Shown here: positions 1 through 64,000 of the stretch, one piece after another
Position numbering within the stretch: the first letter of the stretch is position 1
How the letters are laid out: each line of letters begins with the position of its first letter
Source of the DNA: Candidatus Doudnabacteria bacterium
GTDB taxonomy: Bacteria > Patescibacteriota > JAQUNI01
Assembly: GCA_041644975.1 (NCBI GenBank)
Contig: JBAZQX010000004.1
Span: forward strand, 9,189-73,188
Length of the DNA stretch: 64,000 bases
Direction: 5' to 3'
Program-made: the position numbers and the translations under genes
The notes under the pieces: generated by a model
What the model was told of the DNA's origin: nothing
The model's database searches: none
Seen by the model: only the letters and a program-made list of their open reading frames with translations

Positions 1-526
1 ATCCTTTTTCTTTTAAATAATGCCTTAGAGAAATATCTTGAGTATTGCCCTGTTGGGGCGAAGCAATCTTTTTCCCCTCCAAAGCTTTAAGGCCTTCCTT
101 CTTATATAAAGAAGCTAATTCTGGTTGGACGACTAAAGAAGCGCCACCCGAGGTCGCACCGCTAATAATCTTTAAAGCTTCACCGTTTGATTTAATATAA
201 CCGTTGATGGCCGGGCTGGGACCAATGTAGCCGATATCAATCTGCCCGGCGAACAAGGCTTCAATTTCTGAAGGCCCAGCATTAAAAGTCTCTGTTTTAA
301 TAGTAATATTATCACCTAAAAATTTCTGGAATGTCTCCTGGGCCATGCCGACTAAAGCCTGCGAATGCGTAATATTGGGAAAATAACCCACTCTAATCGT
401 CTGTTTATTTATTACCTCCTGAGGATTGGCAGTTTGCTCTTTTTTATGTTGATATCTTACAATAAAAAAAACTGATAAACTAAAAATTAAGACAAAAACC
501 AAGATGAAAAAAAGAATCTTACGCAT
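1..526 (-). CDS. ABC transporter substrate-binding protein, NitT/TauT (SsuA-like) family; 5' part only, gene continues past the left window edge
   Basis: Minus-strand ORF from ATG (rc of 524-526) reading MRKILFFILVFVLIFSLSVFFIV...TIRVGYFPNITHSQALVGMAQETF...SGATSGGASLVVQPELASLYKKEGLKALEGKKIASPQQGNTQDISLRHYLKEKG. N-terminal TM/signal then a periplasmic-binding fold typical of sulfonate/nitrate binding proteins. Absent from the ORF track because it is open at the edge. Confidence 0.55.
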   Translation of the reverse strand, partial: MRKILFFILVFVLIFSLSVFFIVRYQHKKEQTANPQEVINKQTIRVGYFPNITHSQALVGMAQETFQKFLGDNITIKTETFNAGPSEIEALFAGQIDIGYIGPSPAINGYIKSNGEALKIISGATSGGASLVVQPELASLYKKEGLKALEGKKIASPQQGNTQDISLRHYLKEKG

Positions 527-560
527 AGTATTTAAAAAAATTAAAATTAATAATATAATT

Positions 561-1022
561 TTAAATTAAATCGTCTAACGTTAAATTTTCTAATTTATCA
601 GCAATATAATCTCTGATTTCCCGCAAAACTTTTATAATTTTTTTTTCTTGGCTTAAGGGTGTTTTAGAAAAAAAATAATGACTAACTGATTCGGTCGGTG
701 CCAAAGCGCCATCCATCAACCTAATAATTTCAGCTACGGTGATCCGGTTGGCTTTCCTGGCTAGTTGATATCCTCCACTTGTACCTCGCTTAGTTTTTAT
801 ATAGCGGCTGTTTTTCAGAATATATAATAACTGCTCCAAATATTTCTTGGATAAATCGTATTCTTTGCAGATATCTTCTATCTTGATAAAACCGTTTTTT
901 TCGCGACGGGCTATATAGATTAAGGCCAATAAGGAATATTCGCTTTTAGTGGTTAATCTCATATTTTTGTTTATATCTACTTTGTCTATAAACATAGTAT
1001 ACTTTGTTATTTTATTCGTCAA
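561..1022 (-). CDS. Rrf2-family transcriptional regulator (IscR/CymR-like); true start probably the internal Met at about 962 (MRLTTKSEY...)
   Basis: N-terminal winged-helix motif LTTKSEYSLLALIYIARREKNGFIKIEDICKEYDLSKKYLEQLLYILKNSRYIKTKRGTSGGYQLA is diagnostic of the Rrf2 family. Confidence 0.85.
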   Translation of the reverse strand: MTNKITKYTMFIDKVDINKNMRLTTKSEYSLLALIYIARREKNGFIKIEDICKEYDLSKKYLEQLLYILKNSRYIKTKRGTSGGYQLARKANRITVAEIIRLMDGALAPTESVSHYFFSKTPLSQEKKIIKVLREIRDYIADKLENLTLDDLI

Positions 1023-1051
1023 GGGGGGGGAAGCCTGTGGATAAATAAAAA

Positions 1052-1085
1052 AGACGGTTTGTCAAAAAACCGCCTTTTTTATTGC
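1052..1085. terminator. Bidirectional intrinsic terminator (hairpin gacggtttgtcaaaaaaccgcc flanked by A-run and T-run)
   Basis: GC-containing hairpin with a T-run on both strands, between the cysC fragment and the Rrf2 gene. Confidence 0.45.
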
Positions 1086-1101
1086 CTATTTTTACATTAA
1101 T

Positions 1102-1302
1102 TTATATTAACTTCTTTCTCTCTAAATAAGTTAAAATTTCGTTAACACTTTCATTAATGGACATTTTGTCAGTTTTTAAATGGATAGCTGGTTTTTGTGG
1201 CTCTTCATAATGATGAGCAACTCCAGTAAAATCTTTGATTTTGCCTTCTCCAGCCTTTCTATACAAAAGGCGAATGGGGTCAGGTCTTGAATTGTGAATC
1301 AC
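1102..1302 (-). pseudogene. cysC: Adenylylsulfate (APS) kinase C-terminal fragment (cysC remnant, about 60 of 200 aa)
   Basis: RPDPIRLLYRKAGEGKIKDFTGVAHHYEEPQKPAIHLKTD matches the APS-kinase C-terminus ([35 protein letters not shown]). A stop codon lies immediately upstream in frame and no P-loop-containing N-terminal part is found in any frame of 1303-1700. Confidence 0.6.
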
Positions 1303-1365
1303 ATTTCTCCACTCTTTAAACGCTTACTTAGAACTTAAAGCGTTTATGGAGTAAGCAGTAACTGG

Positions 1366-1466
1366 CTCCACATCGTGGACAATAGCCTGCCCTCAAGCGA
1401 GTATATTTACATTCCGGATTTAAGTCCACGGGCTTAATTTATCATATTTTACCCCACCCTGCCACG
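1366..1466. repeat. Dispersed repeat family A copy (…CATCGTGGACAA…GAGTATATTTACATTCCGGATTTAAGTCCACGGGCTTA…TTTTACCCCACCCTGCCAC)
   Basis: Near-identical blocks at 7224-7290, 9446-9590, 9758-9861, and partial copies at 2259-2290, 8289-8314, 9606-9632, 13328-13353. Confidence 0.8.
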
Positions 1467-1529
1467 TCGCTCGCCCTGTCGCTCAAGAGCGACGGGGCTC
1501 GCGAGCGACGTGGTCTACTACTCACGGAA

Positions 1530-1560
1530 ATAAAAAAGGTCAAGTCTCAAGACCTGACCC
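1530..1560 (-). terminator. Intrinsic terminator for the 1709-2014 gene (hairpin ggtcaggtcttgagacttgacc + TTTTTTATTT on minus strand)
   Basis: 10-bp stem with one mismatch followed by a T-run on the minus strand. The same hairpin recurs at 8334-8355. Confidence 0.6.
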
Positions 1561-1708
1561 CAAATTTCCCAATTTCCGTGTCGCAAAATTATTATATTAT
1601 TTATAAAAATTTGGGCAAACCCCATTAGAAACTTCACCACAGCATAATTTATCAAAACGCGTTTTTGGCGAAATCTGTAAAGGATGGTTTCTAACGGGGC
1701 AAATCCCG

Positions 1709-2014
1709 TTAAACATCTTCTGGAATCGGCGGCGGTTGATTGGCTGGACTAACAGTGGGATACCGCCAAGCGCTGATCAGCCGCAGCTTGGCGCCGTGCT
1801 TCTGATACATCAGCCAAATTTCCGTAGGATGTTTTTTGCTGCCAGCGCGCTGCATTAAAGCCACAGTTTTTGGCGCCACGCCTTCTTCAATGCGATTGGG
1901 ATTTCGCAAAACTTTTTTCAGCCGATTTTCCGACAAACCATAAAAACGCATTTTTTCTTGACAATGCAATGTCCAAATAAACTTTTCACTTAATTTTGAT
2001 TTAATAATATTCAC
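1709..2014 (-). CDS. Small conserved hypothetical protein (DUF4258-like W-T-x-H-x-x-x-R-M motif, possible toxin-like fold)
   Basis: KFIWTLHCQEKMRFYGLSENRLKKVL pattern. Followed by a minus-strand terminator. Confidence 0.4.
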   Translation of the reverse strand: MNIIKSKLSEKFIWTLHCQEKMRFYGLSENRLKKVLRNPNRIEEGVAPKTVALMQRAGSKKHPTEIWLMYQKHGAKLRLISAWRYPTVSPANQPPPIPEDV

Positions 2015-2296
2015 CTTAGCAATTTAGCACCAAAAAATTTTAACCGCAATAAAAAACAACAGAAAAATTCCTGCTGCTTTATTTTTATTAACTAAATTTT
2101 TATTTAATGCTTGTCTCAAAAGAATCTAAAAGCGCTAAGGCTTCTGGCGCAGAAAATTTTGCTTTAGTAACCTTATTTTTGTTCGGATCAATCCCCGCAA
2201 CCATTGACAGATTAAAAAAAGTTGTTGGCTCCATAGTCCGAAGCGTTAGCGAGGCGAGCAGGGGGAGTGTAATTGGGGCTTGGGCATAATGGTCTT

Positions 2297-4087
2297 TTAT
2301 CTCTTCCTTTTATCACGGACGCGGTCGATTTCGGTCAATATTTTTTTCCTTAGGCGGACGGATTGAGGAGTGATTTCCAAATATTCATCATTGTTCACAA
2401 TTTCTAATCCTCTCTCAATGGTTAATTGAAGGGGTGGAGTTAGAATAAGCGCTTCCTCGGCGCCTTTGGAGCGCACATTAGTCAAATGTTTGCCTTTAGT
2501 GGGATTAACCGCCATCTCATCGCCTTTGGCTGTGTTGCCGATAATCATGCCCGCGTAAACTTCAGTGCCCGCGTTAATATAAAGAGCGCCGCGCTCTTGC
2601 AAATTATACAAAGCATAAGCGACAGCGGTACCGCGGGCCATAGAAACCATTGAGCCGACTTTTTTCTTTTTAATATTACCAACAAATAGTTTAAAACCGA
2701 TTACCTGACTATAAAGAATGCCTTCGCCCTTTGTATCAATCATGAAGTCGCCGCGATAACCCAATAATCCTCGAGTGGGAATTTCAAAAATAATGCGGGT
2801 ATAATTTTTTTCTTGGATTAGACTAGTCATTATCCCCTTTCTTCGGGATAATTTCTCAATTACCGTGCCCATAGCAAAATTCGGCACGCTAAGAGTTAAC
2901 TCTTCAAACGGTTCAAGCTTCACCCTATTTTCTTCTTTTATAATGACCTGGGGCTCGCTAACCTGAAGCTCGTGGCCTTCGCGCCGCATATTTTCTAATA
3001 AAATCGCGACATGCAATTCACCGCGGCCATATACTTTAAAATAATCTCCGGGCGAAAAATCAATTTTGAGACCTACATTCACTTCCAGTTCTCTTTCTAA
3101 TCTTTCCCGAATTTGGCGGCTGGTTACTTTGGCGCCCTCTTTGCCCACAAAGGGTGAATTGTTAACTGAAAAATTTAGAGAGATTGTCGGTTCATCAATA
3201 TTAATCGCGGGAAGAGCTTCCTCGTCGGGATCATTACAGACCGTTTCGCCGATATCAATATCAGGAAGACCGGCGAGCATCACAATATCGCCGGCAGAGG
3301 CTTCCGCCACTTCTTTCCTTTCCAAGCCTTGAAAGGTAAAGACTTTAGCAATTTTGCCCGGACGCGCCGCGCTGCCTCCCTTTTTAACATAAACTTTATC
3401 GCCCGCGTGAATAGTGCCTTCATAGACGCGGCAAATCGCCAATCGTCCCATAAAATTATCATAAGCAAGATTAAAAGGCTGGACTTTCAACTTCTTCCCG
3501 CTTAATCCTTCCTTGGAAGCGATCGGGACCTCCTTTAAGATAAGGTCAAGAAGCGGGGTTAAATCTTTGGATTCATCGCTTAGGTTTTTTTTAGCAATGC
3601 CTTCTCTGGCAATCGCGTAGACTAAGGGGAATTCAATTTGTTCTTCATTGGCGCCAAGATCAATAAAAAGTTCAATTAATTTATCATGCACCCAGGCTGA
3701 CCGCGCCGCTTCTTTGTCTATTTTATTAATCACTACGATCGGCTTTAATCCGAGCTCTAAAGATTTTTTAAGAACGAATTTGGTTTGGGGCATAGGACCC
3801 TCCTGCGCGTCCACGACTAGAATGACGGAATCTATGGAACGCAAAACGCGCTCCACCTCGGAACCAAAATCGACATGGCCTGGAGTATCCACGATGTTAA
3901 TTTTAGTTCCCTTGTAAAAAATGGAGGTATTTTTGGAGTAAATTGTAATGCCGCGCTCTTTTTCAAGATCATTGGAGTCCATACTAAATCCTTCTTCCAC
4001 CACACCGGTTTGACGCATTAGGGCATCGGTAAGGCTGGTTTTACCATGATCAACATGGGCAATAATGGCGATATTTCTAATTTCCAT
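2297..4087 (-). CDS. typA: Translational GTPase TypA/BipA
   Basis: 596 aa. N-terminal GTPase IAIIAHVDHGKTSLTDALM, DTPGHVDF, NKIDK, and EF-G-like domains II-V typical of BipA. Confidence 0.9.
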   Translation of the reverse strand: MEIRNIAIIAHVDHGKTSLTDALMRQTGVVEEGFSMDSNDLEKERGITIYSKNTSIFYKGTKINIVDTPGHVDFGSEVERVLRSIDSVILVVDAQEGPMPQTKFVLKKSLELGLKPIVVINKIDKEAARSAWVHDKLIELFIDLGANEEQIEFPLVYAIAREGIAKKNLSDESKDLTPLLDLILKEVPIASKEGLSGKKLKVQPFNLAYDNFMGRLAICRVYEGTIHAGDKVYVKKGGSAARPGKIAKVFTFQGLERKEVAEASAGDIVMLAGLPDIDIGETVCNDPDEEALPAINIDEPTISLNFSVNNSPFVGKEGAKVTSRQIRERLERELEVNVGLKIDFSPGDYFKVYGRGELHVAILLENMRREGHELQVSEPQVIIKEENRVKLEPFEELTLSVPNFAMGTVIEKLSRRKGIMTSLIQEKNYTRIIFEIPTRGLLGYRGDFMIDTKGEGILYSQVIGFKLFVGNIKKKKVGSMVSMARGTAVAYALYNLQERGALYINAGTEVYAGMIIGNTAKGDEMAVNPTKGKHLTNVRSKGAEEALILTPPLQLTIERGLEIVNNDEYLEITPQSVRLRKKILTEIDRVRDKRKR

Positions 4088-4230
4088 AAAAAAATTTAAT
4101 AAAGTTTTTGATAAAAAAACCCCGCTTACAAAAGAAGGGGGGAATTTTTCCGTTCCATCCTCGCTTTCTTTACTTAGATTATACTATATTTTTGTAAAAT
4201 GACAATAGCGACAAAAAAAATTAACTTTAC

Positions 4231-4259
4231 TTGCCAAATTTACGCCTTCGTGCTATTAT
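4231..4259 (+). promoter_or_regulatory. Sigma-70-type promoter: TTGCCA - 17 nt - TGcTATTAT (extended -10)
   Basis: Near-consensus -35/-10 with 17-nt spacing about 100 nt upstream of the 4358 ORF, which has a strong SD (AAGGAGGTAAGG). Confidence 0.55.
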
Positions 4260-4357
4260 ACACAGCTCTTGAATCCCCTACCGCAAACGGCGGAGTGTAA
4301 AAATTCAATAGACAACTGCATACTAGGAACTGTAAATCTATAAAGGAGGTAAGGAAG

Positions 4358-4630
4358 ATGTCCAGAGGGCTATATTATATCCCAATGTTACTGTTACATA
4401 CGGAAGAAGAGCTGGGCGAGCTAAAAGAAACCTTAACAGAAGCGCACAAGAGTTTGTTTGGCGCCCAACAAACAGAGGTGTTATTCAAAGAGATAAAAGA
4501 ATACTGGGGATTGGTGGCAGAGAGAATTGAAAAAGTCGCGCTTTATAAAAGAGAAACTGCCTCTCCCCTGCACATTTTTGTAGACAGCTTACCCAATGGC
4601 ACAGAAGATCTGATCCAGAAAACAGTATAG
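4358..4630 (+). CDS. Hypothetical protein; possibly the 5' part of a stop-interrupted gene continuing in the same frame to 4951
   Basis: Strong SD and promoter. ORF 4757-4951 (GTG start) is in the same frame, separated only by in-frame TAG (4628) and TGA (4724). Confidence 0.5.
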   Translation: MSRGLYYIPMLLLHTEEELGELKETLTEAHKSLFGAQQTEVLFKEIKEYWGLVAERIEKVALYKRETASPLHIFVDSLPNGTEDLIQKTV

Positions 4631-4756
4631 AGCTTAATCGCTTCAGGGGAAATCCCTGCCTACCAGATTATTGCCAAACTGCAAGCAGCCGGCGCAAAAG
4701 TGCACGGCACAGAAAATCTTGAGTGACTCATTAAAGAGGTCAACTATTGGAAAGCT

Positions 4757-4951
4757 GTGGTCGGGCGCGAGCGACAAAGGAACCCCCAAGAGGAAAAAGA
4801 GCTCCTTGAAAATCGCGATAAGGCGATAATTGACCGAATCAACGAAGTAGTGCCCCAAGAAGAAATAGGTATTATTTTCATCGGCAGAATGCACAATGTG
4901 GTAAAACCGCTAACCCAACCGCCCTACAACTTTGAAATAATCTATCTATGA
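4757..4951 (+). CDS. Hypothetical protein / downstream segment of the stop-interrupted gene
   Basis: Same reading frame as 4358-4630, GTG start, no SD of its own. Confidence 0.3.
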   Translation: MVGRERQRNPQEEKELLENRDKAIIDRINEVVPQEEIGIIFIGRMHNVVKPLTQPPYNFEIIYL

Positions 4952-4966
4952 AAGAAGGTGAAAAGT

Positions 4967-5503
4967 ATGCCGCGAGGCAAAGCAAGATGCGGGAAGTGTG
5001 GGTTCTTGGTAATTGCTGAAGTGGAGCAAATTATTGAATGCCCAGGTTGCGGCAGAAAATTCTATATACCTAATGAACCGCGATACACAAATCCTTTAAA
5101 TTCTTTAAGAAGCCACTCCATTGCTCGGTTAAGTTTGGGTCTTGGTTTGGGGCCTCTCTGGAATATAGAAGATTCAAGGCGCTTTACAGACGCACCTGAA
5201 AAAAAATGGGAGATACACCCAGAAGCAAGGCGCAAGGATTTGCGGATAAAGCTGCTGCCTTTCCCAGCAAGAAACGACCCCGAACTGATGCTAGAACATG
5301 GCTGGTTGAGGGTTATTGTAGAATTCTATGGTCACGATGAGGTTGAGAAGATTGGAGTGGCTGTAAGAAAAAGTGAGCTCATCCTTCAGAGCCACCTGTC
5401 TCTTTGCCCTTACCGCAACACAATTGCCTTGCCCGAGGGCTTTGGAACAATATCCGAAGCCACCTTGAGAAACGGCATACTAGAGGTGAGATTAAAAGAA
5501 TAA
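4967..5503 (+). CDS. Hsp20/alpha-crystallin family small heat-shock protein with N-terminal CxxC…CxxC zinc ribbon
   Basis: C-terminus IALPEGFGTISEATLRNGILEVRLKE is the Hsp20 signature. N-terminus CGKCG…CPGCG. SD GAAGGTG 7 nt upstream of the ATG at 4967. Confidence 0.75.
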   Translation: MPRGKARCGKCGFLVIAEVEQIIECPGCGRKFYIPNEPRYTNPLNSLRSHSIARLSLGLGLGPLWNIEDSRRFTDAPEKKWEIHPEARRKDLRIKLLPFPARNDPELMLEHGWLRVIVEFYGHDEVEKIGVAVRKSELILQSHLSLCPYRNTIALPEGFGTISEATLRNGILEVRLKE

Positions 5504-5524
5504 TCTCCCTACTATTAACCGTTT

Positions 5525-5581
5525 AAGGATGTCATTCGCGAATGACATCCTTAAAGATATCCTTGTGATATCTTTTTTTAT
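5525..5581 (+). terminator. Tandem hairpins (28-bp perfect palindrome aaggatgtcattcgcgaatgacatcctt, then agatatc…gatatct + T-run) terminating hsp20
   Basis: Perfect stems followed by TTTTTTT. Confidence 0.65.
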
Positions 5582-5711
5582 TTAGTCAGAATAAGAATCT
5601 TCGTTGGTTCAATTCTCTGAATTGAACCATTAGTTTATGCAGAATTATCTGGTTCAGGTCAGGAGACCTGAATCAACAAAGCGCATAATAGTAGACTTAG
5701 GAAAAATGAGG

Positions 5712-5963
5712 TCAACTCTGATTTTTTATTAAATTAAGTTTATTTTCTCGCCGCCAGCCCTTAATCTCGGCTTCTCTTTGTCTTGCCTCTCTTAGTGTTT
5801 TATATTCCTCCGAATACTTTAAAACAACCGGCCTACGAATTTTAGTATAATGGGCGCCATATTTTGATTGATTATGTTCTTGCAATCTCTTTTTTAGATT
5901 ATTTGTACAACCAACATATAAAGAATTATCGACGCATTCAAGAATGTAAGTATAATATAACAT
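5712..5963 (-). CDS. GIY-YIG nuclease family protein (small, URI domain)
   Basis: YTYILECVDNSLYVGCTNNLKKRLQEHN…REAEIKGW is the classic GIY-YIG motif set. Confidence 0.85.
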   Translation of the reverse strand: MLYYTYILECVDNSLYVGCTNNLKKRLQEHNQSKYGAHYTKIRRPVVLKYSEEYKTLREARQREAEIKGWRRENKLNLIKNQS

Positions 5964-6254
5964 TTTTATCTACTCGCTTTGTAACTTCCTCACTTCGTCG
6001 TCCTTCGTCGCTTCACTCCTCGGAGTTCCTCAGTGTCTCACTTTGCTCGAGCTGGGCATAAGGTACAATCTTCGAACTTTTTTTATGCTCAATGAATGAA
6101 AAAATGAGTTTGTGGAGAGGAAAAAGGTTAGGGTTCGGAAAATTTATGCCTCAGTTGTTTCCTTGAACAACTTCAAATAATTGGCTTGATGGGGGGTGAA
6201 ATTATTGGATTAGAAACATTGTCTTGCTAGTCGAGAAATGAGAATTAGGGAAGC

Positions 6255-7016
6255 TTAATCAATAAATCTGAAGGTATCTAACATCTGATGTGAAATTTTA
6301 TTATTTTTTATGGGTTCGGAGTAATTAGTATTTTCTTTTGCCACAGGAAATTCAAAGCTATACATTTTATCACTATTGGCTAAAAAAATTATTTCTTCTG
6401 ATCCCTCAATAACAAATACTCCGTCAAGCGCTACGGCTTGGATCTCGTTGACTTTAATCTGTTTAATCGTATCATAGTAATAGGGATTAGGAGCTCTGCC
6501 TGCTTTATATTCATTTTCTGCTTCTTGGATTAACTTATTGACATATTCAATTGAATTAAGGTTTTTTGGATTTTCCTCAATAAATAATGTCACTTCATAC
6601 CAAGCGGTTTCCTCAGAATTTGAAGGTGCGTGCCATATTATGAAAGGCGTTCCCTTACCTACGAGTTCGGGATGTAATCCGTGTTCTAAGATTTCCCAAT
6701 TGGGAGGATATTGAATTTCAAATCCATACTCTTTATTTTTATATATATTCCACTCTGTTTTTGGATTAACTGAAATTACTCCAATTAGTTCTTTTTTTGG
6801 TAAACTATATGGTTCTTGTTGTTTTTCTGAAGGCTCAAATTCGTCGTATGATGAACTTATGGGATGAATTACAATGGGTTCTTGTGAATTGAAATTAATC
6901 CCCTTTCCTCTGAAAATTTGCAGACTACTATACGATATTATCAAAACAAAAAAAGCACCTAAAACGATAAGGATAATTTTAAGAGTGATATCTTTGGAGA
7001 AAATTGACTTATTCAT
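6255..7016 (-). CDS. Membrane-anchored hypothetical protein (N-terminal TM, extracytoplasmic domain)
   Basis: TM helix ILIVLGAFFVLIISYSSLQIF, then a domain with no recognisable motifs. Confidence 0.5.
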   Translation of the reverse strand: MNKSIFSKDITLKIILIVLGAFFVLIISYSSLQIFRGKGINFNSQEPIVIHPISSSYDEFEPSEKQQEPYSLPKKELIGVISVNPKTEWNIYKNKEYGFEIQYPPNWEILEHGLHPELVGKGTPFIIWHAPSNSEETAWYEVTLFIEENPKNLNSIEYVNKLIQEAENEYKAGRAPNPYYYDTIKQIKVNEIQAVALDGVFVIEGSEEIIFLANSDKMYSFEFPVAKENTNYSEPIKNNKISHQMLDTFRFID

Positions 7017-7276
7017 GTTTTGATAATTATATTACCAAAAAATACAGAAATTGTCAACTTTTTAGATTTGATTTTTGCCTTCGAACCAAACATTTAGGCT
7101 AATCTAAGGATTTTTCAGGAAAACCGTACGGTCTGGGTATCAGGAGGAGTAAAATCTTCGAACCACCAATTTTGGCTTGTTTGAGAGAAAAAACGAGCAT
7201 AAAAAAACACCCGTTTGTCTGGGCTGGGCATCGTGGACAACGTTAGAACTATTATCCAGCAACAAAATGAGTATAT

Positions 7277-7831
7277 TTACATACCTACCTTATGTAACTC
7301 GTAAGCCACAATTGTAGAAAAAGATATTATAGCGACCTGCTCAAGAAAGTTTCTATATAAATCAAGTTCATCAGTTAAGATAGCATAACCTTTGTCCTTA
7401 GCTGTTGCAATAATAGAAATATCCGTAAATCCGAATTGTATGACTTGCTCTCGCTCTTTTAAAAGGGTTCTAAAATGAATATAGTTTTCTTCCCATTTCT
7501 CTATCTCTTGAATAATTCTGGGGAAATATTCATTTAATTTTTTCCCCTTGAATAGTCTTATACGAGAGAGACTGTTTACTTCTGCAAGAATTTGAGGTGT
7601 TATAACTATTCTGCCAATAAATATTTTTAAGATTTTTTCTAATAAATCAAAGTGCTCCTCGGTATAATTTTTGCCATTATCTGTCATCAATGGGCAATAT
7701 TTTAAATAGCCCTTGTCATATATACCAATTAAAAAAAGAAGTAATATATTTGTATCAAGAATTAAACACGCCTCAGGGTGTCTGAAGCGATAATAACCAA
7801 TCTTATTTATATCTGATAAGTATTTAACCAC
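7277..7831 (-). CDS. PIN-domain protein (VapC-like nuclease fold)
   Basis: LILDTNILL (N-terminal Asp), …EVNSL…, FTDISIIATAKDKGYAILTDELDL (C-terminal T-x-D) fit the PIN acidic quartet. Confidence 0.6.
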   Translation of the reverse strand: MVKYLSDINKIGYYRFRHPEACLILDTNILLLFLIGIYDKGYLKYCPLMTDNGKNYTEEHFDLLEKILKIFIGRIVITPQILAEVNSLSRIRLFKGKKLNEYFPRIIQEIEKWEENYIHFRTLLKEREQVIQFGFTDISIIATAKDKGYAILTDELDLYRNFLEQVAIISFSTIVAYELHKVGM

Positions 7832-7843
7832 AGAGATTAATTT

Positions 7844-8149
7844 TTACTCCGACTCTTTTCTGCTTTTCTTGTCTTTCATAGAAACCACCTCACCTCCATC
7901 TGTAATTTCAAACTCCTTATACTCTCTCTTTTTATCAAATGGAAACTCTCCAATATTGTCGTAACTCAAAACAACCATCCATTTTTTTTTAATGCCACTC
8001 CCTACGGGCACAAATTCCTCAATTCTGACTTCAGATATCTTTTGAGTCGGTGGTGTTATATCTGCTAGATATTTATAAGCCGCAAGCACTATTTCTCTTG
8101 GTGTTTTAGACATAGTGTAATTATATTTAATTTTTGTAAGACTTCCCAC
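7844..8149 (-). CDS. Small hypothetical protein immediately upstream of the PIN gene (candidate partner/antitoxin-position gene)
   Basis: 13-bp spacing to the PIN ORF, same strand. No known motif. Confidence 0.4.
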   Translation of the reverse strand: MGSLTKIKYNYTMSKTPREIVLAAYKYLADITPPTQKISEVRIEEFVPVGSGIKKKWMVVLSYDNIGEFPFDKKREYKEFEITDGGEVVSMKDKKSRKESE

Positions 8150-8322
8150 CTCAAGGTTGTGGATAAAGTAACATAGCTTATTTAGTCAATAGAAGTCAAG
8201 GGAAATGGATTTTAGAATTCTTATTTGTCTTTTTGCTTTTTATTTTTTATATTTGTCAAATATATTAGTTTATTTCATTATATCACAGTTTTACCCCACC
8301 CCGCTACTCACTATATCTTGGA

Positions 8323-8356
8323 AATAAAAAAAAGGTCAAGTTTCAAGACCTGACCC
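8323..8356 (-). terminator. Intrinsic terminator (same ggtcaggtcttgaaacttgacc hairpin as at 1538-1559) after the 8396-8794 gene
   Basis: Hairpin + T-run on the minus strand. Confidence 0.6.
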
Positions 8357-8395
8357 CAAATTTCCCCTTGATTGTTTGAATCTTTATTTTCCCTC

Positions 8396-8794
8396 TCATA
8401 TGTCTATCTGTTTCATTTTCCATTCAATACAGGCGGGAACATAAGTATCTCTGGTATGCCCATAATCATTACCATTTTGACAAAAAATATAACTATCTAT
8501 ATCAAACCAATCAACCTTTTCTTTACACATTTTTTCTCGCTGTTCAAGGAAAAAGCCTGTCAAATCAGGATTAGTTTGCATACTTTGCTTCCAATTTTCA
8601 TATACTTCATCATACTTTCTATCACACTCTTCTTGAAATTTTATTCGGTAACCTAATAATTTTTCCTTCCGTGCTCTTTCTTCTCCCAATTTTTGTTGAT
8701 TAGGCAAGAAAAATAAATAGTAATAAAAAACTGAACCAGCGATTATTAAAATGACTATAATTGCTACGATTTTGATAATTTTGTTTAAATCCAT
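8396..8794 (-). CDS. Small membrane-anchored protein; paralog of 12012-12362
   Basis: N-terminal TM then FYYYLFFLPNQQKLGEERARKEKLL, parallel to FYHYVIYIPNKEDLIRIEEKVDKEL in the paralog. Cys-containing C-terminal domain. Confidence 0.55.
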   Translation of the reverse strand: MDLNKIIKIVAIIVILIIAGSVFYYYLFFLPNQQKLGEERARKEKLLGYRIKFQEECDRKYDEVYENWKQSMQTNPDLTGFFLEQREKMCKEKVDWFDIDSYIFCQNGNDYGHTRDTYVPACIEWKMKQIDI

Positions 8795-8860
8795 AGTATT
8801 TTCTTCGTTGATTCAATTCTCCCGAATTGAACCACTAGTTTCTGCAGAATTATCAGAGAC

Positions 8861-9340
8861 TTAAGCTAACGAACTCTTTTTAAACTCCCTTTCACTATCA
8901 GTAAGTATCGCCATTATTAAATCTTTTTGATTTTGCCAAATAGTTTGGCTAATAGAAACAACTTGTTCGTTAGTTAAATTTTTAGCAACTTGCTCTGCTA
9001 ACCTATTACCTATATTTTTAACCATATCTATTAAAGCCTGTTCTCTGTCTCTTTGTGCCTTAATTCTAAAATAAGCAATTACCACAGAAAGACCCAAAAT
9101 GAAAAATCCTAACACGCCAAATAAAATCTGTTTCCGGAAATTTTGCTCATTGAAGACACCAAATACAATAACTGATCCACCTACATAGGTTATCACTCCA
9201 ATAACGCCAAATTCTCTTAAAACCTTTACCAGATTTGATTGTATTAGGTTCATAAAATCACTTATTAATTTTTTAATTAAAGGCCATAACCTTTGCAATC
9301 GGCAAGCTCCATGAAGACTAGAATTTTTATTATTAGTCAT
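8861..9340 (-). CDS. Hypothetical membrane protein (2 TM); real start probably MNLIQSNL at about 9252
   Basis: Hydrophobic helices VIGVITYVGGSVIVFGVF and ILFGVLGFFILGLSVVIAYF. Confidence 0.45.
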   Translation of the reverse strand: MTNNKNSSLHGACRLQRLWPLIKKLISDFMNLIQSNLVKVLREFGVIGVITYVGGSVIVFGVFNEQNFRKQILFGVLGFFILGLSVVIAYFRIKAQRDREQALIDMVKNIGNRLAEQVAKNLTNEQVVSISQTIWQNQKDLIMAILTDSEREFKKSSLA

Positions 9341-9445
9341 AATTTAGCCAAGCTAGAGCTTTATCTAACGGCTAAGGGAGATAGGTGCCCTGCGCCTGTG
9401 GCTACGGAGCGCTTTACTCCCACCCCCTCCATCTCCCCCTCGGGC

Positions 9446-9632
9446 AGGGGGAGTGTAATTGGTGCTGGGCATCGTGAACGATGTTATAACCATATTTCAA
9501 CGACAAACCGAGTATATTTACATACCAAATTTAAGTCTACAAGCTTAAAATCATTATATCAAATTTTACCCTACCCTGCTACTCACTATTGTTTTGCTCT
9601 TTGTTATTTTACCCCACCCCGCTACTCACTAT
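9446..9632. repeat. Repeat family A copy (longest copy, plus an extra partial TTTTACCCCACCCCGCTACTCACTAT unit)
   Basis: cagggggagtgtaattggtgctgggcatcgtgaacg…gagtatatttacataccaaatttaagtctacaagctta…ttttaccctaccctgctactcactat. Confidence 0.8.
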
Positions 9633-9757
9633 ATTACTAAGGGGGGTAGGGAGTGCCAGATTGAAAATCTAACGAATAAAAGAATTCTTATAGTCGCTCC
9701 GCACAGAAGTGTTTTTATCTTGAAATATATTTTAGTCCGATTTTTAAAATCTCCTCT

Positions 9758-9861
9758 AATGTTAGAACTATATTACAACGACAAAATGAGTATATTTACA
9801 TACCAGATTTAAGTCCACAAGCTTAGTTTATCAGATTTTACCCTACCCCGCTACTCACTAT
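9758..9861. repeat. Repeat family A copy
   Basis: gttagaactatattacaacgacaaaatgagtatatttacataccagatttaagtccacaagcttagtttatcagattttaccctaccccgctactcactat. Confidence 0.8.
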
Positions 9862-9870
9862 TTCTTAAAA

Positions 9871-9901
9871 ACAAAAAGCTCCCATTTCTGGGAGTTTTTT
9901 T
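9871..9901. terminator. Bidirectional intrinsic terminator (ctccca-tttc-tgggag with flanking A-run and T-run)
   Basis: 6-bp GC-rich stem flanked by AAAAA and TTTTTTT. Confidence 0.5.
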
Positions 9902-10244
9902 GTTGGAATAGCAAGCTACTTAAAAGGAAAACAAGATTTCGTCGCTTGTTTCGCCCTTTGTTCGCTCCCTCAAACGAGGCTCTTGGTATGTCCGTAAACC
10001 AATGTTGCTTTTAACCGCACAAGGCGGACTTATTGCACAACACCGTTTTCAGCCAAAAGACCGAAAAATACCAACTCTCACTATTCCAATCAAATTATAT
10101 CAAATTTTTCTTATAGCTTCCAGTAACTCCTGCTGGCGTTTTTGAAGCGAGGCGTCAAAGATAATACGGTATTCAAAGTTCTTATTTGCTTGCTGGAACT
10201 CCTTAAAGCCGATTTCTTTTGCTTACCTCGCAACATAACTTTGA

Positions 10245-11705
10245 TTATTTGAACCAATTTACAATTTTTTTGAAGACCCTACCGATCTTTGCTGGAATGT
10301 CCGAAAAGGTCGATTTTATAAATGACAAAATTTTGTCATTTTTATTTATAGATACGCTACTTTCCTGACTACTGTTACTATTATCTTTATTTTCTTGTTC
10401 CGCACCCTGCTCATCCGTTGTCATTATCGTATTTTGCGAGCTTATGGCATTTTTTTCTTTCTCAACTACCACGGCTTTATCAGTGATTTCCAAACAACTA
10501 TTTCCAACTTCTTTAAAACCTTCATTACATTGCCATACATCTGCAGGGCTATCCGTTACTGGATGTGCGTTTGAGGGTATTTTAATACATTCAGTCTTAT
10601 TCAACGAAAGCGCATATCCCGCGCTACAAGTTTTTCTTTTTTCTGGGCTGTTTTGTTCTTGCGTTATCTTGGTTTGATTATTCGTTACTGGGGGGATCGC
10701 AAAGTCTAGAGGGGGAGAACTGTCTTCCTCTTCCTTTTTTAAAGTGTAATCAGAATCAATTTTTTCTAAACTTGTAATGTCGCAGGTTTCATCGTCATCT
10801 TGCAAAACAATCTTATCCCATCTATCAACATCAAAATCAATTCCTAAATTGACTACAATTCTATCATTTAAATATCTCTTAATAGAGGATGTATAGCATC
10901 CAGAATCATAAGTGATTAGGTAATATTGGTAATTATATTCACTTTTGATAATAGCCTGCCTCTCATCTGTGTTAAGTTCTTTTAAAATAAAATAAACATT
11001 ATTTTGTTTTTCAACACATTGATTATCATCATTTAAAGTATAATTACTATCACATTCACATTTTTTATTTAAAGAATTATAAGAAGAGTGAAGACCATAT
11101 TTAGTGAAGCAAGAGACGCATTCATTGCCACCGCCTATAGTTTTTTGCCTCAGAATATAGCCGTTTCGACACTCACAGACATCAGATAATGAATTGTATG
11201 TCGAATTATACCCAAGTTTATTGTGGCAATATTCGGTTGTATCTATGCATTTTGTTTTTCCAAAAAGGTCTTCACTAAAAATATACCCATAACGACACTT
11301 ACAAGTATCAGACAAAGAATCGTATGTCGAGCCGTATCCATATTTGTCTTTGCATTGCTGTTCTGTAGAAATACATTGTGTTCTTCCTACTGCATCTTTT
11401 CCCAAAGAATATCCATATCCGCACTCACAAGAATCATTTAAAGAGTTATATTTTGAGTTAAAGCCATATTTATCTTTACACATTTGGTCTGCCGATACAC
11501 AGCTAGCATTACCAAGAATATCTTTACCAAAAACATAACCACTCATACATTTACAGCTATCTGTTAAAGAATTATATGTCGCCCATATACCGTATTGAGA
11601 ACACTCACCGTAGCTTTGAGTGATTTTAATGTGAAATAAAAACAAACCTGACAAAATAAGCAAAACAGTTATGGCATAAAATTTATGATTGAATTTGAAA
11701 TCCAC
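10245..11705 (-). CDS. Secreted/surface Cys-rich tandem-repeat protein (about 7 copies of a roughly 44-aa C…YG.NS.YNSLSD.C.C..GY…G…C module) with Ser/Asn-rich C-terminal tail
   Basis: N-terminal TM/signal (FYAITVLLILSGLFLFHI). Repeats such as QCKDKYGYGSTYDSLSDTCKCRYGYIFSEDLFGKTKCIDTTEY. Confidence 0.6.
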   Translation of the reverse strand: MDFKFNHKFYAITVLLILSGLFLFHIKITQSYGECSQYGIWATYNSLTDSCKCMSGYVFGKDILGNASCVSADQMCKDKYGFNSKYNSLNDSCECGYGYSLGKDAVGRTQCISTEQQCKDKYGYGSTYDSLSDTCKCRYGYIFSEDLFGKTKCIDTTEYCHNKLGYNSTYNSLSDVCECRNGYILRQKTIGGGNECVSCFTKYGLHSSYNSLNKKCECDSNYTLNDDNQCVEKQNNVYFILKELNTDERQAIIKSEYNYQYYLITYDSGCYTSSIKRYLNDRIVVNLGIDFDVDRWDKIVLQDDDETCDITSLEKIDSDYTLKKEEEDSSPPLDFAIPPVTNNQTKITQEQNSPEKRKTCSAGYALSLNKTECIKIPSNAHPVTDSPADVWQCNEGFKEVGNSCLEITDKAVVVEKEKNAISSQNTIMTTDEQGAEQENKDNSNSSQESSVSINKNDKILSFIKSTFSDIPAKIGRVFKKIVNWFK

Positions 11706-11743
11706 AAATTATATTTTAGTATTAGAAATTATTTAATTTCTAG

Positions 11744-11995
11744 CTAATAACGCAACTTATAACTTTTATAGGGGCTTGTATATCCTTTTGCGCCTGTGTA
11801 TGGGTTGTAATTTCCTTTCGTTGACCAGTTATCTAATCTGCTTCTGTTGGGGCTAGTCCTATAATATGGCTGGACATATGTGCCAGTGCTTTTTTTGTAA
11901 TAACTCCTAACTCTGATTGTGCGTGCTTCGGCAGAAAAGACAAACAAGCCAAAAACGAAAGACAGAATAATTGATAAAACAATAAGTTTTTTCAT
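11744..11995 (-). CDS. Small secreted Tyr/Lys-rich protein with signal peptide
   Basis: MKKLIVLSIILSFVFGLFVFSAEA signal, then Y-rich 60 aa. Confidence 0.5.
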   Translation of the reverse strand: MKKLIVLSIILSFVFGLFVFSAEARTIRVRSYYKKSTGTYVQPYYRTSPNRSRLDNWSTKGNYNPYTGAKGYTSPYKSYKLRY

Positions 11996-12011
11996 AATTT
12001 TCCCTTTTTAA

Positions 12012-12362
12012 TTATTTTATAGGATATTTTTTAAAACATTCATCTTTGATTTGTTGATAGGCTTTCTTTAAATCATCTGCTCTATTTGAAGCCAATAAAC
12101 AACTACCATCTGTGCCGATTTCCCTATTATCTACTTTGCAATATTCATTCCATTGGTCGCGAGATGTAGTTTTAGCGTCTTCTAGACAAGCCTCAAGCAT
12201 TGATTTATTTAATTCTTTATCCACTTTTTCCTCAATTCGTATTAAGTCTTCTTTATTAGGAATATATATAACATAATGATAAAAAATAGCAAAACCTATC
12301 AATAATACGGCGGCTGCTAAAGTAGCTTTGAACCAATTAATCTTTTTTATTTTTTCTTTCAT
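12012..12362 (-). CDS. Small membrane-anchored protein; paralog of 8396-8794 (start taken at MKEKIKKINWF)
   Basis: Same TM + PN(K/Q) + coiled segment + Cys-containing C-terminal architecture. Confidence 0.5.
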   Translation of the reverse strand: MKEKIKKINWFKATLAAAVLLIGFAIFYHYVIYIPNKEDLIRIEEKVDKELNKSMLEACLEDAKTTSRDQWNEYCKVDNREIGTDGSCLLASNRADDLKKAYQQIKDECFKKYPIK

Positions 12363-12366
12363 AAAT

Positions 12367-13308
12367 TTAAGGCAAAGTTTCACACACAACGCCGTCTTTA
12401 TCTCGGTCTAGTTTGTGCACATCTCCCCTGCCTTGTGTTATGCAGTAATTATAACAGGCTTGAGCCTGTTTTTGTGTTGTGAAATCAGGGCAATTATAGG
12501 TATTACTACTGCAATTGCAAACTGTTTCCGTTGTAGTAGTGGTGGGTGCAGGCGTAGTTTGAATTGTGGGGCTAGTTTGGGCTTGGTTTGCTGAATTATC
12601 AGCTACGCAAGCATCATCAGCCCATAATCCTCGCTTATTCTTCTCTGCTTCTTTTTGAGCTTCTTTAAATTCTGATTGGTATTTATAGGGTGTGGAGTAA
12701 GTATATTCGTAAGCGTAGCCTTCGGCAATCATTAGTTTATTAAAGTTTGTCCCGTCTTCTAAAAAGACATATCTCAATAATCTACCATATTTGTCTCTTT
12801 CTCCTTGGGTTGGGTCGTTTTCTAAAATTACACTTTTGCCATTCAAAACTTCCTTGGCTTTATCGGAGGCTTCTTTACCAAAACATTCAACGGGTTTGCG
12901 AGGGTCAACGGTTTCGGGGGTGTTAATACCTATAAGCCTTAGGGTCTCTTTTGTCCCGTCCATATCAACTGTTACCGTATCCCCGTCAACAACTTTAATC
13001 ACCTTGTATAATTTCTGGGCTGATTGCCCCTCTGTTGCAGAATCTACACTTGGGGAGGTCTGTTGTGGTTCTGTCTGGCTGGCTTCATTTTGAGGCTCTT
13101 GGGTTGCGGATTCAACGGCTTGGGCTAGGGGCTGGTCTTGCTTTTCCTCCTGCGGCTCATTTATTGTCTGTTCTTGATTGGCGGTATCCTCAATCTTGGT
13201 TTCGCCAGTTTCTTTAGGATGTTGGCTAGTTTGAGTAGTCTCTGCACATCCTGCCAAAACAAAAAAACCTAGTAGGAGAATTGTCCATTTAACAAATTTG
13301 ATATTCAT
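12367..13308 (-). CDS. Thermonuclease (staphylococcal-nuclease/SNase fold) lipoprotein with C-terminal Excalibur Ca-binding domain
   Basis: Lipobox VLAGC. SNase motifs DGDTV, LRLIGINTPE, YGRLLRYV. C-terminal CPDFTTQKQAQACYNYC…LDRDKDGVVCE is the Excalibur signature. Thr/Gln-rich linkers. Confidence 0.8.
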   Translation of the reverse strand: MNIKFVKWTILLLGFFVLAGCAETTQTSQHPKETGETKIEDTANQEQTINEPQEEKQDQPLAQAVESATQEPQNEASQTEPQQTSPSVDSATEGQSAQKLYKVIKVVDGDTVTVDMDGTKETLRLIGINTPETVDPRKPVECFGKEASDKAKEVLNGKSVILENDPTQGERDKYGRLLRYVFLEDGTNFNKLMIAEGYAYEYTYSTPYKYQSEFKEAQKEAEKNKRGLWADDACVADNSANQAQTSPTIQTTPAPTTTTTETVCNCSSNTYNCPDFTTQKQAQACYNYCITQGRGDVHKLDRDKDGVVCETLP

Positions 13309-13373
13309 ATTCTTTTGGAATCTACATATTTTACCCCACCCCTCATTCACTTATATTTTTAGAAACAGGATTT

Positions 13374-15269
13374 TTATTTAACTTTTTCAGGAGTTTTAAA
13401 AATAAGCATTGTTGTTCCTATTTTTTTATAGAAATAATCTTTAATCCTATTGTATTTTTTGTTTTCGGGTAATTTATCATTAAAAACATTGTTTTGATAT
13501 TCAAAAATAGAAACGACGATATATGAATCAGTCGGAATCCATCCCCATTCAATATTGTAAGGCTCATATCCCTTCCCCAGATAATATTGCAATGGAACAT
13601 TAGTAAAAATATGAGCATAAATTTTATTTATATTATTATCCTTTACCCATTCTGCTAGTCTTTTTACATCCTGACCGCCCCAGTCATAATTTGAATCCGT
13701 TGCAATTTTATAACCATTATTAGTTCCTCCGGCAAAAGCGTTGTAATAACTCAAATAATATGGAAAAAAAACTATAGTTGATACTAAAATGACAATTGCC
13801 AAAAGAAAGAATAAAGATTTTGTTTTCAGGACGCGGAACAATTTTAAGTTCCAATGTAAATCAATCCCCCTCGCCGTTAATAGTATAACGGAAATAATTA
13901 CGGGCATAATATGTCTCAATCCAATTTGTAAGTTTGAAGATAGAGTAATTACCATATATAAATACGAGAATAACAAGAGCAAAAAAGATAATGGATTTTT
14001 CAAGAATGTTGATAATCTGGTTTTAATGTCTATTTTAGAAGATATAAATTTCCAAGTTGCTAAAGCTAGAGAAACGAAAATTAAGATAAGGGCACTAATG
14101 GACAATTTCGTTAAAAATAGAATCGGAAAATATAATGCTCCGGCTCCTTCTGAACCATAAACTCTACCCATAAAATATGTTTTTTGTAAGGCAGAGGACA
14201 TTCTTCCCCCAACCATTATTACGCCCAGTATATATTCTGCTATCCCTTTTGTTAGCGGATTGCTAATTACAAAACTTGATAATATTTCTACCCCTTGAGA
14301 TGGTAGTTCTTGCGGATATGTCTGCACTATTTGGGTTATCATTTCATCATTAGTCATATTGCGAACGTGAAGAGAATAAAAAATGGCAACAATAAAGAAT
14401 ACGGAAAGAATAAACGAAGAATAACGAATTAAAAATTTACCCACTTCTTTTCTGCTCTTTTGAACGAAAATTATAAAAATTAATCCCCCTAAAAACATTG
14501 CTGGAATAATAAGGACTGAAGAAAACTTTGCTAATAGCGCCAGCGAGGTGAACAACACCGAGAATAGAAACCAAGCTAAAATTTTACCTTTTTGTGCATA
14601 GTTTTTAAGATAAATTGCAAAACATACAATAGCTATTATTTGAAGTAGGGACGACATAAAGTCCATTATAACCAGAGAACCCATTGAAATAACAAATTGA
14701 GAAGAGACCATTAAAAAAATCCCTATCAATGAGGTTCTTTTGCTCCATATTTTTGTTAAGAAAATATAAAGCAGAAAAATAAAAAATCCATTAAACACAA
14801 TAACTGCTAATCTAGACCAAAAGGCAATATTGTCAGGATCATTATTTGGATTAAACAAAAAAAGTCTCCCCCAATCCCATTGGGCATTTCCAACCTCCAG
14901 CTTTTTCGGCATTATGTAGCTTTTAAAGGGGTAATCCCATCTTGTAAATTCTGAACCGAGATTAATTTTGTCTGAAATCTCCGGAAAAGTAGGTTTAATA
15001 AGCAACAGGGGTAAGCCGGCAATATCTTTAACAATAGGAGGATGTTCAGGATTTATGAAGTATCTACCCGTTTTTAGATAATAATATCCACTTGGAATAT
15101 GTGATAATTCATCGGATGTGATTGCGTCTCCTGTATATTTTAAATTTTTCCAATGAAATCCCTCAACGGAAAAAAGGGCAATTAAAATAAAGAAGGTTGT
15201 TAAAAGTATTGCTAATATGAAATTTGTTTTATTTTTAAGAAATGATTTTGGCTCTAATTTTTTAATCAT
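13374..15269 (-). CDS. GT-C membrane glycosyltransferase, family 39-like (PMT/ArnT-type); paralog of 43779-45530
   Basis: More than 10 TM helices. Conserved SHIPSGYYYLK…NPEHPPIVKDIAGLPLL and C-terminal SNYDWGGQDVKRLAEWV shared with the 43779 paralog. Confidence 0.6.
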   Translation of the reverse strand: MIKKLEPKSFLKNKTNFILAILLTTFFILIALFSVEGFHWKNLKYTGDAITSDELSHIPSGYYYLKTGRYFINPEHPPIVKDIAGLPLLLIKPTFPEISDKINLGSEFTRWDYPFKSYIMPKKLEVGNAQWDWGRLFLFNPNNDPDNIAFWSRLAVIVFNGFFIFLLYIFLTKIWSKRTSLIGIFLMVSSQFVISMGSLVIMDFMSSLLQIIAIVCFAIYLKNYAQKGKILAWFLFSVLFTSLALLAKFSSVLIIPAMFLGGLIFIIFVQKSRKEVGKFLIRYSSFILSVFFIVAIFYSLHVRNMTNDEMITQIVQTYPQELPSQGVEILSSFVISNPLTKGIAEYILGVIMVGGRMSSALQKTYFMGRVYGSEGAGALYFPILFLTKLSISALILIFVSLALATWKFISSKIDIKTRLSTFLKNPLSFLLLLFSYLYMVITLSSNLQIGLRHIMPVIISVILLTARGIDLHWNLKLFRVLKTKSLFFLLAIVILVSTIVFFPYYLSYYNAFAGGTNNGYKIATDSNYDWGGQDVKRLAEWVKDNNINKIYAHIFTNVPLQYYLGKGYEPYNIEWGWIPTDSYIVVSIFEYQNNVFNDKLPENKKYNRIKDYFYKKIGTTMLIFKTPEKVK

Positions 15270-15520
15270 AAAATTAATTTCAGTAGATAATTATTATTTT
15301 GTAAAATGCAATCTTTTCATATTTTTAAATTATTTTTCAAGCATCACTATTTAACCAGAAACACGAAGCTCCCCGCCAGCGATAGCCTTGCGGCTACCCA
15401 TATCCCTTTCGAGATATGACCGACTAAGGTGCTCTGAACGAGGAGCTTGATGCCTTAGTCGGTTTTATGCCATACCTCATAGCAAAACTATCAGGGTTAG
15501 GCAATTTAATTTTCAAAATA

Positions 15521-15745
15521 CTATGTTATGTGCTTTCTCTCTAACAACCTCTTAATATCATCTTTTCTATAACGCCTTATCTTTTTTTCACCAATCCTGA
15601 TTGCAACCAAAATACCTTTTTTGTCCCACTGGCGCAAGGTGTTAGGATGACATTTTAAAATATCACAAGTCTCTTTGAGGGTAAGAAGTTCTGGCATATC
15701 TTGTCTGTTTTTTACTACTTTTACCATTGATTTTTTACTTAACAT
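15521..15745 (-). CDS. Helix-turn-helix DNA-binding protein, excisionase/MerR-like (Xis-type)
   Basis: LLTLKETCDILKCHPNTLRQWDKKGILVAIRIGEKKIRRY is the HTH_17/Xis pattern. Confidence 0.65.
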   Translation of the reverse strand: MLSKKSMVKVVKNRQDMPELLTLKETCDILKCHPNTLRQWDKKGILVAIRIGEKKIRRYRKDDIKRLLERKHIT

Positions 15746-15815
15746 TTGATACCATTATCATACAGCAGAAAAAAATAATCTGCAAATATTAAAATGAAAA
15801 TTACTATAAATTACT

Positions 15816-17423
15816 ATGACACCAGAAGCAAAAATTTGGCTAATTTTAAAAAATCTAAATGATGCACTTACAATTGCCCCGAGCAAAAATTTGGCACTGT
15901 TGAACGCAAAAGACTTAGAGAAGTTGATGGCTAGAGAAGAGCACGAACAAATTTTGGAAAAGTTAGTTAAGGATTACAAAGTGGTGGATATTCAGAAAAA
16001 ACCAGATTATCAAAAAAGCTTTTTTTACAAATGCAAAATTACTGACAGCGACGAGTTTAATAAAATTTTAGAAGATGCTCATATCAAATATTTTGGTAGT
16101 TTAGGAATGCTGACAGGTGATAATTTTTTATCCGTAGTTGATGTAGCGACAGACATAATGAACGAGCTCCAAATGACCAAGGGGGATGAAACAGTGATAC
16201 CGCTTTTTCCATCCATTGTCAGATTTTCTAATCTTATGCCAGCAGACAGTATTAACTTAAGAGATAGATACTGTGATTTGAGATGGAAAGCAGTAATATA
16301 TTTAAGAGATAATGAATATATTAAAAATTTTAAGCTATTGAATCAAGCTTATGGAAACTTCCACAGATGGGATTTTGAAATCAAAATATCGCTGAATAGA
16401 ATTAAATTTTATAAATTTTACGAACAATTGATAACAACATATAATAGGCGGGTAAAATTTAGAAGTGAAGAGAAAAAAATAAAAAAGGAAAATGAAGCCC
16501 TAGACTATACAGACACAGCTTCAAGAAGGGCGTGGGAGAAAAAATGGGACACATTGCAAGTAATATGGACTATTTATGAAAGCAACAACAAACCAAATCA
16601 GCTACTTGTGCCTATTAAAAGACTAACTATTAAAGATAGAATCATTCTTGAAATTGAAGGTCTATTAAACGGCTTTGAAGATGATGGCTGTTTTGATTGG
16701 TGTAGAGGAACGGAGAATTATGAGATTAAAAACATAAACCACAACCTATTTGCAGAAACTTACAAAAAAACAGGGCTTATTTATGATAAATTCGCCAAGA
16801 TTTACCGAGAAAGGGTTAGCGATAAAAATATTGAAGATAAACAACCAACACAAAAAATTGAAATTGTTGGAGGTAAAATAGAAATTGAAGGATTGCAGGA
16901 TGGATTAAAAGCAATCGCCCAGACCAAAAAAGAAGATAAAAATCAATTTCCTTATAAATTACCAGCAGGAACGAAATGGGAAAATTTTACTATTAAGTTT
17001 GAGGATGATGAAAATGTTTTTATCCAAGTAAAACAATTTAAGTATAGTGCTGACTACAGAAAGATGGGAATGGTCGGACGAGGCAAAAATCCCAATCCAA
17101 GCGAAGCGTGGACATTTCTGAAAGTTTTATCTCAAGTTAATAATGAACTGACAATAAAAGACGCCGAAGCGAGAGATAAATATAAAAAACAAAAAGAATT
17201 ATTAGCAAAAGCACTTCAAAAATACTTCTTACTTGATTATGACCCCTTCTATCCTTATCACTCATCAACAGAAAAAAGCGGCAACTCTTATAAAATTAAA
17301 ATTACCCTAATACCGCCACCAGACAAAAAAGAAAAAGCTGATACTAATAAAGACGATAACGACGATTTAGGAATAAAAGAATACTTCAATAAACAAACTC
17401 CACAAATTTATGAAGACCAGTAG
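15816..17423 (+). CDS. Large hypothetical protein (535 aa ORFan) in the mobile element
   Basis: No recognisable catalytic motifs. Followed by a clear terminator. Confidence 0.5.
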   Translation: MTPEAKIWLILKNLNDALTIAPSKNLALLNAKDLEKLMAREEHEQILEKLVKDYKVVDIQKKPDYQKSFFYKCKITDSDEFNKILEDAHIKYFGSLGMLTGDNFLSVVDVATDIMNELQMTKGDETVIPLFPSIVRFSNLMPADSINLRDRYCDLRWKAVIYLRDNEYIKNFKLLNQAYGNFHRWDFEIKISLNRIKFYKFYEQLITTYNRRVKFRSEEKKIKKENEALDYTDTASRRAWEKKWDTLQVIWTIYESNNKPNQLLVPIKRLTIKDRIILEIEGLLNGFEDDGCFDWCRGTENYEIKNINHNLFAETYKKTGLIYDKFAKIYRERVSDKNIEDKQPTQKIEIVGGKIEIEGLQDGLKAIAQTKKEDKNQFPYKLPAGTKWENFTIKFEDDENVFIQVKQFKYSADYRKMGMVGRGKNPNPSEAWTFLKVLSQVNNELTIKDAEARDKYKKQKELLAKALQKYFLLDYDPFYPYHSSTEKSGNSYKIKITLIPPPDKKEKADTNKDDNDDLGIKEYFNKQTPQIYEDQ

Positions 17424-17460
17424 CGAAGTTAACCTTTAGCTTTTAATAAATCTCTTACAT

Positions 17461-17496
17461 AAAACTCCTCACAAAATGGGGAGTTTTTTGTTTTTC
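17461..17496 (+). terminator. Intrinsic terminator after the 535-aa ORF
   Basis: aactcc…ggagtt stem + TTTTTTGTTTTT. Confidence 0.6.
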
Positions 17497-17578
17497 TGCG
17501 ACAGAGCGTGAAATTCGCCATCTATAAGTAGAAGGTCGCAAAAAATAAAAAAATCACAATTACCCAAAATTAAATTAT

Positions 17579-17839
17579 ATGGTTAAAAAATCACAAAAAA
17601 GTCAGTCAGACGAGATGTTCGCCACTTACGATTTAGGATGTGCCGCCGCTTTGATAACGGCAGATTTTGAGTTGCTCACTTTGGATAAAGCTAATCCACG
17701 CAAAGTCCAGTTCATCTTTCGCCGAGAAGTCGGCATTGAAAAAGTCGTGGATGACTACTGGGCTGACAGATTAGAAGTTAAAGCACGGGCGTTCTTTGAT
17801 AATATCAAAATGTTAAAGAACCGCATTTACTCGGAATAA
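17579..17839 (+). CDS. Small hypothetical protein, possibly phage-associated (weak DUF5659-like pattern)
   Basis: FATYDLGCAAALITADFELLTLDKANPRKVQFIFRRE loosely resembles DUF5659-type small phage proteins as recalled, not verified. Confidence 0.35.
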   Translation: MVKKSQKSQSDEMFATYDLGCAAALITADFELLTLDKANPRKVQFIFRREVGIEKVVDDYWADRLEVKARAFFDNIKMLKNRIYSE

Positions 17840-17842
17840 ATT

Positions 17843-18040
17843 ATGATAACCGATGTGCAGATTGCAAAATTCCAGACACTTTACAAAAATCGCTTTGGCA
17901 AAACAATCAGCCGAGAGGAAGCGTTTGATATGGGAGTAAAACTCATCCGATTAGTTGAGTTGATTTACAAACCGATGAAAGAAAATGAATATCAGGAATT
18001 GCAGAAACGCCGCCAAAGCCAAAAAACTGACGACATTTAA
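17843..18040 (+). CDS. Small hypothetical protein
   Basis: 65 aa, 4 nt after the previous gene (operonic). Confidence 0.35.
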   Translation: MITDVQIAKFQTLYKNRFGKTISREEAFDMGVKLIRLVELIYKPMKENEYQELQKRRQSQKTDDI

Positions 18041-18060
18041 TAAAATTTAACATTAAAATT

Positions 18061-20295
18061 ATGCAAGAATTACAAACCATTACAATTAAAGAGTATCTGG
18101 CACGCAAAGGCGTTGCCTTTCGTGAGAGCGGCAAAGAGCTTATCACCCACTGCCTTTTTAACGGCTGTGATGAGAATAGCAAAACTAACGAAGCTCATCT
18201 TTATTTTGACGCAGAAACAGGGCAATTCAACTGCAAAAAGTGCGGCGAAAAAGGCAACCTCATAACCCTTGCTAAACATCTTGGCGATAGAATAAATGAT
18301 ATTGCCCTTAATCCAATAGCTCCCATTAAAAATTCACAAAAATCCACGAAATTTGACGCAGAGCTGGTTGAAACCTGTCATCAAGCACTTTCAGTCAATA
18401 TCCGCCAGTATTTGAACGCACGGGGCATCACAGACCCCATTATAGACACATACAAGCTTGGTTGGGGCAAATTCTACGGCAAATGGTGGATTACTATTCC
18501 TATTCAGGATATTGATGGAAATTTTGTTTTTCTCAAATTACGGCAAGACCCAGAAGATACAAATAATCCAGATAAATATAAATTTTATCCTGCTGGGAGT
18601 AGCGCAACTATCTATGGATGGAAAATGCTGAAAAATAACAAAGGCACCATTGTAATCTGCGAAGGTGAGTTTGACCAATTAGTGTTGTTACAAAATGCTA
18701 TTCCCGCTATCACTTCCACGGCTGGCGTTGGAACTTTCAAAAAAGAGTGGATTGAATACTTGAAAAAATTGGAAAAAATTTATATTTGCTTTGATAAAGA
18801 TGAAGCTGGTGAGAAAGGAGCAGAGCGGCTCATTAAACTTTTATCTGAACATTTATCTGATACTGCTATTTACAAAATTACGCTCCCAGAACGAATGGTT
18901 GACGGCAAAGATATAACCGATTATTTCCTAAGATACAACGGCAATGTGGATGAATTGATTTACAAATTAGCAAAAGAATATCCAGAGCGAATTGATACCT
19001 CGCAGTTCAAGCCGCTATCCTCGCAGGATTTGGTTGAAATACTTGGATTGACGATAAAGCAGGATGATGAAAATAAAATCGTAACCTTCCTTTGCGAGTT
19101 ATCGGCATATACGGAAAACGCTCAATTCAACATCAGCTTTAACGCACCATCATCTACGGGTAAAAGCTATATCCCCACCGAGATTGCTCGGTTATTCCCA
19201 GAAGAAGATGTAATGGAGCTTGCCTATTGCAGTCCTACGGCATTTTTTCACGATGTCGGCGAATGGAACAAAGATATGAAAGGATATGTCGTGGATTTGT
19301 CTCGCAAAATTTTGATTTTTCTTGACCAACCACATACTTTACTTCTTCAACATCTCCGTCCGTTGCTCTCGCACGATAAAAAGGAGATTTCGGTGAAAAT
19401 TACTGATAAGACGCAGAAGTTTGGATTGAAGACCAAAAATATCCTACTCAAAGGATACCCCGCAGTGATTTTCTGCACGGCAGGATTGTTGATTAACGAG
19501 CAGGAAGCAACACGATTTCTCCTGTTAAGCCCAGAGATTAACCAAGAGAAAATCAGGCAAGGGATTTTGGAGAGCATTAAAAAAGAAGCAGACGCCGAGA
19601 GCTATAAGGGCTGGCTGGATGAAAACCCCGAACGAAAGCTACTTAAAGAGCGGATACGGGCAATAAAACTGGAAGGTATCCGTGAAATAAAAATTGCAAG
19701 TTATCAAAAGGTTGTTGATAGATTTTTGAGCGAAAATAAGGTGCTCAAGCCCCGACACCAGCGAGACATTAAACGCCTTGTCTCAATTATAAAATCCTTT
19801 GCCTTAATCAATCTCTGGTGGCGGGAAAAAAACGGCACAACCATTACCGCCAATGAGGATGACATTGAACAGGCATTTAAGATTTGGGACGCTATCTGCA
19901 TAAGCCAAGAGCTTAGTCTGCCACCGTATATCTACAATCTCTACCAAGAAGTTATCTTGAAGGCGTGGAATGACAAAAATAGCAACAGAAGCGAGGCAAC
20001 GGGACTGCTCGGCTTATCACGGCAGGAACTACTGCAAAAGCACTTTGAGGTCTATGGGCGGATGTTGGACACAAACCAGCTACGCCAGCAGATTTTGCCA
20101 ATGCTGGAGATGGCGGGGCTTATCGTGCAAGAGGCAGACCAAAACGACAAACGAAAAATGTTGATTTCCCCTACCGCACTAACCACTAAATCTCCGAACC
20201 AAAACAATAGTGAGAACGGGGGTGGGGTGAGCACCAACGAGGAAAACAATAGTGAAACGCAGGGTGGGGTAACTCCAAACTTAGGAATTTTCTGA
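18061..20295 (+). CDS. DNA primase (CHC2 zinc finger + TOPRIM) fused to a C-terminal P-loop NTPase-like domain (phage/plasmid primase, P4-alpha-like architecture)
   Basis: CHC2 ribbon HCLFNGCDENSKTNEAHLYFDAETGQFNCKKCGEKG. TOPRIM GTIVICEGEFDQ … CFDKDEAGEKGAERL. Walker-A-like NAPSSTGKSY in the C-terminal half. Confidence 0.75.
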   Translation: MQELQTITIKEYLARKGVAFRESGKELITHCLFNGCDENSKTNEAHLYFDAETGQFNCKKCGEKGNLITLAKHLGDRINDIALNPIAPIKNSQKSTKFDAELVETCHQALSVNIRQYLNARGITDPIIDTYKLGWGKFYGKWWITIPIQDIDGNFVFLKLRQDPEDTNNPDKYKFYPAGSSATIYGWKMLKNNKGTIVICEGEFDQLVLLQNAIPAITSTAGVGTFKKEWIEYLKKLEKIYICFDKDEAGEKGAERLIKLLSEHLSDTAIYKITLPERMVDGKDITDYFLRYNGNVDELIYKLAKEYPERIDTSQFKPLSSQDLVEILGLTIKQDDENKIVTFLCELSAYTENAQFNISFNAPSSTGKSYIPTEIARLFPEEDVMELAYCSPTAFFHDVGEWNKDMKGYVVDLSRKILIFLDQPHTLLLQHLRPLLSHDKKEISVKITDKTQKFGLKTKNILLKGYPAVIFCTAGLLINEQEATRFLLLSPEINQEKIRQGILESIKKEADAESYKGWLDENPERKLLKERIRAIKLEGIREIKIASYQKVVDRFLSENKVLKPRHQRDIKRLVSIIKSFALINLWWREKNGTTITANEDDIEQAFKIWDAICISQELSLPPYIYNLYQEVILKAWNDKNSNRSEATGLLGLSRQELLQKHFEVYGRMLDTNQLRQQILPMLEMAGLIVQEADQNDKRKMLISPTALTTKSPNQNNSENGGGVSTNEENNSETQGGVTPNLGIF

Positions 20296-20336
20296 CACTA
20301 TAAAAAAGGGCGAAAAACATATAACACTTCTAACAT

Positions 20337-20801
20337 ATGACAAAAGTATCACAAAAACAATTAGAGGCAAACCAAAAAAACGCCAAGCTCGGCGGAGTAA
20401 AGACCGATGAGGGCAAGGCGGTAAGTAAGCTAAATGCTTTAAAACACGGACTATTAAGTAAAGAGGTATTACTTAATGAAGAAGACGAAAAATCCCTTAT
20501 TGAACTCGGAAAAAGATTGCGGACAGAGTTAAAACCAGATACGGAACTTGAGCTATTGTTAGTTGATAGGATTGTAGCGAATTTTTGGAGATTGCGAAGA
20601 GCAATGATAATAGAACAACACGATGTTATCTCTGACACTGGAGGGTTAATGTATGATTGTGATAAATTTTTCCGCTATGAGACACTGCTTGAAAGAGGAA
20701 TTTATAAAGCCCTTCACGAATTGCAACGGATACAATCTGCTCGTGCTGGAGAGAAACCGCCCGCCCCATTGGCAGTGGATATTGATGTTTCTACTGATTA
20801 A
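20337..20801 (+). CDS. Hypothetical protein (mobile-element cargo)
   Basis: 154 aa, no known motif. Confidence 0.4.
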   Translation: MTKVSQKQLEANQKNAKLGGVKTDEGKAVSKLNALKHGLLSKEVLLNEEDEKSLIELGKRLRTELKPDTELELLLVDRIVANFWRLRRAMIIEQHDVISDTGGLMYDCDKFFRYETLLERGIYKALHELQRIQSARAGEKPPAPLAVDIDVSTD

Positions 20802-20950
20802 TAAAATGGGTTTGTTTCGCAAAAATGGTGGCTTTTGGTGGCTTTTTTTGTAAGGTTAATTGGAACAACAATTTATTCTTTATTCAAGCGGAAAAATTGA
20901 TTTTAATTTCAAAAAATAAACCTATCAATCTCTAATGATTTCGGCGGATT

Positions 20951-21553
20951 TTGAGAAAAAATATTATGGCAAAGCAAGAAGCAGAATGGAGTAAAAGATT
21001 AAGTATTTTCTGGCTAAAGAAGCACGGCTATCTTGATGGCGGCTGGCAGTATGGGAGTATTAAGTGGACTTATGGGATGAGCGGCAATGAAAGCAGTATC
21101 GGCTTCAATGTTATGATTAACGGGGATGAGGGCGACAATATCAGATTACAATACACATACACGAGCCGAGGAACTGATGAAAAAGAAAGTATGGATTACA
21201 GGGTTGAACTTACTACAACTCCTTGTAACTATGGCGGCAAACGATACTGGTTTATCTGCCCACTAACCAAGGATGGAAAGTATTGTGGACGGCGGGTAGG
21301 GGTGCTTTTCAGTATTGGCAAGTGGTTCGGTTGCCGACACTGTGGAAATATTGCATACCAATCACAGTTTGAGGGCGGTAATATTCGCACAGGTTCAGTT
21401 TTTGAACCAGATGTTGAAAAAGCATACAACGAAGTGAAATTGCAATACTACAACGGCAAACCAACAAGAAAATATAAACGCTACCTACGATTAAGACAAA
21501 AGATGGATAATTCGTGGGCAAAAGCGGCTTTAAAATTTGGCATTAAGTTTTAA
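20951..21553 (+). CDS. Hypothetical protein with C4 zinc-ribbon (CNYGGKRYWFICP…CGRRVGVLFSIGKWFGCRHCGN)
   Basis: Two CxxC pairs. Otherwise unrecognised. Confidence 0.4.
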   Translation: MRKNIMAKQEAEWSKRLSIFWLKKHGYLDGGWQYGSIKWTYGMSGNESSIGFNVMINGDEGDNIRLQYTYTSRGTDEKESMDYRVELTTTPCNYGGKRYWFICPLTKDGKYCGRRVGVLFSIGKWFGCRHCGNIAYQSQFEGGNIRTGSVFEPDVEKAYNEVKLQYYNGKPTRKYKRYLRLRQKMDNSWAKAALKFGIKF

Positions 21554-21582
21554 GTATGGTATTATAGATGTGTTGACCCGCC

Positions 21583-21682
21583 GCAAAAGCAATTCACAAG
21601 GATTTTTATTTGTAATGCTGTCCCTAAAGGGGCGGTCTGCCAGCATTACTACTCCTTGTGAGCAAGTGGTTGGGTCAACCAG
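21583..21682. promoter_or_regulatory. Inverted-repeat structure upstream of the recombinase gene: gttgaccc…gggtcaac flanking gtaatgctg-22nt-cagcattac
   Basis: Perfect 9-bp inverted repeat inside an outer 8-bp inverted repeat. Candidate recombination/operator site. Confidence 0.4.
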
Positions 21683-21704
21683 ACCGTCCTTTTAAGTAAT
21701 AAAT

Positions 21705-23402
21705 ATGACAAAAATTACACAAATTACACAAAAAAACATAAAAAATAAATATTTTCTTTATGCCCGCAAGTCATCAGAAAGCGAAGATAGACAGGTGCAG
21801 TCCATTGATGACCAAGTAAATCGGCTTAAACAACTTGCCAAAGATTTAAGTTTGGATATTAAAAAAATCTATACCGAATCAAAAACAGCCAAGAAGCCAA
21901 ACAACCGCCCCCTATTTGATGAAATGATACAGAGAATTGAAAATGGCGAAGCGGATGGAATTTTATGCTGGCACTTAAACAGATTGACACGCAACCCAAT
22001 TGATAGCGGTAAATTAAGTTGGCTTTTGCAACAAGGAGTAATCAAATCCATTCAAACCATAGAACGACAATATCTACCCGATGACAATGTTCTACTATTT
22101 AATGTTGAGACTGGTCAGGCTAATCAGTATCTTTTGGATTTAAGCCGTGATACTAAACGGGGACTTCTCAAAAAACTGAATACGGGCTGGCAAAATGGCA
22201 TCGCCCCATTGGGTTATCTGAATGACAAAGAAAACAAAACTATTATCAAAGACCCAGAGCGTTTTAATCTCGTCCGCAAAATGTGGGATTTAATGCTCAC
22301 GGGCAATTATACGCCGCCAAAGATTTTAGATATTGCTAATAAGGAGTGGGGTTTTAGAACACGAAAATTCAAAAGGATTGGCGGCTGTCCTCTGTCCAGA
22401 AGCGGGATTTATAAAATTTTTACAAGTTTGTTCTATGCGGGGGTTATTGAAAATAAAGGGGTGCAATATGAGGGGAAACACGAGCCGATAATTACCCTTG
22501 AAGAATACGACCGAGTGCAAATGTTGCTTGGGAGAAAAGGCAAGCCAAGACCCAAAAAGCACAAATTTGCCTTTACTGGATTTATTCGGTGCGGGGAGTG
22601 CGGCTGTCTTTATACTGCTGAAACAAAACAAAAACTAATCAAAAGCACTGGCGAAATCAAAAAATATACTTATTATCATTGCACCAGAAAAAAAAGAGAT
22701 ATTAACTGCACCCAAAGGAAATTTATTAGAGAAAACAAATTAGAACTCCAAATTGAAAAAGAATTAGAAAAATACACTATTCTCCCAGAATTTTTACATT
22801 GGGCTTTAGAGGGTCTGAATAAAAAAAATGACACCGAAATTGAAGACCGAACAAAAATTTATGAAATGCAACATAAAACTTTAACTGAAACTCAAAAAGG
22901 ATTGGACGAGCTTACTAAAATGAGATACCGCCAGTTAATTGATGATGAAACTTTTGTCAAAGAGCGTAATGAATTACAAACCAAAATCACCCAGCTTAAA
23001 GAAAAATTAAGAGAAACCGAAAGCCGAGCCGAGCGATGGCTGGAGCTAACAGAGAAGACTTTTAATTTTGCAACATATGCTAGAAAAGCATTTTTGATAG
23101 GAGGGTTAGAACTAAAGAAAGAAATACTGATGACATTAGGGAAAAATGCGATAATAAAGGACAAAAAGCTCTATATTGAGCCGAATGAATGGCTACAACC
23201 AATCAAAAATGGCTATCCTGCCTTAGAAAAAGAATATCTAAGGTTAGAACCAGCCAAAATGCGCTTAAATAAAACAAAAACAGAGGCTTTAACCTCTGTT
23301 CGTGCACGGTGGCTGGGGAGGCAGGATTCGAACCTGCGAATGGCGGCTTCAAAGGCCGCTGCCTTACCACTTGGCTACTCCCCAAAATGGAATCAGGAAT
23401 AA
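21705..23402 (+). CDS. Large serine recombinase (resolvase/invertase catalytic domain + recombinase domain + zinc ribbon + coiled coil)
   Basis: YARKSS…DDQ catalytic region, GILCWHLNRLTR, CGECGCLYTAE…YYHCTRKK zinc ribbon. The last roughly 30 codons are antisense translation of tRNA-Gln. Confidence 0.85.
   Translation: MTKITQITQKNIKNKYFLYARKSSESEDRQVQSIDDQVNRLKQLAKDLSLDIKKIYTESKTAKKPNNRPLFDEMIQRIENGEADGILCWHLNRLTRNPIDSGKLSWLLQQGVIKSIQTIERQYLPDDNVLLFNVETGQANQYLLDLSRDTKRGLLKKLNTGWQNGIAPLGYLNDKENKTIIKDPERFNLVRKMWDLMLTGNYTPPKILDIANKEWGFRTRKFKRIGGCPLSRSGIYKIFTSLFYAGVIENKGVQYEGKHEPIITLEEYDRVQMLLGRKGKPRPKKHKFAFTGFIRCGECGCLYTAETKQKLIKSTGEIKKYTYYHCTRKKRDINCTQRKFIRENKLELQIEKELEKYTILPEFLHWALEGLNKKNDTEIEDRTKIYEMQHKTLTETQKGLDELTKMRYRQLIDDETFVKERNELQTKITQLKEKLRETESRAERWLELTEKTFNFATYARKAFLIGGLELKKEILMTLGKNAIIKDKKLYIEPNEWLQPIKNGYPALEKEYLRLEPAKMRLNKTKTEALTSVRARWLGRQDSNLRMAASKAAALPLGYSPKWNQE
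23310..23384 (-). tRNA. tRNA-Gln (anticodon UUG), CCA encoded
   Basis: rc = TGGGGAGTAGCCAAGTGGTAAGGCAGCGGCCTTTGAAGCCGCCATTCGCAGGTTCGAATCCTGCCTCCCCAGCCA. 7-bp acceptor with U1-A72, anticodon stem CGGCC/GGCCG, loop CUUUGAA, T-arm GCAGG-TTCGAAT-CCTGC. Confidence 0.85.
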
Positions 23403-23471
23403 GGAATTATGAATTAGGAAGATAAAATGAAATTCATTATTCATGATTCACAATTCCTGATTCATAATTCC

Positions 23472-25109
23472 CTATTTCACAATCTCCCCTCCCAAAACCT
23501 CCAACGCTTCTCTAGTTAAATTATTATTCTGCCGCAATTCCACCTTTTCGCATTGAATCTGCCATTTGCCACCTAAGATTTGGTCTAAAACCCCTTCCAC
23601 TATTTTTTTATTGCGGGCTTGAGAAACCATATCTTTATGGAAATCCCGCGGGAAACCCAAAACCAAGGAGCCATCGCGAAAAGCGACTGGCTGGCAGAGT
23701 TTCAAGAAAGCGCATAGAGAATAATTTAAAGGTTCCACCGCCTTTAATACCTCGCTCCATTTACCTACTGCCTGTTCTAAATTCATTGTCGGCTTTTGAT
23801 ATTCGGGCAACCCCGTTAGATGTCTACTATCTAACGGGGCAAAGGAAGGCATTGATGGCTCTTCTTCTTTTTCTCCCAGTTTCGGGCTTTGCGTTTTCTC
23901 CTCGGTCTGCCCGCCTAAATTTGCCCGCCTAAATTTGCTTTCAAATTTTGGCGGGTTTGCTGACAAACTTGGGTGGGTCTGCCGCGCTTCCGCTACTTTG
24001 CCCATTGCTTCACTATATTCTATAATGGCTAACTCCAAAGACAATTGAGGAATTAAAGCCGCGTCCAAACTATTCTTCGCAGCCATAAAAAGCCTTACTA
24101 AATAGGCTAAACTTTTCAGAGAGAAATTTTGGGCGCGAGCGACTAATTCTTCTTTTTGGGCAGCAGAAAAAGAAAGCCCGGCGTGATCCAATAAAGCGGG
24201 CTGAACCTTAGCCAACATCATTCTGCGGAGATAATCAACGAGCTCGTCTGTAAAATTAAATAGGTCTTGACCATTGGCGACGATCTCGTTCACTTTGCGA
24301 ATAGCTTGCGCGCTGTCGCAAGAAGCCAGCATATTCACGAAATCGGATATTAAAGACCAATCGACCGTGCCTGAAAAATCAGCCACTTTACTCAACTTGA
24401 GCTCTTTTTTGGGCCAAGAAAGAATCTGACCTAAAATACCTTCGGCATCCCGCTCCCCGCCGTCCGCTTTGATGGCGATCAATCTCAAAATCTCGGGGTT
24501 TAAAGCGCGCTTCTCCTCCCTTAAAATCCGCGCTAAGCGGTGTTCAATTTCAGCGACTGTTAATTTTTTAAAGTCAAATCTCTGACAGCGTGAAAGAATC
24601 GTCTCTGGCACTTCGTGCACCTCTGTCGTCGCTAAAATGAAAAGAGTACGCGGAGGCGGCTCTTCCAAGGTTTTTAAAAGAGCGTTAAAGGCTTCCCGTG
24701 TCAACATATGCGCTTCATCAATAATAAAAACTTTAAAACTGTCTCTTTGGGGCGCGAAACGCACATTCTCACGGAGAGCGCGAATCTCATTGATGCCGCG
24801 GTTGGAGGCGGCGTCAATCTCAATTAAATCCAATGACCTGCCAACCGTAATCTCCTGACAACTCACACAACGGTTGCAGGGTTCCACTTTCCCGAGCCTG
24901 CGCTCGCGCACGCTTTTTTTGTTCTGGCAATTAATCGCTTTAGCGAGAATGCGCGCCACGGTGGTCTTGCCAATGCCGCGGGGACCCGCGAAAATATAAG
25001 CATGGGCAATTTTGCCCAAGCTTAATTCATTCTTTAAAGTTTGGATAATGGCAGTCTGTCCCTCCACTTCAGAAAATTTTTGCGGTCTGTATTTACGATA
25101 TAAAGTCAT
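23472..25109 (-). CDS. dnaX: DNA polymerase III subunit gamma/tau
   Basis: YRPQKFSEVEGQ…AYIFAGPRGIGKTT (Walker A), zinc module C..C..C, SRCQRF. Confidence 0.9.
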   Translation of the reverse strand: MTLYRKYRPQKFSEVEGQTAIIQTLKNELSLGKIAHAYIFAGPRGIGKTTVARILAKAINCQNKKSVRERRLGKVEPCNRCVSCQEITVGRSLDLIEIDAASNRGINEIRALRENVRFAPQRDSFKVFIIDEAHMLTREAFNALLKTLEEPPPRTLFILATTEVHEVPETILSRCQRFDFKKLTVAEIEHRLARILREEKRALNPEILRLIAIKADGGERDAEGILGQILSWPKKELKLSKVADFSGTVDWSLISDFVNMLASCDSAQAIRKVNEIVANGQDLFNFTDELVDYLRRMMLAKVQPALLDHAGLSFSAAQKEELVARAQNFSLKSLAYLVRLFMAAKNSLDAALIPQLSLELAIIEYSEAMGKVAEARQTHPSLSANPPKFESKFRRANLGGQTEEKTQSPKLGEKEEEPSMPSFAPLDSRHLTGLPEYQKPTMNLEQAVGKWSEVLKAVEPLNYSLCAFLKLCQPVAFRDGSLVLGFPRDFHKDMVSQARNKKIVEGVLDQILGGKWQIQCEKVELRQNNNLTREALEVLGGEIVK

Positions 25110-25199
25110 AAATTGGGAATGGGGAATTATGAATTATGAATCAAGAATAAGATTGTAAAAAAAATTCTTTTTCTGTTCACTCATCACTTATGAATTGCG

Positions 25200-25440
25200 C
25201 TAGTTATTCTCTTAAAATAACGCCTTGGGAATTAACCATTCAAAATTATTCTAATTAACCTAATTGTTCTAATTATTCTAAATAAATCCCAATACCCAAT
25301 GACCAATGCCTAAAATTAATTTTGGTTATTCATGATTTGGTCATTGGTCATTTCTTAGGTTAATTAGATCAATTAGAACAATTAGAATAATTCTTAGAAG
25401 TGAAAGGCACGGTGAATACCATAGCCTCAAATTCCCCTAA
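25200..25440. repeat. AT-rich word-repeat palindromic intergenic spacer (taattagaa / ccaatgacc words)
   Basis: Long imperfect inverted repeat of aattattctaattaacctaattgttctaattattctaaata…ccaatgaccaatg. Similar word-repeats at 29095-29257 and 35430-35481. Confidence 0.7.
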
Positions 25441-25467
25441 AATCAAGATGTTTAATTAGCATAATCC

Positions 25468-25947
25468 CTATTTACTTATATTTTTACTTGCTTCTTTTTT
25501 ATTAAACACAAAAAATTTATAGCCCACAAAATTCCAGATTAAAGAAACCGCGGTAGCCACAACCTTGACCGCGTTCGCCCATAATCCGACCGAGAGCCCG
25601 AAATGCGCGCTTACCATGGTAGTGCCCAAATAAACAATCGAACTGTTAATCCCCATTCCTATAATCGTCACAAAAATAAACTGGGCATATTGGAAAACCG
25701 CCCGCTCCTCCCCTTTATATTTGAAAGCCCACAGGCGATTCCAGAAGAAACTGTTCGTGGAAGCAATCGCGAAAGAGATCGCATTAAAAACGAAAACTGG
25801 CCAACCGCGGTAAATACTAAAAATCCACATCTCTAAATTTAAAATCCCGAAGTCAATCCCCGTGTTTATAAAACCGACAACCACAAAACGCAAGAATTGA
25901 CCAATGATGGGATACTTTTGCAAAAGATTTTTGTTTTCTGGACCCAT
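25468..25947 (-). CDS. GtrA-family membrane protein (polysaccharide biosynthesis/flippase-associated)
   Basis: FLRFVVVGFINTGIDFGILNL…, four TM helices, KFFVFN C-terminus typical of GtrA. Confidence 0.75.
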   Translation of the reverse strand: MGPENKNLLQKYPIIGQFLRFVVVGFINTGIDFGILNLEMWIFSIYRGWPVFVFNAISFAIASTNSFFWNRLWAFKYKGEERAVFQYAQFIFVTIIGMGINSSIVYLGTTMVSAHFGLSVGLWANAVKVVATAVSLIWNFVGYKFFVFNKKEASKNISK

Positions 25948-26143
25948 AATTTTATTTTATCTGATTAAAATTAAACAATTTTATTCTAACAAAAAAAAGA
26001 GAATCTAGCAATTAAGTAAATTCTCGAATTAGCATCCTTCACCGCAATCATACTTAACCACCCTGATGTCAACGCCTTGCTCGCTATTTTTTTTACAACA
26101 GTAAAAAAAACAACGATCAAACTTGGATACGTGATTGTTATTA

Positions 26144-26842
26144 CTATTCCTCATCATCTACCAAACCTTCCAAACCTTCCAGCTCGCTGTCCAAGTCGTC
26201 CACAACCTGATCGGGAACAACTTCTTTCTCCACCTCGGCAGAAGGCACAGCAGTCTCATCTCCCTTTTTCTCTACCATATCTTTCAAACTCGTTTTCTTG
26301 ATAATATTCTCCACCGCGCCCCATTCGGATTCGCCCTGGACGGGAATAACCAATGTTACCTCATCACCCGCTTCACCTTTAAAATAAGTGACGCTCGCTA
26401 ATAAAACTTTGTAGGCTTTATTCTCAACGATTACCTGATACTCCCCTTTATCATCCTGGGAAAGCACGCCTAACACCTTTTTACGTTCCACGGGCCCGAT
26501 TTGTTTATAAATAAAAGAACCGTCCTCGGTAATGGTAAGTTTAAGGGTATCACCCTGAATAATCTTGGATTTAGAGGCGTAATTGGCAGGCACGGGGTAT
26601 TCTGTGTCGTCCGGCGCGACCATACTCTGACCATTAAAAATACCCTGAATAATCCGCGTTTTCCCCGCAGAAGAGGCTAATTCTTGTGCCTTTTCTAAAA
26701 TTTGTTTTTTACTAATTTTCGGCTTGGAGCTTTCCACATCCCCCCCTAAAAATTCAGTCAGAACCTTTTTAGCCTGGGAGAGATTGGACTCCGCTTGCTC
26801 TAATATTTCACGAATTAAAGCGATTTTTTCTAAATCTGCCAT
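26144..26842 (-). CDS. Hypothetical protein with acidic C-terminal tail
   Basis: 232 aa, DDLDSELEGLEGLVDDEE tail. No known motif. Confidence 0.45.
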   Translation of the reverse strand: MADLEKIALIREILEQAESNLSQAKKVLTEFLGGDVESSKPKISKKQILEKAQELASSAGKTRIIQGIFNGQSMVAPDDTEYPVPANYASKSKIIQGDTLKLTITEDGSFIYKQIGPVERKKVLGVLSQDDKGEYQVIVENKAYKVLLASVTYFKGEAGDEVTLVIPVQGESEWGAVENIIKKTSLKDMVEKKGDETAVPSAEVEKEVVPDQVVDDLDSELEGLEGLVDDEE

Positions 26843-26949
26843 TTTTTTGCAATTTCTCTTTTATTTTATTTTTGGAGAAATTACTTGTTAATTTTTAGTT
26901 TTTGTTTTTGCGACTTTTTGATAAAAATAATATAGCAAAAAAAGGGGGA

Positions 26950-27078
26950 AAGGTCAATGATTTGTATTTGACCCCGTTAGAAACATGCCCCGCGGCTAGG
27001 CTAGCGGTTGGGTAGAAATGATAACTCGTGCGGTTGGGTTTCATGCCTCGCACGAGTTTCTAACGGGGTTGACCTTCC
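26950..27078. repeat. Nested-hairpin element (CCCCGTTAGAAAC…GTTTCTAACGGGG with inner ctcgtgcg…cgcacgag hairpin)
   Basis: Member of the family also at 1621-1699, 36194-36340, 61867-61994, and short 29-bp versions at 23811-23839 and 40079-40108. Confidence 0.75.
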
Positions 27079-27109
27079 AGAAATAAAGTTTTATAATTGA
27101 TTTAACGGC

Positions 27110-27290
27110 ACGAAACTTGCCTGTACTTTTTGAAGTTACGATGAATAATGCCATCCTTCGTTCTAATGAACTACGGAGGGCAAGCCTTCCTTTGCTCTAG
27201 TGAATTATGGCGGATAAACCCGCCTTCTCCGCCTTAGGTGGATTCGGCGGGCAAGTCCACCTTCGCTCTGGTGAGCTATGGCGGATACAA
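27110..27290 (+). repeat. Four degenerate tandem repeats of about 36 bp (…ccttcg(c/t)tcta(a/g)tga(a/g)(c/t)tatggcgga…) immediately upstream of corA
   Basis: gcaagccttcctttgctctagtgaattatggcggat / gcaagtccaccttcgctctggtgagctatggcggat etc. Confidence 0.6.
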
Positions 27291-27293
27291 AAA

Positions 27294-28238
27294 ATGAAAA
27301 CTAAAAAAATCAAAATCATTAAATCTTATAATCTGACTTGGTATGATCTGGAAACGCCGGGAGAAAAAGAATATAAATTTTTACGGGAGCGTTTTCAATT
27401 TCACCCCCTAGATATTCAAGACTGCGTTTCGCCGGTGCAACGTCCTAAGATTGAAGAATATAATCACTATATTTTTTTAGTTGTCCGTATCCCTTTCTAC
27501 CAAAAGGAGGAAAGAGTCATCCGCGCTTTGGAGATAGATATTTTTGTGGGACAAAATTATCTCGTTACCGTGCATCAGGGTAAAAGCACCACCTTGAAAG
27601 ATTTTGTCCGCGAATGCCAAAATTATCGCGCGATTCGGGAAAAATATTTTCAATTTGGACCCGGCTTCTTATTATATGAAATCTTAAATCGGATGTTTGA
27701 CCGCTGTTATTCTCTTCTGGATGCCGTAGGCTCTGAAATTGACCGCGTAGAAAATCAAATGTTCAAAGGCCAAGAAAGGGAAATCGTGGAAATTATCGCC
27801 GGCATCAAGAGAAATGTGATTAATTTCCGCAAGATTATGAAAGCGCACGGACCACTGATGAAAAAATTGATCAACAGCGAAAAATTCTTTCTGAATTTAA
27901 ACGGCGCGCGCTTTAACAACAAGGAAATTCTTTTTGACAATCTTTTTGACAAGATTCAAGACATCTGGGACATCCTTGACGGCCACACGGAAACGATCGC
28001 CGCTTTAGAGACGACGAATGAAAATCTGATTTCTCATCGTTTAAACGAAATTATGAAGACCTTGACCGTTGTTTCGTCTATATTGCTGCCCGCCGCTTTA
28101 ATCACCCAAATTTTTGGAATGTCCTATGAATCAGCCCCGTTGCTTACGACCGGCGGCGGCTTATTCGTTGTCTTTTTATTAATCCTCTTCACACCTATTT
28201 CGCTGATTGTCATCTTTAAAAAGAAAAAATGGTTGTAA
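27294..28238 (+). CDS. corA: CorA-family Mg2+/Co2+ transporter
   Basis: 314 aa from ATG 27294. C-terminal two TM helices with FGMSYE (GMN-like) motif. Confidence 0.75.
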   Translation: MKTKKIKIIKSYNLTWYDLETPGEKEYKFLRERFQFHPLDIQDCVSPVQRPKIEEYNHYIFLVVRIPFYQKEERVIRALEIDIFVGQNYLVTVHQGKSTTLKDFVRECQNYRAIREKYFQFGPGFLLYEILNRMFDRCYSLLDAVGSEIDRVENQMFKGQEREIVEIIAGIKRNVINFRKIMKAHGPLMKKLINSEKFFLNLNGARFNNKEILFDNLFDKIQDIWDILDGHTETIAALETTNENLISHRLNEIMKTLTVVSSILLPAALITQIFGMSYESAPLLTTGGGLFVVFLLILFTPISLIVIFKKKKWL

Positions 28239-28342
28239 AATCTATTGACTTACGTTATATTACAAAGGCAGCTTTTTAAAAAATAGCTGTCTTTATTTGT
28301 TATGTGCCGTTGACAACAAATACCGGAAAGGAGGGATAACTG

Positions 28343-29035
28343 ATGCACCTTGTAAAAACTACAGCAGCACTCCATATGGGTTCCGAGCTAATCGGTAGAG
28401 TACATAAAACCCAAGGAAGATTCGTATTCAGGATTGTGCGCGCGATCCACAAATGGCCAATTTTGAAATGGATCACGGCGGACATATTGACGGCGATGCG
28501 TTTGGTAATTGCCCTTATGAATGTTTTGCTCTTTATTTTAGGAATAAGATGGGGCTTAACCCATTTTCTCCCCCTTCTGTTAAGCCTCACTATCATTGCC
28601 TACGCGTCTGACTTTTTTGACGGACAATGGGCTCGCGTGGAAGCAGAGGAAGGGACAAAGAAAAAAGATACAGATTTTGGCTCTTGGTTTGACAATACGG
28701 CGGACAAGGCCGTATGCATACCAAGTATGTTTTTCATAATGTACTTACAAAGGGCCTATCTGGCGCCCATTACAATGCTGATTATAGATATCGCTCTAGG
28801 AATCTTCCGCTGGATGATTGCTCGGAGATACAAAATGCAACTTCGAGCCAACCATTACGGAAAGTTCAAAACCTGGCTGCAGGGTTTTAGTATCAGTTTT
28901 GTCTTGGCAGACTACCTTATTCCGGGTATTGGGCAGGTGGGATATTATATCCTGCTCTATGGAGCTATCCCTGTAGGCATATTAAGCTTCCTGAAACATT
29001 ATCAAAATGTATATCCTCAAATTAAGGGAGTGTAA
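28343..29035 (+). CDS. CDP-alcohol phosphatidyltransferase family protein (PgsA-like); true start possibly downstream
   Basis: Signature DFFDGQWAR…FGSWFDNTADK (D-G-x2-A-R…G-x3-D-x3-D). Confidence 0.7.
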   Translation: MHLVKTTAALHMGSELIGRVHKTQGRFVFRIVRAIHKWPILKWITADILTAMRLVIALMNVLLFILGIRWGLTHFLPLLLSLTIIAYASDFFDGQWARVEAEEGTKKKDTDFGSWFDNTADKAVCIPSMFFIMYLQRAYLAPITMLIIDIALGIFRWMIARRYKMQLRANHYGKFKTWLQGFSISFVLADYLIPGIGQVGYYILLYGAIPVGILSFLKHYQNVYPQIKGV

Positions 29036-29257
29036 AACGGGCTTTGAAACAAAGGCCCTTTTTTTTATCAATTTAATGAGGTAAAATAGGAGAAGAGTTA
29101 AAAATTATTCTAATTATTCTAATTATTCTAAATAATGACCAAATCTTGAATTACCCAATAATCTAACTTGATGATTGATTTTGTTTATTGGGATTTAGGC
29201 ATTGGGGCTTATTTAGGTCAATTAGGTTAATTAGAGCAATTAGAAATTTACAAATTT

Positions 29258-30697
29258 ATGCTTCAACTCTACAACACTCTAACCAAGAAAAAAGAAACAT
29301 TTATACCTCTGCATCGTGGCAAAGCAACGATGTATACCTGCGGTCCAACGGTTTATAATTACGCCCACATTGGCAATTTTCGCGCCTATTTAACCGCGGA
29401 TATTTTGCGCCGTTTTTTAGAATATTCAGGCTATGAAGTAAAAAACGTAAAAAATATTACCGATGTGGGACACTTAACGTCTGATTCCGACACTGGCGAG
29501 GATAAAATTGAAGCAACCGCAAAAAAGAAAAAATTGGATCCTTATGAGATCTCCTATTTTTACATGGAAAAATTTTTAGAGGATGAGGCACGGCTTAATA
29601 TCCTCCCGGCGCACAAATATCCCCGCGCCACCGCGCATATTCAGGAAATGATTAAAGCAATCGCCAGTTTAATCAAAAAGGGTTATGCCTATGAAAAAAA
29701 TGGCAATGTATTTTTTGATGTTACGCGCTTTAAAGATTATGGCAAATTATCCGGCAACACTTTGGAAAAATTAAAACAAGGAGCGCGGATTGAGCCCCAT
29801 CCGGATAAGAAAAATCCTTTTGACTTTGCCCTCTGGAAAAAAGCGGAAAAGGACCATATTATGCGCTGGGAATCACCTTGGAGCGTTGGCTACCCGGGCT
29901 GGCATATTGAATGTTCGGTAATGAGCATGGAATACCTTGGCGAAACATTAGATATTCACACTGGCGGAGAGGATAATATCTTCCCCCACCACGAAGATGA
30001 AATCGCCCAATCAGAAAGTTTAACAGGCAAACCCTTTGTCCATTATTGGGCGCATACAAGCTGGCTCCTTGTGGACAACGAAAAAATGAGCAAATCGCGC
30101 GGTAACTTTTACACTTTGCGCGATCTTGTTAAACTTGGCTACTCGCCGATGGCTTTCCGGCTTTTGGTCTTGCAATCGCACTACAAAAGCCATCTCAATT
30201 TCACCCATGGGGCGATTGACGCGGCGCAAGAAGGCTTACAAAAAATATACGATTTTACAGAAACTATGCTCTTATCCGGCGAACACGAAAAAGGCGGCGC
30301 TTCGCCCCAAGCAATCCGAAAGTTGATAAAGGAATACGAAAAAAAATTCATAGAAGCGCTGAACGACGATTTAAATACGCCCCAAGCCGTAGCCGTATTA
30401 TTTGATTTTATACGAAAAATTAATAATCTCGCTCCTCTGCGCAAGCGCGAAGCAAAGCCGATTTATAAATTTATATTACATTTGGATCGGGTTTTGGGGT
30501 TGGGAATAGACAAAGTGGGTCAAAAAAAGCAGGAAATTCCAGAAAAAATAAAAAAGATGGCAGAGGAAAGAGAAAAGGCGCGCGAGGCAAAAGATTTCGC
30601 GCAAGCGGATAACTTGCGAAAGGAGATAAAAAAGGCCGGATTTCTGATCCGCGATACAAAGAAAGGCGCGATTTTGACTAAAAAAAGAGGGCACTGA
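29258..30697 (+). CDS. cysS: Cysteine--tRNA ligase
   Basis: HIGN (class I HIGH variant), zinc-binding Cys residues, KMSKSRGN. Confidence 0.9.
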   Translation: MLQLYNTLTKKKETFIPLHRGKATMYTCGPTVYNYAHIGNFRAYLTADILRRFLEYSGYEVKNVKNITDVGHLTSDSDTGEDKIEATAKKKKLDPYEISYFYMEKFLEDEARLNILPAHKYPRATAHIQEMIKAIASLIKKGYAYEKNGNVFFDVTRFKDYGKLSGNTLEKLKQGARIEPHPDKKNPFDFALWKKAEKDHIMRWESPWSVGYPGWHIECSVMSMEYLGETLDIHTGGEDNIFPHHEDEIAQSESLTGKPFVHYWAHTSWLLVDNEKMSKSRGNFYTLRDLVKLGYSPMAFRLLVLQSHYKSHLNFTHGAIDAAQEGLQKIYDFTETMLLSGEHEKGGASPQAIRKLIKEYEKKFIEALNDDLNTPQAVAVLFDFIRKINNLAPLRKREAKPIYKFILHLDRVLGLGIDKVGQKKQEIPEKIKKMAEEREKAREAKDFAQADNLRKEIKKAGFLIRDTKKGAILTKKRGH

Positions 30698-30711
30698 TGG
30701 AATAGTGCCCA
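30679..30711 (-). terminator. Minus-strand intrinsic terminator (gggcact…agtgccc + T-run) overlapping the cysS 3' end
   Basis: 7-bp stem and CTTTTTTT on the minus strand, downstream of the small ORF 30731-30910. Confidence 0.5.
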
Positions 30712-30730
30712 AATTAAGGAACAAACTTCA

Positions 30731-30910
30731 CTAGGCGAATAGGTTTTGCCTATATGCATTTTTTATGATATCCGCAAGGTAAGCTGGAAGTATAAACAGC
30801 ACTACTAAAACAATCACCAAAACAACCAAGAGAATACCAAGATACACTAACAGTGGTCCCAGCAATAACCAAAACCAGTATTCTGCAAAAAAATTCAAAA
30901 ATTTTTTCAT
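30731..30910 (-). CDS. Small (59 aa) membrane protein, not in the supplied ORF track
   Basis: MKKFLNFFAEYWFWLLLGPLLVYLGILLVVLVIVLVVLFILPAYLADIIKNAYRQNLFA. Strong SD GGTGGTGAGGAGAGG directly upstream and its own terminator. Confidence 0.5.
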   Translation of the reverse strand: MKKFLNFFAEYWFWLLLGPLLVYLGILLVVLVIVLVVLFILPAYLADIIKNAYRQNLFA

Positions 30911-30951
30911 CCTCTCCTCACCACCTTTTATCTTGATTCAGAATCTTAAAA

Positions 30952-32034
30952 TTAGGACAGGGGTGGGTAGAAAAAGAATAACTGGACGTGGGGATTGCCT
31001 ACAATCGTATACTCGTGCCCTGCCAGACAAGCAGGCATCATTAGGGTCACGCCCGGTTTTAAATAAAGATCGGAACCGAACCCTTTCAAATATCCGCTCC
31101 CAGAAGTCACGGCTATTCCGTAGAAGCCTTCTTTACATATCTCAACCTCTGAATTAACCGTAAGGCGAGAAGCGCCAAAGAATTGCCCCGTATTCTCTGG
31201 CAGGATGTCGCATTCGTTATTTCCGCCTTCCGTCCAGATGGTGCGGGGCTTCATAAACACTTCACTTTCAAACTTTTTCTTGTTGAAATAGCTAAAGTCA
31301 AGAGAATCTAGGGCTGTTTCCCAGTCCAATCCTAATAGCCCGTCGGCAGCACGAGGCAGACCAAGCATCTTCCACTCGGCAAAGATACTCCAGTCCGTCG
31401 GTTCCTGCGGCTCAAGGACGCAACAACCTATCAGCGAATGCGGCACTCCCGCTGGAATATAGAAGATATCCCCCCCAATTTCTGGTTCATAGATGAACAT
31501 GCAGCTACGCATCCCGTTCCCATTTTGATCCCGATACCATTCAGTAATGTCACGGCGAGTGATCTGACGGTCCCAGCCTACCCATACCTTGGCATCTCTC
31601 CTCGTTGCTATAATAATCCAGGCTTCCGTCTTCCCAAAAGGAGAGTTTAAATACTTTTGCGCAAATTTGCGATCCGGATGCCAGTGGACGGGGATATAGC
31701 TTGCTGTGTCAAAAATCTTTACTAAAATCCCCAGTGCCTGCCCCCATTTTACTAAATGATTGGGTCCTAACATTTCGGCTGGGAATTGCGCAATCAGTTC
31801 AGTTAAAAGGACAGTGCCGCCCCCAGGAAGCGCAACCCGCCCAATCCCCTCGTGGGGCTCATTCGTTCTTCCTGGCGTCATTGCCTTGTTCGTAGATAAA
31901 AACCAGCCCTCCGGGCGGCGATCATCCCGGGGACTAGGTTCGCCAAAGAATTGCGCCCTTAGTTTTCCACCCTGGTAACAATGCGGAAAAACACTGGGGA
32001 CCAGAACCAACGGACGTTCTAATAGACTTCCCAT
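30952..32034 (-). CDS. manA: Mannose-6-phosphate isomerase, class I (cupin, Bacillus ManA/YvyI-like)
   Basis: VHWHPDRKFAQKYLNSPFGKTEAWIIIAT matches the type I PMI zinc-site motif (QVHPDD…GKTECWYI). Confidence 0.7.
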   Translation of the reverse strand: MGSLLERPLVLVPSVFPHCYQGGKLRAQFFGEPSPRDDRRPEGWFLSTNKAMTPGRTNEPHEGIGRVALPGGGTVLLTELIAQFPAEMLGPNHLVKWGQALGILVKIFDTASYIPVHWHPDRKFAQKYLNSPFGKTEAWIIIATRRDAKVWVGWDRQITRRDITEWYRDQNGNGMRSCMFIYEPEIGGDIFYIPAGVPHSLIGCCVLEPQEPTDWSIFAEWKMLGLPRAADGLLGLDWETALDSLDFSYFNKKKFESEVFMKPRTIWTEGGNNECDILPENTGQFFGASRLTVNSEVEICKEGFYGIAVTSGSGYLKGFGSDLYLKPGVTLMMPACLAGHEYTIVGNPHVQLFFFYPPLS

Positions 32035-32123
32035 CTTGGACCTCCTTGAAAGAGAGTTATTGGTTTATAGCGTTGTGAAAAAGAGCCCTCTAGAATCTAA
32101 AATTCTAACACTGTTTTGTAAAA

Positions 32124-33173
32124 ATGTCTAATTTTCATTGGCAAAAACTCACCAAACCCTTTATTTGTCTGGCGCCCTTGGCCGGGATCTCTGACTCCCC
32201 TTTTCGTCAAATCTGCAAGGAATTTGGCGCGGATGTGGTTTTTACTGAAATGATTTCCGCTGAAGGACTTAGCCGTGAGCAAAATAAAACTCTAGAGCTC
32301 ACCGCTTTTTCTCCCAAAGAACGACCTATTATCTTGCAACTCTTTGGTAAAAATCCAGAGAGTTTTGGACGCGCCGCGCAAGTGATTCAGAATTTATCGC
32401 CTGGGAAAAAACCAGATGGCGTTGACCTGAATCTAGGTTGTCCAGCGCGTAAAGTAAAAACTCACGGTTCGGGAATTTCCTTAATGCGCGATCCTGGTCT
32501 CGTTAATAAAATTATTGCCGCAATCACCGCGCATACCGATCTGCCGCTCTCCATTAAAATCCGCGCGGGAATTGGGAAAGAAGGGATTAAAGCGGCGAGT
32601 TTCGCTTCAAAAATCAACTGGCAAAAACTAGCCGCCGTTACTGTCCATGGCCGTTATTTAGAACAAGGATTTTCCGGACCCATTGATTATACGGAGATTA
32701 AAAAAATCAAAAGGATTGTGGGTGATAAAACCGTGATTGGAAATGGGGGGATTAAGGACTTAAGAAGCGCCCAAATAATGTTAAAAAAAACGGGAGTTGA
32801 TGGCGTAATGATTGGCAAAGGAGCTTTGGGGAGACCGTGGGTTTTTGAAAAAATTAAAAAAGCCTTAAAAAGAAAGACCCCTCCTAGCCTCCCCTTGCCA
32901 AGGGGAGGAAGAAATACTCTCCCCCTTGGTAAAGAGGGTAGAAAAGAGAGGGTCTTCGCCCCTTCATTACCAAACACAATAAAAACCGCCCTCAAGCACG
33001 CAAGATTGATGATTAAACTCAAAGGCGAAGAGAAGGGAATACGGGAAATGCGGAAACACCTTTTATGGTATTTCCACGATTTTGAGGGCGCCAAAGGAAC
33101 AAGGAAAAAACTTACTAAAATTGAAACATTTAGAGACTTGGAGGACACTCTCCTTTATCTTCCCAGTAATTAG
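32124..33173 (+). CDS. dus: tRNA-dihydrouridine synthase (DusB-like) carrying an in-frame insertion of about 35 aa derived from a palindromic repeat
   Basis: CLAPLAGISDSPFR…, LNLGCPARKV, FMN-binding TIM barrel. Inserted PPSLPLPRGGRNTLPLGKEGRKERVFAPSLP is encoded by repeat 32873-32958. Confidence 0.85.
   Translation: MSNFHWQKLTKPFICLAPLAGISDSPFRQICKEFGADVVFTEMISAEGLSREQNKTLELTAFSPKERPIILQLFGKNPESFGRAAQVIQNLSPGKKPDGVDLNLGCPARKVKTHGSGISLMRDPGLVNKIIAAITAHTDLPLSIKIRAGIGKEGIKAASFASKINWQKLAAVTVHGRYLEQGFSGPIDYTEIKKIKRIVGDKTVIGNGGIKDLRSAQIMLKKTGVDGVMIGKGALGRPWVFEKIKKALKRKTPPSLPLPRGGRNTLPLGKEGRKERVFAPSLPNTIKTALKHARLMIKLKGEEKGIREMRKHLLWYFHDFEGAKGTRKKLTKIETFRDLEDTLLYLPSN
32873..32958. repeat. RPE-like palindromic element (gacccctcc…caaggggagga…cccccttg…gagggtcttc) inside the dus coding region
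   Basis: About 80% identical to 48068-48153. Arms are mutually complementary. Confidence 0.8.
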
Positions 33174-33331
33174 CCGCAACAATCATAGCGCAAAAAATTA
33201 CGGCTAAAAGAATGATGAGCAACCTTATTATAAGCATGATCCTACCCTCTTTCTTTGATAAATGCGCCCTTTGAATCCCTTCCTTTTCTATGTTATACTA
33301 AAATGAATTAGCAGGCAAAATCTAGAAGCCT

Positions 33332-34690
33332 ATGGCCAGAACACAAAATCAAAAAGAAATAGAAAAAATGCCGCCTCAAAATATTGAAGCCGAAAAATCG
33401 GTTTTAGGGGCGGTGATGCTTGATCAAGACGCAATCATAAAAATCGCGGACACGATTAATGCCCAAGATTTTTATGTGGAAAAAAACAAGCAAATTTTTG
33501 AAGTAATGCTTGAGCTCTATGAAAAACGAGAACCAATTGACATCTTAAGCCTATCTAACTGTCTAGAAAACAAAGGCACATTAAAAGAGCTGGGGGGCTC
33601 AACGTATTTAACAAGCCTCGTGAATAGCGTGCCTAGCGCCGCGAATATTTTGCATTATGCAAAGATTGTTCGGGAAAAAGCGACCTTGCGCAGACTCATC
33701 CAAACTGGTCAAAAGATTGTGGAGTTAGGATATCTGGAAGAAGAGGATTTAGAAAAATTATTAGATAAAGCAGAGCAAGGGTTGTTTGCCGTTTCCCAGA
33801 AATATTTAAAACACAATTTCATTCCCATTCAGAGTATTTTAACCGAGGCCTTTGACCGCATTGATGAACTCCACAAACAGAAGGGCAAGCTCCGCGGCTT
33901 GCCGACAGGCTTTACAGATTTAGATAATCTTTTGGCGGGTTTGCAAAATTCTGACCTCATTGTCCTCGCCGCCAGACCTTCAATGGGGAAAACCTCTTTA
34001 GCCCTGGATATTGCCCGCCAAGTAGCCACACAAACGAAAGTGCCGGTTGGCATCTTTAGTTTGGAAATGAGTAAAGAACAGCTTGTGGACCGTCTCCTCT
34101 GCGCTGAAGCAGGCGTGGACCTTTGGAAGATGCGCACCGGTAAAATTAAAGAGGATGAATTCCCATATATTGGCGAGGCAATGGGCATTTTGGCGGAAAC
34201 GCCAATCTTTTTAGACGATTCCGCAACCAGTAATATTATGGAAATCCGCACCAAAGCCCGCCGTCTGCAGATGGAGCATAAAGTGGGACTCTTAATCATT
34301 GATTATTTGCAGTTGATGGAGGGCCGCACAACCGACAATCGGGTGCAGGAAGTTTCGGAAATCTCCCGCAACCTAAAGGCAATCGCCCGAGAACTCAATA
34401 TCCCCGTTCTCGCTTTGTCCCAGCTCTCGCGCGCCGTGGAATCGCGCTCACCAGCCATTCCTCAACTTTCTGATTTACGCGAATCGGGCAGCATTGAACA
34501 AGATGCCGATGTGGTAATATTTATCTATCGGGAAGTAATGTATAGGCGGGAAACCGAACGCGCCAATATTGCCGACATCTTTATTAAAAAACACCGTAAT
34601 GGTCCCACTGGCCAACTGGAACTTTATTTTAACGAAAATCAAGCCTCATTTAAAAATCTAGACAGACAACACAGCGAACTAACTACCTAA
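33332..34690 (+). CDS. dnaB: Replicative DNA helicase DnaB
   Basis: N-terminal PQNIEAEKSVLGAV, Walker A ARPSMGKTS, IIDYLQLM, RecA-like C-terminus. Confidence 0.9.
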   Translation: MARTQNQKEIEKMPPQNIEAEKSVLGAVMLDQDAIIKIADTINAQDFYVEKNKQIFEVMLELYEKREPIDILSLSNCLENKGTLKELGGSTYLTSLVNSVPSAANILHYAKIVREKATLRRLIQTGQKIVELGYLEEEDLEKLLDKAEQGLFAVSQKYLKHNFIPIQSILTEAFDRIDELHKQKGKLRGLPTGFTDLDNLLAGLQNSDLIVLAARPSMGKTSLALDIARQVATQTKVPVGIFSLEMSKEQLVDRLLCAEAGVDLWKMRTGKIKEDEFPYIGEAMGILAETPIFLDDSATSNIMEIRTKARRLQMEHKVGLLIIDYLQLMEGRTTDNRVQEVSEISRNLKAIARELNIPVLALSQLSRAVESRSPAIPQLSDLRESGSIEQDADVVIFIYREVMYRRETERANIADIFIKKHRNGPTGQLELYFNENQASFKNLDRQHSELTT

Positions 34691-34947
34691 CTGTCATTTC
34701 GCGAGCGACCTGCCTCGGGCGGACTTCGTCACGTCGAAGGCTCTAACTTAGTCCAGCCGAAGGCGGACTCCTCGCATATTATAGACCTTTTACAAAATAA
34801 CCTTTTCTACTGCAATTGCCAGATTTCGGCTGCAAATGTTTCAGGGCTCGTTGCCGTATTTTAACCAAATACGGCTTCCTCGCCCTTCAACATTTTCGCT
34901 CGAAATCTGTCAATTTCGTAACGAAAAATTATTTCACAAAAGGTCTT

Positions 34948-35229
34948 ATGTTTGACTCTCTCAAGAATCTCAACCAATTAAGACAACAAGCCAAAAAAAT
35001 CAAAGAAGAATTAGGTAAAGAAGTTTTGATCGGCACCGCGGAAGATGGCAAAATTCAAATCACGATGGACGGCAACCAAGAGGTGAAGGCTGTGCGCATA
35101 GAACCGGATTTGCTTATTTCCGAAAACAAGGAAAAAATTGAAAAAGGCATCAAAGAAGCGATTACCCAATGTATTACCCAGATGCAAATGGCAATGGCGC
35201 GGAAAATGCAAAACGGCGGTTTATTTTAA
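34948..35229 (+). CDS. ybaB: Nucleoid-associated protein YbaB/EbfC
   Basis: 93 aa from ATG 34948. LMKQAQKMQ-like QLRQQAKKIKEEL…GKIQITMDGNQEVKAVRI pattern. Confidence 0.8.
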   Translation: MFDSLKNLNQLRQQAKKIKEELGKEVLIGTAEDGKIQITMDGNQEVKAVRIEPDLLISENKEKIEKGIKEAITQCITQMQMAMARKMQNGGLF

Positions 35230-35262
35230 TTACCATTTTGAAATTATTCTCATTCTTCTTGA

Positions 35263-35481
35263 TTTGGAGGTCAAGCCTGCCGGCAGGCAGGCGAAGGCTT
35301 GACACTGGAGGTCGTGTGTCTGAAGATCTGGCATAGCCATGAAAAGCGCGACACGAGTAGCTGTCAGACTCTCGCCCGCCTGCCATCGCCTGTTGGTGAA
35401 GCCAATGGCGGGCAGGTCTGACCTCCAAGGCACGATACGGTTAATTAGACTAATTAGACATTAGGTTAATTAGAAATTTCT
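35263..35481. repeat. GC-rich mosaic repeat E (copy 1) ending in ggttaattagactaattagacattaggttaattagaaatttct, directly upstream of the recR ATG
   Basis: Shares cctgccggcaggcaggcgaaggc, gcgcgacacgagta, gtcagactct and the 35-bp taattag block with 61141-61288. Confidence 0.75.
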
Positions 35482-36087
35482 ATGTCTCTTCTTCCCCAAT
35501 CCATAAAAGATTTAATAGATGAATTTGCCAAGCTACCCGGCATCGGTCCTAAGACCGCGGCTAGGCTTACTTTTTATTTATTGAAACAGCCGGATCAAGA
35601 ACTGGAGCGTTTTGGCGAAACCTTGCAAAATCTAAAGCAAAAAATCAATCTTTGCCCCACTTGCTTTACATTGGTTCAAAATAACTTCTGTCCTTTTTGC
35701 GATAATGTTAACCGCGATTCTAATCTAATCTGCGTAGTGGAAGAACCATTGGACATTATTGCCCTAGAAAAAACTAAAGAATACCGCGGGCTTTACCATG
35801 TCCTCCACGGTATCATTTCACCGATGGACGGAATTGGACCCGAACACTTAAAAATCCCCGAGCTAATCTCCCGTATTAAAAAAAATAAACCCGAAGAGAT
35901 TATCATCGCGACCAACCCCTCTCTTGAGGGAGAGGCAACGGCGATGTATCTTCAACGAGTTTTAAAAGATTTTAAGATCAAACTTACCCGCCTTGGCCGG
36001 GGATTGCCCACAGGCGGCGAATTGGAATACGCGGATGAAATTACCTTGATTAACGCTCTGCAAGGGCGGAGAGAAATAAAGCTATAA
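35482..36087 (+). CDS. recR: Recombination protein RecR
   Basis: HhH LPGIGPKTAARL, C4 zinc finger CPTCFTLVQNNFCPFC, TOPRIM/Walker-B region. Confidence 0.9.
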   Translation: MSLLPQSIKDLIDEFAKLPGIGPKTAARLTFYLLKQPDQELERFGETLQNLKQKINLCPTCFTLVQNNFCPFCDNVNRDSNLICVVEEPLDIIALEKTKEYRGLYHVLHGIISPMDGIGPEHLKIPELISRIKKNKPEEIIIATNPSLEGEATAMYLQRVLKDFKIKLTRLGRGLPTGGELEYADEITLINALQGRREIKL

Positions 36088-36144
36088 TACAAAATGTAGA
36101 GACGCAAATCATCGCGCCTCTACAACATATTGATTCTATTTTTT

Positions 36145-36190
36145 GTAGAGACAGGTTTCAAATTGGTCTCTACAATTTTTTTATTTTTTA
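36145..36190 (+). terminator. Intrinsic terminator after recR (gtagagac…gtctctac + T-run); a second similar hairpin just upstream
   Basis: 8-bp perfect stem followed by TTTTTTTTATTTTTT. Confidence 0.6.
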
Positions 36191-36193
36191 TTT

Positions 36194-36340
36194 ACCCCAT
36201 TAGAGAAAGTTCATCCTGTTACAAATAAATTTGTAACGGGACACGCTGACAAAGTCGGTGGCGGGGAAGATATAGACGCTGACGGTGGTTTAATGCTACC
36301 GTCAGCGGAAACCGTTAGAGAACGAAGTTCTCTAACGGGG
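36194..36340. repeat. Nested-hairpin element (CCCCATTAGAGAA…TTCTCTAACGGGG) with inner cctgttacaaataaatttgtaacggg and gctgacggtggtttaatgctaccgtcagc hairpins
   Basis: Closest relative is 61867-61994, which shares the outer arms and the gttacaaat…atttgtaac inner hairpin. Confidence 0.75.
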
Positions 36341-36655
36341 TTTACACACAATCTCTTGCACTTGTAAAACTGTATACTGCGGACGAAAGCCTTGTCTTTT
36401 GGTATATCGCTTTTTCGCTTTGAATTTCAAAATATGCACTTTTTTACCTTTCTTGAGCGGCTCCAAAACCTTGACGGAAACCGAAATGCCAGAGACGCGC
36501 GGCTGGCCAACCTTAATCCCTTTATCATCCGCGTATACTAAAACATCATCCAAATTAATTGTTTCTTCTTTTTTGACATCCATTTTATCCACTTCTAAAA
36601 CATCACCCCGCGAAACCATATATTGTTTTCCCTGAACACGAATAATAGCAAACAT
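36332..36655 (-). CDS. rplU: 50S ribosomal protein L21
   Basis: MFAIIRVQGKQYMVSRGDVLEVDKM…ILKFKAKKRYTKRQGFRPQYT. Confidence 0.9.
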   Translation of the reverse strand: MFAIIRVQGKQYMVSRGDVLEVDKMDVKKEETINLDDVLVYADDKGIKVGQPRVSGISVSVKVLEPLKKGKKVHILKFKAKKRYTKRQGFRPQYTVLQVQEIVCKPR

Positions 36656-36747
36656 AAAATAAGATAAATAATGATATGGTTTAGATTATAGCAAAAAAAT
36701 AAAAATTGGTCAAATAAAAATAAAATATGCTGATCTAGAAAAGGCGC

Positions 36748-37872
36748 CTATAAAGAAGCATCGCGCCCCTCCTTACGGCGATACCGTAAAACCAAGGTTA
36801 AAGCCAGACTAACCATAACAACGACCATAATGATAAGCGCCAAAAGTTTTTCTTTAGCTTGCAAAAACAAACCCGAAACCCCAAAGGCAAAAGATAAAAA
36901 GCACAAAAAGAGCACGGCTTGACGATGGGTAAAGCCAATGCCCAAAAGACGGAAATGCAGATGTTTCGCGTCGCCCTTAAATGGCGAACGGTGCTCAAAA
37001 AAGACGCGGCGGCAAATCACCCACAATGCGTCTAAAATTGGAATCCCCATAATAAGGAGCGTGGTTGCGATTTTTCCTCCCGCTAAAATAGCAAGTACCG
37101 CAAGCATAAAACCAGCGAACGTACTCCCGCCTTCGCCTAAAAAAATCTTCGCTGGATGGAAATTCAGAACTAAAAACCCCAAGAATACGCCGGCGCAAAT
37201 TATGGATAACAGAGCCGTTTCTGGCTGGTGCACGGCTTGGCTTAAACTTAAAAAGAACAAAATAACTGCTCCAATCGTCGTAACCCCCGAAGCCAAACCA
37301 TCCAAACCATCCAGATATTTCGTAGTGTAGATCATACCCAAAATCCAGAAAAAAGCAAACAAATCCGCGAACAAAGTAAGATAATAAGGAATACCCGCTA
37401 AAGTGAAAATCTCGATTTTCACCTGATCAAAATAAAAAAGCCCGCCCAAAGGATTAGTCGCGTATTTGATACCAATGCCGGAAGCTACGATGGCGGCAGC
37501 GGCAAGGAGCGGCCAGATAAACTGCTTCCACGGTTTTAAATTGTATTTGTCGTCTAAAATCCCTCCAATCATTAAAAATAAGCCGCCTACTAAGATGCCA
37601 ATCATATTTTTCAACCTAATCGTGCCTGTGGCTAAACTATGCGTAAAAAAAAGGTAAAAGAGAACTACCAAAACAAAAGCCGCGTAAACCGCCAGCCCGC
37701 CTAAAAGCGGAATCGGCGCCTTTTGAATCTTGCGTGGTAAAATTGGGTAATCCAAAATCCTAAAACGCAAAGCCAACTTGCGCACTAAAAAAGTCAAAAT
37801 CAAACAAAGCAAAGCCCCGATGAAAAAGGGAAGAATGAAACTGGCTAAATTATAGTGCCAAATGGTGGACAT
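36748..37872 (-). CDS. MraY/WecA-family polyprenyl-phosphate N-acetylhexosamine-1-phosphate transferase (GT4)
   Basis: 10-11 TM. LDDKYNLKPW, DGLDGLASG, GDAKHLHFRL (WecA-like HLHHRL). Confidence 0.65.
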   Translation of the reverse strand: MSTIWHYNLASFILPFFIGALLCLILTFLVRKLALRFRILDYPILPRKIQKAPIPLLGGLAVYAAFVLVVLFYLFFTHSLATGTIRLKNMIGILVGGLFLMIGGILDDKYNLKPWKQFIWPLLAAAAIVASGIGIKYATNPLGGLFYFDQVKIEIFTLAGIPYYLTLFADLFAFFWILGMIYTTKYLDGLDGLASGVTTIGAVILFFLSLSQAVHQPETALLSIICAGVFLGFLVLNFHPAKIFLGEGGSTFAGFMLAVLAILAGGKIATTLLIMGIPILDALWVICRRVFFEHRSPFKGDAKHLHFRLLGIGFTHRQAVLFLCFLSFAFGVSGLFLQAKEKLLALIIMVVVMVSLALTLVLRYRRKEGRDASL

Positions 37873-37978
37873 TATAATAACTCAAAATGTAAAACTCAAA
37901 CCTCAAAACTGTAACTTGAAAATAAAAAAGCTTCGAGGTTTTAGGTTTTGACTTTTGACATTTGAGTTTTGAAATATT
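37870..37978. repeat. AT-rich word-repeat palindromic spacer (caaaac / ttgagtttt words)
   Basis: ctcaaaatgtaaaactcaaacctcaaaac … gttttgacttttgacatttgagttttgaaat are inverted. Similar at 57290-57388. Confidence 0.65.
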
Positions 37979-39568
37979 TTATACTTTCTTAAACAGCGCG
38001 CTAGAATGGGCTTTTGCATCTTTGATATTTTCGGCTTTATGTAACCGCGGTTTGGGCGTTACTAAAAAGCCCATATATTTTTTCAAGGCAAGCCGCGTCT
38101 GGGCATCAATCGCGGGCACGCTCCCAAAAAAGATGGTCACAATCGGCAAAAGGAGCCACTGCAAAACCATATAAAAATATTTATAACGCCGATGCTGCTT
38201 GGGCCGTGGCGGCACTAAAAACGTGGAAATAATCGCGGAAACGAAAATCCCAATCATAGAAAGAGTCATTAAAAGCCGCGTCAAATAGGGAAGATTGCGC
38301 GCTAAAACTGTTTCCCGAAAATCATCGCCCCCCAGAAATATAGGCATCCAACCGACGACCACTAAAATAATTGCCGTTACCGCCCAAGAATATTTCCCCT
38401 CTAACTCCCTGTAAATAATGCGCGTCTTTTTAAAAAAAGGAATGCCGCGCGTTTTTATGGAACGAAAAATCACATAAGGCAAATTTTCCACACCCCAACC
38501 CCAACGCCTCCGCTGTTTATATTGATTTACAATACTTTCCCAAAAGGATTTGCCCAAAACCGTATCCATAGAGACCGGCATATAAAGAGGAATCACGCGA
38601 TAGTTCCCGCGATAATAGAAAAAGCATTGATAGAAAATGCGCGAGTCTTCCGAGACGATATTTGTTTGCCAAAAACCGATTTCCACCGCGGTTTGGAAGC
38701 TCATCGCGTGGGAAGAAAAAGTTCCCATCCGCTCTGGCCGCTCCTGCTCCATCATATGCCAAAAGGTAGTGGAAGCGCTAGCCACGCGCGCGAGAGCCGG
38801 CGCATCCCAAAGGTTATTATTAAAGAAAGGAACGGGTTGGTAGGAAGCACGCGTCCGATTTGATGTCGCAAGATAATGATAGGCAAGACAGGAAAAATAT
38901 TTGGGGTGGACACAGGTATCGGCGTCAAAAACGGAAACGATTACATTATCATAGGGGATACCCTCTCTATCAAGCCATTTTTGGACCTCGCGACCCGCCC
39001 AAGTCTCATTAGAACCCTTGCCGGCAAGTTCGCCGATAATATCGCCAGGGTGCACCGTGACCATAAGTTTGTAAAACTCGCTGCCAAATTTTTCTTCCAA
39101 GTCCTGCGCATTTTTTAAACCGTTTTCACGATCCCTCTCTTCCACGCCGAGCACGACAATCATCTTCTTCGGGGGATAATCGGAATCCACTAGGGCTTTA
39201 AAAGTGGTTTCTAAAACCTCCAATTCTTCTTTGTAAGTAGGCAGGATAATCAAATGATAAAGCTCGCTCCATTTTTTATCACCCTGAAAACTCTGGCATT
39301 TTGAGAACCAATCCGTTTTCAAATAGCGCTTCATGCGAAAATAAGAAGCAATCTGATGGACGCAAAGATAAGAAACGCGCAAGAGCCAGTGCAAATCAAA
39401 GGCAATAATAAAAATCGCCACCCAGATAGGCTTCACAAATGAGAATATAATACAAGAAAGAAGCGTGCCCCAAGCCAAAGCCGCAGGAAGAATTTCTAAA
39501 CTGCGATAAAGGATCCGATCGCGGGGATTATCTAAACTTGTGTAGTGAGCGATACCTTTAGGGTCCAT
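37979..39568 (-). CDS. Processive family-2 glycosyltransferase (cellulose/chitin-synthase-like, QxxRW type) with flanking TM helices
   Basis: MIVVLGVEE…, VSVFDADTC (DxD), QYKQRRRWGWG (QxxRW), N- and C-terminal TM bundles. Confidence 0.7.
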   Translation of the reverse strand: MDPKGIAHYTSLDNPRDRILYRSLEILPAALAWGTLLSCIIFSFVKPIWVAIFIIAFDLHWLLRVSYLCVHQIASYFRMKRYLKTDWFSKCQSFQGDKKWSELYHLIILPTYKEELEVLETTFKALVDSDYPPKKMIVVLGVEERDRENGLKNAQDLEEKFGSEFYKLMVTVHPGDIIGELAGKGSNETWAGREVQKWLDREGIPYDNVIVSVFDADTCVHPKYFSCLAYHYLATSNRTRASYQPVPFFNNNLWDAPALARVASASTTFWHMMEQERPERMGTFSSHAMSFQTAVEIGFWQTNIVSEDSRIFYQCFFYYRGNYRVIPLYMPVSMDTVLGKSFWESIVNQYKQRRRWGWGVENLPYVIFRSIKTRGIPFFKKTRIIYRELEGKYSWAVTAIILVVVGWMPIFLGGDDFRETVLARNLPYLTRLLMTLSMIGIFVSAIISTFLVPPRPKQHRRYKYFYMVLQWLLLPIVTIFFGSVPAIDAQTRLALKKYMGFLVTPKPRLHKAENIKDAKAHSSALFKKV

Positions 39569-39626
39569 AAAGAAAATGTAAAATTGAAAATGAAAAATGT
39601 AAAATAATATTTGAGATTCTACATTT

Positions 39627-40040
39627 TTATTGGTTGATATAAATCAAGCTTACTGCCCCGATTAAAACAAAAATTTGCACCGTGAACGCGGTTAAAAGTA
39701 AAATATAATTTACAAGACGATCTTTCAAATAAAACCAAAAGCCGAGGACAAAATTCATTAAAATAATGAAGAGCCCAATTAAAGGGAGGGTAAAAATACG
39801 GCGATAGGAACCAATTAAGTCAATACCAAAATAGATATTATAATGAAGAGGAATGGGATATTCCGAGGGTTTGATAAAATAAGCCAAAAAAATCCAACTT
39901 AAAATGTTAAAAAATAAGCTCCCGAAAAAAAATCCTAAATTAGTTTTATTGCGCCAAAATTGGGCGCGAAAAAAGCTCTGGACATAAGCCAGGAAACGGC
40001 TAAAAATATTTAGTTTTTCTTGATTTTGGACCTCTTGCAT
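39627..40040 (-). CDS. Hypothetical integral membrane protein (4 TM)
   Basis: Hydrophobicity only. Confidence 0.45.
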   Translation of the reverse strand: MQEVQNQEKLNIFSRFLAYVQSFFRAQFWRNKTNLGFFFGSLFFNILSWIFLAYFIKPSEYPIPLHYNIYFGIDLIGSYRRIFTLPLIGLFIILMNFVLGFWFYLKDRLVNYILLLTAFTVQIFVLIGAVSLIYINQ

Positions 40041-40234
40041 CTTGCTATAACTATATCTAAAAAAGCCTTAAAAGTAAACCCCGTTAGATGTTTACTATCT
40101 AACAGGGTAAACAAAATATTGACAAATAAAAATAGCTGTGCTTTAATGTAGTTTCTCCCCCAAATTGATCTTTTATCAAACAAGTTTCCTGATTTTGGGA
40201 GAAGATTGGGAAAAATCATACGGAGGAATGAGAG

Positions 40235-41161
40235 ATGGCTGAACAGAAATATGTTATTGGAAGATTGGTGGCTGAAGTGAATGATAATGGCGCAATAAAT
40301 GGTGAATTAACCGATCTTACAGTTTATGAAGGAAGACGACCAGCAAAAGCCGAAGACTTTGGCGCAGATCCCGAGCAAATTGCTTTACTGAATTCCAGAA
40401 TTCCTCGTGCGAAAATCAACACTTTAGTGCGTCCCGGTGTTGGTGCGGGGATAATCTTATTTAGTCTCTATACCTTAAGACTAACACAGGAAAAATGGAT
40501 GGAAAAATTTATGATGAATGTTAAATCTCTGAAACAGAAAGCAATTATTGGTCCTCGCCGTAATATTAGAGCAGGAGGCACTTGGCTGGTGCAAGATACC
40601 TGTGCTGGGATCTTGGAAGAAAAAGATTTTATCGCAGGAGCGATAAAGGAAATGGTGGAAATTGGATTTTATGATGTTGATGGTTGGCTAAAATATATAT
40701 TGCCAGTAGAATATTCACAGTATCAAGATATGCTAGATCAAGAACAGAAAAGTGTTTGGCAACTTTTCGGCGGTCCTGATTTTAAACCAATTAAGGAGGA
40801 AATGGTAAATATATTAAAAGCGCGAGATAGCCTTAATGGTTTTTCTGTGATACTGTCCGGGGAAGAGAATTCTGGAAGCGCTGAAATTACACTACTAACT
40901 TCAATAAGTCTGCCAATAATAGAAAAAGGTTGGCTAATAACAGATCTGGAAACCGGTAGCGATGATGAAAGAGGAGAATTTTTACTAAACAGGAAGGTGT
41001 TGGTTATAGCAGAAAGACAAATGAAAACCCCTATCCAGATTGGATTTGGAGATGAGGGGATGGATCTTGATTATCCAGCTATAGCCATGGAGGGTGAGAA
41101 TCTTTTACTGAATACAAATGCTAAGGTGCGCTCAATGATGGCGTATCTAGGTTGGATCTAA
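40235..41161 (+). CDS. Hypothetical protein (308 aa ORFan)
   Basis: No recognised motif. Confidence 0.45.
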   Translation: MAEQKYVIGRLVAEVNDNGAINGELTDLTVYEGRRPAKAEDFGADPEQIALLNSRIPRAKINTLVRPGVGAGIILFSLYTLRLTQEKWMEKFMMNVKSLKQKAIIGPRRNIRAGGTWLVQDTCAGILEEKDFIAGAIKEMVEIGFYDVDGWLKYILPVEYSQYQDMLDQEQKSVWQLFGGPDFKPIKEEMVNILKARDSLNGFSVILSGEENSGSAEITLLTSISLPIIEKGWLITDLETGSDDERGEFLLNRKVLVIAERQMKTPIQIGFGDEGMDLDYPAIAMEGENLLLNTNAKVRSMMAYLGWI

Positions 41162-41221
41162 GAATCTGTAGAAGACTTTGGTTCAAGTCGGGAGACTTGA
41201 ACCAATAAAAGGAGTAAGAAA

Positions 41222-41752
41222 ATGAGAATGACAAAAGTGAAGAAAACGCAAGATTTCGGCTTAATCGGCTTAATCAGAGTAGAAAATGTAGGAGACAAAT
41301 GGGAAATTTTCGATAGAAACAAAGGTGAGTATATCGGGAAAGACTACGATCAGGTTTATAAACCAATAGTACATAATCAACGATATGCAATGGCTTTTAT
41401 AAAAGATGGGGATACGAGTATAATATTTGACGGCACACCTTTAAATGCAGGTTACGTTAAAATTAAAGGATTACAATTCAGCCCGGATGGTAGGCGTATC
41501 GGTTACATAGGAATGTTGAAAACGGGAGAATTTGTAGCAATGAGCCATGCAGATCCTCATTATGGATCTTCCAAAGGATATTTTCAGTCTGATCCTTCTA
41601 AATCAATTACGAACTTAAAGATGCGGAATGACGATATATCCTTCGATATAAGAAAAAAGGGTGGTAAAAAACGGGGTTATAGTATTGCTTTAGCGAAACT
41701 AAAAGAAGAACCTGACGACACAGACTGGGATGCAGTATTCCATAAAAAATAA
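41222..41752 (+). CDS. Hypothetical protein (176 aa ORFan)
   Basis: SD AAGGAG upstream, followed by a terminator. Confidence 0.45.
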   Translation: MRMTKVKKTQDFGLIGLIRVENVGDKWEIFDRNKGEYIGKDYDQVYKPIVHNQRYAMAFIKDGDTSIIFDGTPLNAGYVKIKGLQFSPDGRRIGYIGMLKTGEFVAMSHADPHYGSSKGYFQSDPSKSITNLKMRNDDISFDIRKKGGKKRGYSIALAKLKEEPDDTDWDAVFHKK

Positions 41753-41761
41753 TTTCAATGA

Positions 41762-41791
41762 CTGAAAAATCTAGACTGATTTAAAAATCAG
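41762..41791 (+). terminator. Intrinsic terminator (agactgattt-aaa-aatcagtct + TTTTTTT)
   Basis: 10-bp perfect stem + T-run. Confidence 0.7.
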
Positions 41792-41975
41792 TCTTTTTTT
41801 ATATTTTCGATTTCATAACCCACCCCTACCCTCCCTTATCAGGGAGGGAGTAAAACAATTGCTGAAAAATAATACGTAGTTTATAATAAAGATGAAGATA
41901 AAAATTATCAATGAGATTGCTTCGTCGTCCCTCGGCAAGCTCGGGACTTCTCGCAATGACAGTATAAAATAAACA

Positions 41976-43595
41976 ATGCACACAAAAAGTAAAATCACCA
42001 TAGTTTTATTTTTATTGATTTTGATTCTCGCTGGCATCTTCCGTTTTTGGCAAATCCGGGATCTCCCTGGCGGACTCTACTCGGATGAAGGCGCGAACGG
42101 GTTGGATGTTTTGGATATCTTATCCGGCAAGAACCGCGATGTCTTTTATGAGCGCAACTACGGTCGGGAGGGATTATTCTTCTACCTGCTCGCTCTCTCG
42201 GTTAAAATTTTTGGCATTGGTGTCTGGCAAATGAAAATCGTCTCGGGGATTTTAGGGATCCTCACGATTATTGGCCTTTATCTCTTGACCAAAACACTTT
42301 TTAACCGCACGATCGCGCTTTTAGCCTCTCTATTTGCCGCGGTGTCTATTCCTTATACTTTTTTGAGCCGCGTGGCTTTCCGCGCCAATATGCTGCCTTT
42401 TGTCTCGGTTTTTCTTTTTTATTTCTGTGTTAAGACCCTTAAAGATAAAAAGGATGAATACTTTTATTCTTTTTTAGCCGGCATCTTCTTAGCCTTAGGA
42501 TTTTATACCTATATCTCCTTCCGCATTGTCCCCTTCTGCATCATCGCTCTCATCATCCTATTTGAAATTATTTCCCGCCGCACTGGCAACCCAAAAGGAT
42601 TCATTGTCCCCCACCGTAAACAAATTTTCACCGCTCTTATCGCTTTTCTGATTGCCATCGCGCCTCTTGCCTTCTATTTCTACCAACACCCATCTTCTTT
42701 CTTCGGCCGCGCCAATGATGTTTCTATTTTGAATCCCAATCTAGCGCATGGCCCTTTTTATTATCTCCTCCGCAATATTGGCATTACCGCAATTATGTTT
42801 AATGTTTATGGCGATGCCAATTGGCGCCATAACCTTTCGGAAGCGCCATTTTTTGACCCCGTGACTGGCGTTCTTTTTTTAGTCGGCTTGATCATCGCAG
42901 CGACTATATTTTTAAAAACAGGCTTAAAAGTTTTAAAACATAAAGACATCGCTTTGCGCGAAACCTTTGCCGGCTATCTTCTTATTTTTGGCTGGTTTTT
43001 CAGCCTCCTTGTTCCGATGATGGCGACAGAAGAAGCAATCCCGCATTTCTTGCGCAGCATTGGTATTATCCCTGTCGTGTTTATTTTTCCCGCTTTGGGT
43101 CTGCGCGCCCTTTTCTTACGCATCCGCTACCGACCAGTGATGCTCGGCTTTCTGCTCCTTCTTTCAGTTGTCTTTGTGGTCAACTATAATCTCTGGCTAT
43201 ATTTTCAAGTAGCTAAAAATGCTTACGGATATTATACCTCCTATTATGGCGATTTAACTTTGGCAAGTCGCTACATCAACGAAATTAATGCGAGTAATGC
43301 TAAATTCCCTACCATTAACAGCGCCAACACTTTCCTTGTGCTTGATGACAAAGCTGACCGCACAGTCCGCTTCTTGACTGCGCCCGCGAATCCTTATATT
43401 TTAATACCAATAAACGCAGAGATAAAAACGACCTATCCCGAGAGCGCAAGAATTATCTTTCCCTCTTTAAGTTTCAATCGCTTGGCTTCCTTCCAGAACA
43501 TTTTCCCGGAAGCGAGATTAATTTATGAAGAATACAATCGGTTTGGGGAAAAAGCATTTGAAGTATACACAATAATTTTTAATTCTAAATTTTAA
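41976..43595 (+). CDS. GT-C membrane glycosyltransferase, family 39/83-like (ArnT/PMT-type)
   Basis: LYSDEGANGLDVLDILSG (DE motif in first extracytoplasmic loop), more than 10 TM. Confidence 0.65.
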   Translation: MHTKSKITIVLFLLILILAGIFRFWQIRDLPGGLYSDEGANGLDVLDILSGKNRDVFYERNYGREGLFFYLLALSVKIFGIGVWQMKIVSGILGILTIIGLYLLTKTLFNRTIALLASLFAAVSIPYTFLSRVAFRANMLPFVSVFLFYFCVKTLKDKKDEYFYSFLAGIFLALGFYTYISFRIVPFCIIALIILFEIISRRTGNPKGFIVPHRKQIFTALIAFLIAIAPLAFYFYQHPSSFFGRANDVSILNPNLAHGPFYYLLRNIGITAIMFNVYGDANWRHNLSEAPFFDPVTGVLFLVGLIIAATIFLKTGLKVLKHKDIALRETFAGYLLIFGWFFSLLVPMMATEEAIPHFLRSIGIIPVVFIFPALGLRALFLRIRYRPVMLGFLLLLSVVFVVNYNLWLYFQVAKNAYGYYTSYYGDLTLASRYINEINASNAKFPTINSANTFLVLDDKADRTVRFLTAPANPYILIPINAEIKTTYPESARIIFPSLSFNRLASFQNIFPEARLIYEEYNRFGEKAFEVYTIIFNSKF

Positions 43596-43778
43596 ATTTT
43601 TCCGCCCAAGGCGGATCAGCTCTTCGAGTCTGAAGACTCATCAGAGTCTGAACGACCTAGGGCTGAAAATCAATTTGAAAATCCAAATTTTAAATTTTTT
43701 AATTTTAAAACTTTTTTTGTTTTAGAATTTAAAATTAAAGCATTTAAAATTGAATTAAAATTAAGAATTAAAAATTTT
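43596..43778. repeat. AT-rich word-repeat spacer (aattttaaa words) containing a GC-rich palindromic insert ggatcagctcttcgagtctgaagactcatcagagtctgaacgacc
   Basis: The insert (43613-43657) recurs inverted at 61197-61240. Matching aattttaaa spacer at 45531-45662 flanks the other side of the GT39 gene. Confidence 0.7.
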
Positions 43779-45530
43779 ATGTCTAAACTGACTAAAATTC
43801 TCCCCCCTCTCTTAATTATCATAATGGTCTTGATCTCTTTCTTCTCCGTCCGCCAGGATTCCGCGATTATGGACGAGGTCGCCCATATCCCTGCTGGCTA
43901 TTCCTACCTTAAATATCAAGATTACCGCTTAAACCCCGAGCATCCCCCTTTAGCGAAAATGCTGGCTGCTCTTCCTCTCCTTTTCTTGCACCTCCAATTC
44001 CCCTTAAATCATCCCTCTTGGACAACCGATGTGAATGGTCAATGGGAAGCGGGATATCAATTTTTATACCACCTTGGCAATGACGCGGATAAAATACTCC
44101 TCTGGTCGCGCCTGCCGATCATCGCTCTTTTAATTTTGCTGGGGATCTATGTTTGGAAATGGGCGAAAGAACTTCTGGGAGCAAAATGGGCGCTTGCGGT
44201 TCTGTTTTTATATACTTTCTCTCCCACGATCATTGCCCATAGCCACTATGTGACCACTGATTTGGCCGCGACATGCTTTATCTTTATCGCCTTTTATTAT
44301 TTTGTTCATTATTTAAAAAAACCGAGCCTTAAGAATACTCTCTTGGCTGGTCTTGCTCTGGGTTTAGCCGAGGTCGCTAAATTTTCGGCGGTTCTTCTTT
44401 TCCCGTGTTTTGTTCTTCTTGCCCTTGTCTCTCTCCTTTTGAACAGGCCTCCTCAAACCTCGTGGCTCAAGCAAACAAAAAACCATATCGGCAAATTTAT
44501 TCTGATTTGTTTGATTGCGCTCGGAGTAATCCTCATTGTCTATCAACCCGCGGTCTGGGCTTTCAATTTAGAAAAACAACAAGAGTTAATCCGCGGTTCT
44601 ATCGGGCCGGAAAAAATTGAAAATATTGTGCTCGCTATAAGTAAAATCCCAGGCGCCCAAGGCCTTGCTCAATACATCTTGGGTATTGTGATGGTCTTTG
44701 CCCGCGTGGGAGGCGGCAACACCAATTACTTCTTAGGTCAGGTTTCTAATCAAGGGTGGTGGTATTATTTCCCAACCTGTTTTTTTCTAAAAGAAACAAT
44801 TTCGGTCTTAATCTTAACGGGATTAGCTTTGCTTTTTGTGATTCGTAAATTTGCCACCAATCTCGTAAAAGATCGTTCGCGCAAATGGCTTCCTTGGCTT
44901 AGGGAATACGCGCTTTGTCATCTGGCGGAAATCTCAATGGTAGTTTTTATCATTGTTTATGGGGTGGTCAGTATGAAGGGCAAACTGAACTTAGGTGTCC
45001 GCCACATTATGGTCCTTTTCCCCTTTATCTACATTTTAATCATTAAAGAATTTAAACGGCGTACAGCAGAAACCGCCTACAAAAAACTTTTCACAGGAAT
45101 ATTAATTGTTCTCCTTGTTTGGGTTGGCGTGGAAGTCACGATAAATTATCCTTCGTACCTTGCTTATTATAGCGAACTCACTGGCGGCTCAAAGAATGGT
45201 TACAAATTTATCACGGATTCCAATCTGGACTGGGGGCAGGATTTAAGACGTATGGCGGAATGGGTGAACGCTAACCCTGATATCCAAAAGATTAAAGTGG
45301 ATTATTTTGGCGGCGGAGTACCCTCTTATTATCTTGGCGATAAATATCAAGAATGGCATTCGCAGAATGGACCAACAACGGGTTGGATTGCTGTCAGCAC
45401 CAACTATTTTTCTGAAAGTATTTATCGCAAAGATTCCACCCTTGCCACCTCTTATTACTATCTGGAATTAAGAAAGCCCGAAAAAATCTTCGGGCATTCC
45501 ATATTTGTGTATTATATACCAGAAAAGTAA
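43779..45530 (+). CDS. GT-C membrane glycosyltransferase, family 39-like (PMT_2-type)
   Basis: MDEVAHIPAGYSYLK…NPEHPPLAKMLAALPLL, C-terminal SNLDWGQDLRRMAEWV. Paralog of 13374-15269. Confidence 0.65.
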   Translation: MSKLTKILPPLLIIIMVLISFFSVRQDSAIMDEVAHIPAGYSYLKYQDYRLNPEHPPLAKMLAALPLLFLHLQFPLNHPSWTTDVNGQWEAGYQFLYHLGNDADKILLWSRLPIIALLILLGIYVWKWAKELLGAKWALAVLFLYTFSPTIIAHSHYVTTDLAATCFIFIAFYYFVHYLKKPSLKNTLLAGLALGLAEVAKFSAVLLFPCFVLLALVSLLLNRPPQTSWLKQTKNHIGKFILICLIALGVILIVYQPAVWAFNLEKQQELIRGSIGPEKIENIVLAISKIPGAQGLAQYILGIVMVFARVGGGNTNYFLGQVSNQGWWYYFPTCFFLKETISVLILTGLALLFVIRKFATNLVKDRSRKWLPWLREYALCHLAEISMVVFIIVYGVVSMKGKLNLGVRHIMVLFPFIYILIIKEFKRRTAETAYKKLFTGILIVLLVWVGVEVTINYPSYLAYYSELTGGSKNGYKFITDSNLDWGQDLRRMAEWVNANPDIQKIKVDYFGGGVPSYYLGDKYQEWHSQNGPTTGWIAVSTNYFSESIYRKDSTLATSYYYLELRKPEKIFGHSIFVYYIPEK

Positions 45531-45662
45531 ATTTTAAATTCTTAATTTTTAATTTTAAATCAATTTTAAATGCTTGAATTTTAAATTTTAAAACAAAGAA
45601 TAAAAAGTTTTAAAATTAAGGATTTGAAATTTGGATTTGATTTAAAATTTAGAATTTAAAAT

Positions 45663-46715
45663 TTATTTATAATACACCAATCCCTGCACTCTCAAATCAA
45701 TATAGTATTTAATTTCTTTATTATTTTTCCCAATATCCTCTTTAAAAACTAAGGTTAAAGCTTCAAGTTGGTTTTGCAGGCTCTGTTTAGTATCAAAAAA
45801 TATTTGATAACCTTTGTCCGTTTTGATATATAAGTCGCGGGAATCAGAGATCGGCACAATGAATTCTTGGACTTTCAAATCCGTCTTTAAAGATAACAAA
45901 TCCTGCACTTGAAAAAGAAAACGCAAGAAAGAGGGATCTAAAATCTGCTCACGCGGCTCTACTTTTTTAAAAGACTGGTCATAAAGAACGGGTAATCCCT
46001 TTTCCCATACCGTTTCCTCGGGAATTTCCTCGCCAATTCTTCCCTCTGCATCTAAAAAGTAATAAAGAATAGTGGGATTTTCGGGATAGGAGGTTTGAGT
46101 CAAGATGGCTTGCGACTCCTTATCTTTAACTTCCCCGATTTCCTCCCTACTCGTAGAATCACTGGCAAAAGCTTCAGGGGGTAAAAATAAATCCTGCGGC
46201 GCGCCATTTGCCCAAATCGCTTTCGGCTCCCTCTCGGTAATGGTAATCTTTAAAACATCCGGAAATTCTTTTTTAATGTCTATTTTCTCAATCTGGGCAA
46301 AATGGTCATAGATTACGCTACTTAAATGCTTTTTACCGGCAATGATCAGATTTTCTTTGGGAAAAATAAAAGCGCGTCCCTTTAAATTCTCTCGCGCCAA
46401 CTTTTCCACATCTTCACCCTTGACATTAACATTGCCCACCACTACGATCTCCTTGATTTGCCAGAACGGAAAAAAGAATAAAAAATAAACGAGCGAACCT
46501 AACGCAAGCAAAAAAAGAAAAAAGGCAATTTTCCGCTGCAAATGTCCCGAAGACTCGCGGGCGCGAAAACGAGGAGTCGCGAGATAAATCCTGGGGCTCG
46601 CCAGGGTCCGCTTTTTCCTAAAAAACCCGCGCTTCCACTCCACTCTCCTTTTGCGGGATTTTTGTTTATACGGATTTAAGTATAATTTTTTGCGGCTGGG
46701 TTTGTGAGAAAACAC
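45663..46715 (-). CDS. ftsQ: Cell-division protein FtsQ/DivIB-like (TM + POTRA)
   Basis: Basic N-terminus, single TM, POTRA-like QIKEIVVVGNVNVKGEDVEKLA. Confidence 0.55.
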   Translation of the reverse strand: MFSHKPSRKKLYLNPYKQKSRKRRVEWKRGFFRKKRTLASPRIYLATPRFRARESSGHLQRKIAFFLFLLALGSLVYFLFFFPFWQIKEIVVVGNVNVKGEDVEKLARENLKGRAFIFPKENLIIAGKKHLSSVIYDHFAQIEKIDIKKEFPDVLKITITEREPKAIWANGAPQDLFLPPEAFASDSTSREEIGEVKDKESQAILTQTSYPENPTILYYFLDAEGRIGEEIPEETVWEKGLPVLYDQSFKKVEPREQILDPSFLRFLFQVQDLLSLKTDLKVQEFIVPISDSRDLYIKTDKGYQIFFDTKQSLQNQLEALTLVFKEDIGKNNKEIKYYIDLRVQGLVYYK

Positions 46716-46829
46716 TTGACAAAATGCTAAGGTTTATTATATAATATTAATTCGCTCTTTGATGGTACATTCTACATTTAGTTGCGCTTTGAACAGTTAT
46801 AAAAAATCCTAATTATAAGGAGAGACGCT

Positions 46830-47120
46830 ATGTCTTTTAATAACGATATATATGATAGTTTTGGGGATATAATAATACCCCAAGAGAAGAAAAAAGTCGT
46901 AGCAGAAAAATTAGAAGGGATTACACAAGAAATAGAAGAACTCTCTGCTAATTTGGTGCAACTCAACTCTGTGGAATTGTTAAAAGAGATCCTTTCCCTC
47001 CTTAAGCAAGGAAAGCGAGGAGAAGCAGAGGAAACCATTGGAAAAGCATGGACAACTCTGGAACGTGAGTATTATAGTCTCGCGGAAGGATCCTCTCTTA
47101 TCCCTACTGAAAAGAAATAA
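46830..47120 (+). CDS. Hypothetical small protein
   Basis: 96 aa, no motif. Confidence 0.35.
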   Translation: MSFNNDIYDSFGDIIIPQEKKKVVAEKLEGITQEIEELSANLVQLNSVELLKEILSLLKQGKRGEAEETIGKAWTTLEREYYSLAEGSSLIPTEKK

Positions 47121-47477
47121 AAACTATGTAAAATAGCCTCTTTAATAGAAGGGGCTGAGGACGATTTTATAACCCAAGGATTAGATACTAACGTGTCTTT
47201 TTCTTTGGGTGGGGATAGCCATATAAGAACCATTAAACAGGACATGTGGCTCCCTCCAGATAAAAGAGTCTATCCAGTGCTTTTGATGGGATTGATGAAA
47301 GCTACATCCATGCCGCAACCCTAAAAGTTGCGGATTTTTTTATAAAAATTGAAATATGATTTTTTACGATGCAATTTCCCAAACACTTGCTCTGTGATTA
47401 ATTTTCTGCTTTAATATAAACAGGTTTGTTCCTGAACGCACCCTTAATGCACCTTGAATATCTTCAGGAGGTAGAAA

Positions 47478-47753
47478 ATGGCGGAAGGTTTAAATTTAAA
47501 ACTAAGCCCTGTTCAAAGCTTAACAGTAAGATTAATTGCTGGAAAAGAAAATATGACAGGAGAAGAAATAATAACTGTCGCTCTAAACCTATATGAAACC
47601 GTACAGGGTGAGCTAGACTCATCACCTGACCGAGTAGCCTTAGCATTAGTGAAAAACAATGGAGAAGTTTATAAGGAAATAATCCTCCCTAACCATATTC
47701 CAATACTACCCGCTCATACCAATATAATTTCAATACAAAAAACATCATCTTAA
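47478..47753 (+). CDS. Small hypothetical protein, tandem paralog 1
   Basis: SD AGGAGGT. LALVKNNGEVYKEIILPNH parallels LALVSPRFRIRKEIVLPRH of the next gene. Confidence 0.5.
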   Translation: MAEGLNLKLSPVQSLTVRLIAGKENMTGEEIITVALNLYETVQGELDSSPDRVALALVKNNGEVYKEIILPNHIPILPAHTNIISIQKTSS

Positions 47754-47766
47754 AGGAGGTTTAGTA

Positions 47767-48042
47767 ATGTCAGAGTTGAGTATCACATTTAGTAAGAACT
47801 GGAGCGCCGAGATAAAAAGAATGGCTGAAAAAAGGGGAATAGAACCAAAAAACTTGATTTTAGACGCGCTGACTGTACTATCAGTCTTAGAAGAAGAACT
47901 AGCTTCTGGAGAGGGAAAACAAGGTTTAGCTTTAGTAAGCCCCCGTTTCCGAATCAGAAAAGAAATAGTGCTTCCCCGTCATTCCTCTAAACTATTAACA
48001 CAGAATTCGCTTACAATAGGGCCCACGCTCGCCGTAGACTAA
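47767..48042 (+). CDS. Small hypothetical protein, tandem paralog 2
   Basis: SD AAAGGAGG. Paralogous to 47478-47753. Confidence 0.5.
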   Translation: MSELSITFSKNWSAEIKRMAEKRGIEPKNLILDALTVLSVLEEELASGEGKQGLALVSPRFRIRKEIVLPRHSSKLLTQNSLTIGPTLAVD

Positions 48043-48067
48043 AAATCTACGGTTTTTTTTTATTCTA

Positions 48068-48153
48068 CTAGACCCCTCCCCAGCCTCCCGTAGGTCAAGG
48101 GGAGGAAAATTTTCACTCCCCCTTGCCAAGGGGGAGAAAAGAGGGGGTCTTTC
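48068..48153. repeat. RPE-like palindromic element, intergenic copy
   Basis: tagacccctccccagcctcccgtaggtcaaggggaggaaaattttcactcccccttgccaagggggagaaaagagggggtctttc. Confidence 0.8.
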
Positions 48154-49439
48154 TACCTCTTGATCTCTTTGAACCCACAATATTTTTGCAAAACCTTGGG
48201 CACTTCAATAGAACAGTCTTCGCGCTGATAATTTTCCATAATCGCAATTAAAGCCCTGCCAATCGCAATAGCAGTGGAATTGATGGTATGGACAAATTTT
48301 TTATTCCCTTTCTCGTCTTTGTATTTGATATTCAGGCGGCGCGCTTGGAAATCCGTGTCGTGGCTCGCCGAAACTACCTCGCGGTAACAACCCTCTGACG
48401 GCAGCCAAGCTTCCAAGTCAATTTTTTTAGCATTAGGCGCGCCCAGATCGCCGGTTGCGATATTCACTGCTTGATAATGAATTCCCAAGCCCTGCCAAAT
48501 TTCTTCTACGGTTTTGACAATCATTTTATAAACTTGCCACGAATCTTCTTGCGTAGCGAACGCGAACATTTCCAGTTTATCAAATTGATGCCCCCGCAAA
48601 ATTCCTTTTAAATCCTTGCCATAAGCGCCAGCCTCCCGCCGAAAGCAAGACGAAAAACCCGTATAAAGTTTTGGTTTCCCGGGGGCTAGCCCCAAAATCT
48701 CGTCCATATGATACGCTGCAAGCACAACCTCGGCGGTGCCAATCAAATATAATTTTTCTTTTTCATCACCCGTGAGCTCATAAATTTCATTTTTATCCGC
48801 GGGGAAGAAGCCTGTGCCATACATCGCAGCCTCGCGCACGAGCATAGGCGGCAGGATCGGAGTAAAACCTTTTTTAATTAAAATATCCAAAACATATTGT
48901 ATAAGAGCAAATTCCAGGCTCACAAGCTCGTTTTTTAGATACCAAAAACGGGCGCCTGAAACCTGCGCGCCTTTTTCAATATCTATTAAATCCAAAGCCT
49001 CCCCCAATTCATAATGAGATTTGGGTTTAAAATCAAACTTTGATGGCTCTCCCCATTTATGATCCACCGCGTTGCCGGAAGCATCCGGCGCCACTGGCAC
49101 AGAATGATCTGAAAGATTAGGAAATTGATCTAATAAAATTTTGATTTCTGCTTCTTTCTCCTTTAATTTTTCCTTTAACCCTTTTTCAAACTCACTCTTT
49201 TTCTGTATTCTCTGAATCATTTTCTGACGCTCCTTTTCATCTTCAATTTTCACTATTTTACGGGAAAATTCATTCTTAGCTTGTTCGTGTTTATTTTTTA
49301 TACCAATCAGATTCCTCCGTATTTTGTCCAATTCTAAAAATTCATCCACTTTTTCTGATGGCATTGCCTTTAAATGGCGATTTTTAAATTCCGTCCGCCA
49401 GAGATCTGGCTGTTCGCGCAATAATTTTATATCAATCAT
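48153..49439 (-). CDS. serS: Serine--tRNA ligase
   Basis: N-terminal coiled coil, class II motifs (FRRE, GxGxGxxR), 428 aa. Confidence 0.9.
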   Translation of the reverse strand: MIDIKLLREQPDLWRTEFKNRHLKAMPSEKVDEFLELDKIRRNLIGIKNKHEQAKNEFSRKIVKIEDEKERQKMIQRIQKKSEFEKGLKEKLKEKEAEIKILLDQFPNLSDHSVPVAPDASGNAVDHKWGEPSKFDFKPKSHYELGEALDLIDIEKGAQVSGARFWYLKNELVSLEFALIQYVLDILIKKGFTPILPPMLVREAAMYGTGFFPADKNEIYELTGDEKEKLYLIGTAEVVLAAYHMDEILGLAPGKPKLYTGFSSCFRREAGAYGKDLKGILRGHQFDKLEMFAFATQEDSWQVYKMIVKTVEEIWQGLGIHYQAVNIATGDLGAPNAKKIDLEAWLPSEGCYREVVSASHDTDFQARRLNIKYKDEKGNKKFVHTINSTAIAIGRALIAIMENYQREDCSIEVPKVLQKYCGFKEIKR

Positions 49440-49463
49440 AGTTTTATCTTTATAACGTGAATA

Positions 49464-51581
49464 TTAAAGTCCTAAATTTTGAGATATATCTTGCATCGCC
49501 CGAAGGCCGATTTGAATGAATTCTTCCAGCACAAGACCAAAAGATTCGCAGGAAGCAATCACTTCGCGTCTAGCGCCTTGGGCGAAAGATTTTTCTTTAA
49601 ATCTCTTTAAGACAGATTGCGCCGATAAATCGGATAATTTTTTCGATGGCAAAACCAAGGTGGCAGCCACAATCAAACCAGTCAAAGGATCCACGGCATA
49701 AATCGCTTTTTCCATTAAGGTTTTGCGAGGTGCGCCGCATTGATCATTATGCGCCTTGATGCCAGCTAAAATTACGGGATGCACTCCTTCTTGCTCTAAA
49801 ATCCCCGCGGTGGTCGGACCGTGTTTTTCCGGCGTTTCACGATAGTCAAACATCTCCATATCTAGGTCGTGCAGAAGACCAGTAAGCCCCCAGACTTCCT
49901 CATTCTTTTGAAAATGCTTGGCGAGAGCGCGCATTATCGCTTCCGTTGCCAACATATGTTTGCGCGAATTTTCATTCTTTACATATTGGCAAACCAAATC
50001 CCAAGCTTTGGCGCGCGTAATCCCTGACTTAACTGCCTCCTCGTTTTGAGTGGGCGCTTTTGTCGCTGGACAGACCTTCTGCGTATTTAATGGTCTCATT
50101 AGAGGAAAGAACACTGCCTCACGGATGCTCGGAGCGTTGGTTAAAAACATTACCAGACGATCCACCCCCATCCCCCAGCCCGCGATCGGCGGCATTCCGT
50201 ATTCCATCGCCCGCACATAATCTTCATCCATCATATGCGCCTCCGCGTCCCCCGCTTCCCGCATTTCAACCTGTTCCTCAAAACGCCTACGCTGCTCCAA
50301 AGGATCAACTAACTCGGAATAAGCATTGACTAATTCCTGCCCTAAAACCACTAGCTGAAAACGATCCACAATCTTTGGATTCTGATCGTTTCTGCGCGCC
50401 AAGGGCGATAATTCAATGGGATGACCGGTTAGAAAAAGAGGACCCTTAATTTTCGGCCGCGAAACCTTTTTATATAATTGATCCACTAAACCCCCAAAGC
50501 CTAATTTGCCAAGGTCTTCAATTTCAATTTTTTTCTTCTGTATTTCCTTTCTAAGCTTCTCCGCGGTATCAGCCTTGTTAATATCAATGCCGCAATCTTC
50601 CAAAATCAAGCTTCTAAAATTTTTTTTCTGCCAAGGAGGAGTAAAATCTATTTTCTCGCCTTGGTAATCAATTTGCAAGGTTCCGAAAACGCGGTTTAAG
50701 AGATAAACCAACATCTCTTCAGTTTGCGCCATCAAAAATTCATAATTTTTGTAAGCCCAATAAAATTCCAGCATCGTAAAATCTTGAAGATGGGCGGTGT
50801 CCATTCCTTCATTGCGAAAAACCCGCGCCATCTCAAAAACCTTTTCCAAACCGCCCACAATTAAGCGCTTCAAATATGTTTCCGGCGCAATCCTTAAATA
50901 CAAGGGAATCTGCAGGGCTTCGTGCTCTGTAATGAAAGGCCGCGCGAGCGCGCCCGAAGCCTTGGTTTGAAGCACTGGCGTCTCCACCTCCAAAAAACCC
51001 CTCTCTGTTAGAAAATCACGCAGGGCATCGCAGATCTCCGCGCGCTTCCGAAAACGCTCACGCACTTCTGGATGAACAAGCAGATCCAAATAACGTTCCC
51101 GAAATCTGATCTCTTGATTAGAGAGGCCTTTCCATTTTTCCGGCAGAGGACGGATGGATTTAGCGAGAATTTTATAATCGGAAACAAGGAGGGTTCTTTC
51201 CCCTTTTTGGGTGACAAAAACGGTTCCTTGGAGTTCAATAAAGTCGCCAATGTCAAAATTTTTAAAGAATTTGTATTTCTCCGGACCTAAAATGTCTTGT
51301 TTAAGATAGGCTTGGATTCTGCCGCTTTCATCATCAATATGGATAAAGGTAGAGCCGCCGTGTCCGCGAATGCCGCGTATACGCCCCGCGACCACGATCT
51401 CGCCTTTTTCCTTTTCTATGGCTTCAAAATCATCCAGTATCCTCCCTATTGTATGCGTCCGACGCGAAGAATCAGGGTAAGGATTGATTTCGACCTTTAA
51501 AATTTTATTCAATTTTTCTTTGCGATTTTGGATTAAATCTTGAAGCATATATTTTATTATACCTTGAATTACAAAATTCAT
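49464..51581 (-). CDS. lysS: Lysine--tRNA ligase (class II) fused to a C-terminal YqeK-like HD phosphohydrolase domain
   Basis: LysRS core: anticodon-binding OB, FRNEGMDTAHLQDFTMLEFY, GMPPIAGWGMGVDRL. C-terminal 200 aa: HMLATEAIMRALAKHF…GLTGLLHDLD (H…HD motif). Confidence 0.8.
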   Translation of the reverse strand: MNFVIQGIIKYMLQDLIQNRKEKLNKILKVEINPYPDSSRRTHTIGRILDDFEAIEKEKGEIVVAGRIRGIRGHGGSTFIHIDDESGRIQAYLKQDILGPEKYKFFKNFDIGDFIELQGTVFVTQKGERTLLVSDYKILAKSIRPLPEKWKGLSNQEIRFRERYLDLLVHPEVRERFRKRAEICDALRDFLTERGFLEVETPVLQTKASGALARPFITEHEALQIPLYLRIAPETYLKRLIVGGLEKVFEMARVFRNEGMDTAHLQDFTMLEFYWAYKNYEFLMAQTEEMLVYLLNRVFGTLQIDYQGEKIDFTPPWQKKNFRSLILEDCGIDINKADTAEKLRKEIQKKKIEIEDLGKLGFGGLVDQLYKKVSRPKIKGPLFLTGHPIELSPLARRNDQNPKIVDRFQLVVLGQELVNAYSELVDPLEQRRRFEEQVEMREAGDAEAHMMDEDYVRAMEYGMPPIAGWGMGVDRLVMFLTNAPSIREAVFFPLMRPLNTQKVCPATKAPTQNEEAVKSGITRAKAWDLVCQYVKNENSRKHMLATEAIMRALAKHFQKNEEVWGLTGLLHDLDMEMFDYRETPEKHGPTTAGILEQEGVHPVILAGIKAHNDQCGAPRKTLMEKAIYAVDPLTGLIVAATLVLPSKKLSDLSAQSVLKRFKEKSFAQGARREVIASCESFGLVLEEFIQIGLRAMQDISQNLGL

Positions 51582-51819
51582 TTTGGTCTATTAGCGAGGG
51601 AGGCATTTGATGCCGACCGAAGCCCGCCCGCCTCGCCTGAAGCGAAGCTTGTGAGCGGGCAGGCAATCTCCTAAATCTGTATAAATACAGCTCGATGAGA
51701 TTGCGGAGCCTGTCCCGAGCGGAAGCGAAGGATCTGACTTAAAGGGCCCTCCTCGCAATGACGACGCATTTCGCAATTCAAGGTCTTTAATATATTATAT
51801 CAAAAATCATAAATTTCAC

Positions 51820-51855
51820 CAAACAAAAACAGAGACGCAAAATTTCACGTCTCTA
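51820..51855 (-). terminator. Intrinsic terminator after greA (agagacg…cgtctct + T-run on minus strand)
   Basis: 7-bp stem, GTTTTTGTTT on the minus strand. Confidence 0.5.
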
Positions 51856-51880
51856 CGCATAAAATATTCATCATCCCTCC

Positions 51881-52339
51881 CTAAGATATTTCCAAAATTT
51901 TGTATTCTATCTTGCCACCCGGCGTCTCCACCTCTACTGTATCTCCCTTTTTCTTACCAAGGAGCGCCTGACCAATCGGGCTTTCATTAGAAATCTTCCC
52001 CAACGGAGGGTCAGCCTCATTGGAGCCGACAATGGTAAATTCTTTCTCGCTGGTATTATTTTTCACCTTCACGCTGTTTCCCACTTCCACAATATTATGC
52101 TGACCACTTTTATCAATAATAACCGCATTTTTGATCATATTTTCAATCTCTATGATCTTTCCTTCGTTAAAAGCCTGTTCATCCTTTGCGTCTTGATATT
52201 CCGCGTTTTCGGAAAGATCGCCCAATTCCTTGGCTACTTTAATCCGATTGGCAATTTCTCTTCTTTTGACTGTCTTGATAAACTCTAATTTTTCTTTTAA
52301 TTTTTTGAGCCCTTCGGCAGTAATATATTTCTTGGTCAT
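51881..52339 (-). CDS. greA: Transcription elongation factor GreA
   Basis: MTKKYITAEGLKKLKEKLE…ENAEYQDAKDEQ… coiled-coil + FKBP-like C-terminus. Confidence 0.85.
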   Translation of the reverse strand: MTKKYITAEGLKKLKEKLEFIKTVKRREIANRIKVAKELGDLSENAEYQDAKDEQAFNEGKIIEIENMIKNAVIIDKSGQHNIVEVGNSVKVKNNTSEKEFTIVGSNEADPPLGKISNESPIGQALLGKKKGDTVEVETPGGKIEYKILEIS

Positions 52340-52728
52340 ATTTTGTAAGTTTTTTAAAATGCGCTTACGCACTATATAAGCACATTTCTAGAGTTCTCTA
52401 TTTAATTTAATTATCCCCATCATAATAATCCAAGAAAAAGGCGATGTCAAGGGGATAAAAAATTTTAAAATTTAAAAATCAAAAATTAAAATAACAAATC
52501 AAAATGTTAAAATTATTTTGGGAATTCAGAGTTCTCGCCCGCTTATACCTAAGCATAGCGATGGCGAGCGGGCATCCTTTTCACCTTTTTCCAGTGACCA
52601 CCCGGGAGGCGTGGCAAAACCCTATAAAAAACCTCGGTTTTAAAACCATAAATGGTGAATTCTCAAAAAACGTAATTCATTTCAAAATTTTACATTGTCT
52701 CGCTTCGCGAGATCTCGCAAAGCGATGA

Positions 52729-53553
52729 TCATTTTGCATTTTGATTTTTACATTTTACATTATTTACCAGTTCTACCAGATTCATAAGAAGCATCATCAC
52801 AGTCATTGGTCCGACGCCGCCCGGCACAGGCGCCAGAAAAGAAGCTTTTTTCTTCACGCTCGCCGCTTCCACATCCCCTTGAATTTTTCCCGCCCTCCAG
52901 CTCGTACCGGCATCAATCACGACGGCTCCTCTCTTGATCATCGTCCCGCGAATTAAATTGGGTTTACCCACACCCGAAATGATAATATCAGCTTTTTTAA
53001 CTTGAGCGGCTAGAGCTTTTGTATTTTGATCGTAAACCTTTACGCTTGCGCCTAATTTTTGCATTAAACGCGCCGCCGGCTCACCCACTAATTTTCCCGC
53101 TCCCACTACCGCCACCTCGCAACCTTCCACCGCGACCTTATATTCGGCGAGGAGCGCGGCAATTCCTAAAGCCACAGGCGAGACTATGGCACGATTTTTA
53201 AAACCCTCTACGTCCATCTTCTTAGGTATACATTTCAGAACTTGATCTCTATCAATACCCTTAGGCAGGGGCAACTGCACCACTATGCCGTGAGGTTCTT
53301 TTTGTTTAATCGCCAAACGCAATATTTGGCAAATCTTTGGAGCGGGGGAAGAAGCAGGCAGGGTGACTAAGGAAAAGCTGACCCCCAAAGAATGGCAAAT
53401 TTCCTTTTTCCTGCGCACAAAAATTTGGGAGGCTCGATCATGCCCGACCATCAAAACTAAGAGGCGAGGTTTTACAGATAGACCTTTTATCTCCTTCTGA
53501 AGATAACGAAAAAATTTTTGGGCTAGTTTTTTACCATCTAAAATCTGGAACAT
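52729..53553 (-). CDS. folD: Bifunctional methylene-THF dehydrogenase/cyclohydrolase FolD
   Basis: ILDGKKLA…, VQLPLP, GAGKLVGEP, GVGKPNLI. Confidence 0.9.
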   Translation of the reverse strand: MFQILDGKKLAQKFFRYLQKEIKGLSVKPRLLVLMVGHDRASQIFVRRKKEICHSLGVSFSLVTLPASSPAPKICQILRLAIKQKEPHGIVVQLPLPKGIDRDQVLKCIPKKMDVEGFKNRAIVSPVALGIAALLAEYKVAVEGCEVAVVGAGKLVGEPAARLMQKLGASVKVYDQNTKALAAQVKKADIIISGVGKPNLIRGTMIKRGAVVIDAGTSWRAGKIQGDVEAASVKKKASFLAPVPGGVGPMTVMMLLMNLVELVNNVKCKNQNAK

Positions 53554-53629
53554 AATGTTGGGAATCAGGAATAAGGAATTATGAATTAGGAATTATGAAG
53601 CAGGAATTAAATATTTGTCTCTAATTGCT

Positions 53630-53679
53630 CTACTCACTCCTTTTCAAAAATTTCGTAATTTGTAGGACTCCTTATTCCT
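53630..53679 (-). promoter_or_regulatory. Conserved about 50-bp block (rc AGGAATAAGGAGTCCTACAAATTACGAAATTTTTGAAAAGGAGTGAGTAG) upstream of folD; near-identical copy upstream of mreB (58472-58521)
   Basis: Two copies in the same position/orientation relative to two minus-strand operon starts. Contains TTGAAA -35-like hexamer. Confidence 0.5.
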
Positions 53680-53705
53680 TATTCCTGCTTCCTGATTCAT
53701 TCTTC

Positions 53706-55631
53706 CTACTGCCTATTAAAATACCACTCTAACACATTTTTTGCGATAGGTACAGCTGCTGTTTCACCGCCGCCACCGCCCTCGACCAGAATAGTCAGCA
53801 CAATCTTAGGACGGTCATAAGGCGCAAAACCAGTAAACCAAGCATGGGTAGGCTGTCCACTGCCCGCAAATTGCGCGGTGCCTGTTTTTCCCGCTACCGC
53901 CACAGGAAGGCTATTAAGCAAACGGGCAGAACCATCGGTGACAGTTTGGCGCATACCTTGCCGCACCACCTCTAAACTTTTGCTACTAATAAAATCTTTT
54001 CGGATAATCTCAGATGGGATTTCTGTTTCTTTTTTTTCTATCTCATCAATCATCTTGCAGCCCATCTTTGGCTTGTAAAGAATCCCGCCATTCGCAATGG
54101 TAGCAATATAATTAGTAAGCTGCAATGGGCTAACTAAAATATCCCCTTGACCAATACTCACATGATAAGTGTCGCCGATGTACCATTGTTCCCCTTTGAC
54201 TTTTTCTTTCCATGCCGCATCAGGCACGAGACCCGCCGTTTCTCCCGGTAAATCCACGCCAAGAGGGACATTGAAACCGAACTTGCTGGTCCAGGCTTTT
54301 ATTCTATCTATTCCTAAACCCTCAATTCCAATGTCTTCATTCCCTCCGCCTACCGTATAAAAAAACACATTACAAGACTCGGCGATCGCGCGCCTGACAT
54401 CCACCGCGCCGTGGGCTTTCCAGTCCGGGAAATTCCAAACTGTCCCTCCCCAACCTTGGTAAGTGAGACTCCCCGGGCAATTCACCACTTGAGACGGGGT
54501 AATAATTTTCTCTTCTAAAGCGGCGGCGGCGATGAGGGGTTTAATAATGGAACCCGGGGGATATTCGCCGGAAATCGCTCGATTAAACAAAGGCTGATTA
54601 GGATCACGATTCAACTCGTTCAATTTCTCCTCGGAAATCCCTTGGGTAAAAAGGTTATTATCATAAAAAGGGAAACTGACCAGCGCTAAAATGCGTCCAT
54701 TCTCCGGATCCATAGCCACAACGGCTGCTCTTTCTGTTTTTGTTTGGGAAAGCATTGCCTTAACTTCCTCGGCAATCTTTTTTTCTAATTCTAGGTCCAA
54801 AGAGAGCTGTAAACTGCGACCCGCCTCGGGACTTTCTCGCCCTATGATCTTGGCAATTTGCCCGCGCGAATTTACCTCCGCAATCTTGCGACCATTTTTA
54901 CCTTTTAAGACTTGTTCGTAGGAATATTCTACACCTTGTTTGCCAATATAATCGGTTAAAAAGTAACCCTGTTCTTTATTTGCGGCGTATTCTTCCGGCG
55001 AAATCCTGCCGGTATAACCTATAATGTGGGCAATGAGTTCCCCGCCTAGATATTCCCGCACGGGAGAACTAAGAAGACTAATCCCTGGCAGAGAAGATAA
55101 TTTTGCGTCCAGAATTAACGCCTGTTCGCGTCCTAAATTACGCACCAAGATTTCCGGTTCATAAGAATGAGGATCCGCCTCCCTAAACGCGATTTCAATC
55201 TCTGTCGCGTCTTTCCCTAAAATCTGGGCTAAATTTTCAATAAAACTTTTTCTCTCAGGAGGAGGAGGCAAATCCGCAGGAATGAACACAACCTCGAAAT
55301 TGGGAATGTTGCGCACCAATAAGTTTCCCTTCTGATCATAAATAACGCCCCGAGGAGCCATCAGGCTTAAAGTGCGAATCCGATTGCTTTCCGCTTCCCT
55401 GGTGTAAGACTCTCCAGCTAAAATCTGCAGGGAAAAAATACGCCAACCCAAGATCAAAAAACAAATAATCACTACTAATCTTAAAAGACTCAAGCGCCCT
55501 AAGCGGAAGCGCAACTCCGCCGGCCTTAAATCATCCTCTTGCGCAAAACCTTCCTGCCCCTCCCAATCCTTCTCCGCTAAAAACTTTTCGGAAATCTTAA
55601 ATTCGGATTTTGAAAAATTAAAAAAATTCAT
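53706..55631 (-). CDS. mrdA: Penicillin-binding protein 2 (peptidoglycan D,D-transpeptidase, elongasome)
   Basis: SIIKP (SxxK), ESCN (SxN), AGKTGTA (KTG). Immediately downstream of mreBCD. Confidence 0.85.
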   Translation of the reverse strand: MNFFNFSKSEFKISEKFLAEKDWEGQEGFAQEDDLRPAELRFRLGRLSLLRLVVIICFLILGWRIFSLQILAGESYTREAESNRIRTLSLMAPRGVIYDQKGNLLVRNIPNFEVVFIPADLPPPPERKSFIENLAQILGKDATEIEIAFREADPHSYEPEILVRNLGREQALILDAKLSSLPGISLLSSPVREYLGGELIAHIIGYTGRISPEEYAANKEQGYFLTDYIGKQGVEYSYEQVLKGKNGRKIAEVNSRGQIAKIIGRESPEAGRSLQLSLDLELEKKIAEEVKAMLSQTKTERAAVVAMDPENGRILALVSFPFYDNNLFTQGISEEKLNELNRDPNQPLFNRAISGEYPPGSIIKPLIAAAALEEKIITPSQVVNCPGSLTYQGWGGTVWNFPDWKAHGAVDVRRAIAESCNVFFYTVGGGNEDIGIEGLGIDRIKAWTSKFGFNVPLGVDLPGETAGLVPDAAWKEKVKGEQWYIGDTYHVSIGQGDILVSPLQLTNYIATIANGGILYKPKMGCKMIDEIEKKETEIPSEIIRKDFISSKSLEVVRQGMRQTVTDGSARLLNSLPVAVAGKTGTAQFAGSGQPTHAWFTGFAPYDRPKIVLTILVEGGGGGETAAVPIAKNVLEWYFNRQ

Positions 55632-55695
55632 TAAAGTATAAGCCCGCTCGGCAAACGCTCTTAGCTTCCAGAGCGTGTGCGGCCCGCCCCCCTTT

Positions 55696-56220
55696 TTATT
55701 TAATTTGTTCTTCTGTCTTTAATAATACAGAATAACAATATCTTAATATCCTGTAGCCCAATACTGTCACCACTAAATTATAAAATATTGTGGGCAAAAC
55801 TAGATATTTTAAATCATAAAATAAATCTACCTGAAGATCGCTTAAACGCATCCAGCTAAAAAGTTTTACCAAAATAATTAGGGCTAAATTGTAAATTATA
55901 CTTCCTAAAATAGTCACGAGAATAATTGCGCTCACATCCCTCTCTCTGAATAACTTAAGAGATAATATTCTAATCAAGAAGATAACTAAAAGAAAACTTA
56001 GAGTTACCACCCCGAAAGGAAGACTAGAACTAAGGTCTAAAAAAAGCAAAAATGGGAAATACCATTTCAAGGTTGTCTTGACTCCGAGGGTGAGAAAACA
56101 AATTAAGAAACCAATCAAAATAAAGTTTGGCCTTGCTAACCCAATACTTAAATGAGGTCCCCAAACCAACTCTAGAAAAAATAAAAATAATAAAATCAGC
56201 AAGAAAAAAAATTTATTCAT
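55696..56220 (-). CDS. mreD: Rod shape-determining protein MreD-like (polytopic small membrane protein)
   Basis: Position after mreC, 5 TM, 174 aa. Confidence 0.55.
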   Translation of the reverse strand: MNKFFFLLILLFLFFLELVWGPHLSIGLARPNFILIGFLICFLTLGVKTTLKWYFPFLLFLDLSSSLPFGVVTLSFLLVIFLIRILSLKLFRERDVSAIILVTILGSIIYNLALIILVKLFSWMRLSDLQVDLFYDLKYLVLPTIFYNLVVTVLGYRILRYCYSVLLKTEEQIK

Positions 56221-56452
56221 AATAGTTAAGCTTGAGGCAAGATTCTCTATTCACTTTGAATTATAAAATACATTTTTTTGAGGACTTCGGGCATCCCCGC
56301 CCGAAGTTTCAGCCAAGAGCAAGATGCCCGTGGCCCTCAAAATCTATAAATCACTCCATTTCGTAATTAAAGGCTATTTAAAAAGCACTAATCACGTCTA
56401 TCCCCTTAAAACCTTTAAATCTGAAGGATTGATGGTTCGGCTTCGCTCACCA

Positions 56453-57325
56453 TCAATCCTGGAGCGTAGTCGAAGGATTGATATCCGTCACTACCAGCAC
56501 CTTTTCTAATTTTGAAAAGTTCACATAAGACCGCACTTGGGCTTTTTGAAAGAGTTCACCGCTATTACTTTCCACCTTCACAATTTCACCAATCACTAAC
56601 CCTTTGGGCAATTCGCCAGAAAGCCCGGAGGTAATGACTGTATCCCCTACCTGCACAATCTCGTTTTGGGGGATCATCTCCATTGTTAACCCCAAACCAT
56701 GCTGACCATAAATATTACCGCTTGCTCGCGAATCAATAATTAAAGCGTTCACCACACTATTTTGATCAGTAATTAATAAAACAGTCGCTGTTTTGGAAAA
56801 AACTTCAATTACCTTGCCGACCAAAAATCCTTCCCCAAAAATCACGGGCGCGCCGACCCTGACATTATCTTGCGCGCCGCGATTGATTTTTAGACTCTGA
56901 ATGAGATTATCCGGATTCCGCCCAACGACATCAGCGTCAATTCCCCTCACTCCTCCCTTCTCTTTAAATTTTAATTGATCACGTAAAAACGCGTTTTCCT
57001 TCTCTATTTCTTTCAACCTCACATTTTCCGCAATTAAACGATAGTTCTCTCCACTTAAATCTTGGTTTTCCCGCGCGAGATCTCGGATCGCCGTCAAGAG
57101 ATGAAAAAAATTATCAATCTTATTTACTGTTTTAAAAGCAGCTCTTTCCACGGGCGCGGTAACAACAAAAATCGCATTTTCTACAGGACGCAAAACTTTC
57201 ACATAATGCAAAAAAATGAGCAGTGTAATCACGCCCATTGCTAATAAAATTATACCCGACTTAGAACGAAAAAAACGAGGCATAAAATATAAACTCAAAA
57301 CGTAAAATTCAAAATTTAAAACCAC
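56453..57325 (-). CDS. mreC: Rod shape-determining protein MreC
   Basis: N-terminal TM, coiled coil, beta-rich C-terminal domain with G-rich motifs. Gene order mreB-mreC-mreD. Confidence 0.75.
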   Translation of the reverse strand: MVLNFEFYVLSLYFMPRFFRSKSGIILLAMGVITLLIFLHYVKVLRPVENAIFVVTAPVERAAFKTVNKIDNFFHLLTAIRDLARENQDLSGENYRLIAENVRLKEIEKENAFLRDQLKFKEKGGVRGIDADVVGRNPDNLIQSLKINRGAQDNVRVGAPVIFGEGFLVGKVIEVFSKTATVLLITDQNSVVNALIIDSRASGNIYGQHGLGLTMEMIPQNEIVQVGDTVITSGLSGELPKGLVIGEIVKVESNSGELFQKAQVRSYVNFSKLEKVLVVTDINPSTTLQD

Positions 57326-57388
57326 AACTTAAAACTAAAAACTTTTGAGATTTCATTAATTTTGAGATTTGAGTTTTAAGCTTTGAAT

Positions 57389-58429
57389 TTATTTATACTG
57401 TGTGTCCACCAACACCTCGCGCAAAAGGTCTAAATTTTCTAAAACCATGCCCGTGCCTCTAACAACACAAGTCAATGGATCATTGGCGATCTGCACGGGC
57501 ATCTGCGTCTCCCGCGCGACGAGACGGTCAAGACCACGCAGGAGCGCGCCTCCGCCCGCCAAAATAATACCCCGATCCATAATATCCGCGACGAGTTCAG
57601 GAGGGGTTTCCTCAATCGTTCCTTTAATATTAGAAACTAGATTTCTAATGGAACGTGATAAGGCTTCGCGCACCTGACTATCATTGATAATCACCTCCTT
57701 CGGCAGACCCGTGACGATGTCCCGCCCGCGCAACTTTGCTTCCAAAGGTTTCTTTAAAGGCCAGGCCGAGCCAATGGCGATTTTAATTTCTTCGGCTTTC
57801 CTTTCCCCGATTAACAAATTAAAGTGGTCACGGGAATATTGAATAACATCCTCGTTTAATTCATCTCCCGCAATCCGCAACGATCGCGCCACCACGCCCC
57901 CGCCCAGAGAAATTACCGCCATCTCGGTTGTGCCGCCGCCAATATCCACAATCATACTTCCCGAAGCGTCTTGCACGGGAAGGCGGGAACCAATGGCTGC
58001 GGCCATCGGTTCTTCAATTAAGAAAGCTTGCCTTGCGCCAGCCGTACGCGTGGCATCCTCCACCGCTCGCCGCTCCACCTCGGTGCAACCCGAAGGAATG
58101 CCAATCACTACCCTAGGTCGCGGAATGAGAGTGAACATTCCTTGGTGCACCTTCTGAATAAAATATTTTAACATTTGCTCGGTCACTTCAAAATCAGAAA
58201 TCACCCCGTCCACAAGCGGACGGGTAGCCACAATATGCATCGGTGTTCTTCCCACCATCTTTTTCGCTTCATTGCCAATTGCCAAAACCTGACCCGTCTT
58301 TGTATTCATAGCCACAACCGAAGGCTCATTAATGACGATGCCTTTCCCTCGCACATACACTAAAGTATTCGCTGTCCCTAAATCAATACCGATGTCGCGG
58401 GAAAAAGCGCCTAAAAGACGATTAAACAT
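57389..58429 (-). CDS. mreB: Rod shape-determining actin homolog MreB
   Basis: DIGIDLGTANTLVY…, DIGGGTTE, actin-fold phosphate loops. Confidence 0.9.
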   Translation of the reverse strand: MFNRLLGAFSRDIGIDLGTANTLVYVRGKGIVINEPSVVAMNTKTGQVLAIGNEAKKMVGRTPMHIVATRPLVDGVISDFEVTEQMLKYFIQKVHQGMFTLIPRPRVVIGIPSGCTEVERRAVEDATRTAGARQAFLIEEPMAAAIGSRLPVQDASGSMIVDIGGGTTEMAVISLGGGVVARSLRIAGDELNEDVIQYSRDHFNLLIGERKAEEIKIAIGSAWPLKKPLEAKLRGRDIVTGLPKEVIINDSQVREALSRSIRNLVSNIKGTIEETPPELVADIMDRGIILAGGGALLRGLDRLVARETQMPVQIANDPLTCVVRGTGMVLENLDLLREVLVDTQYK

Positions 58430-58471
58430 ATTTTAGAATTAGGAATCGGGAATTAAGTGTTTATCTCCAAT

Positions 58472-58521
58472 TTCTACTCACTCCTTTTTAAGAATTTCGT
58501 AATTTGTAGGACTCCTTATTC
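58472..58521 (-). promoter_or_regulatory. Second copy of the conserved upstream block (upstream of mreB)
   Basis: ctactcactcctttttaagaatttcgtaatttgtaggactccttattcct, 2 mismatches vs the folD copy. Confidence 0.5.
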
Positions 58522-58554
58522 CTGATTCATTATTCATTATTCCTCCCTCCCGAC

Positions 58555-60000
58555 CTAGTACGCTTGAGCGAAGAGCCAGCGATGTTTTGCGTCTTTGCCG
58601 CAGTAAATACATTTACCTGTCTCTTCCTTTGCGTCAAGTTCTAAGCATCGCGCAGTCGCGCGAGTTTCTTCTTTAATCTTATCCTCGCATTCGCTCTTCT
58701 CACACCAAAAGGCGCGCAGAAAACCCCGCTCCTTCTTCATAATATCTTGAAACTCTAAATAAGAATCAATAAGATGAGTGTGCTCTTCCGTGAATTTCTG
58801 GTGTCGCTCGAAAATCTCTTTTTGCATTATCTCCAGGATCTTGTGAACACGGGATGACAACTCTGCAAGGTTTACTTTCTCTTTGACAAAATTATCGCGC
58901 CTGACTAAGGTCGCCGCTCCCGCTTTTATTTCCTGCTCGCCAATTTCTACGCGCAGGGGCACCCCTTTCAATTCCCACTTGTTGAATTTAAAACCCGCAG
59001 TTTCTCCTTCTCTTAAATCCACTTCCACATGGAAATTTTGGAGCGACTCTTTCACCTTTTCCGCAAAACCCAATACCTTGTCCTGACTTTCTGTTTTGAA
59101 TATTGGAATAATAATAACCTGTATGGGCGCGATTTGCGGAGGGAGAACCAAACCATTATCATCGCCGCCCGCCATCACAAGACCGCCGATGCTGCGCGTG
59201 GAGAGACCCCAGCTGTTCTGCCAAGGATAAAGATTGCGCCGATCTTTGTTTTGCACGGTCCAATGGAAAGCGCGCGAGAAGTTTTGACCCAAATCATGCG
59301 AAGTGCCGCCTTGAAGAGCCCTGCCGTCCGGCATCAAAATTTCAAAGCTAAAAGTTTTTGCCGCGCCGGCAAATTTTTCACTCTCGCTCTTCACGCCCGC
59401 AATACCATAAAGAGATAAAAGCTCATTGTAGACTTTTTTGTAGGTTTGAAGCGCCCACATTACTGTTTCCAGACTCTCTTCGTAAGTCGCGTGCGCGCAG
59501 TGCCCTTCCTGCCACAAAAATTCCGAAGTCCTTAAAAACAAATAGGTTCTTTTCTCCCAGCGCACTACATTATTCCACTGGTTAATCATAATCGGCAAGT
59601 CGCGCCAAGACCTCACCCATTTCTTGTACATTTCATACATCACGGTTTCCGAGGTGGGACGGATCACAAGCTTCTCCTTTAGTTTCTCGCCGCCTGCCTC
59701 CGTGACGATGGCCGTCTGCGGGGCAAATCCCGCCACATGTTCTTTTTCTCTATTTAAGAAACTTTCTGGAATAAAAAGGGGGAAATAAGCATTTTGGACG
59801 CCATGAGCTTTAATCAAAGTGTCAAGAAAGGCTTGAATTTTCTCCCACAAAGCGTAACCATAAGGCCTAATAACCATACAGCCCTTCACGGGCGCGTAAT
59901 CCGCGAGCTCCGCTTTCAAAATAACGTCTTGATACCACTTTCTTAAATCCTTGCTCTTTTTGGTAATTTGTTTCGCTTGTTCGGTTTTATTTTTAATCAT
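58555..60000 (-). CDS. proS: Proline--tRNA ligase, archaeal/eukaryotic-type (no editing insertion, C-terminal zinc-binding domain)
   Basis: Class II motifs, 481 aa, C-terminal …CIYCGK…. Confidence 0.85.
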   Translation of the reverse strand: MIKNKTEQAKQITKKSKDLRKWYQDVILKAELADYAPVKGCMVIRPYGYALWEKIQAFLDTLIKAHGVQNAYFPLFIPESFLNREKEHVAGFAPQTAIVTEAGGEKLKEKLVIRPTSETVMYEMYKKWVRSWRDLPIMINQWNNVVRWEKRTYLFLRTSEFLWQEGHCAHATYEESLETVMWALQTYKKVYNELLSLYGIAGVKSESEKFAGAAKTFSFEILMPDGRALQGGTSHDLGQNFSRAFHWTVQNKDRRNLYPWQNSWGLSTRSIGGLVMAGGDDNGLVLPPQIAPIQVIIIPIFKTESQDKVLGFAEKVKESLQNFHVEVDLREGETAGFKFNKWELKGVPLRVEIGEQEIKAGAATLVRRDNFVKEKVNLAELSSRVHKILEIMQKEIFERHQKFTEEHTHLIDSYLEFQDIMKKERGFLRAFWCEKSECEDKIKEETRATARCLELDAKEETGKCIYCGKDAKHRWLFAQAY

Positions 60001-60015
60001 ATGGATGCAAAAAAA

Positions 60016-61113
60016 TTAGAAGAACATTTTAATTTTATCCACAATGCCGAATTTTAAAACATCACGCGACGTAATCATTAACATCAATCCCATTAAAAGC
60101 ACAAAACCCACTGTATTAGCCCATCTTTCAAACTTCCGATTCAAAGGGTGGCGGATAATGCTTTCCACGCCTAAAAAGAGCAGACGCCCGCCATCCAAAG
60201 CGGGAAAAGGAAGGATATTGATAATCGCAAGATTAATAGAAAGAAGAGCGGTAAACTGCATTAAATAGACAAACCCTAAAGCAGTCGCGCGCCCCGTCAT
60301 CACCGCCACGCCCACGGGGCCAGACAGATCCGCGGAAACTTTTCCCGTCATAATAATGTTCGAAACGAGATCATACAAAGTCTGCGCAATGAATTTCACA
60401 GCATAGGCAGTATCTATAATTCCCGCTTTCACCGCCTGTAGCAGGGGATAAGAAATAATCGCGGTTTTTACAAGCCCCACGCCCATAGGACCGTCGCCCT
60501 CGGGAAAATTAACGCGCGGCGTCCCTTTGAGGGTGATTAATTCCTTACCCCTTTCAATAAAAAAGGTGGTTTCGCGACCGCGCGATGCGTTGATTATTTG
60601 CTGCATATCCTCTATTTCTTTAATCTCCTTGCCATTGATCTCGCGCACGGTATCGCCTACCTCCAAACCTGCGGCTTCGGCGGGCGAACCTTTATTCACC
60701 TCTAGAATCTGCACTTTAGGATCCTTAACATTGCCTTTAACCTCGCCCTCCACCGTCTGTGGCGCGCCAATCTTGTAGCCCGCGGAAATTAAGACAGCAG
60801 CTAAAACAAGATTCATCACGACCCCTGCCACCAAGGTGAGAGCGCGCTTGCCATAAGACTTAGAGGCAAAACTGCGCGGATCTTGTTCTTCTCCTCCGTC
60901 TTCACCCTGAATCTTGACAAAGCCGCCTAGAGGAATAAGATTCACCGAATAAACCGTCTCCCCGCGCCGCACGGCAAAAAGACGCGGGGGAAAGCCGAAA
61001 CCGAATTCTTCTACCCCCATCCCAAATTTCTTCGCCATCACAAAATGGCCCAACTCGTGGACAAAAATCAGCAAACCCAAAATTAAAATAAAAACAAAAA
61101 GAGTAAAAAACAT
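60016..61113 (-). CDS. rseP: RIP metalloprotease RseP (site-2 protease, PDZ domain)
   Basis: HELGHFVMAKK (HExxH), PDZ, LDGG motif (NILPFPALDGGR). Confidence 0.85.
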   Translation of the reverse strand: MFFTLFVFILILGLLIFVHELGHFVMAKKFGMGVEEFGFGFPPRLFAVRRGETVYSVNLIPLGGFVKIQGEDGGEEQDPRSFASKSYGKRALTLVAGVVMNLVLAAVLISAGYKIGAPQTVEGEVKGNVKDPKVQILEVNKGSPAEAAGLEVGDTVREINGKEIKEIEDMQQIINASRGRETTFFIERGKELITLKGTPRVNFPEGDGPMGVGLVKTAIISYPLLQAVKAGIIDTAYAVKFIAQTLYDLVSNIIMTGKVSADLSGPVGVAVMTGRATALGFVYLMQFTALLSINLAIINILPFPALDGGRLLFLGVESIIRHPLNRKFERWANTVGFVLLMGLMLMITSRDVLKFGIVDKIKMFF

Positions 61114-61140
61114 AGAAATTTCTAATTGACCTAAGAGGTC

Positions 61141-61288
61141 GCGCCTGCCTGCCGGCAGGCAGGCGAAAGCGCAACACGAGTAATTGCCCGCATTAGGTCG
61201 TTCAGACTCTAATGAGTCTTCAGACTCGAAGAGCGGATCTCCAAAGCGCGAAACGGTTAATTAGACTAATTAGACATTAGATTAATGA
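61141..61288. repeat. GC-rich mosaic repeat E (copy 2)
   Basis: gcctgccggcaggcaggcgaaagcgcaacacgagta…ggtcgttcagactctaatgagtcttcagactcgaagagcggatc…cggttaattagactaattagacattagattaat. Confidence 0.75.
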
Positions 61289-61839
61289 GGCATTATTTCC
61301 TTCTCTTTCTTCTCGCTCATCGTTTCCAATTTCAGGGTATATTCCTTGGTCTTCTGATCCAATTCCTCCAAACCCCGAAACTTCTCATCCTCGGACATAG
61401 TCCCTTGTTTGGTCGCTTCTTGGACCTCTTCCCTGACTTTGTCGCGCCAATGCCGCAAAGTAATCCGACTCTGCTCCAGTTTTCCCCTCAAAACCTTGAC
61501 GAGCTGCTTCCTCCTCTCCTCCGTAAGATCAGGGAGTTTAATCCGAATGACATCCCCTTCTGTGCTGGGATTTAAACCGAGGGGGGAGCTAGCGATAGCC
61601 TTTTCCACCTCCTTGATCACATTTTGATCCCAAGGTCTCACCACTAACATATTCGGTTCCGGCGCGGAAATGCTGCCCAGTTCCCGAATCTGCATCCGCG
61701 AGCCGTAAACCTCGGCGACTAAATTTTCCACCAAAGAAGGATTTGCCCTGCCCGTCCGTATCCCCGCCAACTCTTCACTAAAATGCTTTAATACCGCTTC
61801 AAACTCGGAGACGTATTTTTTAAAGATTAACTCAAACAT
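61282..61839 (-). CDS. frr: Ribosome recycling factor
   Basis: 185 aa, …AGIRTGRANPSLVENL…IRIKLPDLTEERRK…. Confidence 0.9.
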   Translation of the reverse strand: MFELIFKKYVSEFEAVLKHFSEELAGIRTGRANPSLVENLVAEVYGSRMQIRELGSISAPEPNMLVVRPWDQNVIKEVEKAIASSPLGLNPSTEGDVIRIKLPDLTEERRKQLVKVLRGKLEQSRITLRHWRDKVREEVQEATKQGTMSEDEKFRGLEELDQKTKEYTLKLETMSEKKEKEIMPH

Positions 61840-61866
61840 ATAGTGAACCCCATTAGAGAATTTCTT

Positions 61867-61994
61867 TATCTAACCCCGTTTAAAAATTTATTTTTAACGG
61901 GGTCAGCGTCTATATTTTTCCCACCATCCCGTTACAAATTTATTTGTAACAGGATGAACTTTCTCTAACGGGGGTAAAAAAATTATTTTTTAAC
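61867..61994. repeat. Nested-hairpin element (CCCCATTAGAGAA…TCTCTAACGGGGG) with inner ccccgtttaaaaatttatttttaacgggg and cccgttacaaatttatttgtaacagg hairpins
   Basis: Related to 36194-36340. Confidence 0.75.
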
Positions 61995-63029
61995 TGCTCT
62001 CAAACCTAAATAAATAGTGTTGGAATTCACAGGATGATACCTGATGATGTGGATCGCTTCAGCCGCATACATTTTGCGCACCTGCCAAGACTCGCCCTCG
62101 TTCACCGACTTAAAAACCGTATTCCCAGCGATAAAAAACAGCTCTTCTTGATTCTGGGGATTCACCGCGACCGCCACAATCGGCAAAGAGGCGGAGGGTG
62201 TTAAAGTCTTCATCGGCGTCCAAGTCCTGCCTTCATCTTGGCTTAGAAGCAAACCATAGCTCGTCGCCAGATAAAAAGTATTATTCCGCTTATCCCTTTC
62301 TAATTGGTAAATCCCCGACCCGCCCCTAAAGGGCTTTAAACCCTCTAGGGCAATCTCCGTCCAGGAAACGCCGCCGTCCTCGCTTTTAAAAATACCCTCG
62401 GTAGATGTCACATACCACATCATTCTAGAATCCTGCTCGTCTATCTGCAGCCTTCCTGTCTTCGCCGTAAGTTCTGCTAATTTAGTCCATGTTTTACCTT
62501 GATCCTCTGATTTCAAAATCCCGCCCCAACCCGTGGTGGTAATGATATTATTATGATTATACCAATCAATTACAACATTATAAAGAGGCTGTCCCGCTAT
62601 CGCATCGGCAAAAACCATCTCCCAATTTTCTCCGCCGTCACGCGTCGCGTAGAGCCGGCCTGCCCCGCCCGAAAACACGCTCACATACATAATCTTAGGG
62701 TCGTCAGAATCAATAGCCATATCCCAAACGTCCCCAATGGTGATTTTCGTTGTCGCCCAGGTGTCCCCGTTATTATGAGAAACATACATTCCCTTGCCTT
62801 CCGACCCGAGATAAATTGTCTGCGGGTCCGTGGGGTCAAAAATAATCTTTAAGATATTTAAAGTGGCAATGCTCTGTTTCTCATCAATCTTCACTTTGAA
62901 GGCCCAGGTCTCACCCCCGTCATCCGATCGCCAAATCCCCGCCTGCTTTGACTGAAAACAACCTGGCAGGCTCAAACCTAAAAAGAGGAGGGATATAGGG
63001 AGCAAAAGAAGGAACGATTTTCGGGTCAT
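61983..63029 (-). CDS. BNR/Asp-box repeat beta-propeller protein (Ycf48-like), probable lipoprotein/secreted
   Basis: Seven S-x-D-x-G-x-(T/S)-W boxes (SDDGGETW, HNNGDTW, RDGGENW, SEDQGKTW, SEDGGVSW, SQDEGRTW, VNEGESW). N-terminal signal with LPGC. Confidence 0.7.
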   Translation of the reverse strand: MTRKSFLLLLPISLLFLGLSLPGCFQSKQAGIWRSDDGGETWAFKVKIDEKQSIATLNILKIIFDPTDPQTIYLGSEGKGMYVSHNNGDTWATTKITIGDVWDMAIDSDDPKIMYVSVFSGGAGRLYATRDGGENWEMVFADAIAGQPLYNVVIDWYNHNNIITTTGWGGILKSEDQGKTWTKLAELTAKTGRLQIDEQDSRMMWYVTSTEGIFKSEDGGVSWTEIALEGLKPFRGGSGIYQLERDKRNNTFYLATSYGLLLSQDEGRTWTPMKTLTPSASLPIVAVAVNPQNQEELFFIAGNTVFKSVNEGESWQVRKMYAAEAIHIIRYHPVNSNTIYLGLRAVKK

Positions 63030-63034
63030 AAAAA

Positions 63035-63979
63035 TTAGATATTAATTAACAATGTTTCTAAAGCCAAACGTTTACTAATATTAAATTTTAAATTTTTCAA
63101 AATGGTTTGCGTCGTTTGCGCAAGAGACAAAACCTCTCGGCTGGCGTAAGCTTGGCTTGCCTTGGCAATCTCCGGAGTAAAATCAGGATTGCTCACTAAA
63201 TCCATGCAGTTATTCTTGGCTAAGATTAAATCGTGGTAAAAAGCAAGCCACTCTCTTAGCATCTGTTCTAAAACTTTGCCGTCACGAGAGACTTTTTCCG
63301 CAAAGATAAAACGCCGAGCTAAGGAATCACTTTTTAATTGGATCAGATTGCGGACATAATTTATTTTCTTTTCCACTTCCTCGGGGTTTTGAAAATAAGT
63401 CCAAGCCAATCCCGGACGCCCTTCCGAAAGATAAGCCAAGACGCGGGCTTGCTCCGGAGAGGCTCCCGCGCTTTTTAAAAAGCTTTCTATCTCCACCCGC
63501 GCGACGCGGTAAAACTTAAAAATCTGGCACCGCGAAACAATCGTGGGCAATAAAATTTTTATAGAGGGAGCGATTAAAATTAAAATCGTCTGTCCCGCTG
63601 GTTCTTCCAAAAGCTTTAAAAAAGAATTCGCCGCTGGTCGGTTCATCTTTTCCGCGTAGGGCAGAAAGGCGATTTTATAAGGAGCAGAATAAGGAGTAAG
63701 GGCAAGATGATGTTTCAATTCCCTCATCTGGTCAATCGTCACCAATTTTTCTCCCTCCACGATTTTCACATCTGGATGAACAGTTATCTTTTCCTTGTCT
63801 TCCAAATCCAAAATTTCCGCAATAAACCGCTTTGCGATTGCTTTTTTCCCTAAATGAGGATCGCCCGCAAAAAGATAGGCATGGGCAAAATTTTTCCGCA
63901 CCAAAATATGGCTCAAAATTTCAAGCTGAATTTTATGTCCCGCAATGCCGGAAAAAACATTCTTTGGAGGGTTCGCCAT
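63035..63979 (-). CDS. holB: DNA polymerase III subunit delta-prime
   Basis: HAYLFAGDPHLGK, LKLLEEP, SRCQIFKF. Confidence 0.8.
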   Translation of the reverse strand: MANPPKNVFSGIAGHKIQLEILSHILVRKNFAHAYLFAGDPHLGKKAIAKRFIAEILDLEDKEKITVHPDVKIVEGEKLVTIDQMRELKHHLALTPYSAPYKIAFLPYAEKMNRPAANSFLKLLEEPAGQTILILIAPSIKILLPTIVSRCQIFKFYRVARVEIESFLKSAGASPEQARVLAYLSEGRPGLAWTYFQNPEEVEKKINYVRNLIQLKSDSLARRFIFAEKVSRDGKVLEQMLREWLAFYHDLILAKNNCMDLVSNPDFTPEIAKASQAYASREVLSLAQTTQTILKNLKFNISKRLALETLLINI

Positions 63980-64000
63980 ATTTTCTTTATCTGGCGCCTT

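What the first reader, a model, noticed from the sequence alone, without database searches (positions are those of the whole stretch)
12367..13308. Lipoprotein thermonuclease with Excalibur domain: extracellular DNA scavenging?
Lipobox LAGC, SNase catalytic motifs and C-terminal Excalibur (DxDxDG…CE) Ca-binding module, joined by Thr/Gln-rich linkers. Fits a nucleotide-auxotrophic, surface-attached lifestyle, or DNA-uptake/biofilm roles. It sits inside the accessory island next to the Cys-rich adhesin-like protein.
Basis: partly seen in the sequence, partly recalled or inferred. Interest (0 to 1): 0.55.

Follow-up and report, generated by a model that had tools for sequence, protein, structure and literature searches.

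The report
Surface-tethered YokF-type nuclease on mobile island
This gene encodes an ordinary membrane-anchored, calcium-dependent DNA/RNA-cutting enzyme of a type that is very common in tiny Patescibacteria (CPR) cells and closely resembles Bacillus prophage nuclease YokF; the only slightly unusual point is that it rides on an integrated mobile element.

Summary
Window 12367-13308 (minus strand) is a real 313-aa gene. It encodes a signal peptide with the lipobox LAGC (Cys21), an acidic Gln/Glu/Thr linker, a staphylococcal-nuclease (SNase) domain, a Thr-rich linker and a C-terminal Excalibur Ca-binding domain (DRDKDGVVCE).

SNase D21, R35, E43, R87, Y85, Y113 and Y115 are invariant in 120 homologs. 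Only the Ca ligand D40 is Asn here. That is the majority state of this clade (88 N, 33 D), not a decay.

The family is huge: 2,051 clusters at 50% identity with E<=1e-30. The few named members are annotated [quoted passage not shown].

The closest characterised relative is B. subtilis SPbeta-prophage YokF, which has the same lipoprotein + SNase + Excalibur architecture (BLASTP E=1e-28 across both domains).

The gene lies in a low-GC island of about 19 kb between BipA and tRNA-Gln/DnaX. The island carries a large serine integrase, an excisionase-like HTH protein and a primase.

The most likely function is a cell-surface Ca-dependent nuclease that degrades extracellular nucleic acids for salvage. 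This idea is already published for Patescibacteria. A YokF-like role as a DNA-transfer gatekeeper for the element is the main rival.

Verdict: new member of a known kind, low interest.

The parts
13329..13342 (-). GGGGTGGGGTAAAA box. It begins 35 nt and ends 21 nt upstream of the nuclease ATG and is followed by TATGTAGATT (extended -10-like). This is a candidate promoter or operator shared with other genes of the island.
   Evidence: Six copies in the window against 0.48 expected. A longer 25-mer version occurs 4 times against 0 expected. All copies are oriented toward the downstream gene. Function is inferred, not shown.
12367..13308 (-). Nuclease CDS (313 aa + stop): lipoprotein SNase-Excalibur.
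13246..13308 (-). Signal peptide with lipobox L-A-G-C (residues 1-21; Cys21 is the predicted lipidated residue).
   Evidence: Read directly from the sequence. It passes a PS51257-like rule. AF2 predicts a helix at 6-17. The closest relatives P0002-P0004, P0007, P0036 and P0055 keep L[AST]GC.
13015..13245 (-). Linker 1 (residues 22-98): acidic, Q/E/T-rich and predicted disordered. Probably a spacer from the membrane.
   Evidence: pI 4.05 and net charge -13. Block-mean pLDDT is 47-52 for residues 21-90, rising to 69 for residues 91-100. Not conserved among homologs.
12604..13014 (-). SNase (thermonuclease) domain, residues 99-235. Catalytic and Ca-site residues (SNase numbering in brackets): D110 (D21), R124 (R35), N129 (D40), T130 (T41), E132 (E43), K173/Y174 (K84/Y85), R176 (R87), Y202/Y204 (Y113/Y115). 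Invariant pair C142/C234.
   Evidence: Pfam E=3e-27. PDB SNase E about 1e-20. Residue mapping. Invariant columns. pLDDT above 93 over most of the domain and Foldseek TM 0.85.
12523..12603 (-). Linker 2 (residues 236-262): Thr-rich and disordered.
   Evidence: 10 Thr in 27 residues. pLDDT 38-44. It is equivalent to the unstructured 216-255 region of YokF (preprint 10.1101/2025.10.26.684598).
12370..12522 (-). Excalibur Ca-binding domain (residues 263-313). Ca loop D301-E310 (DRDKDGVVCE). Six Cys, of which C266, C273, C289 and C309 are invariant in the family.
   Evidence: Pfam PF05901 scores 24.3 bits against a cut-off of 22. 105 of 120 homologs carry a strict DxDxDGxxCE. Invariant columns. The best PDB hit of the C-terminal profile is 5J8T, the CbpL Excalibur domain, E=0.024. 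pLDDT 76-90.
12012..12362 (-). Downstream gene: 116-aa membrane-anchored protein with 4 Cys. It starts 4 nt after the nuclease stop and is probably co-transcribed.
   Evidence: No family hit.
11744..11995 (-). Downstream gene: 83-aa secreted Tyr/Arg-rich protein. A weak homolog lies downstream of the 78%-identical nuclease in L090.
   Evidence: BLASTP 4e-9 to L090 2011-2352.
10245..11705 (-).
   Evidence: The only family hit is a sub-threshold cEGF match.
13374..15269 (-). Upstream gene: 631-aa polytopic membrane protein, a weak PMT_2 (GT-C glycosyltransferase-like) match.
   Evidence: E=3.7e-4, below the Pfam cut-off.
15521..15745 (-). HTH_17/MerR-type excisionase-like DNA-binding protein of the island.
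   Evidence: phrog_66, excisionase/regulator, 2.4e-9.
18061..20295 (+). Toprim-domain DNA primase of the island.
   Evidence: phrog_47, DNA primase, 2.3e-30.
21705..23402 (+). Large serine recombinase (integrase) at the right edge of the island. Its 3' end overlaps tRNA-Gln (23310-23384, minus strand).
   Evidence: (phrog_95, integrase, 3.6e-72).

Best explanation
The gene encodes a Sec-exported, lipid-anchored nuclease with the YokF architecture: lipobox, disordered acidic spacer, SNase domain, Thr-rich linker, Excalibur domain.

Proposed mechanism. After export and lipidation at Cys21, the SNase domain is held tens of residues away from the membrane. There it uses Ca2+ (ligands D110, N129 and the T130 carbonyl) together with R124, E132 and R176 to hydrolyse DNA and RNA non-specifically into 3'-phospho mono- and oligonucleotides. 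The disulfide-rich Excalibur domain binds a further Ca2+. By analogy with YokF, it modulates or restrains the nuclease until the protein is outside the cell.

Most likely physiological outcome: degradation of extracellular or host-derived nucleic acid at the surface of a biosynthetically poor Patescibacteria cell, feeding nucleotide and phosphate salvage. The gene is cargo of an integrative element and is probably co-transcribed with other secreted or membrane proteins.

Shown here: the domains, residue conservation, fold, architecture match to YokF and island context. Inferred: export and lipidation, Ca dependence, substrate, the role of the Excalibur domain and the physiological purpose.
For: Domain calls are above the curated cut-offs. 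PDB SNase matches at E about 1e-20. The AF2 model has pLDDT above 93 over most of the SNase domain, and Foldseek TM to SNase structures is 0.85.

D21, R35, E43, R87, Y85, Y113 and Y115 equivalents are invariant in 121 sequences and in the 64-sequence alignment.

Invariant Cys pairs (C142/C234; C266, C273, C289, C309) fit an oxidising extracytoplasmic location.

The N-terminus passes a lipobox rule. Most homologs instead carry an N-terminal TM anchor, so surface tethering is a property of the whole family.

SPbeta YokF has the same architecture (SNase 91-199, Excalibur 260-295, annotated as a putative lipoprotein) and aligns across both domains at E=1e-28. YokF is an experimentally shown membrane-localised nuclease (preprint 10.1101/2025.10.26.684598; Sakamoto 2001 as cited in PMC3929857).

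PMC11495043 reports SNc-type extracellular nucleases in 15 of 28 Patescibacteria MAGs and proposes nucleobase salvage. A lipoprotein SNase (Hvo_1477) is needed for growth on eDNA in Haloferax (PMC3929857).

The host is a Patescibacteria-like genome: the best DnaX matches are Falkowbacteria, Uhrbacteria and Patescibacteria at 38-40% identity.
Against: No activity data exist.

The Ca ligand D40 is Asn. This could change metal affinity or preference. YokF D98H/T99P, at the same site, is inactive, although that is a much harsher change.

No Lgt or LspA is visible in the 64 kb window, so lipidation is unverified. Only 10 of 120 homologs have a lipobox.

No nucleotidase, nucleoside transporter or ComEC lies nearby.

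The gene sits on a mobile element, and homologs tend to sit among RM, TA and helicase genes. That fits a DNA-conflict role at least as well as nutrition.
Confidence: 0.6

Rival explanations
1. YokF-like gatekeeper. The integrative element carries the membrane nuclease to destroy DNA at the cell envelope. The target would be incoming DNA (transformation, competing elements or phage) or outgoing DNA passing through cell-cell contacts. This benefits the element rather than feeding the cell.
For: It has the same three-part architecture as YokF, which is prophage-borne and blocks nanotube-mediated plasmid exchange. In that work the C-terminal domain (= the Excalibur region) was required, since YncB, which lacks it, was inactive (preprint 10.1101/2025.10.26.684598).

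The gene lies inside an island with a serine integrase, an excisionase-like HTH protein and a primase.

Homologs recur next to helicase/MTES_1575, DUF2779, type I RM, AbiEii and TA genes.

The SNase domain matches the PADLOC candidate-defence model 'SNc+LTD' at 1e-47.
Against: The PADLOC match is only domain-level homology. The YokF mechanism depends on FlhA and nanotubes, which are not known in this organism. In the preprint most YokF homologs are chromosomal, not on elements. The sample of 11 contexts is small, and accessory genes cluster together anyway. The family's abundance (more than 2,000 50%-clusters at E<=1e-30) in organisms that rely on DNA uptake argues for a housekeeping-like use.
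Confidence: 0.25
2. Matrix or prey processing. The surface nuclease remodels eDNA in biofilm or attachment matrix, or digests nucleic acids released from the host cell that the epibiont attacks. It would act together with the neighbouring secreted, Cys-rich and membrane proteins as a surface-interaction module.
For: The probable operon contains three further secreted or membrane proteins, including a 486-aa Cys-rich repeat protein. Staphylococcal Nuc modulates biofilm (cited in PMC3929857). The closest relative (L090) is also followed by small secreted or membrane proteins.
Against: The neighbours are not conserved with the nuclease across homologs. Nothing here shows adhesion or a biofilm. 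This reading overlaps with the salvage explanation and is hard to separate from it.
Confidence: 0.1
3. Pseudo-nuclease. Because the Ca ligand D40 is replaced by Asn, the protein has lost catalysis and serves as a surface DNA-binding protein.
For: N129 replaces SNase D40. As recalled from memory, the PROSITE TNASE_1 pattern requires Asp at this position.
Against: All residues that perform catalysis (R35, E43, R87) and the other Ca ligands (D21, T41) are invariant. N and D alternate freely at this one site within a tightly conserved family (88 N, 33 D). This is the pattern of a tolerated ligand swap, not of decay. Asn can still ligate Ca2+ through its carbonyl oxygen (general chemistry; my own knowledge).
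Confidence: 0.05

Closest known systems
Bacillus subtilis SPbeta prophage nuclease YokF (NP_046558; NC_001884 5582-6472)
   Same: Lipoprotein signal, low-complexity linker, SNase domain, unstructured Thr/Ser-rich linker and C-terminal Excalibur domain, in the same order and at similar size (296 vs 313 aa). BLASTP E=1e-28 with 33% identity over 225 residues spanning both domains. Both are carried on an integrated mobile element.
   Different: YokF has Asp at the SNase-D40 position (RYLLIDTPET); this protein has Asn. YokF's Excalibur domain has the basic 2-Cys form; this one has 6 Cys. The host is a Patescibacteria-like organism, not a Firmicute. The element uses a serine integrase plus a primase and has no recognisable virion genes. 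The FlhA/nanotube partner described for YokF is not known here.
Staphylococcus aureus thermonuclease Nuc (SNase; e.g. PDB 1STN, 1SNC)
   Same: Same fold (Foldseek TM 0.85, about 34% identity). Same catalytic R35/E43/R87 and the same D21/T41 Ca ligands.
   Different: Nuc is secreted, single-domain and has no Excalibur domain or lipobox. D40 is Asn here. This protein has an invariant Cys pair (C142/C234) that SNase lacks. It scores below the NCBIfam NucI equivalog cut-off (129.5 vs 250 bits).
Patescibacteria 'thermonuclease family protein' clade (e.g. P0014, P0033)
   Same: 47-81% identity. Same SNase + Excalibur core, with N at the D40 site in most members. Extracellular SNc nucleases in Patescibacteria MAGs are already described in PMC11495043.
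   Different: Most members are tethered by an N-terminal TM helix. Only about 8% (10 of 120), including this one, use a lipobox. This copy is on an integrase-bearing island.
Haloferax volcanii Hvo_1477
   Same: Lipobox + SNase surface nuclease, linked experimentally to growth on extracellular DNA (PMC3929857).
   Different: Its C-terminal domain is a lamin-tail domain, not Excalibur. It is archaeal.
Excalibur domain of S. pneumoniae CbpL (PDB 5J8T)
   Same: Same DxDxDGxxCE Ca loop and the same conserved Cys pair. It is the best PDB hit of the C-terminal profile. The domain folds only with Ca2+ (PMC5137146).
   Different: The match is weak (E=0.024) and limited to the loop. CbpL has no nuclease domain.

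Membership tests
SNase / thermonuclease (Pfam PF00565) | Profile match above the curated threshold, and the OB-fold SNase structure. | tested here: met
   95.6 bits against a cut-off of 21. PDB SNase E about 1e-20. AF2 pLDDT above 93 over most of the domain, and Foldseek TMt 0.85.
SNase / thermonuclease (Pfam PF00565) | Catalytic Arg35, Glu43 and Arg87, plus the substrate-binding Tyr85, Tyr113 and Tyr115. | tested here: met
   R124, E132, R176, Y174, Y202 and Y204 are present and invariant in 121 sequences.
SNase / thermonuclease (Pfam PF00565) | Ca2+ ligands Asp21, Asp40 and Thr41. | tested here: inconclusive
   D110 and T130 are present. The Asp40 equivalent is Asn129, which is the majority state of the clade (88 N, 33 D). 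The effect on metal binding cannot be judged by sequence.
SNase / thermonuclease (Pfam PF00565) | Ca2+-dependent hydrolysis of DNA and RNA. | not testable with these tools
   Needs an enzyme assay.
Excalibur (Pfam PF05901) | DxDxDGxxCE calcium loop, and a profile score above the threshold. | tested here: met
   DRDKDGVVCE at 301-310. 24.3 bits against a cut-off of 22. 105 of 120 homologs have the strict motif.
Excalibur (Pfam PF05901) | Two absolutely conserved Cys forming a disulfide (PMC5137146). | tested here: met
   C273 and C309 (plus C266 and C289) are invariant. Disulfide formation itself is inferred.
Bacterial lipoprotein | Signal peptide with a lipobox [LVI][ASTVI][GAS]C and a basic n-region. 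| tested here: met
   K4 and K7, a hydrophobic core, and L-A-G-C21. It passes a PS51257-like rule (the pattern was written from memory).
Bacterial lipoprotein | The genome encodes Lgt and LspA for processing. | not testable with these tools
   None among the ORFs scanned in the 64 kb window. The rest of the genome is not available.
YokF family (signal peptide + TNase + C-terminal 'TNM' domain; preprint 10.1101/2025.10.26.684598) | All three modules present, and homology spanning TNase and the C-terminal domain. | tested here: met
   (E=1e-28; alignment runs from residue 105 to 310).
YokF family (signal peptide + TNase + C-terminal 'TNM' domain; preprint 10.1101/2025.10.26.684598) | Autoinhibition by the C-terminal domain, its cleavage, and blocking of DNA transfer. 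| not testable with these tools
   Needs experiments.
NCBIfam equivalogs NucI (NF047694) / EcnA (NF047969) | Score above the equivalog cut-off. | tested here: not met
   129.5 bits against 250, and 87.5 bits against 180. It is related to both but is not an equivalog of either.
Integrative mobile element (context of the gene) | Integrase, an excision/replication module, flanking core genes and a compositional shift. | tested here: met
   Serine integrase, HTH_17 and primase. BipA on one side and tRNA-Gln/DnaX on the other. GC is 0.33-0.35 against 0.40-0.46.
Integrative mobile element (context of the gene) | Defined att sites, an empty site in relatives, or evidence of excision. | tested here: inconclusive
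   No tRNA-derived direct repeat at the far end; serine integrases need none. No genome close enough exists for an empty-site comparison (best DnaX identity is 40%).

The most novel reading that the evidence does not exclude
The YokF-type 'gatekeeper' nuclease family has so far been reported only from Gram-positive bacteria. It may in fact be massively expanded in Patescibacteria. In this case it would be deployed by an integrative element to police DNA traffic at the envelope of an epibiotic, naturally DNA-importing cell: excluding rival elements or phage, or controlling DNA exchange across the symbiont-host contact. The Cys-rich Excalibur domain would act as an export/Ca-gated safety catch.
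Probability: 0.15. Interest if true: 0.55.

Novelty: new member of a known kind. Interest (0 to 1): 0.25.

Why it matters
It matters little by itself. This is a well-conserved member of a very large, already annotated family, and its proposed salvage role in Patescibacteria is already in the literature.

It has modest value in three respects. (1) It links the abundant Patescibacteria SNase-Excalibur proteins to the experimentally studied YokF architecture. That gives concrete hypotheses to test: Excalibur as an autoinhibitor, and envelope DNA gatekeeping. (2) It documents a clade-wide Asp-to-Asn swap at a Ca ligand, which could alter metal dependence. (3) It shows such a nuclease as cargo of a serine-integrase element in a CPR genome. 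Mobile elements in these organisms are still poorly described.

Tried and rejected
1. Viral origin. IMG/VR scans with the nuclease, the island primase and the 535-aa island protein found no relatives. PHROGs found no virion genes among the ten island proteins tested. I therefore do not call the island a prophage.

2. att sites. No direct repeat links the tRNA-Gln end to the far end of the island.

3. Empty-site comparison. The closest genomes in GTDB share only 38-40% DnaX identity, so synteny could not be used.

4. Conserved operon. Eleven contexts of homologs share no fixed partner gene. The neighbours of the 78%-identical homolog are not homologous, apart from one small Tyr-rich protein.

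5. Lipoprotein-processing genes. None was found in the window.

6. Defence-system membership. The PADLOC hit 'SNc+LTD' is domain-level only. No partner defence proteins were found in the island.

7. Pseudo-enzyme idea. Rejected on residue conservation.

8. Upstream GTG start at 13350. Rejected, because the shared upstream motif lies between it and ATG 13308, and the independent gene call uses the ATG.

9. My first protein alignment (A1) had lost Met1 through a coordinate slip. It was redone as A2.

Full report
**Observation.** The finding's coordinates delimit a minus-strand ORF with ATG at 13308 and TAA at 12367-12369, encoding 313 aa. A gene caller on a public contig reports the same 313-aa product. 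That contig (ENA ERZ27249422 k141_195079) is 99.995% identical to the window over the 20.9 kb compared.

The N-terminus MNIKFVKWTILLLGFFVLAGC has basic residues, a hydrophobic core and L-A-G-C ending at Cys21. It passes a PROSITE-style lipobox rule.

Pfam places an SNase domain at residues 122-231 (E=3e-27) and an Excalibur domain at 271-310 (24.3 bits, above the 22-bit cut-off). The Excalibur signature DxDxDGxxCE is DRDKDGVVCE at 301-310.

Residues 22-98 are Gln/Glu/Thr-rich and strongly acidic. Residues 236-262 contain 10 Thr in 27 residues.

**Is it an active nuclease?** Staphylococcal nuclease structures match at E about 1e-20 over residues 102-233. An AlphaFold2 model built on 64 homologs gives pLDDT above 93 over most of the SNase domain (dipping to 56 at 131-140), 76-90 for the Excalibur region and below 50 for much of both linkers. 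Foldseek returns SNase structures at TM 0.85.

I mapped SNase residues through an alignment of SNase, the query and 120 homologs. D21, R35, E43, R87, Y85, Y113 and Y115 are invariant. T41 and K84 are nearly so (confirmed).

There is one deviation. The Ca ligand D40 is Asn129. Among the 121 non-SNase sequences this site is N in 88 and D in 33. It is a tolerated, clade-typical alternation inside an otherwise rigidly conserved active site, not a sign of decay. Whether it shifts metal affinity is unknown.

Six Cys are invariant across the family: C142/C234 in the SNase domain, and C266, C273, C289 and C309 in the Excalibur region. This fits an oxidising, extracytoplasmic location.

**How common is it?** The word-indexed search returned more than 7,700 hits. 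The top 120 share 45-78% identity apart from the 100%-identical self cluster, and almost all have the same SNase + Excalibur core. The few named ones are annotated [quoted passage not shown] or "micrococcal nuclease".

An exhaustive HMMER pass over 1.84 billion 50%-identity representatives found 34,718 relatives at E<=1e-3 and 2,051 at E<=1e-30.

105 of 120 homologs carry the strict Excalibur motif. Only 10 of 120 have a lipobox; the rest begin with a TM helix. Surface tethering is thus the rule, and lipid anchoring is the variant used by this subclade.

**Closest characterised relative.** A tblastn search against phage genomes hit yokF of Bacillus phage SPbeta. YokF is 296 aa, annotated "putative lipoprotein", with SNase at 91-199 and Excalibur at 260-295. 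It aligns with the query from the SNase domain through the Ca loop (E=1e-28, 33% identity).

YokF is an experimentally characterised membrane nuclease (Sakamoto et al. 2001, cited in PMC3929857). A 2025 preprint (10.1101/2025.10.26.684598) reports three things about it:
- It blocks nanotube-mediated plasmid exchange.
- Its C-terminal domain (residues 256-296, i.e. the Excalibur region) restrains the nuclease and is cleaved off and secreted.
- The paralog YncB, which lacks that domain, is inactive in that assay.

The Excalibur fold itself was solved for CbpL (PDB 5J8T) and folds only with Ca2+ (PMC5137146). 5J8T is the top, though weak, PDB hit of a profile of the C-terminal region here.

**Organism and island.** The rest of the window is core chromosome: DnaX, CorA, CysRS, Dus, DnaB, RecR, SerRS, LysRS, PBP2, MreBC, ProRS, FolD and GreA. 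The best DnaX matches among 185,579 species genomes reach only 38-40% identity and are Falkowbacteria, Uhrbacteria and "Patescibacteria group" MAGs. This is a divergent CPR lineage.

Between BipA (2297-4087) and tRNA-Gln/DnaX (23310-25109) lies an accessory block. Its GC is 0.33-0.35 over 6-18 kb, against 0.40-0.46 elsewhere. It carries:
- a large serine recombinase (21705-23402; phrog integrase, 3.6e-72);
- a Toprim primase (18061-20295);
- DUF5659;
- an HTH_17 excisionase-like protein (15521-15745).

On the other strand there is a run of secreted or membrane proteins with no family assignment. These are a PMT_2-like polytopic protein, the nuclease, a 116-aa and an 83-aa protein, and the 486-aa Cys-rich repeat protein. 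The nuclease and the three genes after it are separated by 4, 16 and 38 nt, so an operon is likely.

A box GGGGTGGGGTAAAA followed by a -10-like element ends 21 nt upstream of the nuclease ATG. It recurs upstream of other island genes: 6 copies against 0.48 expected.

I found no virion genes among the proteins tested, no relatives in IMG/VR and no att repeats. The block is therefore best called an integrative element of unknown type. "Accessory island" is supported.

**Contexts of homologs.** Eleven loci show no conserved partner gene. Many lie among variable, conflict-type genes:
- AAA_11/AAA_12-MTES_1575 helicases and DUF2779 (L002, L004, L093);
- a type I RM specificity subunit (L088);
- PemK and SocA (L005);
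- AbiEii and HepT/MNT (L094);
- a tyrosine integrase (L093).

The sample is small and accessory genes co-localise anyway, so I treat this only as a hint.

**Interpretation.** With high confidence (about 0.85), the biochemical identity is an exported, membrane-tethered, Ca-dependent SNase-type nuclease with YokF architecture.

The physiological role is inferred. The leading reading is degradation of extracellular nucleic acid for salvage. It is favoured by three points. The family is enormously abundant in biosynthetically poor Patescibacteria. PMC11495043 found that 15 of 28 Patescibacteria MAGs encode SNc-type secreted nucleases and proposed nucleobase salvage. A lipoprotein SNase supports growth on eDNA in Haloferax (PMC3929857).

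The main rival is a YokF-like gatekeeper or exclusion function serving the element. It is favoured by the element context and the exact architectural match. It cannot be excluded.

The pseudo-nuclease idea is rejected on conservation.

**Novelty.** This is a new member of a known kind. The points that go slightly beyond the literature I could read are these. YokF-type three-module nucleases are abundant outside the Gram-positive families surveyed in the preprint. This clade mostly uses Asn at the D40 Ca-ligand site. This copy is cargo of a serine-integrase element in a CPR genome.

Interest is low (0.25).

Noticed in passing
window 15381-15503 (-): Full-length match to Rfam LOOT RNA (RF03000): 88.9 bits against a gathering score of 46.4, E=1.6e-15. 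It lies inside the island, between the excisionase-like gene and the PMT_2-like gene, on the same strand as the nuclease block.
   Followed up: partly
window 8289-8313, 9564-9588, 9607-9631, 9836-9860, 13329-13342, 1447-1460 (all -); 20201-20228 and 20243-20270 (+); also L087:~5322 and L090:~2419: Repeated upstream box (A)ATAGTGAGTAGC-GGGGTGGGGTAAAA, usually followed 2-3 nt later by TGATATAAT (extended -10). It is always oriented toward the downstream gene. It is also present on contigs that carry the closest nuclease homologs. It may be a lineage- or element-specific promoter or operator.
   Followed up: partly
window 9341-10244; repeats at 9481-9547, 9759-9825, 7240-7306 and ~1380-1446: A 900-nt ORF-free stretch holds three copies of the box above and two copies of a ~67-nt conserved unit (…GGACTTAAATCTGGTATGTAAATATACTC…). 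The unit itself looks like a second sigma-70-type promoter or a small transcript. Further copies lie upstream of the 253-aa gene and about 430 nt upstream of the Rrf2 regulator gene (561-1022), outside the island. There is no Rfam match.
   Followed up: partly
window 21705-23402 (+) and 23310-23384 (-): The serine integrase ORF runs antisense through the entire tRNA-Gln gene. Its last ~30 residues are the antisense translation of the tRNA, beyond the region homologous to integrases (which ends at about residue 503). The attachment site may lie in the 3' end of int, so that integration changed the C-terminus.
   Followed up: partly
window 13205 (codon 35 of the nuclease): The only difference between the window and the public ENA contig over 20,942 nt is a non-synonymous G/A change (Gly35 vs Asp35) in the disordered linker of the nuclease.
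   Followed up: yes
window 23389-23420 = 53561-53592 (exact, 32 nt); related copies at 25111-25154, 53674-53692 and 58513-58544: An intergenic repeat rich in GGAATTATGAATTA is scattered between core genes. Its function is unknown.
   Followed up: no
L002 6919-10293; L004 1469-5264; L093 502-7004: In three unrelated contigs the nuclease homolog is adjacent to a large AAA_11/AAA_12 (or AAA_13) helicase with an MTES_1575 endonuclease-like domain, and/or to a DUF2779 protein. In L093 the DUF2779 stop overlaps the nuclease start. This may be a recurrent module.
   Followed up: no
window 13374-15269 (-) with nuclease residues 236-262: A PMT_2-like (protein O-mannosyltransferase-like GT-C) membrane protein is encoded immediately upstream of a lipoprotein with Thr-rich linkers. 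O-glycosylation of the linkers is conceivable. The Pfam match is sub-threshold (21.2 vs 26.1 bits). Two stronger PMT_2 paralogs lie in the core region (41976-43595, 43779-45530).
   Followed up: no
protein P0215: A 1,286-aa protein in the representative library matches the query in 13 separate stretches; the best-scoring one covers query residues 246-313 (linker 2 + Excalibur). It may therefore contain a long array of Excalibur-like repeats.
   Followed up: no

Follow-up and report, generated by a model that had tools for sequence, protein, structure and literature searches.

A probable member of an apparently undescribed family of tRNA-targeting, plasmid-like integrative elements in Candidatus Doudnabacteria

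Positions 9464-23317 of the window (the 64,000-nucleotide stretch of contig JBAZQX010000004.1 analysed here) are very probably an integrated copy of a CPR element family whose members can exist as circular episomes. By analogy, the label that most likely fits best is that of an integrative, episomally replicating, cargo-carrying, tycheposon-like element. The family is large, apparently undescribed, self-replicating and plasmid-like, and inserts at the 3' ends of tRNA genes in CPR hosts. The original prediction of a mobile integrative element at tRNA-Gln with its own replication gene and large serine recombinase is supported; its 8-kb extent and its phage-satellite label are not.

Results

Attachment sites and extent

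The element measures 13.85 kb, from the attL core to the attR core. Features at the two junctions are as follows.

9464..9469, no strand: attL core GCTGGG of the complete element; the left-end sequence of the family follows directly.
23312..23317, no strand: attR core GCTGGG, the same as the attL core; nt 69-74 of tRNA-Gln (acceptor 3' strand, discriminator, C74).
23310..23384, minus strand: tRNA-Gln(UUG), the integration target (ARAGORN; Rfam tRNA, 71.4 bits).
23278..23301, minus strand: hairpin and T-run immediately 3' of the tRNA, within the integrase coding region; kept in relatives (AACAGAGGxTTTAACCTCTGTTCG).
9470..9491, plus strand: attP half-site P', CATCGTGAACGA, the inverted counterpart of TCGTGCACGGTG (23299-23311).
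9483..9490, plus strand: T-loop mimic GTTATAAC after the P' inverted arm; counterpart of the tRNA T-loop ATTCGAAC at 23326-23333.
21705..23402, plus strand: large serine recombinase, integrated-form ORF of 565 aa (Pfam, PHROG).
9465..9548, plus strand: detached, exon-like end of the integrase gene, read in the excised circle as LGIVNDVITIFQRQTEYIYIPNLSLQA and a stop, in frame after ...RARW.

Ten further elements (9.0-14.2 kb), and an eleventh besides, carry their own tRNA 3'-end repeat (3-9 bp) at both junctions. Loci L008-L013 hold one identical element with differing left flanks, and the flank changes exactly at this junction; an acceptor-stem compensatory change at nt 10 of the L013 tRNA places the crossover in the last ~9 nt of the tRNA. 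At tRNA-Gln(UUG), the 3' end points towards the element and the tRNA is wholly overlapped by the tail of the recombinase ORF, as had been predicted. The last two bases of its encoded CCA come from the element side; the native gene of L102, the closest host relative, encodes no CCA and reads ...CCCCAGC at its end, then TAG. The tRNA remains intact after integration, its CCA end and a terminator-like hairpin being given by the element; the hairpin is probably an element-supplied terminator for the tRNA.

The left edge had been predicted at 15290. Next to it lie the following features.

10245..15269, minus strand: cargo arm of five genes (Pfam), the stretch of most atypical composition; besides the two genes below it encodes a Cys-rich secreted protein of 486 aa and small proteins of 83 aa and 125 aa, all on the minus strand.
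12367..13350, minus strand: secreted SNase-Excalibur nuclease (Pfam).
13374..15269, minus strand: PMT_2-like membrane glycosyltransferase, 631 aa (Pfam).
15381..15503, minus strand: LOOT RNA (Rfam RF03000), 88.9 bits against a gathering score of 46.4.
15521..15745, minus strand: HTH_17 (MerR/excisionase-family) DNA-binding protein (PF12728, E=1.5e-11), highly conserved in relatives.

No att-type sequence is found at 15290; the family left end with GCTGGG occurs at 9464 and again at 7223. It is very improbable that the element is only an 8-kb core (~15290-23402) and that 9464-15269 are host genes or an older unrelated island, even though one relative of only 8.4 kb (L098) is nearly cargo-free and the PMT_2-like gene has a paralogue (30% identical) elsewhere in the window. 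A search of 15270-15380 for the core repeat and for the left-end/tail sequence of the family returned neither; in all relatives the cargo arm lies inside the left end, which is always found past a minus-strand arm starting right after the HTH gene and LOOT RNA; SNase homologues sit in the matching arm of three other elements (L035, L046, L073); and the cargo arm is the most foreign part by composition.

The region had also been described as AT-richer than its flanks, which is borne out for 15290-23402 as a whole (GC 0.376 against 0.422 in the host, with atypical tetranucleotides), although the strongly AT-rich stretch is 15.3-17.5 kb only. Atypical composition spans ~5.5 kb to 23.3 kb, far beyond the predicted edge, and the element lies 3-8 sd off the host tetranucleotide profile.

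The left side of the element is an array (units at 1365, 7223, 9464 and ~9758), so that the active unit may end on the left at 9464 or, less likely, at 7223.

7223..9463, no strand: unit B, a tandem, integrase-less unit of 2.2 kb with four minus-strand ORFs.
7223-7228: unit B core GCTGGG, with an intact copy of the tail segment at 7224-7304.
9445-9463: right end of unit B, CAGGGGGAGTGTAATTGGT, unlike that of the element.
9568-9589, 9611-9632 and 9840-9861, plus strand: three copies of a 22-nt motif, ACCCYACCCYGCTACTCACTAT, in the left-end non-coding region.
~9758-9826, plus strand: second, core-less copy of the tail segment, within 9568..9861.
20207-20228 and 20249-20270: the same 22-nt motif, inverted, twice in the 3'-terminal part of the replication gene.

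Unit B is a remnant or a non-autonomous relative, and 9568-9861 is a possible iteron/origin region. Decayed tRNA-like repeats and degenerate units adjoin the element.

L102, 91-95% identical to the window flank at the nucleotide level, has no element genes, and its homology to the window stops exactly at the tRNA 3' end (23312). The left flank of the window (7074-7177) matches sequence 35-130 nt past the L102 tRNA; since this common flank is itself repeated, L102 is not a clean empty site, and the predicted empty site was absent from the JGI metagenomes searched.

An integrase gene split by integration

The recombinase carries Resolvase, Recombinase and Zn_ribbon_recom domains, in line with its predicted class. 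The integrase proper ends ...SVRARWLG; the last ~28 residues of the integrated ORF, from 23318, are accidental read-through of the antisense tRNA, and the corresponding tails of relatives range from 4 to 35 aa. A conserved tail of ~28 codons (...IVDNVRTIxQxQxEYIYIPDL...) lies instead at the opposite end of the integrated element, and integration therefore swaps the C-terminus of the integrase. In the circle the gene runs across attP: the conserved tail is in frame at 10 of 11 reconstructed attP sites, and pairwise differences in the tail segment number 393, 244 and 679 for the three codon positions, the third being the most variable. Tail-bearing integrase proteins and a real circular contig back this arrangement. 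The full tail is present in 3 of the best 120 integrase proteins; 40 other listed ends are nearly all antisense-tRNA (...DSNL/DSNP...) or stop shortly past the junction. Integration strips off the conserved last ~28 codons and leaves them 13.8 kb away at attL, the tail of the integrated ORF being meaningless. AlphaFold modelled a tail-bearing integrase at low confidence (mean pLDDT 57.7).

Loss of this C-terminus could also mean that the integrase is inactivated and the locus a fixed, immobile relic island that has retained its cargo. The conserved tail is indeed missing from the integrated protein, this integrase was found on one contig only, no excised or empty form of this copy, and no read- or contig-level sign of its excision, was found, and the adjacent degenerate units and decayed tRNA-like repeats show that remnants accumulate at the locus. 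We nevertheless regard a relic as unlikely: the core ORFs are all full length; the integrase is 79-86% identical to many relatives and free of frameshifts; no damage or loss of frame is seen in the tail segment, the two cores or the two arms; composition has not ameliorated towards the host; the element is missing in the closest relative; and circles are known for family members.

The core is flanked by inverted TCGTNCACGNTG arms. In the P' arm, the T-loop mimic (GTTAGAAC) lies exactly 5 bp farther from the core than the real T-loop does (10/10 elements tested). In A118-family integrases the zinc-ribbon-domain motif is shifted between attP and attB (PMC3783163), and the +5 bp offset of the mimic matches the known attP/attB offset of large serine integrases.

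Core genes and LOOT RNA

The conserved core of the family comprises the HTH gene, DUF5659, a 65-aa gene, the primase, genes of ~170 aa and ~200 aa, and the integrase. Those between the HTH gene and the integrase, with the variable slot, are as follows.

15816..17423, plus strand: 535-aa protein, variable in its N-terminal part and conserved over the C-terminal 175 aa (tblastn).
17579..17839, plus strand: DUF5659 small gene (Pfam), in 64/97 loci.
17843..18040, plus strand: 65-aa protein gene, in 67/97 loci.
18061..20295, plus strand: replication protein, 744 aa, with Zn ribbon, DnaG-type TOPRIM primase, P-loop NTPase and probable winged helix.
20337..20801, plus strand: conserved 154-aa core gene (tblastn).
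20951..21553, plus strand: 200-aa Cys4 zinc-ribbon-like protein (tblastn).

The HTH_17 match agrees with the earlier call of an excisionase-type gene, 'excisionase' here being a family name and not a role. Serine integrases do not usually rely on Xis-type HTH proteins as directionality factors, so that excision is only one possible role. The protein is probably the regulator of the element, divergent from the replication operon.

LOOT RNA, absent from the original prediction, lies where core and cargo adjoin, 17 nt past the stop codon of the HTH gene, and recurs in matching place and strand at 20 of 86 related loci. In the alignment, 96.9% of cells are paired and 27 of 30 pairs show compensatory changes. 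The motif is reportedly one described by Weinberg and co-workers in 2017 from environmental sequence, with no assigned function; the window copy matches it over its full length, far over the gathering score and with strong covariation. Its position 3' of an HTH_17 gene, between the core and the cargo of CPR integrative elements, appears to be a new context in the text searched.

Three reading frames had been taken for orphans. The ORFs are real, and all three have relatives: nine other loci carry a version of the last 175 aa of the 535-aa protein (up to 86% identity), and the 154-aa and 200-aa genes have tblastn matches in 34/97 and 55/97 related loci. None of the three proteins matched a family in Pfam, PHROG, NCBIfam or PADLOC. 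The 154-aa and 200-aa proteins are candidate accessory or directionality factors. In relatives, the slot of the 535-aa gene is taken by a reverse transcriptase, a TPR protein or another large ORF. The two small genes foreseen between this slot and the primase were found (17579-17839, DUF5659; 17843-18040).

The predicted fusion of a zinc-finger-TOPRIM primase to a Walker-A domain was recovered (744 aa, C-terminal Walker-A). Pfam and PDB sequence searches found no homology of the P-loop domain to P4-alpha, D5/SF3 or DUF3987, and the combination of primase, NTPase and probable winged helix is only analogous to the predicted P4-alpha-like architecture. The NTPase may have an AAA+/MCM/RuvB-like fold, as weakly suggested by a moderate model (pLDDT 69) and weak matches (E about 3e-4).

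Family and free circle

More than 2,500 primase homologues were found, the best 120 of them 64-81% identical over the full length and spread over many CPR classes; among species-representative genomes there were 201 matches, placing relatives in at least 201 species-level genomes, mostly Patescibacteria. The CPR host suspected for the window is confirmed, NCBI labelling identical proteins Candidatus Doudnabacteria. An antisense tRNA abuts the integrase at 54 of the 63 loci reaching past it, and eleven tRNA species are targeted (Asn, His, Gln, Trp, Asp, Ser, Gly, Glu, Lys, Arg, Phe). One relative (L101) is a closed circle of 15,051 bp (30-bp terminal overlap, no tRNA, an ORF closing across the ends), and an attP junction is visible at a contig end (L099). 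Elements of the family are 9-15 kb and can take the form of a circular episome. The variable slot of relatives carries defence-like genes: reverse transcriptase, methyltransferase with ResIII helicase, TPR and HSP70-like.

A phage satellite or PICI/P4-like island, dormant until induced by a helper, then replicating and being packaged in helper capsids, would share the integrase, the divergent HTH regulator and a primase-NTPase module of fitting size. The defence-like genes beside the regulator are reminiscent of the defence hotspots that P4-like satellites and PICIs carry. Satellites with large serine recombinases exist, such as the Vibrio cholerae PLEs (PMC9638900). This reading, too, seems to us rather unlikely. 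Profile libraries, which very divergent proteins could escape, gave no match to capsid, portal, terminase or capsid-redirecting families (Sid/Psu/Cpm-type; head-and-packaging PHROGs) in the window element or the complete circular relative; nothing in the conserved core is recognisably phage-related; a search of 2.9 million IMG/VR contigs yielded no relative of the primase; there is no known helper phage; and a plasmid-like circular relative exists. A literature search found no published description of such elements in CPR bacteria, so that the claim of an undescribed kind of integrated element is supported, without the satellite label.

Least probable of all is a new kind of temperate virus with structural genes among the unannotated ORFs. 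Conserved ORFs without annotated function exist (154 aa, 200 aa, 65 aa, DUF5659, the C-terminal domain of the 535-aa protein); these are all small, however, the large ORFs differ between relatives, unlike capsid genes, and the element is not in IMG/VR.

Discussion

The integrated plasmid-like element preferred here is closest by description to tycheposons of Prochlorococcus and other marine bacteria. Both carry cargo, use a site-specific integrase and insert on the 3' side of tRNA genes; many tycheposons have primase/helicase replication genes; serial insertions and remnants form islands beside the tRNA; and the hosts are streamlined bacteria without conjugation. Tycheposons mostly encode tyrosine recombinases (910/937) and are flanked by partial tRNA copies (bioRxiv 10.1101/2020.12.28.424599); attachment sites of that type are typically about 40 nt, against a 3-9 bp repeat in the CPR elements, which differ further in the large serine recombinase, the integrase gene spanning attP, the core genes, the host phylum and the LOOT RNA.

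With the A118/LI, phiC31 and Bxb1 integrases (PMC3783163) the CPR integrase shares Resolvase, Recombinase and a Zn ribbon with long helical insertion, short att sites with inverted half-sites, and a motif 5 bp nearer the centre in attB than in attP. It differs in targeting tRNA 3' ends, the T-loop apparently being the attB motif, in having attP within its own coding sequence, and in being carried by a non-phage element. The 'suicidal' tyrosine integrases of SSV type, which archaeal viruses and plasmids encode and which are exclusive to archaea according to a review (PMC8371274), likewise have the recombination site inside the integrase gene, which is therefore broken on integration; they are split deep in the gene, whereas the loss in the bacterial serine recombinase is confined to the final ~28 codons. 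In mycobacteriophage BPs and relatives, attP lies in the 3' end of the repressor gene, and the C-terminus has been demonstrated to set protein stability (PMC4557955); there too the C-terminus of the encoded protein differs between the integrated and the free form, the affected gene being the repressor, next to a tyrosine integrase, and not the integrase itself, for which the consequence is inferred. P4 alpha and PICI Pri-Rep also combine primase, NTPase and a probable DNA-binding end in one protein, and these satellites are small integrative elements with a divergent regulator; the CPR NTPase part has no sequence match to D5/SF3, DUF3987 or P4-alpha models, and the CPR element lacks packaging and capsid-remodelling genes.

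In the mechanism that we propose, the DnaG-type primase-NTPase-winged-helix protein would replicate the free circle, possibly at the repeated 22-nt motif, and the divergent HTH protein would control the replication/integration operon, with LOOT RNA in the 3' region of its gene acting as an element-encoded structured RNA. The integrase joins attP to the terminal bases of its target tRNA gene, in this case tRNA-Gln(UUG) with GCTGGG as core, and the swap of its C-terminus may tie its activity or stability to the integration state. Its zinc-ribbon domain may recognise, on the tRNA side, the T-loop, which is universally conserved; only the core would then have to match, which could account for the spread of the family over at least 11 tRNA species.

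Genes and extent of the element

All ORFs of the original prediction lie where they had been placed. The features of the window on which the account depends are as follows, with their annotation.
15381-15503, minus strand: LOOT RNA, Rfam RF03000 at full length (model positions 1-121), 88.9 bits against a gathering threshold of 46.4.
15521-15745, minus strand: HTH gene, Pfam HTH_17.
17579-17839: DUF5659 gene, assigned by Pfam.
18061-20295: TOPRIM primase of 744 aa, Pfam Toprim_2/4/3, PHROG DNA primase (E=2.3e-30).
21705-23402: large serine recombinase, Pfam Resolvase, Recombinase and Zn_ribbon_recom, PHROG integrase (E=3.6e-72, residues 4-503).
23310-23384, minus strand: tRNA-Gln(UUG), found by ARAGORN and Rfam; the recombinase ORF traverses the whole tRNA.

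The contig is present in ENA as ERZ27249422 k141_195079. Proteins identical to the primase and to DnaX carry the NCBI label Candidatus Doudnabacteria, so the assumption of a CPR host stands.

The ends are given by comparison with related loci (L-numbers). One element occurs in several contexts at tRNA-Asn (L008-L013): its common sequence starts GCTCCG/AATTGTAGACAATGTTAGAATC... and finishes ...GTTCGTTCACGCTG/GCTCCG/GTGG..., the 3' end of tRNA-Asn, and a compensatory acceptor-stem difference in L013 confines the crossover to the final ~9 nt of the tRNA. A profile built from the left end of this element matches many loci, always upstream of the cargo arm; its matches in the window are at 9464, 7223, ~9748 and 1365. 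In 10 further elements of 9.0-14.2 kb, and later in an eleventh, the tRNA 3' terminus is repeated at both junctions over 3-9 bp. The junction repeat of the window is GCTGGG, at 9464-9469 and 23312-23317; the element is therefore 13.85 kb long and takes in the minus-strand genes at 10245-15269, replacing the 8-kb extent (15290-23402) predicted originally. A search at the far end for a long, directly repeated copy of the 3' half of the tRNA, such as tyrosine integrases leave, found none; the repeat is of 6 bp only.

The AT-richness ascribed to the region is seen at 15.3-17.5 kb (GC 0.31-0.33) but not at 17.5-23.3 kb (GC 0.37-0.43), and the low-GC stretch reaches leftward to ~5.5 kb, past the predicted left edge. 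Tetranucleotide distance from the host profile is 0.164 +/- 0.019 for 5-kb chunks of host sequence, 0.24 for the interval originally predicted, 0.32 for 9464-15380 and 0.33 for 5500-9463; by composition, the cargo arm is the most foreign part of the element. This cargo comprises a secreted nuclease, a glycosyltransferase-like membrane protein and small secreted proteins, and SNase homologues occur in the corresponding arm of three other elements; this and the composition are in keeping with the longer extent. A paralogue of the 631-aa PMT_2-like membrane protein of the element (30% identical) is encoded in the host part of the window at 43857-45527, plus strand; the cargo thus duplicates a host-type function.

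Tandem units and repeated motifs

The tandem unit and the copies of a 22-nt motif lie as follows.
7223-9463: tandem unit of 2.2 kb, with GCTGGG core and left end as in the element; integrase and primase remnants absent.
9568-9589, 9611-9632, 9840-9861 and 8293-8314, plus strand: 22-nt motif ACCCYACCCYGCTACTCACTAT, 3' of each copy of the integrase tail segment.
20207-20228 and 20249-20270, minus strand: the 22-nt motif inverted, inside the primase 3' end, encoding a repeated NSE..GGV peptide.

The layout of the 22-nt motif is the same in L008 and in the related locus L025; it may be an iteron/origin or a site of RNA-RNA pairing. Two integrase-less units, 1365-2283 and 7223-9469, both have a left-end tail segment with the 22-nt motif (degenerate in the first, 1445-1465), a 39-nt repeat in common (1532-1570 and 8328-8366) and a distinct right end, CAGGGGGAGTGTAATTGG[TG]GCT (2255-2283 and 9441-9469). 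The unit at 1365-2283 adjoins typA, not a tRNA. Both could be non-autonomous derivatives.

The predicted attP junction of the window element is CTCTGTTCGTGCACGGTG-GCTGGG-CATCGTGAACGATGTTATAACC. The predicted attB is GGGAGTGTAATTGGT-GCTGGG-GAGGCAGGATTCGAACC once the 13.85-kb unit has gone, and CACCCGTTTGTCTGG-GCTGGG-GAGGCAGGATTCGAACC once the whole 16.1-kb array has gone.

The tRNA-Gln locus in relatives

The closest relative of the host, GCA_028717685.1 (L102), has a DnaX that is 89% identical and is 91-95% identical at the nucleotide level on the dnaX side. Its homology stops exactly at window position 23312, and its next 9.5 kb contain no gene of the element. To this extent L102 offers an empty tRNA-Gln locus, but the shared left flank is itself repeated: the stretch of the window that adjoins the array on its left (7074-7177) has two matches in L102, one 35-130 nt past the tRNA and one 4 kb further on, and is a repeated, decayed tRNA-3'-like unit. 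The empty site of L102 is for this reason supportive rather than clean. The exact predicted empty site had no match in JGI metagenomes, and the exact integrase protein was found on one contig only; an exact look-up of DnaX, in the form called here, gave no record.

Several side observations concern the same locus. Decayed tRNA-3'-like units (GGTTCGAAG...CCCAG...) lie downstream of tRNA-Gln in the window (7074-7177) and in L102 (12069-12163 and 16107-16206); they are scars that show this tRNA to have been a hotspot of integration for a long time, and elements that duplicate more of the tRNA have probably used it too. In L103, from a related species, a GIY-YIG gene directly follows dnaX (11340-11715) between two copies of the tRNA-Gln 5' part (TGGGGAGTAGCCAAGTGGTAAG), which looks like an insertion of homing-endonuclease type at the same tRNA; the GIY-YIG homologue of the window is at 5712-5963, 17 kb away. 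A bAvd/23S_rRNA_IVP-family gene is found between dnaX and tRNA-Gln in L102 (11569-11952) and is absent from the window.

Split integrase gene and attachment sites

The recombinase has an N-terminal resolvase catalytic domain with a serine nucleophile (PF00239, E=1.6e-16, residues 17-154; motif YARKSSESEDRQ), followed by Recombinase (PF07508, E=1.1e-6) and zinc-ribbon (PF13408, E=1.7e-11) domains; a coiled-coil insertion is suggested by long helices at residues 355-462 in a low-confidence model of a homologue. With the short inverted att sites, this set of domains makes it, by sequence, a large serine recombinase.

When the right end is joined to the left end in silico, the integrase ORF is extended in frame by 25-34 codons with a conserved motif in 10 of 11 cases, to end in ...RARW LGIVNDVITIFQRQTEYIYIPNLSLQA-stop in the window, where the full-length protein has 537 aa plus the tail, and ...RSRW LRIVDNVRIIIQQQNEYIYIPDLREYADV-stop in L008. 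Among 13 elements, the 21-codon block of this tail shows 393 pairwise differences at first, 244 at second and 679 at third codon positions, a pattern indicating protein-coding constraint. An outward promoter function for the 67-nt repeat 'D2' was ruled out; its conserved frame and codon-position pattern are those of the integrase tail.

The joined form is also found directly. A JGI contig (L099) ends in a real attP junction, ...CGTACACGTTGGCTGG/CAATCGTGAACG. A Logan contig (L101) of 15,051 bp has a 30-bp terminal overlap and no tRNA; its integrase of 561 aa bears the tail, and an ORF for an HSP70-like protein closes across the contig ends. L101 is a circle, of 15,021 bp.

Among the closest 120 integrase proteins in the database, three carry the full tail, and nearly all of 40 others whose termini were inspected finish in antisense-tRNA residues (...DSNL/DSNP...) or just past the junction. 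The tails of integrated forms are 4-35 aa long and not conserved. The overlap of the recombinase end with the antisense strand of the tRNA, as predicted, is thus real, but it is a by-product of attR and not conserved integrase sequence: the tail is lost at attR and the integrated ends are variable. As in self-splitting ('suicidal') integrases, attP lies within the integrase ORF; the enzyme is a serine recombinase of a bacterial host, not an archaeal tyrosine recombinase of SSV type.

The reconstructed attP consists of inverted arms, TCGTNCACGNTG - core - CANCGTGNACGA, with a core of 3-9 bp. In its P' (left) arm, GTTAGAAC(C) is exactly 5 bp more distant from the core than the tRNA T-loop (A/C)TTCGAACC in each of the 10 elements tested. 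The sites thus resemble those of large serine recombinases: they are short, with half-sites in inverted orientation, a small core common to attP and attB, and a ZD motif that is 5 bp closer to the centre in attB. From these positions we infer that the T-loop would act as the attB motif, which would explain the spread of the family over tRNA species. On integration, the right end supplies the CA of CCA, which the native gene of L102 does not encode, and a conserved hairpin with a T-run behind the tRNA. The AlphaFold model of a tail-bearing integrase is of too low confidence to show the fold of the tail.

Gene order and distribution of the family

Homologues of the primase number more than 2,500; the 120 best matches are 64-81% identical over their full length and are assigned to many CPR classes. 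When one genome per GTDB species was scanned with a profile, 201 relatives were found, and 80 loci were retrieved. In contigs around primase homologues the order is conserved: minus-strand cargo, LOOT (in some members), HTH (minus), a variable large plus-strand ORF, DUF5659, a 65-aa protein, primase, proteins of ~170 and ~200 aa, serine recombinase and antisense tRNA. The 'ORFans' of the original prediction are core genes of the family; the slot of the variable ORF is taken in the window by the 535-aa protein, whose C-terminal 175 aa are common to 9 other loci, and in relatives by a reverse transcriptase, a TPR protein or others.

An antisense tRNA abuts the integrase in 54 of 63 loci that extend beyond it; targets are the tRNAs for Asn, His, Gln, Trp, Asp, Ser, Gly, Glu, Lys, Arg and Phe. 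In two of the exceptions a group I intron occupies the position expected for the tRNA (RF00028; L012:14280-14617, 92.9 bits; L019:15433-15734, 51.1 bits), which suggests that intron-containing tRNA genes are targets in some CPR hosts.

Cargo in relatives includes pairs of methyltransferase and ResIII helicase, reverse transcriptase, HSP70-like/AAA sets and secreted proteins. An HSP70-like ATPase of ~840 aa is found in the cargo arms of the circle L101 and of the related locus L049 (3823-6315), in L101 together with GrpE-like, AAA and Yip1-like genes, as a possible module for conflict or defence. Several unannotated PHROGs match the 359-aa AAA protein.

LOOT RNA

The LOOT RNA, which the original prediction did not list, starts 17 nt past the stop of the HTH gene in the window. 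A model from six copies detects it in 20 of 86 related loci, where every copy is minus-strand and 1.4-3.8 kb upstream of the primase; in ~10 loci it begins 17-29 nt after the HTH stop, with variable cargo genes downstream. In the 20 copies of related elements, pairing is kept in 96.9% of cells, and both sides have changed in 27 of 30 pairs, a level reached in none of 500 shuffles; the wobble pairs are consistent with transcription from the HTH strand.

In JGI metagenomes, 75 loci were found by the LOOT 5' motif. Of the 68 that extend far enough, 24 have the family HTH immediately upstream of LOOT. Of the 17 with at least 4.5 kb of flank, 13 contain a core-gene homologue (HTH, DUF5659, 65 aa, primase, 154 aa, 200 aa, integrase) and 5 the primase itself. 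Other LOOT loci carry different replication and integration modules; in one example these are, by N-terminal sequence only, probably a primase-polymerase and a tyrosine integrase. Specificity of LOOT for this primase family is thereby ruled out; the RNA belongs to a broader range of integrative elements. Metagenome loci with the motif and without the primase family include L141, L112, L164 and L105; L141 has two LOOT copies 1 kb apart (5379-5415 and 6400-6436), and some LOOT loci pair with a RepA-like ATPase and a serine integrase, then an antisense tRNA.

Classification of the element

The original prediction was of a phage satellite or PICI-like island. An integrase, a divergent regulator and an own replication initiator on an island of ~10-15 kb are common to PICIs and to this element, and equally to integrative plasmids. 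The genes for virion hijacking (terS, capsid-size redirection, Sid/Psu/Cpm, own MCP) are absent by Pfam and PHROG from the window element and from L101, and no protein of either matched a virion or packaging family. Scans of IMG/VR gave no relatives of the primase (single protein and profile) and only distant integrases (single-protein scan with the integrase). The satellite assignment is not supported on present evidence.

Of the P4-alpha-like architecture proposed for the primase, the TOPRIM/DnaG-like domain is upheld (PF13155, E=1.4e-13; against PDB 2au3, E=3.9e-9 by sequence and 2.7e-11 by fold), but not an SF3 helicase domain: for the D5/VirE-type helicase there was no Pfam match even at E<=10 and no PDB sequence match for residues 305-744. 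The N-terminal part is a primase of DnaG/T7-gp4 type; the C-terminal 440 aa give weak fold matches to MCM/RuvB AAA+ proteins, with a moderate model. This C-terminal module matches 1,498 cluster representatives at E<=1e-3, and many matches start near the N-terminus of proteins of 400-560 aa, which suggests that it has stand-alone forms, some of which may be fragments. For the NTPase domain and for ORFs of unknown function, searches of Pfam at E<=10, PDB sequences, PADLOC and NCBIfam returned nothing informative, the sole exception being SNase against a candidate defence family.

The best label is that of an integrative, episomally replicating cargo element. Functionally, the nearest known kind are the cargo-carrying tycheposons, which likewise combine a site-specific integrase at the 3' side of a tRNA with replication genes and cargo; they have flanking partial-tRNA repeats and their own clade of tyrosine integrases, whereas here the repeat is of 3-9 bp only and the enzyme is a serine recombinase. 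No published description of the family was found in the literature searched.

Proposed mechanism and significance

A joint reading of a serine 'suicidal' integrase with tail sensor, T-loop retargeting and a regulatory LOOT is put forward tentatively, as a possibility that we would not yet call probable. With attP in the integrase 3' end, integration strips the conserved 28-aa tail; through the tail swap the enzyme would itself sense whether the element is integrated, and its stability or directionality would be set accordingly, the full-length enzyme favouring integration and the tail-less one excision or silence. Mimicry of the T-loop would let the family retarget to any tRNA through a few core bases. 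Should this reading hold, the family would be the main plasmid-like vehicle of CPR gene exchange, defence cargo included.

Serine integrases are genome-engineering tools, and this integrase may serve as one; T-loop recognition with few exchangeable core bases would be a testable rule for retargeting such enzymes. The LOOT orphan motif gains a host clade and a genomic setting in which to test its function. Much of bacterial diversity belongs to the CPR/Patescibacteria, but little is known of their mobile elements. Their plasmids are 'rarely studied' (2025 survey, PMC12023590), and a family with defined ends, a free circle and variable cargo in at least 200 species-level genomes offers a handle on horizontal gene transfer in the CPR.

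Follow-up and report, generated by a model that had tools for sequence, protein, structure and literature searches.

A slot gene of a small tRNA-integrating CPR mobile element joins an exchangeable N-terminal part to a conserved C-terminal domain that travels with its own motif pair

What is a 535-residue protein that matches no family model doing near one end of a small bacterial mobile element? The question is raised by a gene, here called X, in the 64-kb stretch of Candidatus Doudnabacteria DNA analysed here (the window). The original prediction took X for an ORFan, the largest gene of its element, in a cargo position between a xis-like gene and a primase. The neighbors are as described, an HTH_17 gene on one side and a Toprim primase on the other. 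On the other hand, both the primase and the recombinase ORF exceed X in length, and the protein has a record of 100% identity (WC650_02375) in a Candidatus Doudnabacteria MAG, 206 homologues in a word-indexed search and a C-terminal family of 2,626 clusters at 50% identity. X is no orphan; it is the mix-and-match slot gene of a small tRNA-integrating CPR mobile element.

The absence of any recognizable motif, by contrast, was borne out. Profile HMM searches with the full protein return zero family matches in Pfam, PHROGs and PADLOC, and the single NCBIfam match, with 12 bits where the cut-off is 400, is noise. None of the four collections offers a Rep-family match, Pfam gives no recognizable enzymatic domain, and neither Pfam nor PADLOC finds a reverse transcriptase (RVT_1) domain; no resemblance to phage structural proteins or housekeeping families emerged either. 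Nor did the proposed structural comparison provide an identity: with the full AF2 model, Foldseek retrieves from the PDB only weak winged-helix matches, all with E > 0.01, among them the multi-winged-helix protein RPC62 (E = 0.02-0.03) and the pi initiator 2nra (E = 0.25), and from BFVD only noise.

The element covers ~8 kb (~15357-23334, boundaries inferred) and reads, in order, LOOT RNA, HTH_17, slot gene, DUF5659, 65-aa gene, Toprim primase, two genes of unknown function, large serine recombinase and tRNA-Gln 3' end (Table 1). In blastn comparisons with five sister elements whose left flanks are unrelated, the homologous blocks begin at 15357-15366, and sister-element homology stops at 23333-23334 in nine relatives. 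Sister elements likewise abut tRNA-Gln, -Pro, -Ala, -Ser, -Trp and -Asp, six tRNA species. No tRNA-derived direct repeats were found at the element ends, as expected given a serine recombinase. PHROGs assigns no head or packaging genes; the sole packaging-type match is a weak one, linking the HTH_17 protein to terminase-small.

Table 1. Features of the element and of the slot gene; positions refer to the window
Feature	Position	Strand	Details
Putative left end (attL-proximal arm)	15357-15380		Inferred from blastn blocks
LOOT RNA (RF03000)	15381-15503	-	Element tip, outward; Rfam 88.9 bits vs gathering 46.4, full length 1-121
HTH_17 (Xis/AlpA/MerR-like) gene	15521-15745	-	Divergent from slot gene; Pfam E=1.5e-11, PHROG excisionase/regulator
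Slot gene (X)	15816-17423	+	ATG start, 535 aa; gene under study
In-frame variable cassette	15838-16849	+	Residues ~8-345; modules 1-95, 96-215, 229-340
Flexible linker	16836-16946	+	Residues 341-377; motif IVGGKIEIEGLQDGLKAIA; pLDDT <50-73
Conserved C-terminal domain core	16947-17315	+	Residues 378-500; putative sequence-specific nucleic-acid-binding domain
Left motif O_L (TAG-CGAAGTTAAC)	17421-17433	+	Overlaps X stop codon
X intrinsic terminator	17461-17497	+	11-bp stem (hairpin 17461-17487), then T run
Right motif O_R (GTGAAATTCGCCAT)	17508-17521	+	Near-palindrome, ~85 nt past X stop
DUF5659 (PF18903) gene	17579-17839	+	Pfam E=1.8e-9, 37.8 bits vs threshold 23.6, profile positions 3-75/75
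65-aa gene (s65)	17843-18040	+	phmmer matches in many sister loci; no family match (Pfam, PHROGs, PADLOC, NCBIfam)
Toprim/DnaG-type primase, 744 aa	18061-20295	+	Pfam Toprim_2 1.4e-13; PHROG DNA primase 2e-30
154-aa gene	20337-20801	+	Conserved in sister elements; no family match (Pfam, PHROGs, PADLOC, NCBIfam)
200-aa gene	20951-21553	+	Conserved in sister elements; no family match (Pfam, PHROGs, PADLOC, NCBIfam)
Structured leader RNA upstream of recombinase gene	21572-21694	+	Three nested helices + pseudoknot
Large serine recombinase, 565 aa	21705-23402	+	Resolvase, Recombinase, Zn_ribbon_recom all above Pfam threshold; PHROG integrase 3.6e-72
tRNA-Gln(UUG)	23310-23384	-	Element right end within/at its 3' 25 nt (23310-23334)

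The slot is consistently occupied, with conservation of its 3' third and of the sites that flank it. The HTH_17 gene is found in some sister elements only and the primase in only part of the element family. As to the suggested co-occurrence of homologues with primase and integrase, the conserved C-terminal third is kept with recombinases of two types. The usual companion is DUF5659, which follows X in 25 of the 28 genome loci fetched by the C-terminal domain and has a slot gene immediately upstream in 55 of 58 DUF5659 loci. The weak resemblance first noticed in the window turned out to be genuine membership of this family, and the 65-aa ORF behind it is conserved in many related loci. Comparison with PDB sequences gave nothing usable for either the DUF5659 or the 200-aa protein, and we found nothing on DUF5659 in the literature. 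X also has a promoter-like site (9/12 match).

Along X itself, two parts with very different histories can be told apart. In blastn comparisons with sister elements, DNA homology is lost at codon ~8 and regained at codon ~346, which indicates that the N-terminal part has been swapped in frame; this region has no DNA homology to most sister elements, and its flanks are conserved. The cassette is predicted with confidence (AF2 pLDDT ~85-96), its Foldseek matches are weak and of winged-helix type, and comparison of the N-terminal part with PDB sequences gave nothing usable. It comprises three modules, at least two of which may be winged-helix-like. The modules of X recur elsewhere joined to other C-termini, to a REase nuclease and to GUN4; module 2, for example, is fused to a REase_DpnII-MboI nuclease in two proteins (P0232/P0233). 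In relatives, the cassette position is held by a UG19-type Abi reverse transcriptase, by TPR or by AbiJ_NTD3-like modules, the RT domain occurring only in relatives P0034, P0043, P0045 and P0120. The linker that follows carries the motif IVGGKIEIEGLQDGLKAIA, which is conserved in the family and is also present in a slot gene with a different C-terminus (L095).

Such neighbors bring to mind the conflict systems of bacteria, and one might suppose that X is defence or counter-defence cargo, in which a variable N-terminal sensor or effector acts against phages and the conserved C-terminus supplies a shared effector or adaptor. The UG19-type match in relatives is strong (RT_UG19, 7e-48, PADLOC), and the class 1 UG/Abi reverse transcriptases to which it belongs are a predicted defensive group (PMC9226505). 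The weak AbiJ_NTD3 matches in three relatives and the nuclease fusion of module 2 point in the same direction, and X is moron-like in having its own terminator and varying between sister elements. X itself, however, has neither a PADLOC match nor a recognizable enzymatic domain, its conserved half is a backbone in two phyla, mostly paired with DUF5659 and a cognate motif, and the motif pair described below would be left unexplained. We therefore regard a defensive role as unlikely. Of the anti-phage or accessory cargo originally proposed, the Abi-type modules of relatives remain in its favor, and for X a regulatory role fits better.

The C-terminal ~125-190 residues of X belong to a large unannotated family with members in CPR bacteria and Ignavibacteria. 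A profile search returns 2,626 clusters (50% identity) at E ≤ 1e-3 and 1,095 at 1e-10, and identity across CPR and Ignavibacteria reaches 50-85%. The domain occupies the terminal position in every member, behind N-termini of 0-785 residues (median 255). A YKKQK stretch within a long helix of its basic core (pI 9.4) is near-invariant, and the core is modeled at pLDDT ~90-97 in the full AF2 model.

No known DNA-binding domain could be linked to this family by homology or fold with Pfam, hhalign, or Foldseek against PDB and BFVD. The domain alone gives nothing in Pfam even at E ≤ 10, its profile finds nothing usable among PDB sequences, its model retrieves only noise and no OmpR-family structure from the PDB by Foldseek, and tblastn against known phages and plasmids gives no match. 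An OmpR-type wHTH identity is rejected for now on an hhalign probability of 0.95% over 21 aligned columns, a weak test, made against a hand-entered OmpR/PhoB/CadC/ToxR alignment. Two other slot-gene C-termini do show sub-threshold Trans_reg_C matches in Pfam (E = 0.0004 and 0.003).

Downstream of the domain, an 11-nt near-palindrome, GYGAAATTCRC (GYGAA-A-TTCRC), occurs in two inverted copies that bracket a conserved terminator. The left copy, O_L, takes the form TAGCGAAATTC in relatives. The right copy, O_R, is the only exact GTGAAATTCGCCAT match in the window and, allowing two mismatches at ~85 nt after the X stop, is found in 30 of 33 family-A sources, as the sole match in 27 of those 30. 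The terminator assigned to X at the outset is indeed its own and is conserved in relatives: a hairpin and T run separate X from the downstream operon in all 26 spacers folded, with stems that covary between lineages. Such constancy fits a state in which X is expressed while the operon is off. Neither a third copy of the motif at X's own promoter nor a convincing placement for a downstream operon promoter was found.

The motif tracks the C-terminal domain, not DUF5659 or LOOT. It is present in two loci, L077 and L040, which both carry the domain, and no copy was found close to any of the 25 DUF5659 genes that follow a slot gene with a different C-terminus; an operator function for DUF5659 is rejected on this count. 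It was not found in two family-A loci of a set sampled by LOOT, L064 and L141, although both carry the domain. Slot genes with other C-terminal families have, by eye, repeats of their own at the stop codon and/or past the terminator. The C-terminal third of X, the terminator and the motif pair are element backbone, not free cargo, kept across two phyla and two recombinase types. The cargo position claimed for X is right in part: the gene is variable between elements, with conflict-type modules in relatives. As the motif lies only ~85 nt from the domain coding sequence, the two might co-occur simply by being inherited together on one piece of DNA, and not because the domain recognizes the motif.

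Might the two motifs act instead as RNA? The arms are complementary in 93% of alignment cells, as opposed to 29-50% when slid, RNAfold draws an enclosing helix in many loci, and the left arm overlaps the stop codon, such that translation could modulate pairing. The arms would then pair in the transcript around the terminator, and the C-terminal domain or LOOT would act on that RNA, as a processing factor or an antiterminator; a variant would make the domain the protein partner of LOOT RNA, which adjoins X in 13 of the 28 relatives fetched by the domain. Against this, no covariation is seen between the arms (177 of 500 shuffles reach the observed value), RNAalifold does not pick the long-range helix, and each arm is near-palindromic by itself. 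A long-range RNA helix joining the two motifs is accordingly rejected, and complementary, individually near-palindromic arms that do not covary fit a protein site better. Ignavibacteria, moreover, keep domain and motif in loci where no LOOT is found. We consider control at the RNA level quite improbable.

LOOT deserves a comment in its own right. Of the 13 relatives that have it, 12 carry it on the strand opposite to the slot gene and upstream of that gene. When loci are sampled by LOOT instead, counting those with ≥5 kb on the relevant side, the C-terminal domain is present in 1 of 19, and this count, together with the Ignavibacteria domains that lack LOOT, leads us to reject the domain as a general LOOT-binding protein. 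It is also unlikely that LOOT is a mere chromosomal neighbor of the integration site, since LOOT loci without the backbone have no adjacent tRNA, yet the sister elements sit at six tRNA species. The LOOT pattern has no match in IMG/VR, and in the literature we found LOOT only as a metagenomic RNA with no role assigned to it. A second structured RNA, apparently undescribed, precedes the recombinase gene: its helix P1 is 100% paired, with compensatory changes in 7 of 8 pairs, and double changes occur at 13 pairs versus 4.8 ± 1.7 in shuffles.

Because the conserved C-terminal domain always travels with its own motif pair around the terminator, X is more likely a regulator of the element than cargo. 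Specifically, we tentatively favor, with less than even confidence, the view that X is a modular regulator whose C-terminal domain binds the motif pair and controls the downstream replication and recombination operon. The domain (~378-500) would bind the two GYGAA-A-TTCRC sites, probably as a dimer, one site lying over the X stop codon and the other past the terminator, shortly before the DUF5659-primase-recombinase operon. Whether the operon is expressed, and with it the replication and excision functions, would depend on occupancy of the two sites; repression is the more likely direction of effect, and activation is possible. The N-terminal two-thirds would serve as a replaceable part that takes an input or binds a partner and so determines the timing of the switch. 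The RT and TPR N-termini of relatives, it must be said, are unusual for a transcription regulator.

A rather different use of the same two sites can be envisioned. X might be a replication initiator, its C-terminal domain binding both as an element origin immediately downstream of the gene, while the N-terminal winged-helix modules (RT in relatives) recruit or provide priming and the adjacent primase completes the replicon. The origin-binding domain of the phage P4 alpha protein, which is C-terminal and lies behind enzymatic domains, offers a precedent. The best N-terminal fold matches, weak as they are, are tandem winged-helix proteins that include the pi initiator and phage 'replication initiator' models; X lies just upstream of the primase, and the element of an RT-fused relative has no primase. 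Iteron-like direct repeats do follow the stop codon in other slot families, as in L095, where TCCGAATATC occurs twice with a degenerate third copy. The window, though, has two inverted sites and no iteron array (≥3 direct repeats), a strong conserved terminator lies between X and the primase operon, and no Rep-family HMM or fold match with E below 0.01 was obtained. In Ignavibacteria, HTH_17 and a tyrosine integrase follow the X-DUF5659 pair, and neither a primase nor a helicase lies close by, which argues that the shared downstream function is recombination control and not replication. An initiator role is thus rather unlikely, if somewhat less so than a defensive one.

The modular regulator reading can be taken further, to a more speculative general scheme that we hold doubtful, in which slot genes are plug-and-play switches combining swappable sensor modules with one of several DNA-binding domains. 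The sensors (the Abi-type reverse transcriptase, the AbiJ-NTD3-like module, the nuclease-associated winged-helix module, TPR) would be joined in frame via the short conserved linker, and every DNA-binding domain would bring along an operator-terminator cassette of its own. In this way, CPR elements could excise and replicate in response to infection or stress signals that differ from one element to the next, with LOOT RNA and the pseudoknotted recombinase leader as further RNA layers of the circuit. If so, no satellite-like, signal-triggered elements would have been described for CPR bacteria before these.

Little has been written about the mobile elements of CPR/Patescibacteria, whose genes mostly lack annotation. 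Here, a supposed ORFan becomes an unnamed domain family of more than 1,000 clusters at E ≤ 1e-10 with a named 11-nt candidate site, and the orphan LOOT RNA gains a genomic home in serine-recombinase elements, at their tip. The exchange of modules in frame, always at one slot, offers a way to read which signals the elements respond to. Should X indeed be a regulator, the domain-operator pairs would be candidate orthogonal parts for synthetic regulation.

How does X compare with systems already known? The master repressors, familiar from SaPI Stl, the CI-type immunity repressors and ICE ImmR/SetR, likewise adjoin a divergent xis-like regulator, and X is likewise the most variable backbone gene among sister elements. 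By analogy, the proposed layout would be similar, with a DNA-binding part and a variable, inducer-determining part controlling replication and excision genes. X differs in having no detectable HTH or known DNA-binding family, in that its conserved part is C-terminal rather than N-terminal, and in that its sites bracket a terminator and not a divergent promoter. With the iteron-plasmid initiators (pi/RepA-type) and P4 alpha, X shares gene-adjacent putative sites and a neighboring primase, and it may share winged-helix-like modules and a terminal site-specific binding domain. In contrast to these initiators, it has no Rep HMM match, fold matches only at E > 0.01, two inverted sites instead of iteron arrays and a terminator between itself and the primase, and it also occurs where the primase is absent.

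The order of secondary structure elements in the C-terminal domain (beta strands, helix, short strand, long basic helix, terminal hairpin) is similar, by eye, to that of the OmpR/PhoB/CadC-type output domains (Trans_reg_C), of which it is not a member on present evidence. Three RT-bearing relatives (P0034, P0045, P0120) resemble the UG19-large reverse transcriptases in combining a UG19-like RT with an extra C-terminal domain (PMC9226505), whereas X lacks an RT. The match to the PADLOC UG19 model spans only model positions 3-386 of 562, so that the C-terminal domain is not covered by it.

At the level of the whole element, the likeness is to P4-like satellites, PICIs and tycheposons: the element is ~8 kb in size, lies at a tRNA 3' end and has an integrase, a xis-like HTH, a primase and a variable slot. 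Capsid, packaging and helper-exploitation genes of the kind carried by P4-like satellites and PICIs are not recognizable here with PHROGs, the 154-, 200- and 65-aa proteins having no family match. The element is set apart from all three groups by its CPR host, by a large serine recombinase in place of a tyrosine integrase, and by the LOOT RNA and structured recombinase leader that it carries.

X, as we term the slot gene, is the ATG-initiated open reading frame of the original prediction, and its protein indeed carries no recognisable motif, having no family match in Pfam, PHROGs, PADLOC or NCBIfam. It is not, however, an ORFan: a word-indexed search returns 206 homologues and places a 100% identical protein in a Candidatus Doudnabacteria MAG, and a profile of its conserved part reaches 2,626 clusters (50% identity) at E ≤ 1e-3 and 1,095 at 1e-10. 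Nor is it the largest gene of the element, as had been supposed, since both the primase and the recombinase ORF are longer (see table). The terminator attributed to X is present and of the textbook type, its neighbours are as described, and what had been a weak DUF5659-like resemblance is a true DUF5659, scoring above the Pfam threshold.

Features of the element and of protein X (window coordinates unless residues are stated)
Feature	Position	Strand	Remarks
LOOT RNA (RF03000)	15381-15503	-	88.9 bits
HTH_17 xis-like gene	15521-15745	-	
Slot gene X	15816-17423	+	ORF, ATG start, 535 aa
X module 1	residues 1-95		AlphaFold2 model
X module 2	residues 96-215		AlphaFold2 model
X module 3	residues 229-340		AlphaFold2 model
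X linker	residues 341-377		disordered, AlphaFold2 model
Left motif (proposed operator)	17421-17433		TAGCGAAATTC, at X stop codon
X intrinsic terminator	17461-17487 + T run	+	11-bp stem
Right motif (proposed operator)	17508-17521		GTGAAATTCGCCAT, ~85 nt past X stop
DUF5659 gene	17579-17839		follows X; E=1.8e-9
65-aa gene			between DUF5659 and primase
Toprim primase	18061-20295		744 aa
Two genes without assigned function			154 aa and 200 aa; between primase and recombinase
Structured leader RNA	21572-21694	+	~120 nt; upstream of recombinase ATG at 21705
Large serine recombinase	21705-23402		ORF 565 aa
tRNA-Gln	23310-23384	-	

Only about eight proteins align with X over its full length (47–62% identity), the remaining homologues sharing just residues ~346–535, at 50–85% identity. 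The C-terminal placement of this conserved region is invariable, with a median of 2 residues beyond it, and the N-termini ahead of it range from 0 to 785 residues (median 255). Its core, F378 to P500, is basic (pI 9.4), with near-invariant elements that include FPxKLPAGTxW, W432, YKKQK, YDPFxPY and SYKIK. With the family alignment as input, AlphaFold2 predicts several domains with confidence (mean pLDDT 85); in the C-terminal one, three strands lead into a helix, a short strand and a long helix, followed by a small sheet. Foldseek, Pfam and hhalign link this domain to no known DNA-binding fold, a search of deposited phages and plasmids found no instance of it, and sequence-profile tests of membership in Trans_reg_C, the Rep initiators and the UG/Abi reverse transcriptases placed the 535-aa protein in none of them. 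Judged by sequence, X is a member of no described family.

Comparison of the DNA with sister loci delimits a mobile unit of ~8 kb. Homology begins at 15357–15366 in five loci with unrelated left flanks and stops at 23333–23334 in nine loci, within the 3' end of tRNA-Gln; sister elements likewise adjoin a tRNA (tRNA-Gln, -Pro, -Ala, -Ser, -Trp or -Asp). Terminal direct repeats, sought at the element ends, were not found, and none are expected of serine recombinase elements. Its order is LOOT, HTH_17, X, DUF5659, 65-aa, primase, 154-aa, 200-aa, large serine recombinase. The backbone is found again in many lineages of the Candidate Phyla Radiation (CPR), and DUF5659 follows X in 25 of 28 genome loci fetched by the C-terminal domain. 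In Ignavibacteria the X–DUF5659 pair is flanked by tyrosine integrases and HTH_17 genes, with no primase, so that two phyla share the pair, in elements whose recombinases are unrelated. This compact module (loci L017–L028) reads tyrosine integrase (minus strand), HTH_17, X, DUF5659, HTH_17, tyrosine integrase, as in L020 (7856–12417), where a HerA/TrwB-like ATPase adjoins.

At the right end (window 23278–23334), homology to sister elements covers 25 nt of the tRNA-Gln 3' end, and the terminator-like hairpin of the tRNA (23301–23278, minus strand) falls inside the coding sequence of the recombinase, whose ORF crosses the entire tRNA. The tRNA may thus owe its terminator, and perhaps its 3' end too, to the element; alternatively, the 25-nt homology could stem from T-arm conservation among tRNAs. 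Within the primase, Pfam (Toprim) assigns residues ~195–290 only and a PHROG primase/helicase profile extends to residue ~371; the C-terminal ~370 aa, which match no Pfam or PHROG family, could hide a helicase. Tandem 10-mers lie across two start codons, AAATTACTAT twice at that of X (15798–15817) and AAATTACACA twice at the recombinase gene start (21712–21730).

Set against its closest relatives (L005, L006, L012 and others), the window is homologous through LOOT, HTH_17, the promoter and the first ~7 codons of X (MTPExK); homology is then absent from 15838 to about 16850 and returns in the linker. Such a break between conserved flanks indicates that the N-terminal two-thirds of X has been swapped in frame. 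Alternative N-terminal modules in the family are TPR repeats, weak matches to AbiJ_NTD3, and a UG19-type class 1 UG/Abi reverse transcriptase (RT_UG19, 7e-48), of a group predicted to be defensive (PMC9226505). The modules of X itself recur elsewhere: modules 1 and 2 in the slot protein of locus L044 (42% identity, E=3e-63), whose C-terminal family differs; module 2 joined to a REase_DpnII-MboI nuclease in proteins P0232 and P0233 and to GUN4 in P0234; and module 3 in P0230 and P0231, with different C-termini. It is this company that would commend X as defence cargo, a role we consider decidedly unlikely, as the conserved half of X belongs to the backbone and the protein has no defence match. 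The position is variable, as originally proposed, but what varies is the set of modules within one gene rather than a free cargo gene. Upon sampling in reverse, from 105 full-length LOOT RNAs retrieved from metagenomes by DNA pattern, the slot before DUF5659 is always occupied by a large gene without Pfam match, its C-terminal family mostly other than that of X. The reverse transcriptase form is seen at L001 10001–12373, in a sister element of Candidatus Moranbacteria (L001–L004) that is without primase, HTH_17 and LOOT and retains the DUF5659, 65-aa, 154-aa and 200-aa genes, the recombinase and the operator motif.

The 100–160-nt spacer between X and DUF5659 holds three conserved features in the examined loci carrying the domain, from CPR and Ignavibacteria: the left motif, a terminator hairpin whose stem covaries across lineages, and the right motif. 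The last was located, with ≤2 mismatches, ~85 nt beyond the stop codon of X in 30 of 33 sources, is the sole match in 27 of these 30, and has a single exact copy within the 64-kb window. An 11-nt near-palindrome, GYGAA-A-TTCRC, underlies both motifs, which are inverted relative to each other and complementary in 93% of alignment cells, as opposed to 29–50% when slid. No covariation was detected between them (the observed value was reached by 177 of 500 shuffles), and RNAalifold selects nothing beyond the terminator and the right motif's own symmetry, so that two sites for a dimeric protein fit better than an RNA helix. The missing covariation also weighs against RNA-level antitermination, or the domain being a partner of LOOT, which we regard as very improbable; for LOOT, moreover, the domain occurs in just 1 of 19 LOOT-first loci with enough sequence, and Ignavibacteria loci carry the domain without LOOT.

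Motif presence tracks the C-terminal domain. The motif lies near 0 of 25 DUF5659 genes that follow a different slot C-terminus, and it is found in L077 and L040, both of which carry the domain; two other loci with the domain have no detectable copy. At these two positions, loci of other C-terminal families show, as judged by eye, repeats of their own, for example TCCGAATATC repeats in L095/L144, together with the palindrome TATCCGA..TCGGATA, and AGAGTAATCC/GGATTTTACTCT in L035; two such C-termini score just below the Trans_reg_C threshold. We think it probable that the domain recognises the motif, plain co-inheritance being possible for a site merely ~85 nt away. Some 8–10 nt past the right operator lies a second short motif (window 17528–17539, GTAGAAGGTCGC), with the variants TAGAAG/AAGGTCGC in CPR and TAGAAGCTTC in Ignavibacteria and equivalents in L005, L017, L019, L022, L024, L027, L028, L034, L095 and L097; it occurs also where the slot gene C-terminal family differs, and may mark the promoter of the DUF5659 operon or the region where its transcription starts.

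On the simplest account, the C-terminal domain would be a site-specific nucleic-acid-binding module that moves together with its own sites. X would control the operon beyond the terminator (DUF5659–primase–recombinase in the window, DUF5659–xis–integrase in Ignavibacteria), and its exchangeable N-terminus would receive the input or bind a partner. Judging by the intervening terminator, expression of X should be independent of the operon, which X probably silences meanwhile. We hold this full reading, of a modular regulator whose domain binds the motif pair and controls the downstream operon, only tentatively: the domain matches no known DNA-binding fold in the searches above, reverse transcriptase and TPR N-termini in relatives are odd for a regulator, and the promoter of X itself contains no copy of the site. 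An origin-binding replication initiator might also be proposed from the winged-helix-like modules of X, the nearby primase and the iteron-like repeats of other C-terminal families, but appears unlikely with a terminator after X, just two inverted sites and an Ignavibacteria context lacking a primase.

LOOT, an orphan RNA that the literature describes only as metagenomic and without an assigned role, sits at the very tip of the element, ~24 nt inside its left end (~15357), with transcription running outward to the junction. Of 28 relatives retrieved through the C-terminal domain, 13 were found to have LOOT. Among the LOOT loci sampled independently, 19 extend for 5 kb or more on the same side, and 9 of these carry a serine recombinase there. 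LOOT loci without the element backbone have no neighbouring tRNA, which suggests that LOOT is carried by the element and is not its target. The leader RNA of the recombinase gene is conserved and comprises three nested helices and a pseudoknot, the latter ending ~12 nt before the ATG. Helix P1 is 100% paired, with compensatory changes in 7 of 8 pairs; several helices show such changes, double changes occur in 13 pairs (shuffles, 4.8±1.7), with an MFE z-score of −3.1. Support for the structure is strong for its size. It matches no Rfam family and is a candidate new cis-regulatory RNA of large serine recombinase genes.

From sequence comparison, then, we rate X as a putative modular element regulator with a previously undescribed domain–operator cassette; we found no literature on DUF5659. 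In logic, such a regulator comes closest to the master repressors of satellites and prophages, where again no backbone gene varies more. Small tRNA-integrating replicative elements of the P4-like, PICI and tycheposon types are what the element resembles; it differs from them in that helper-exploitation genes are not recognisable and the LOOT pattern has no match in IMG/VR, as well as in its large serine recombinase and its CPR host.
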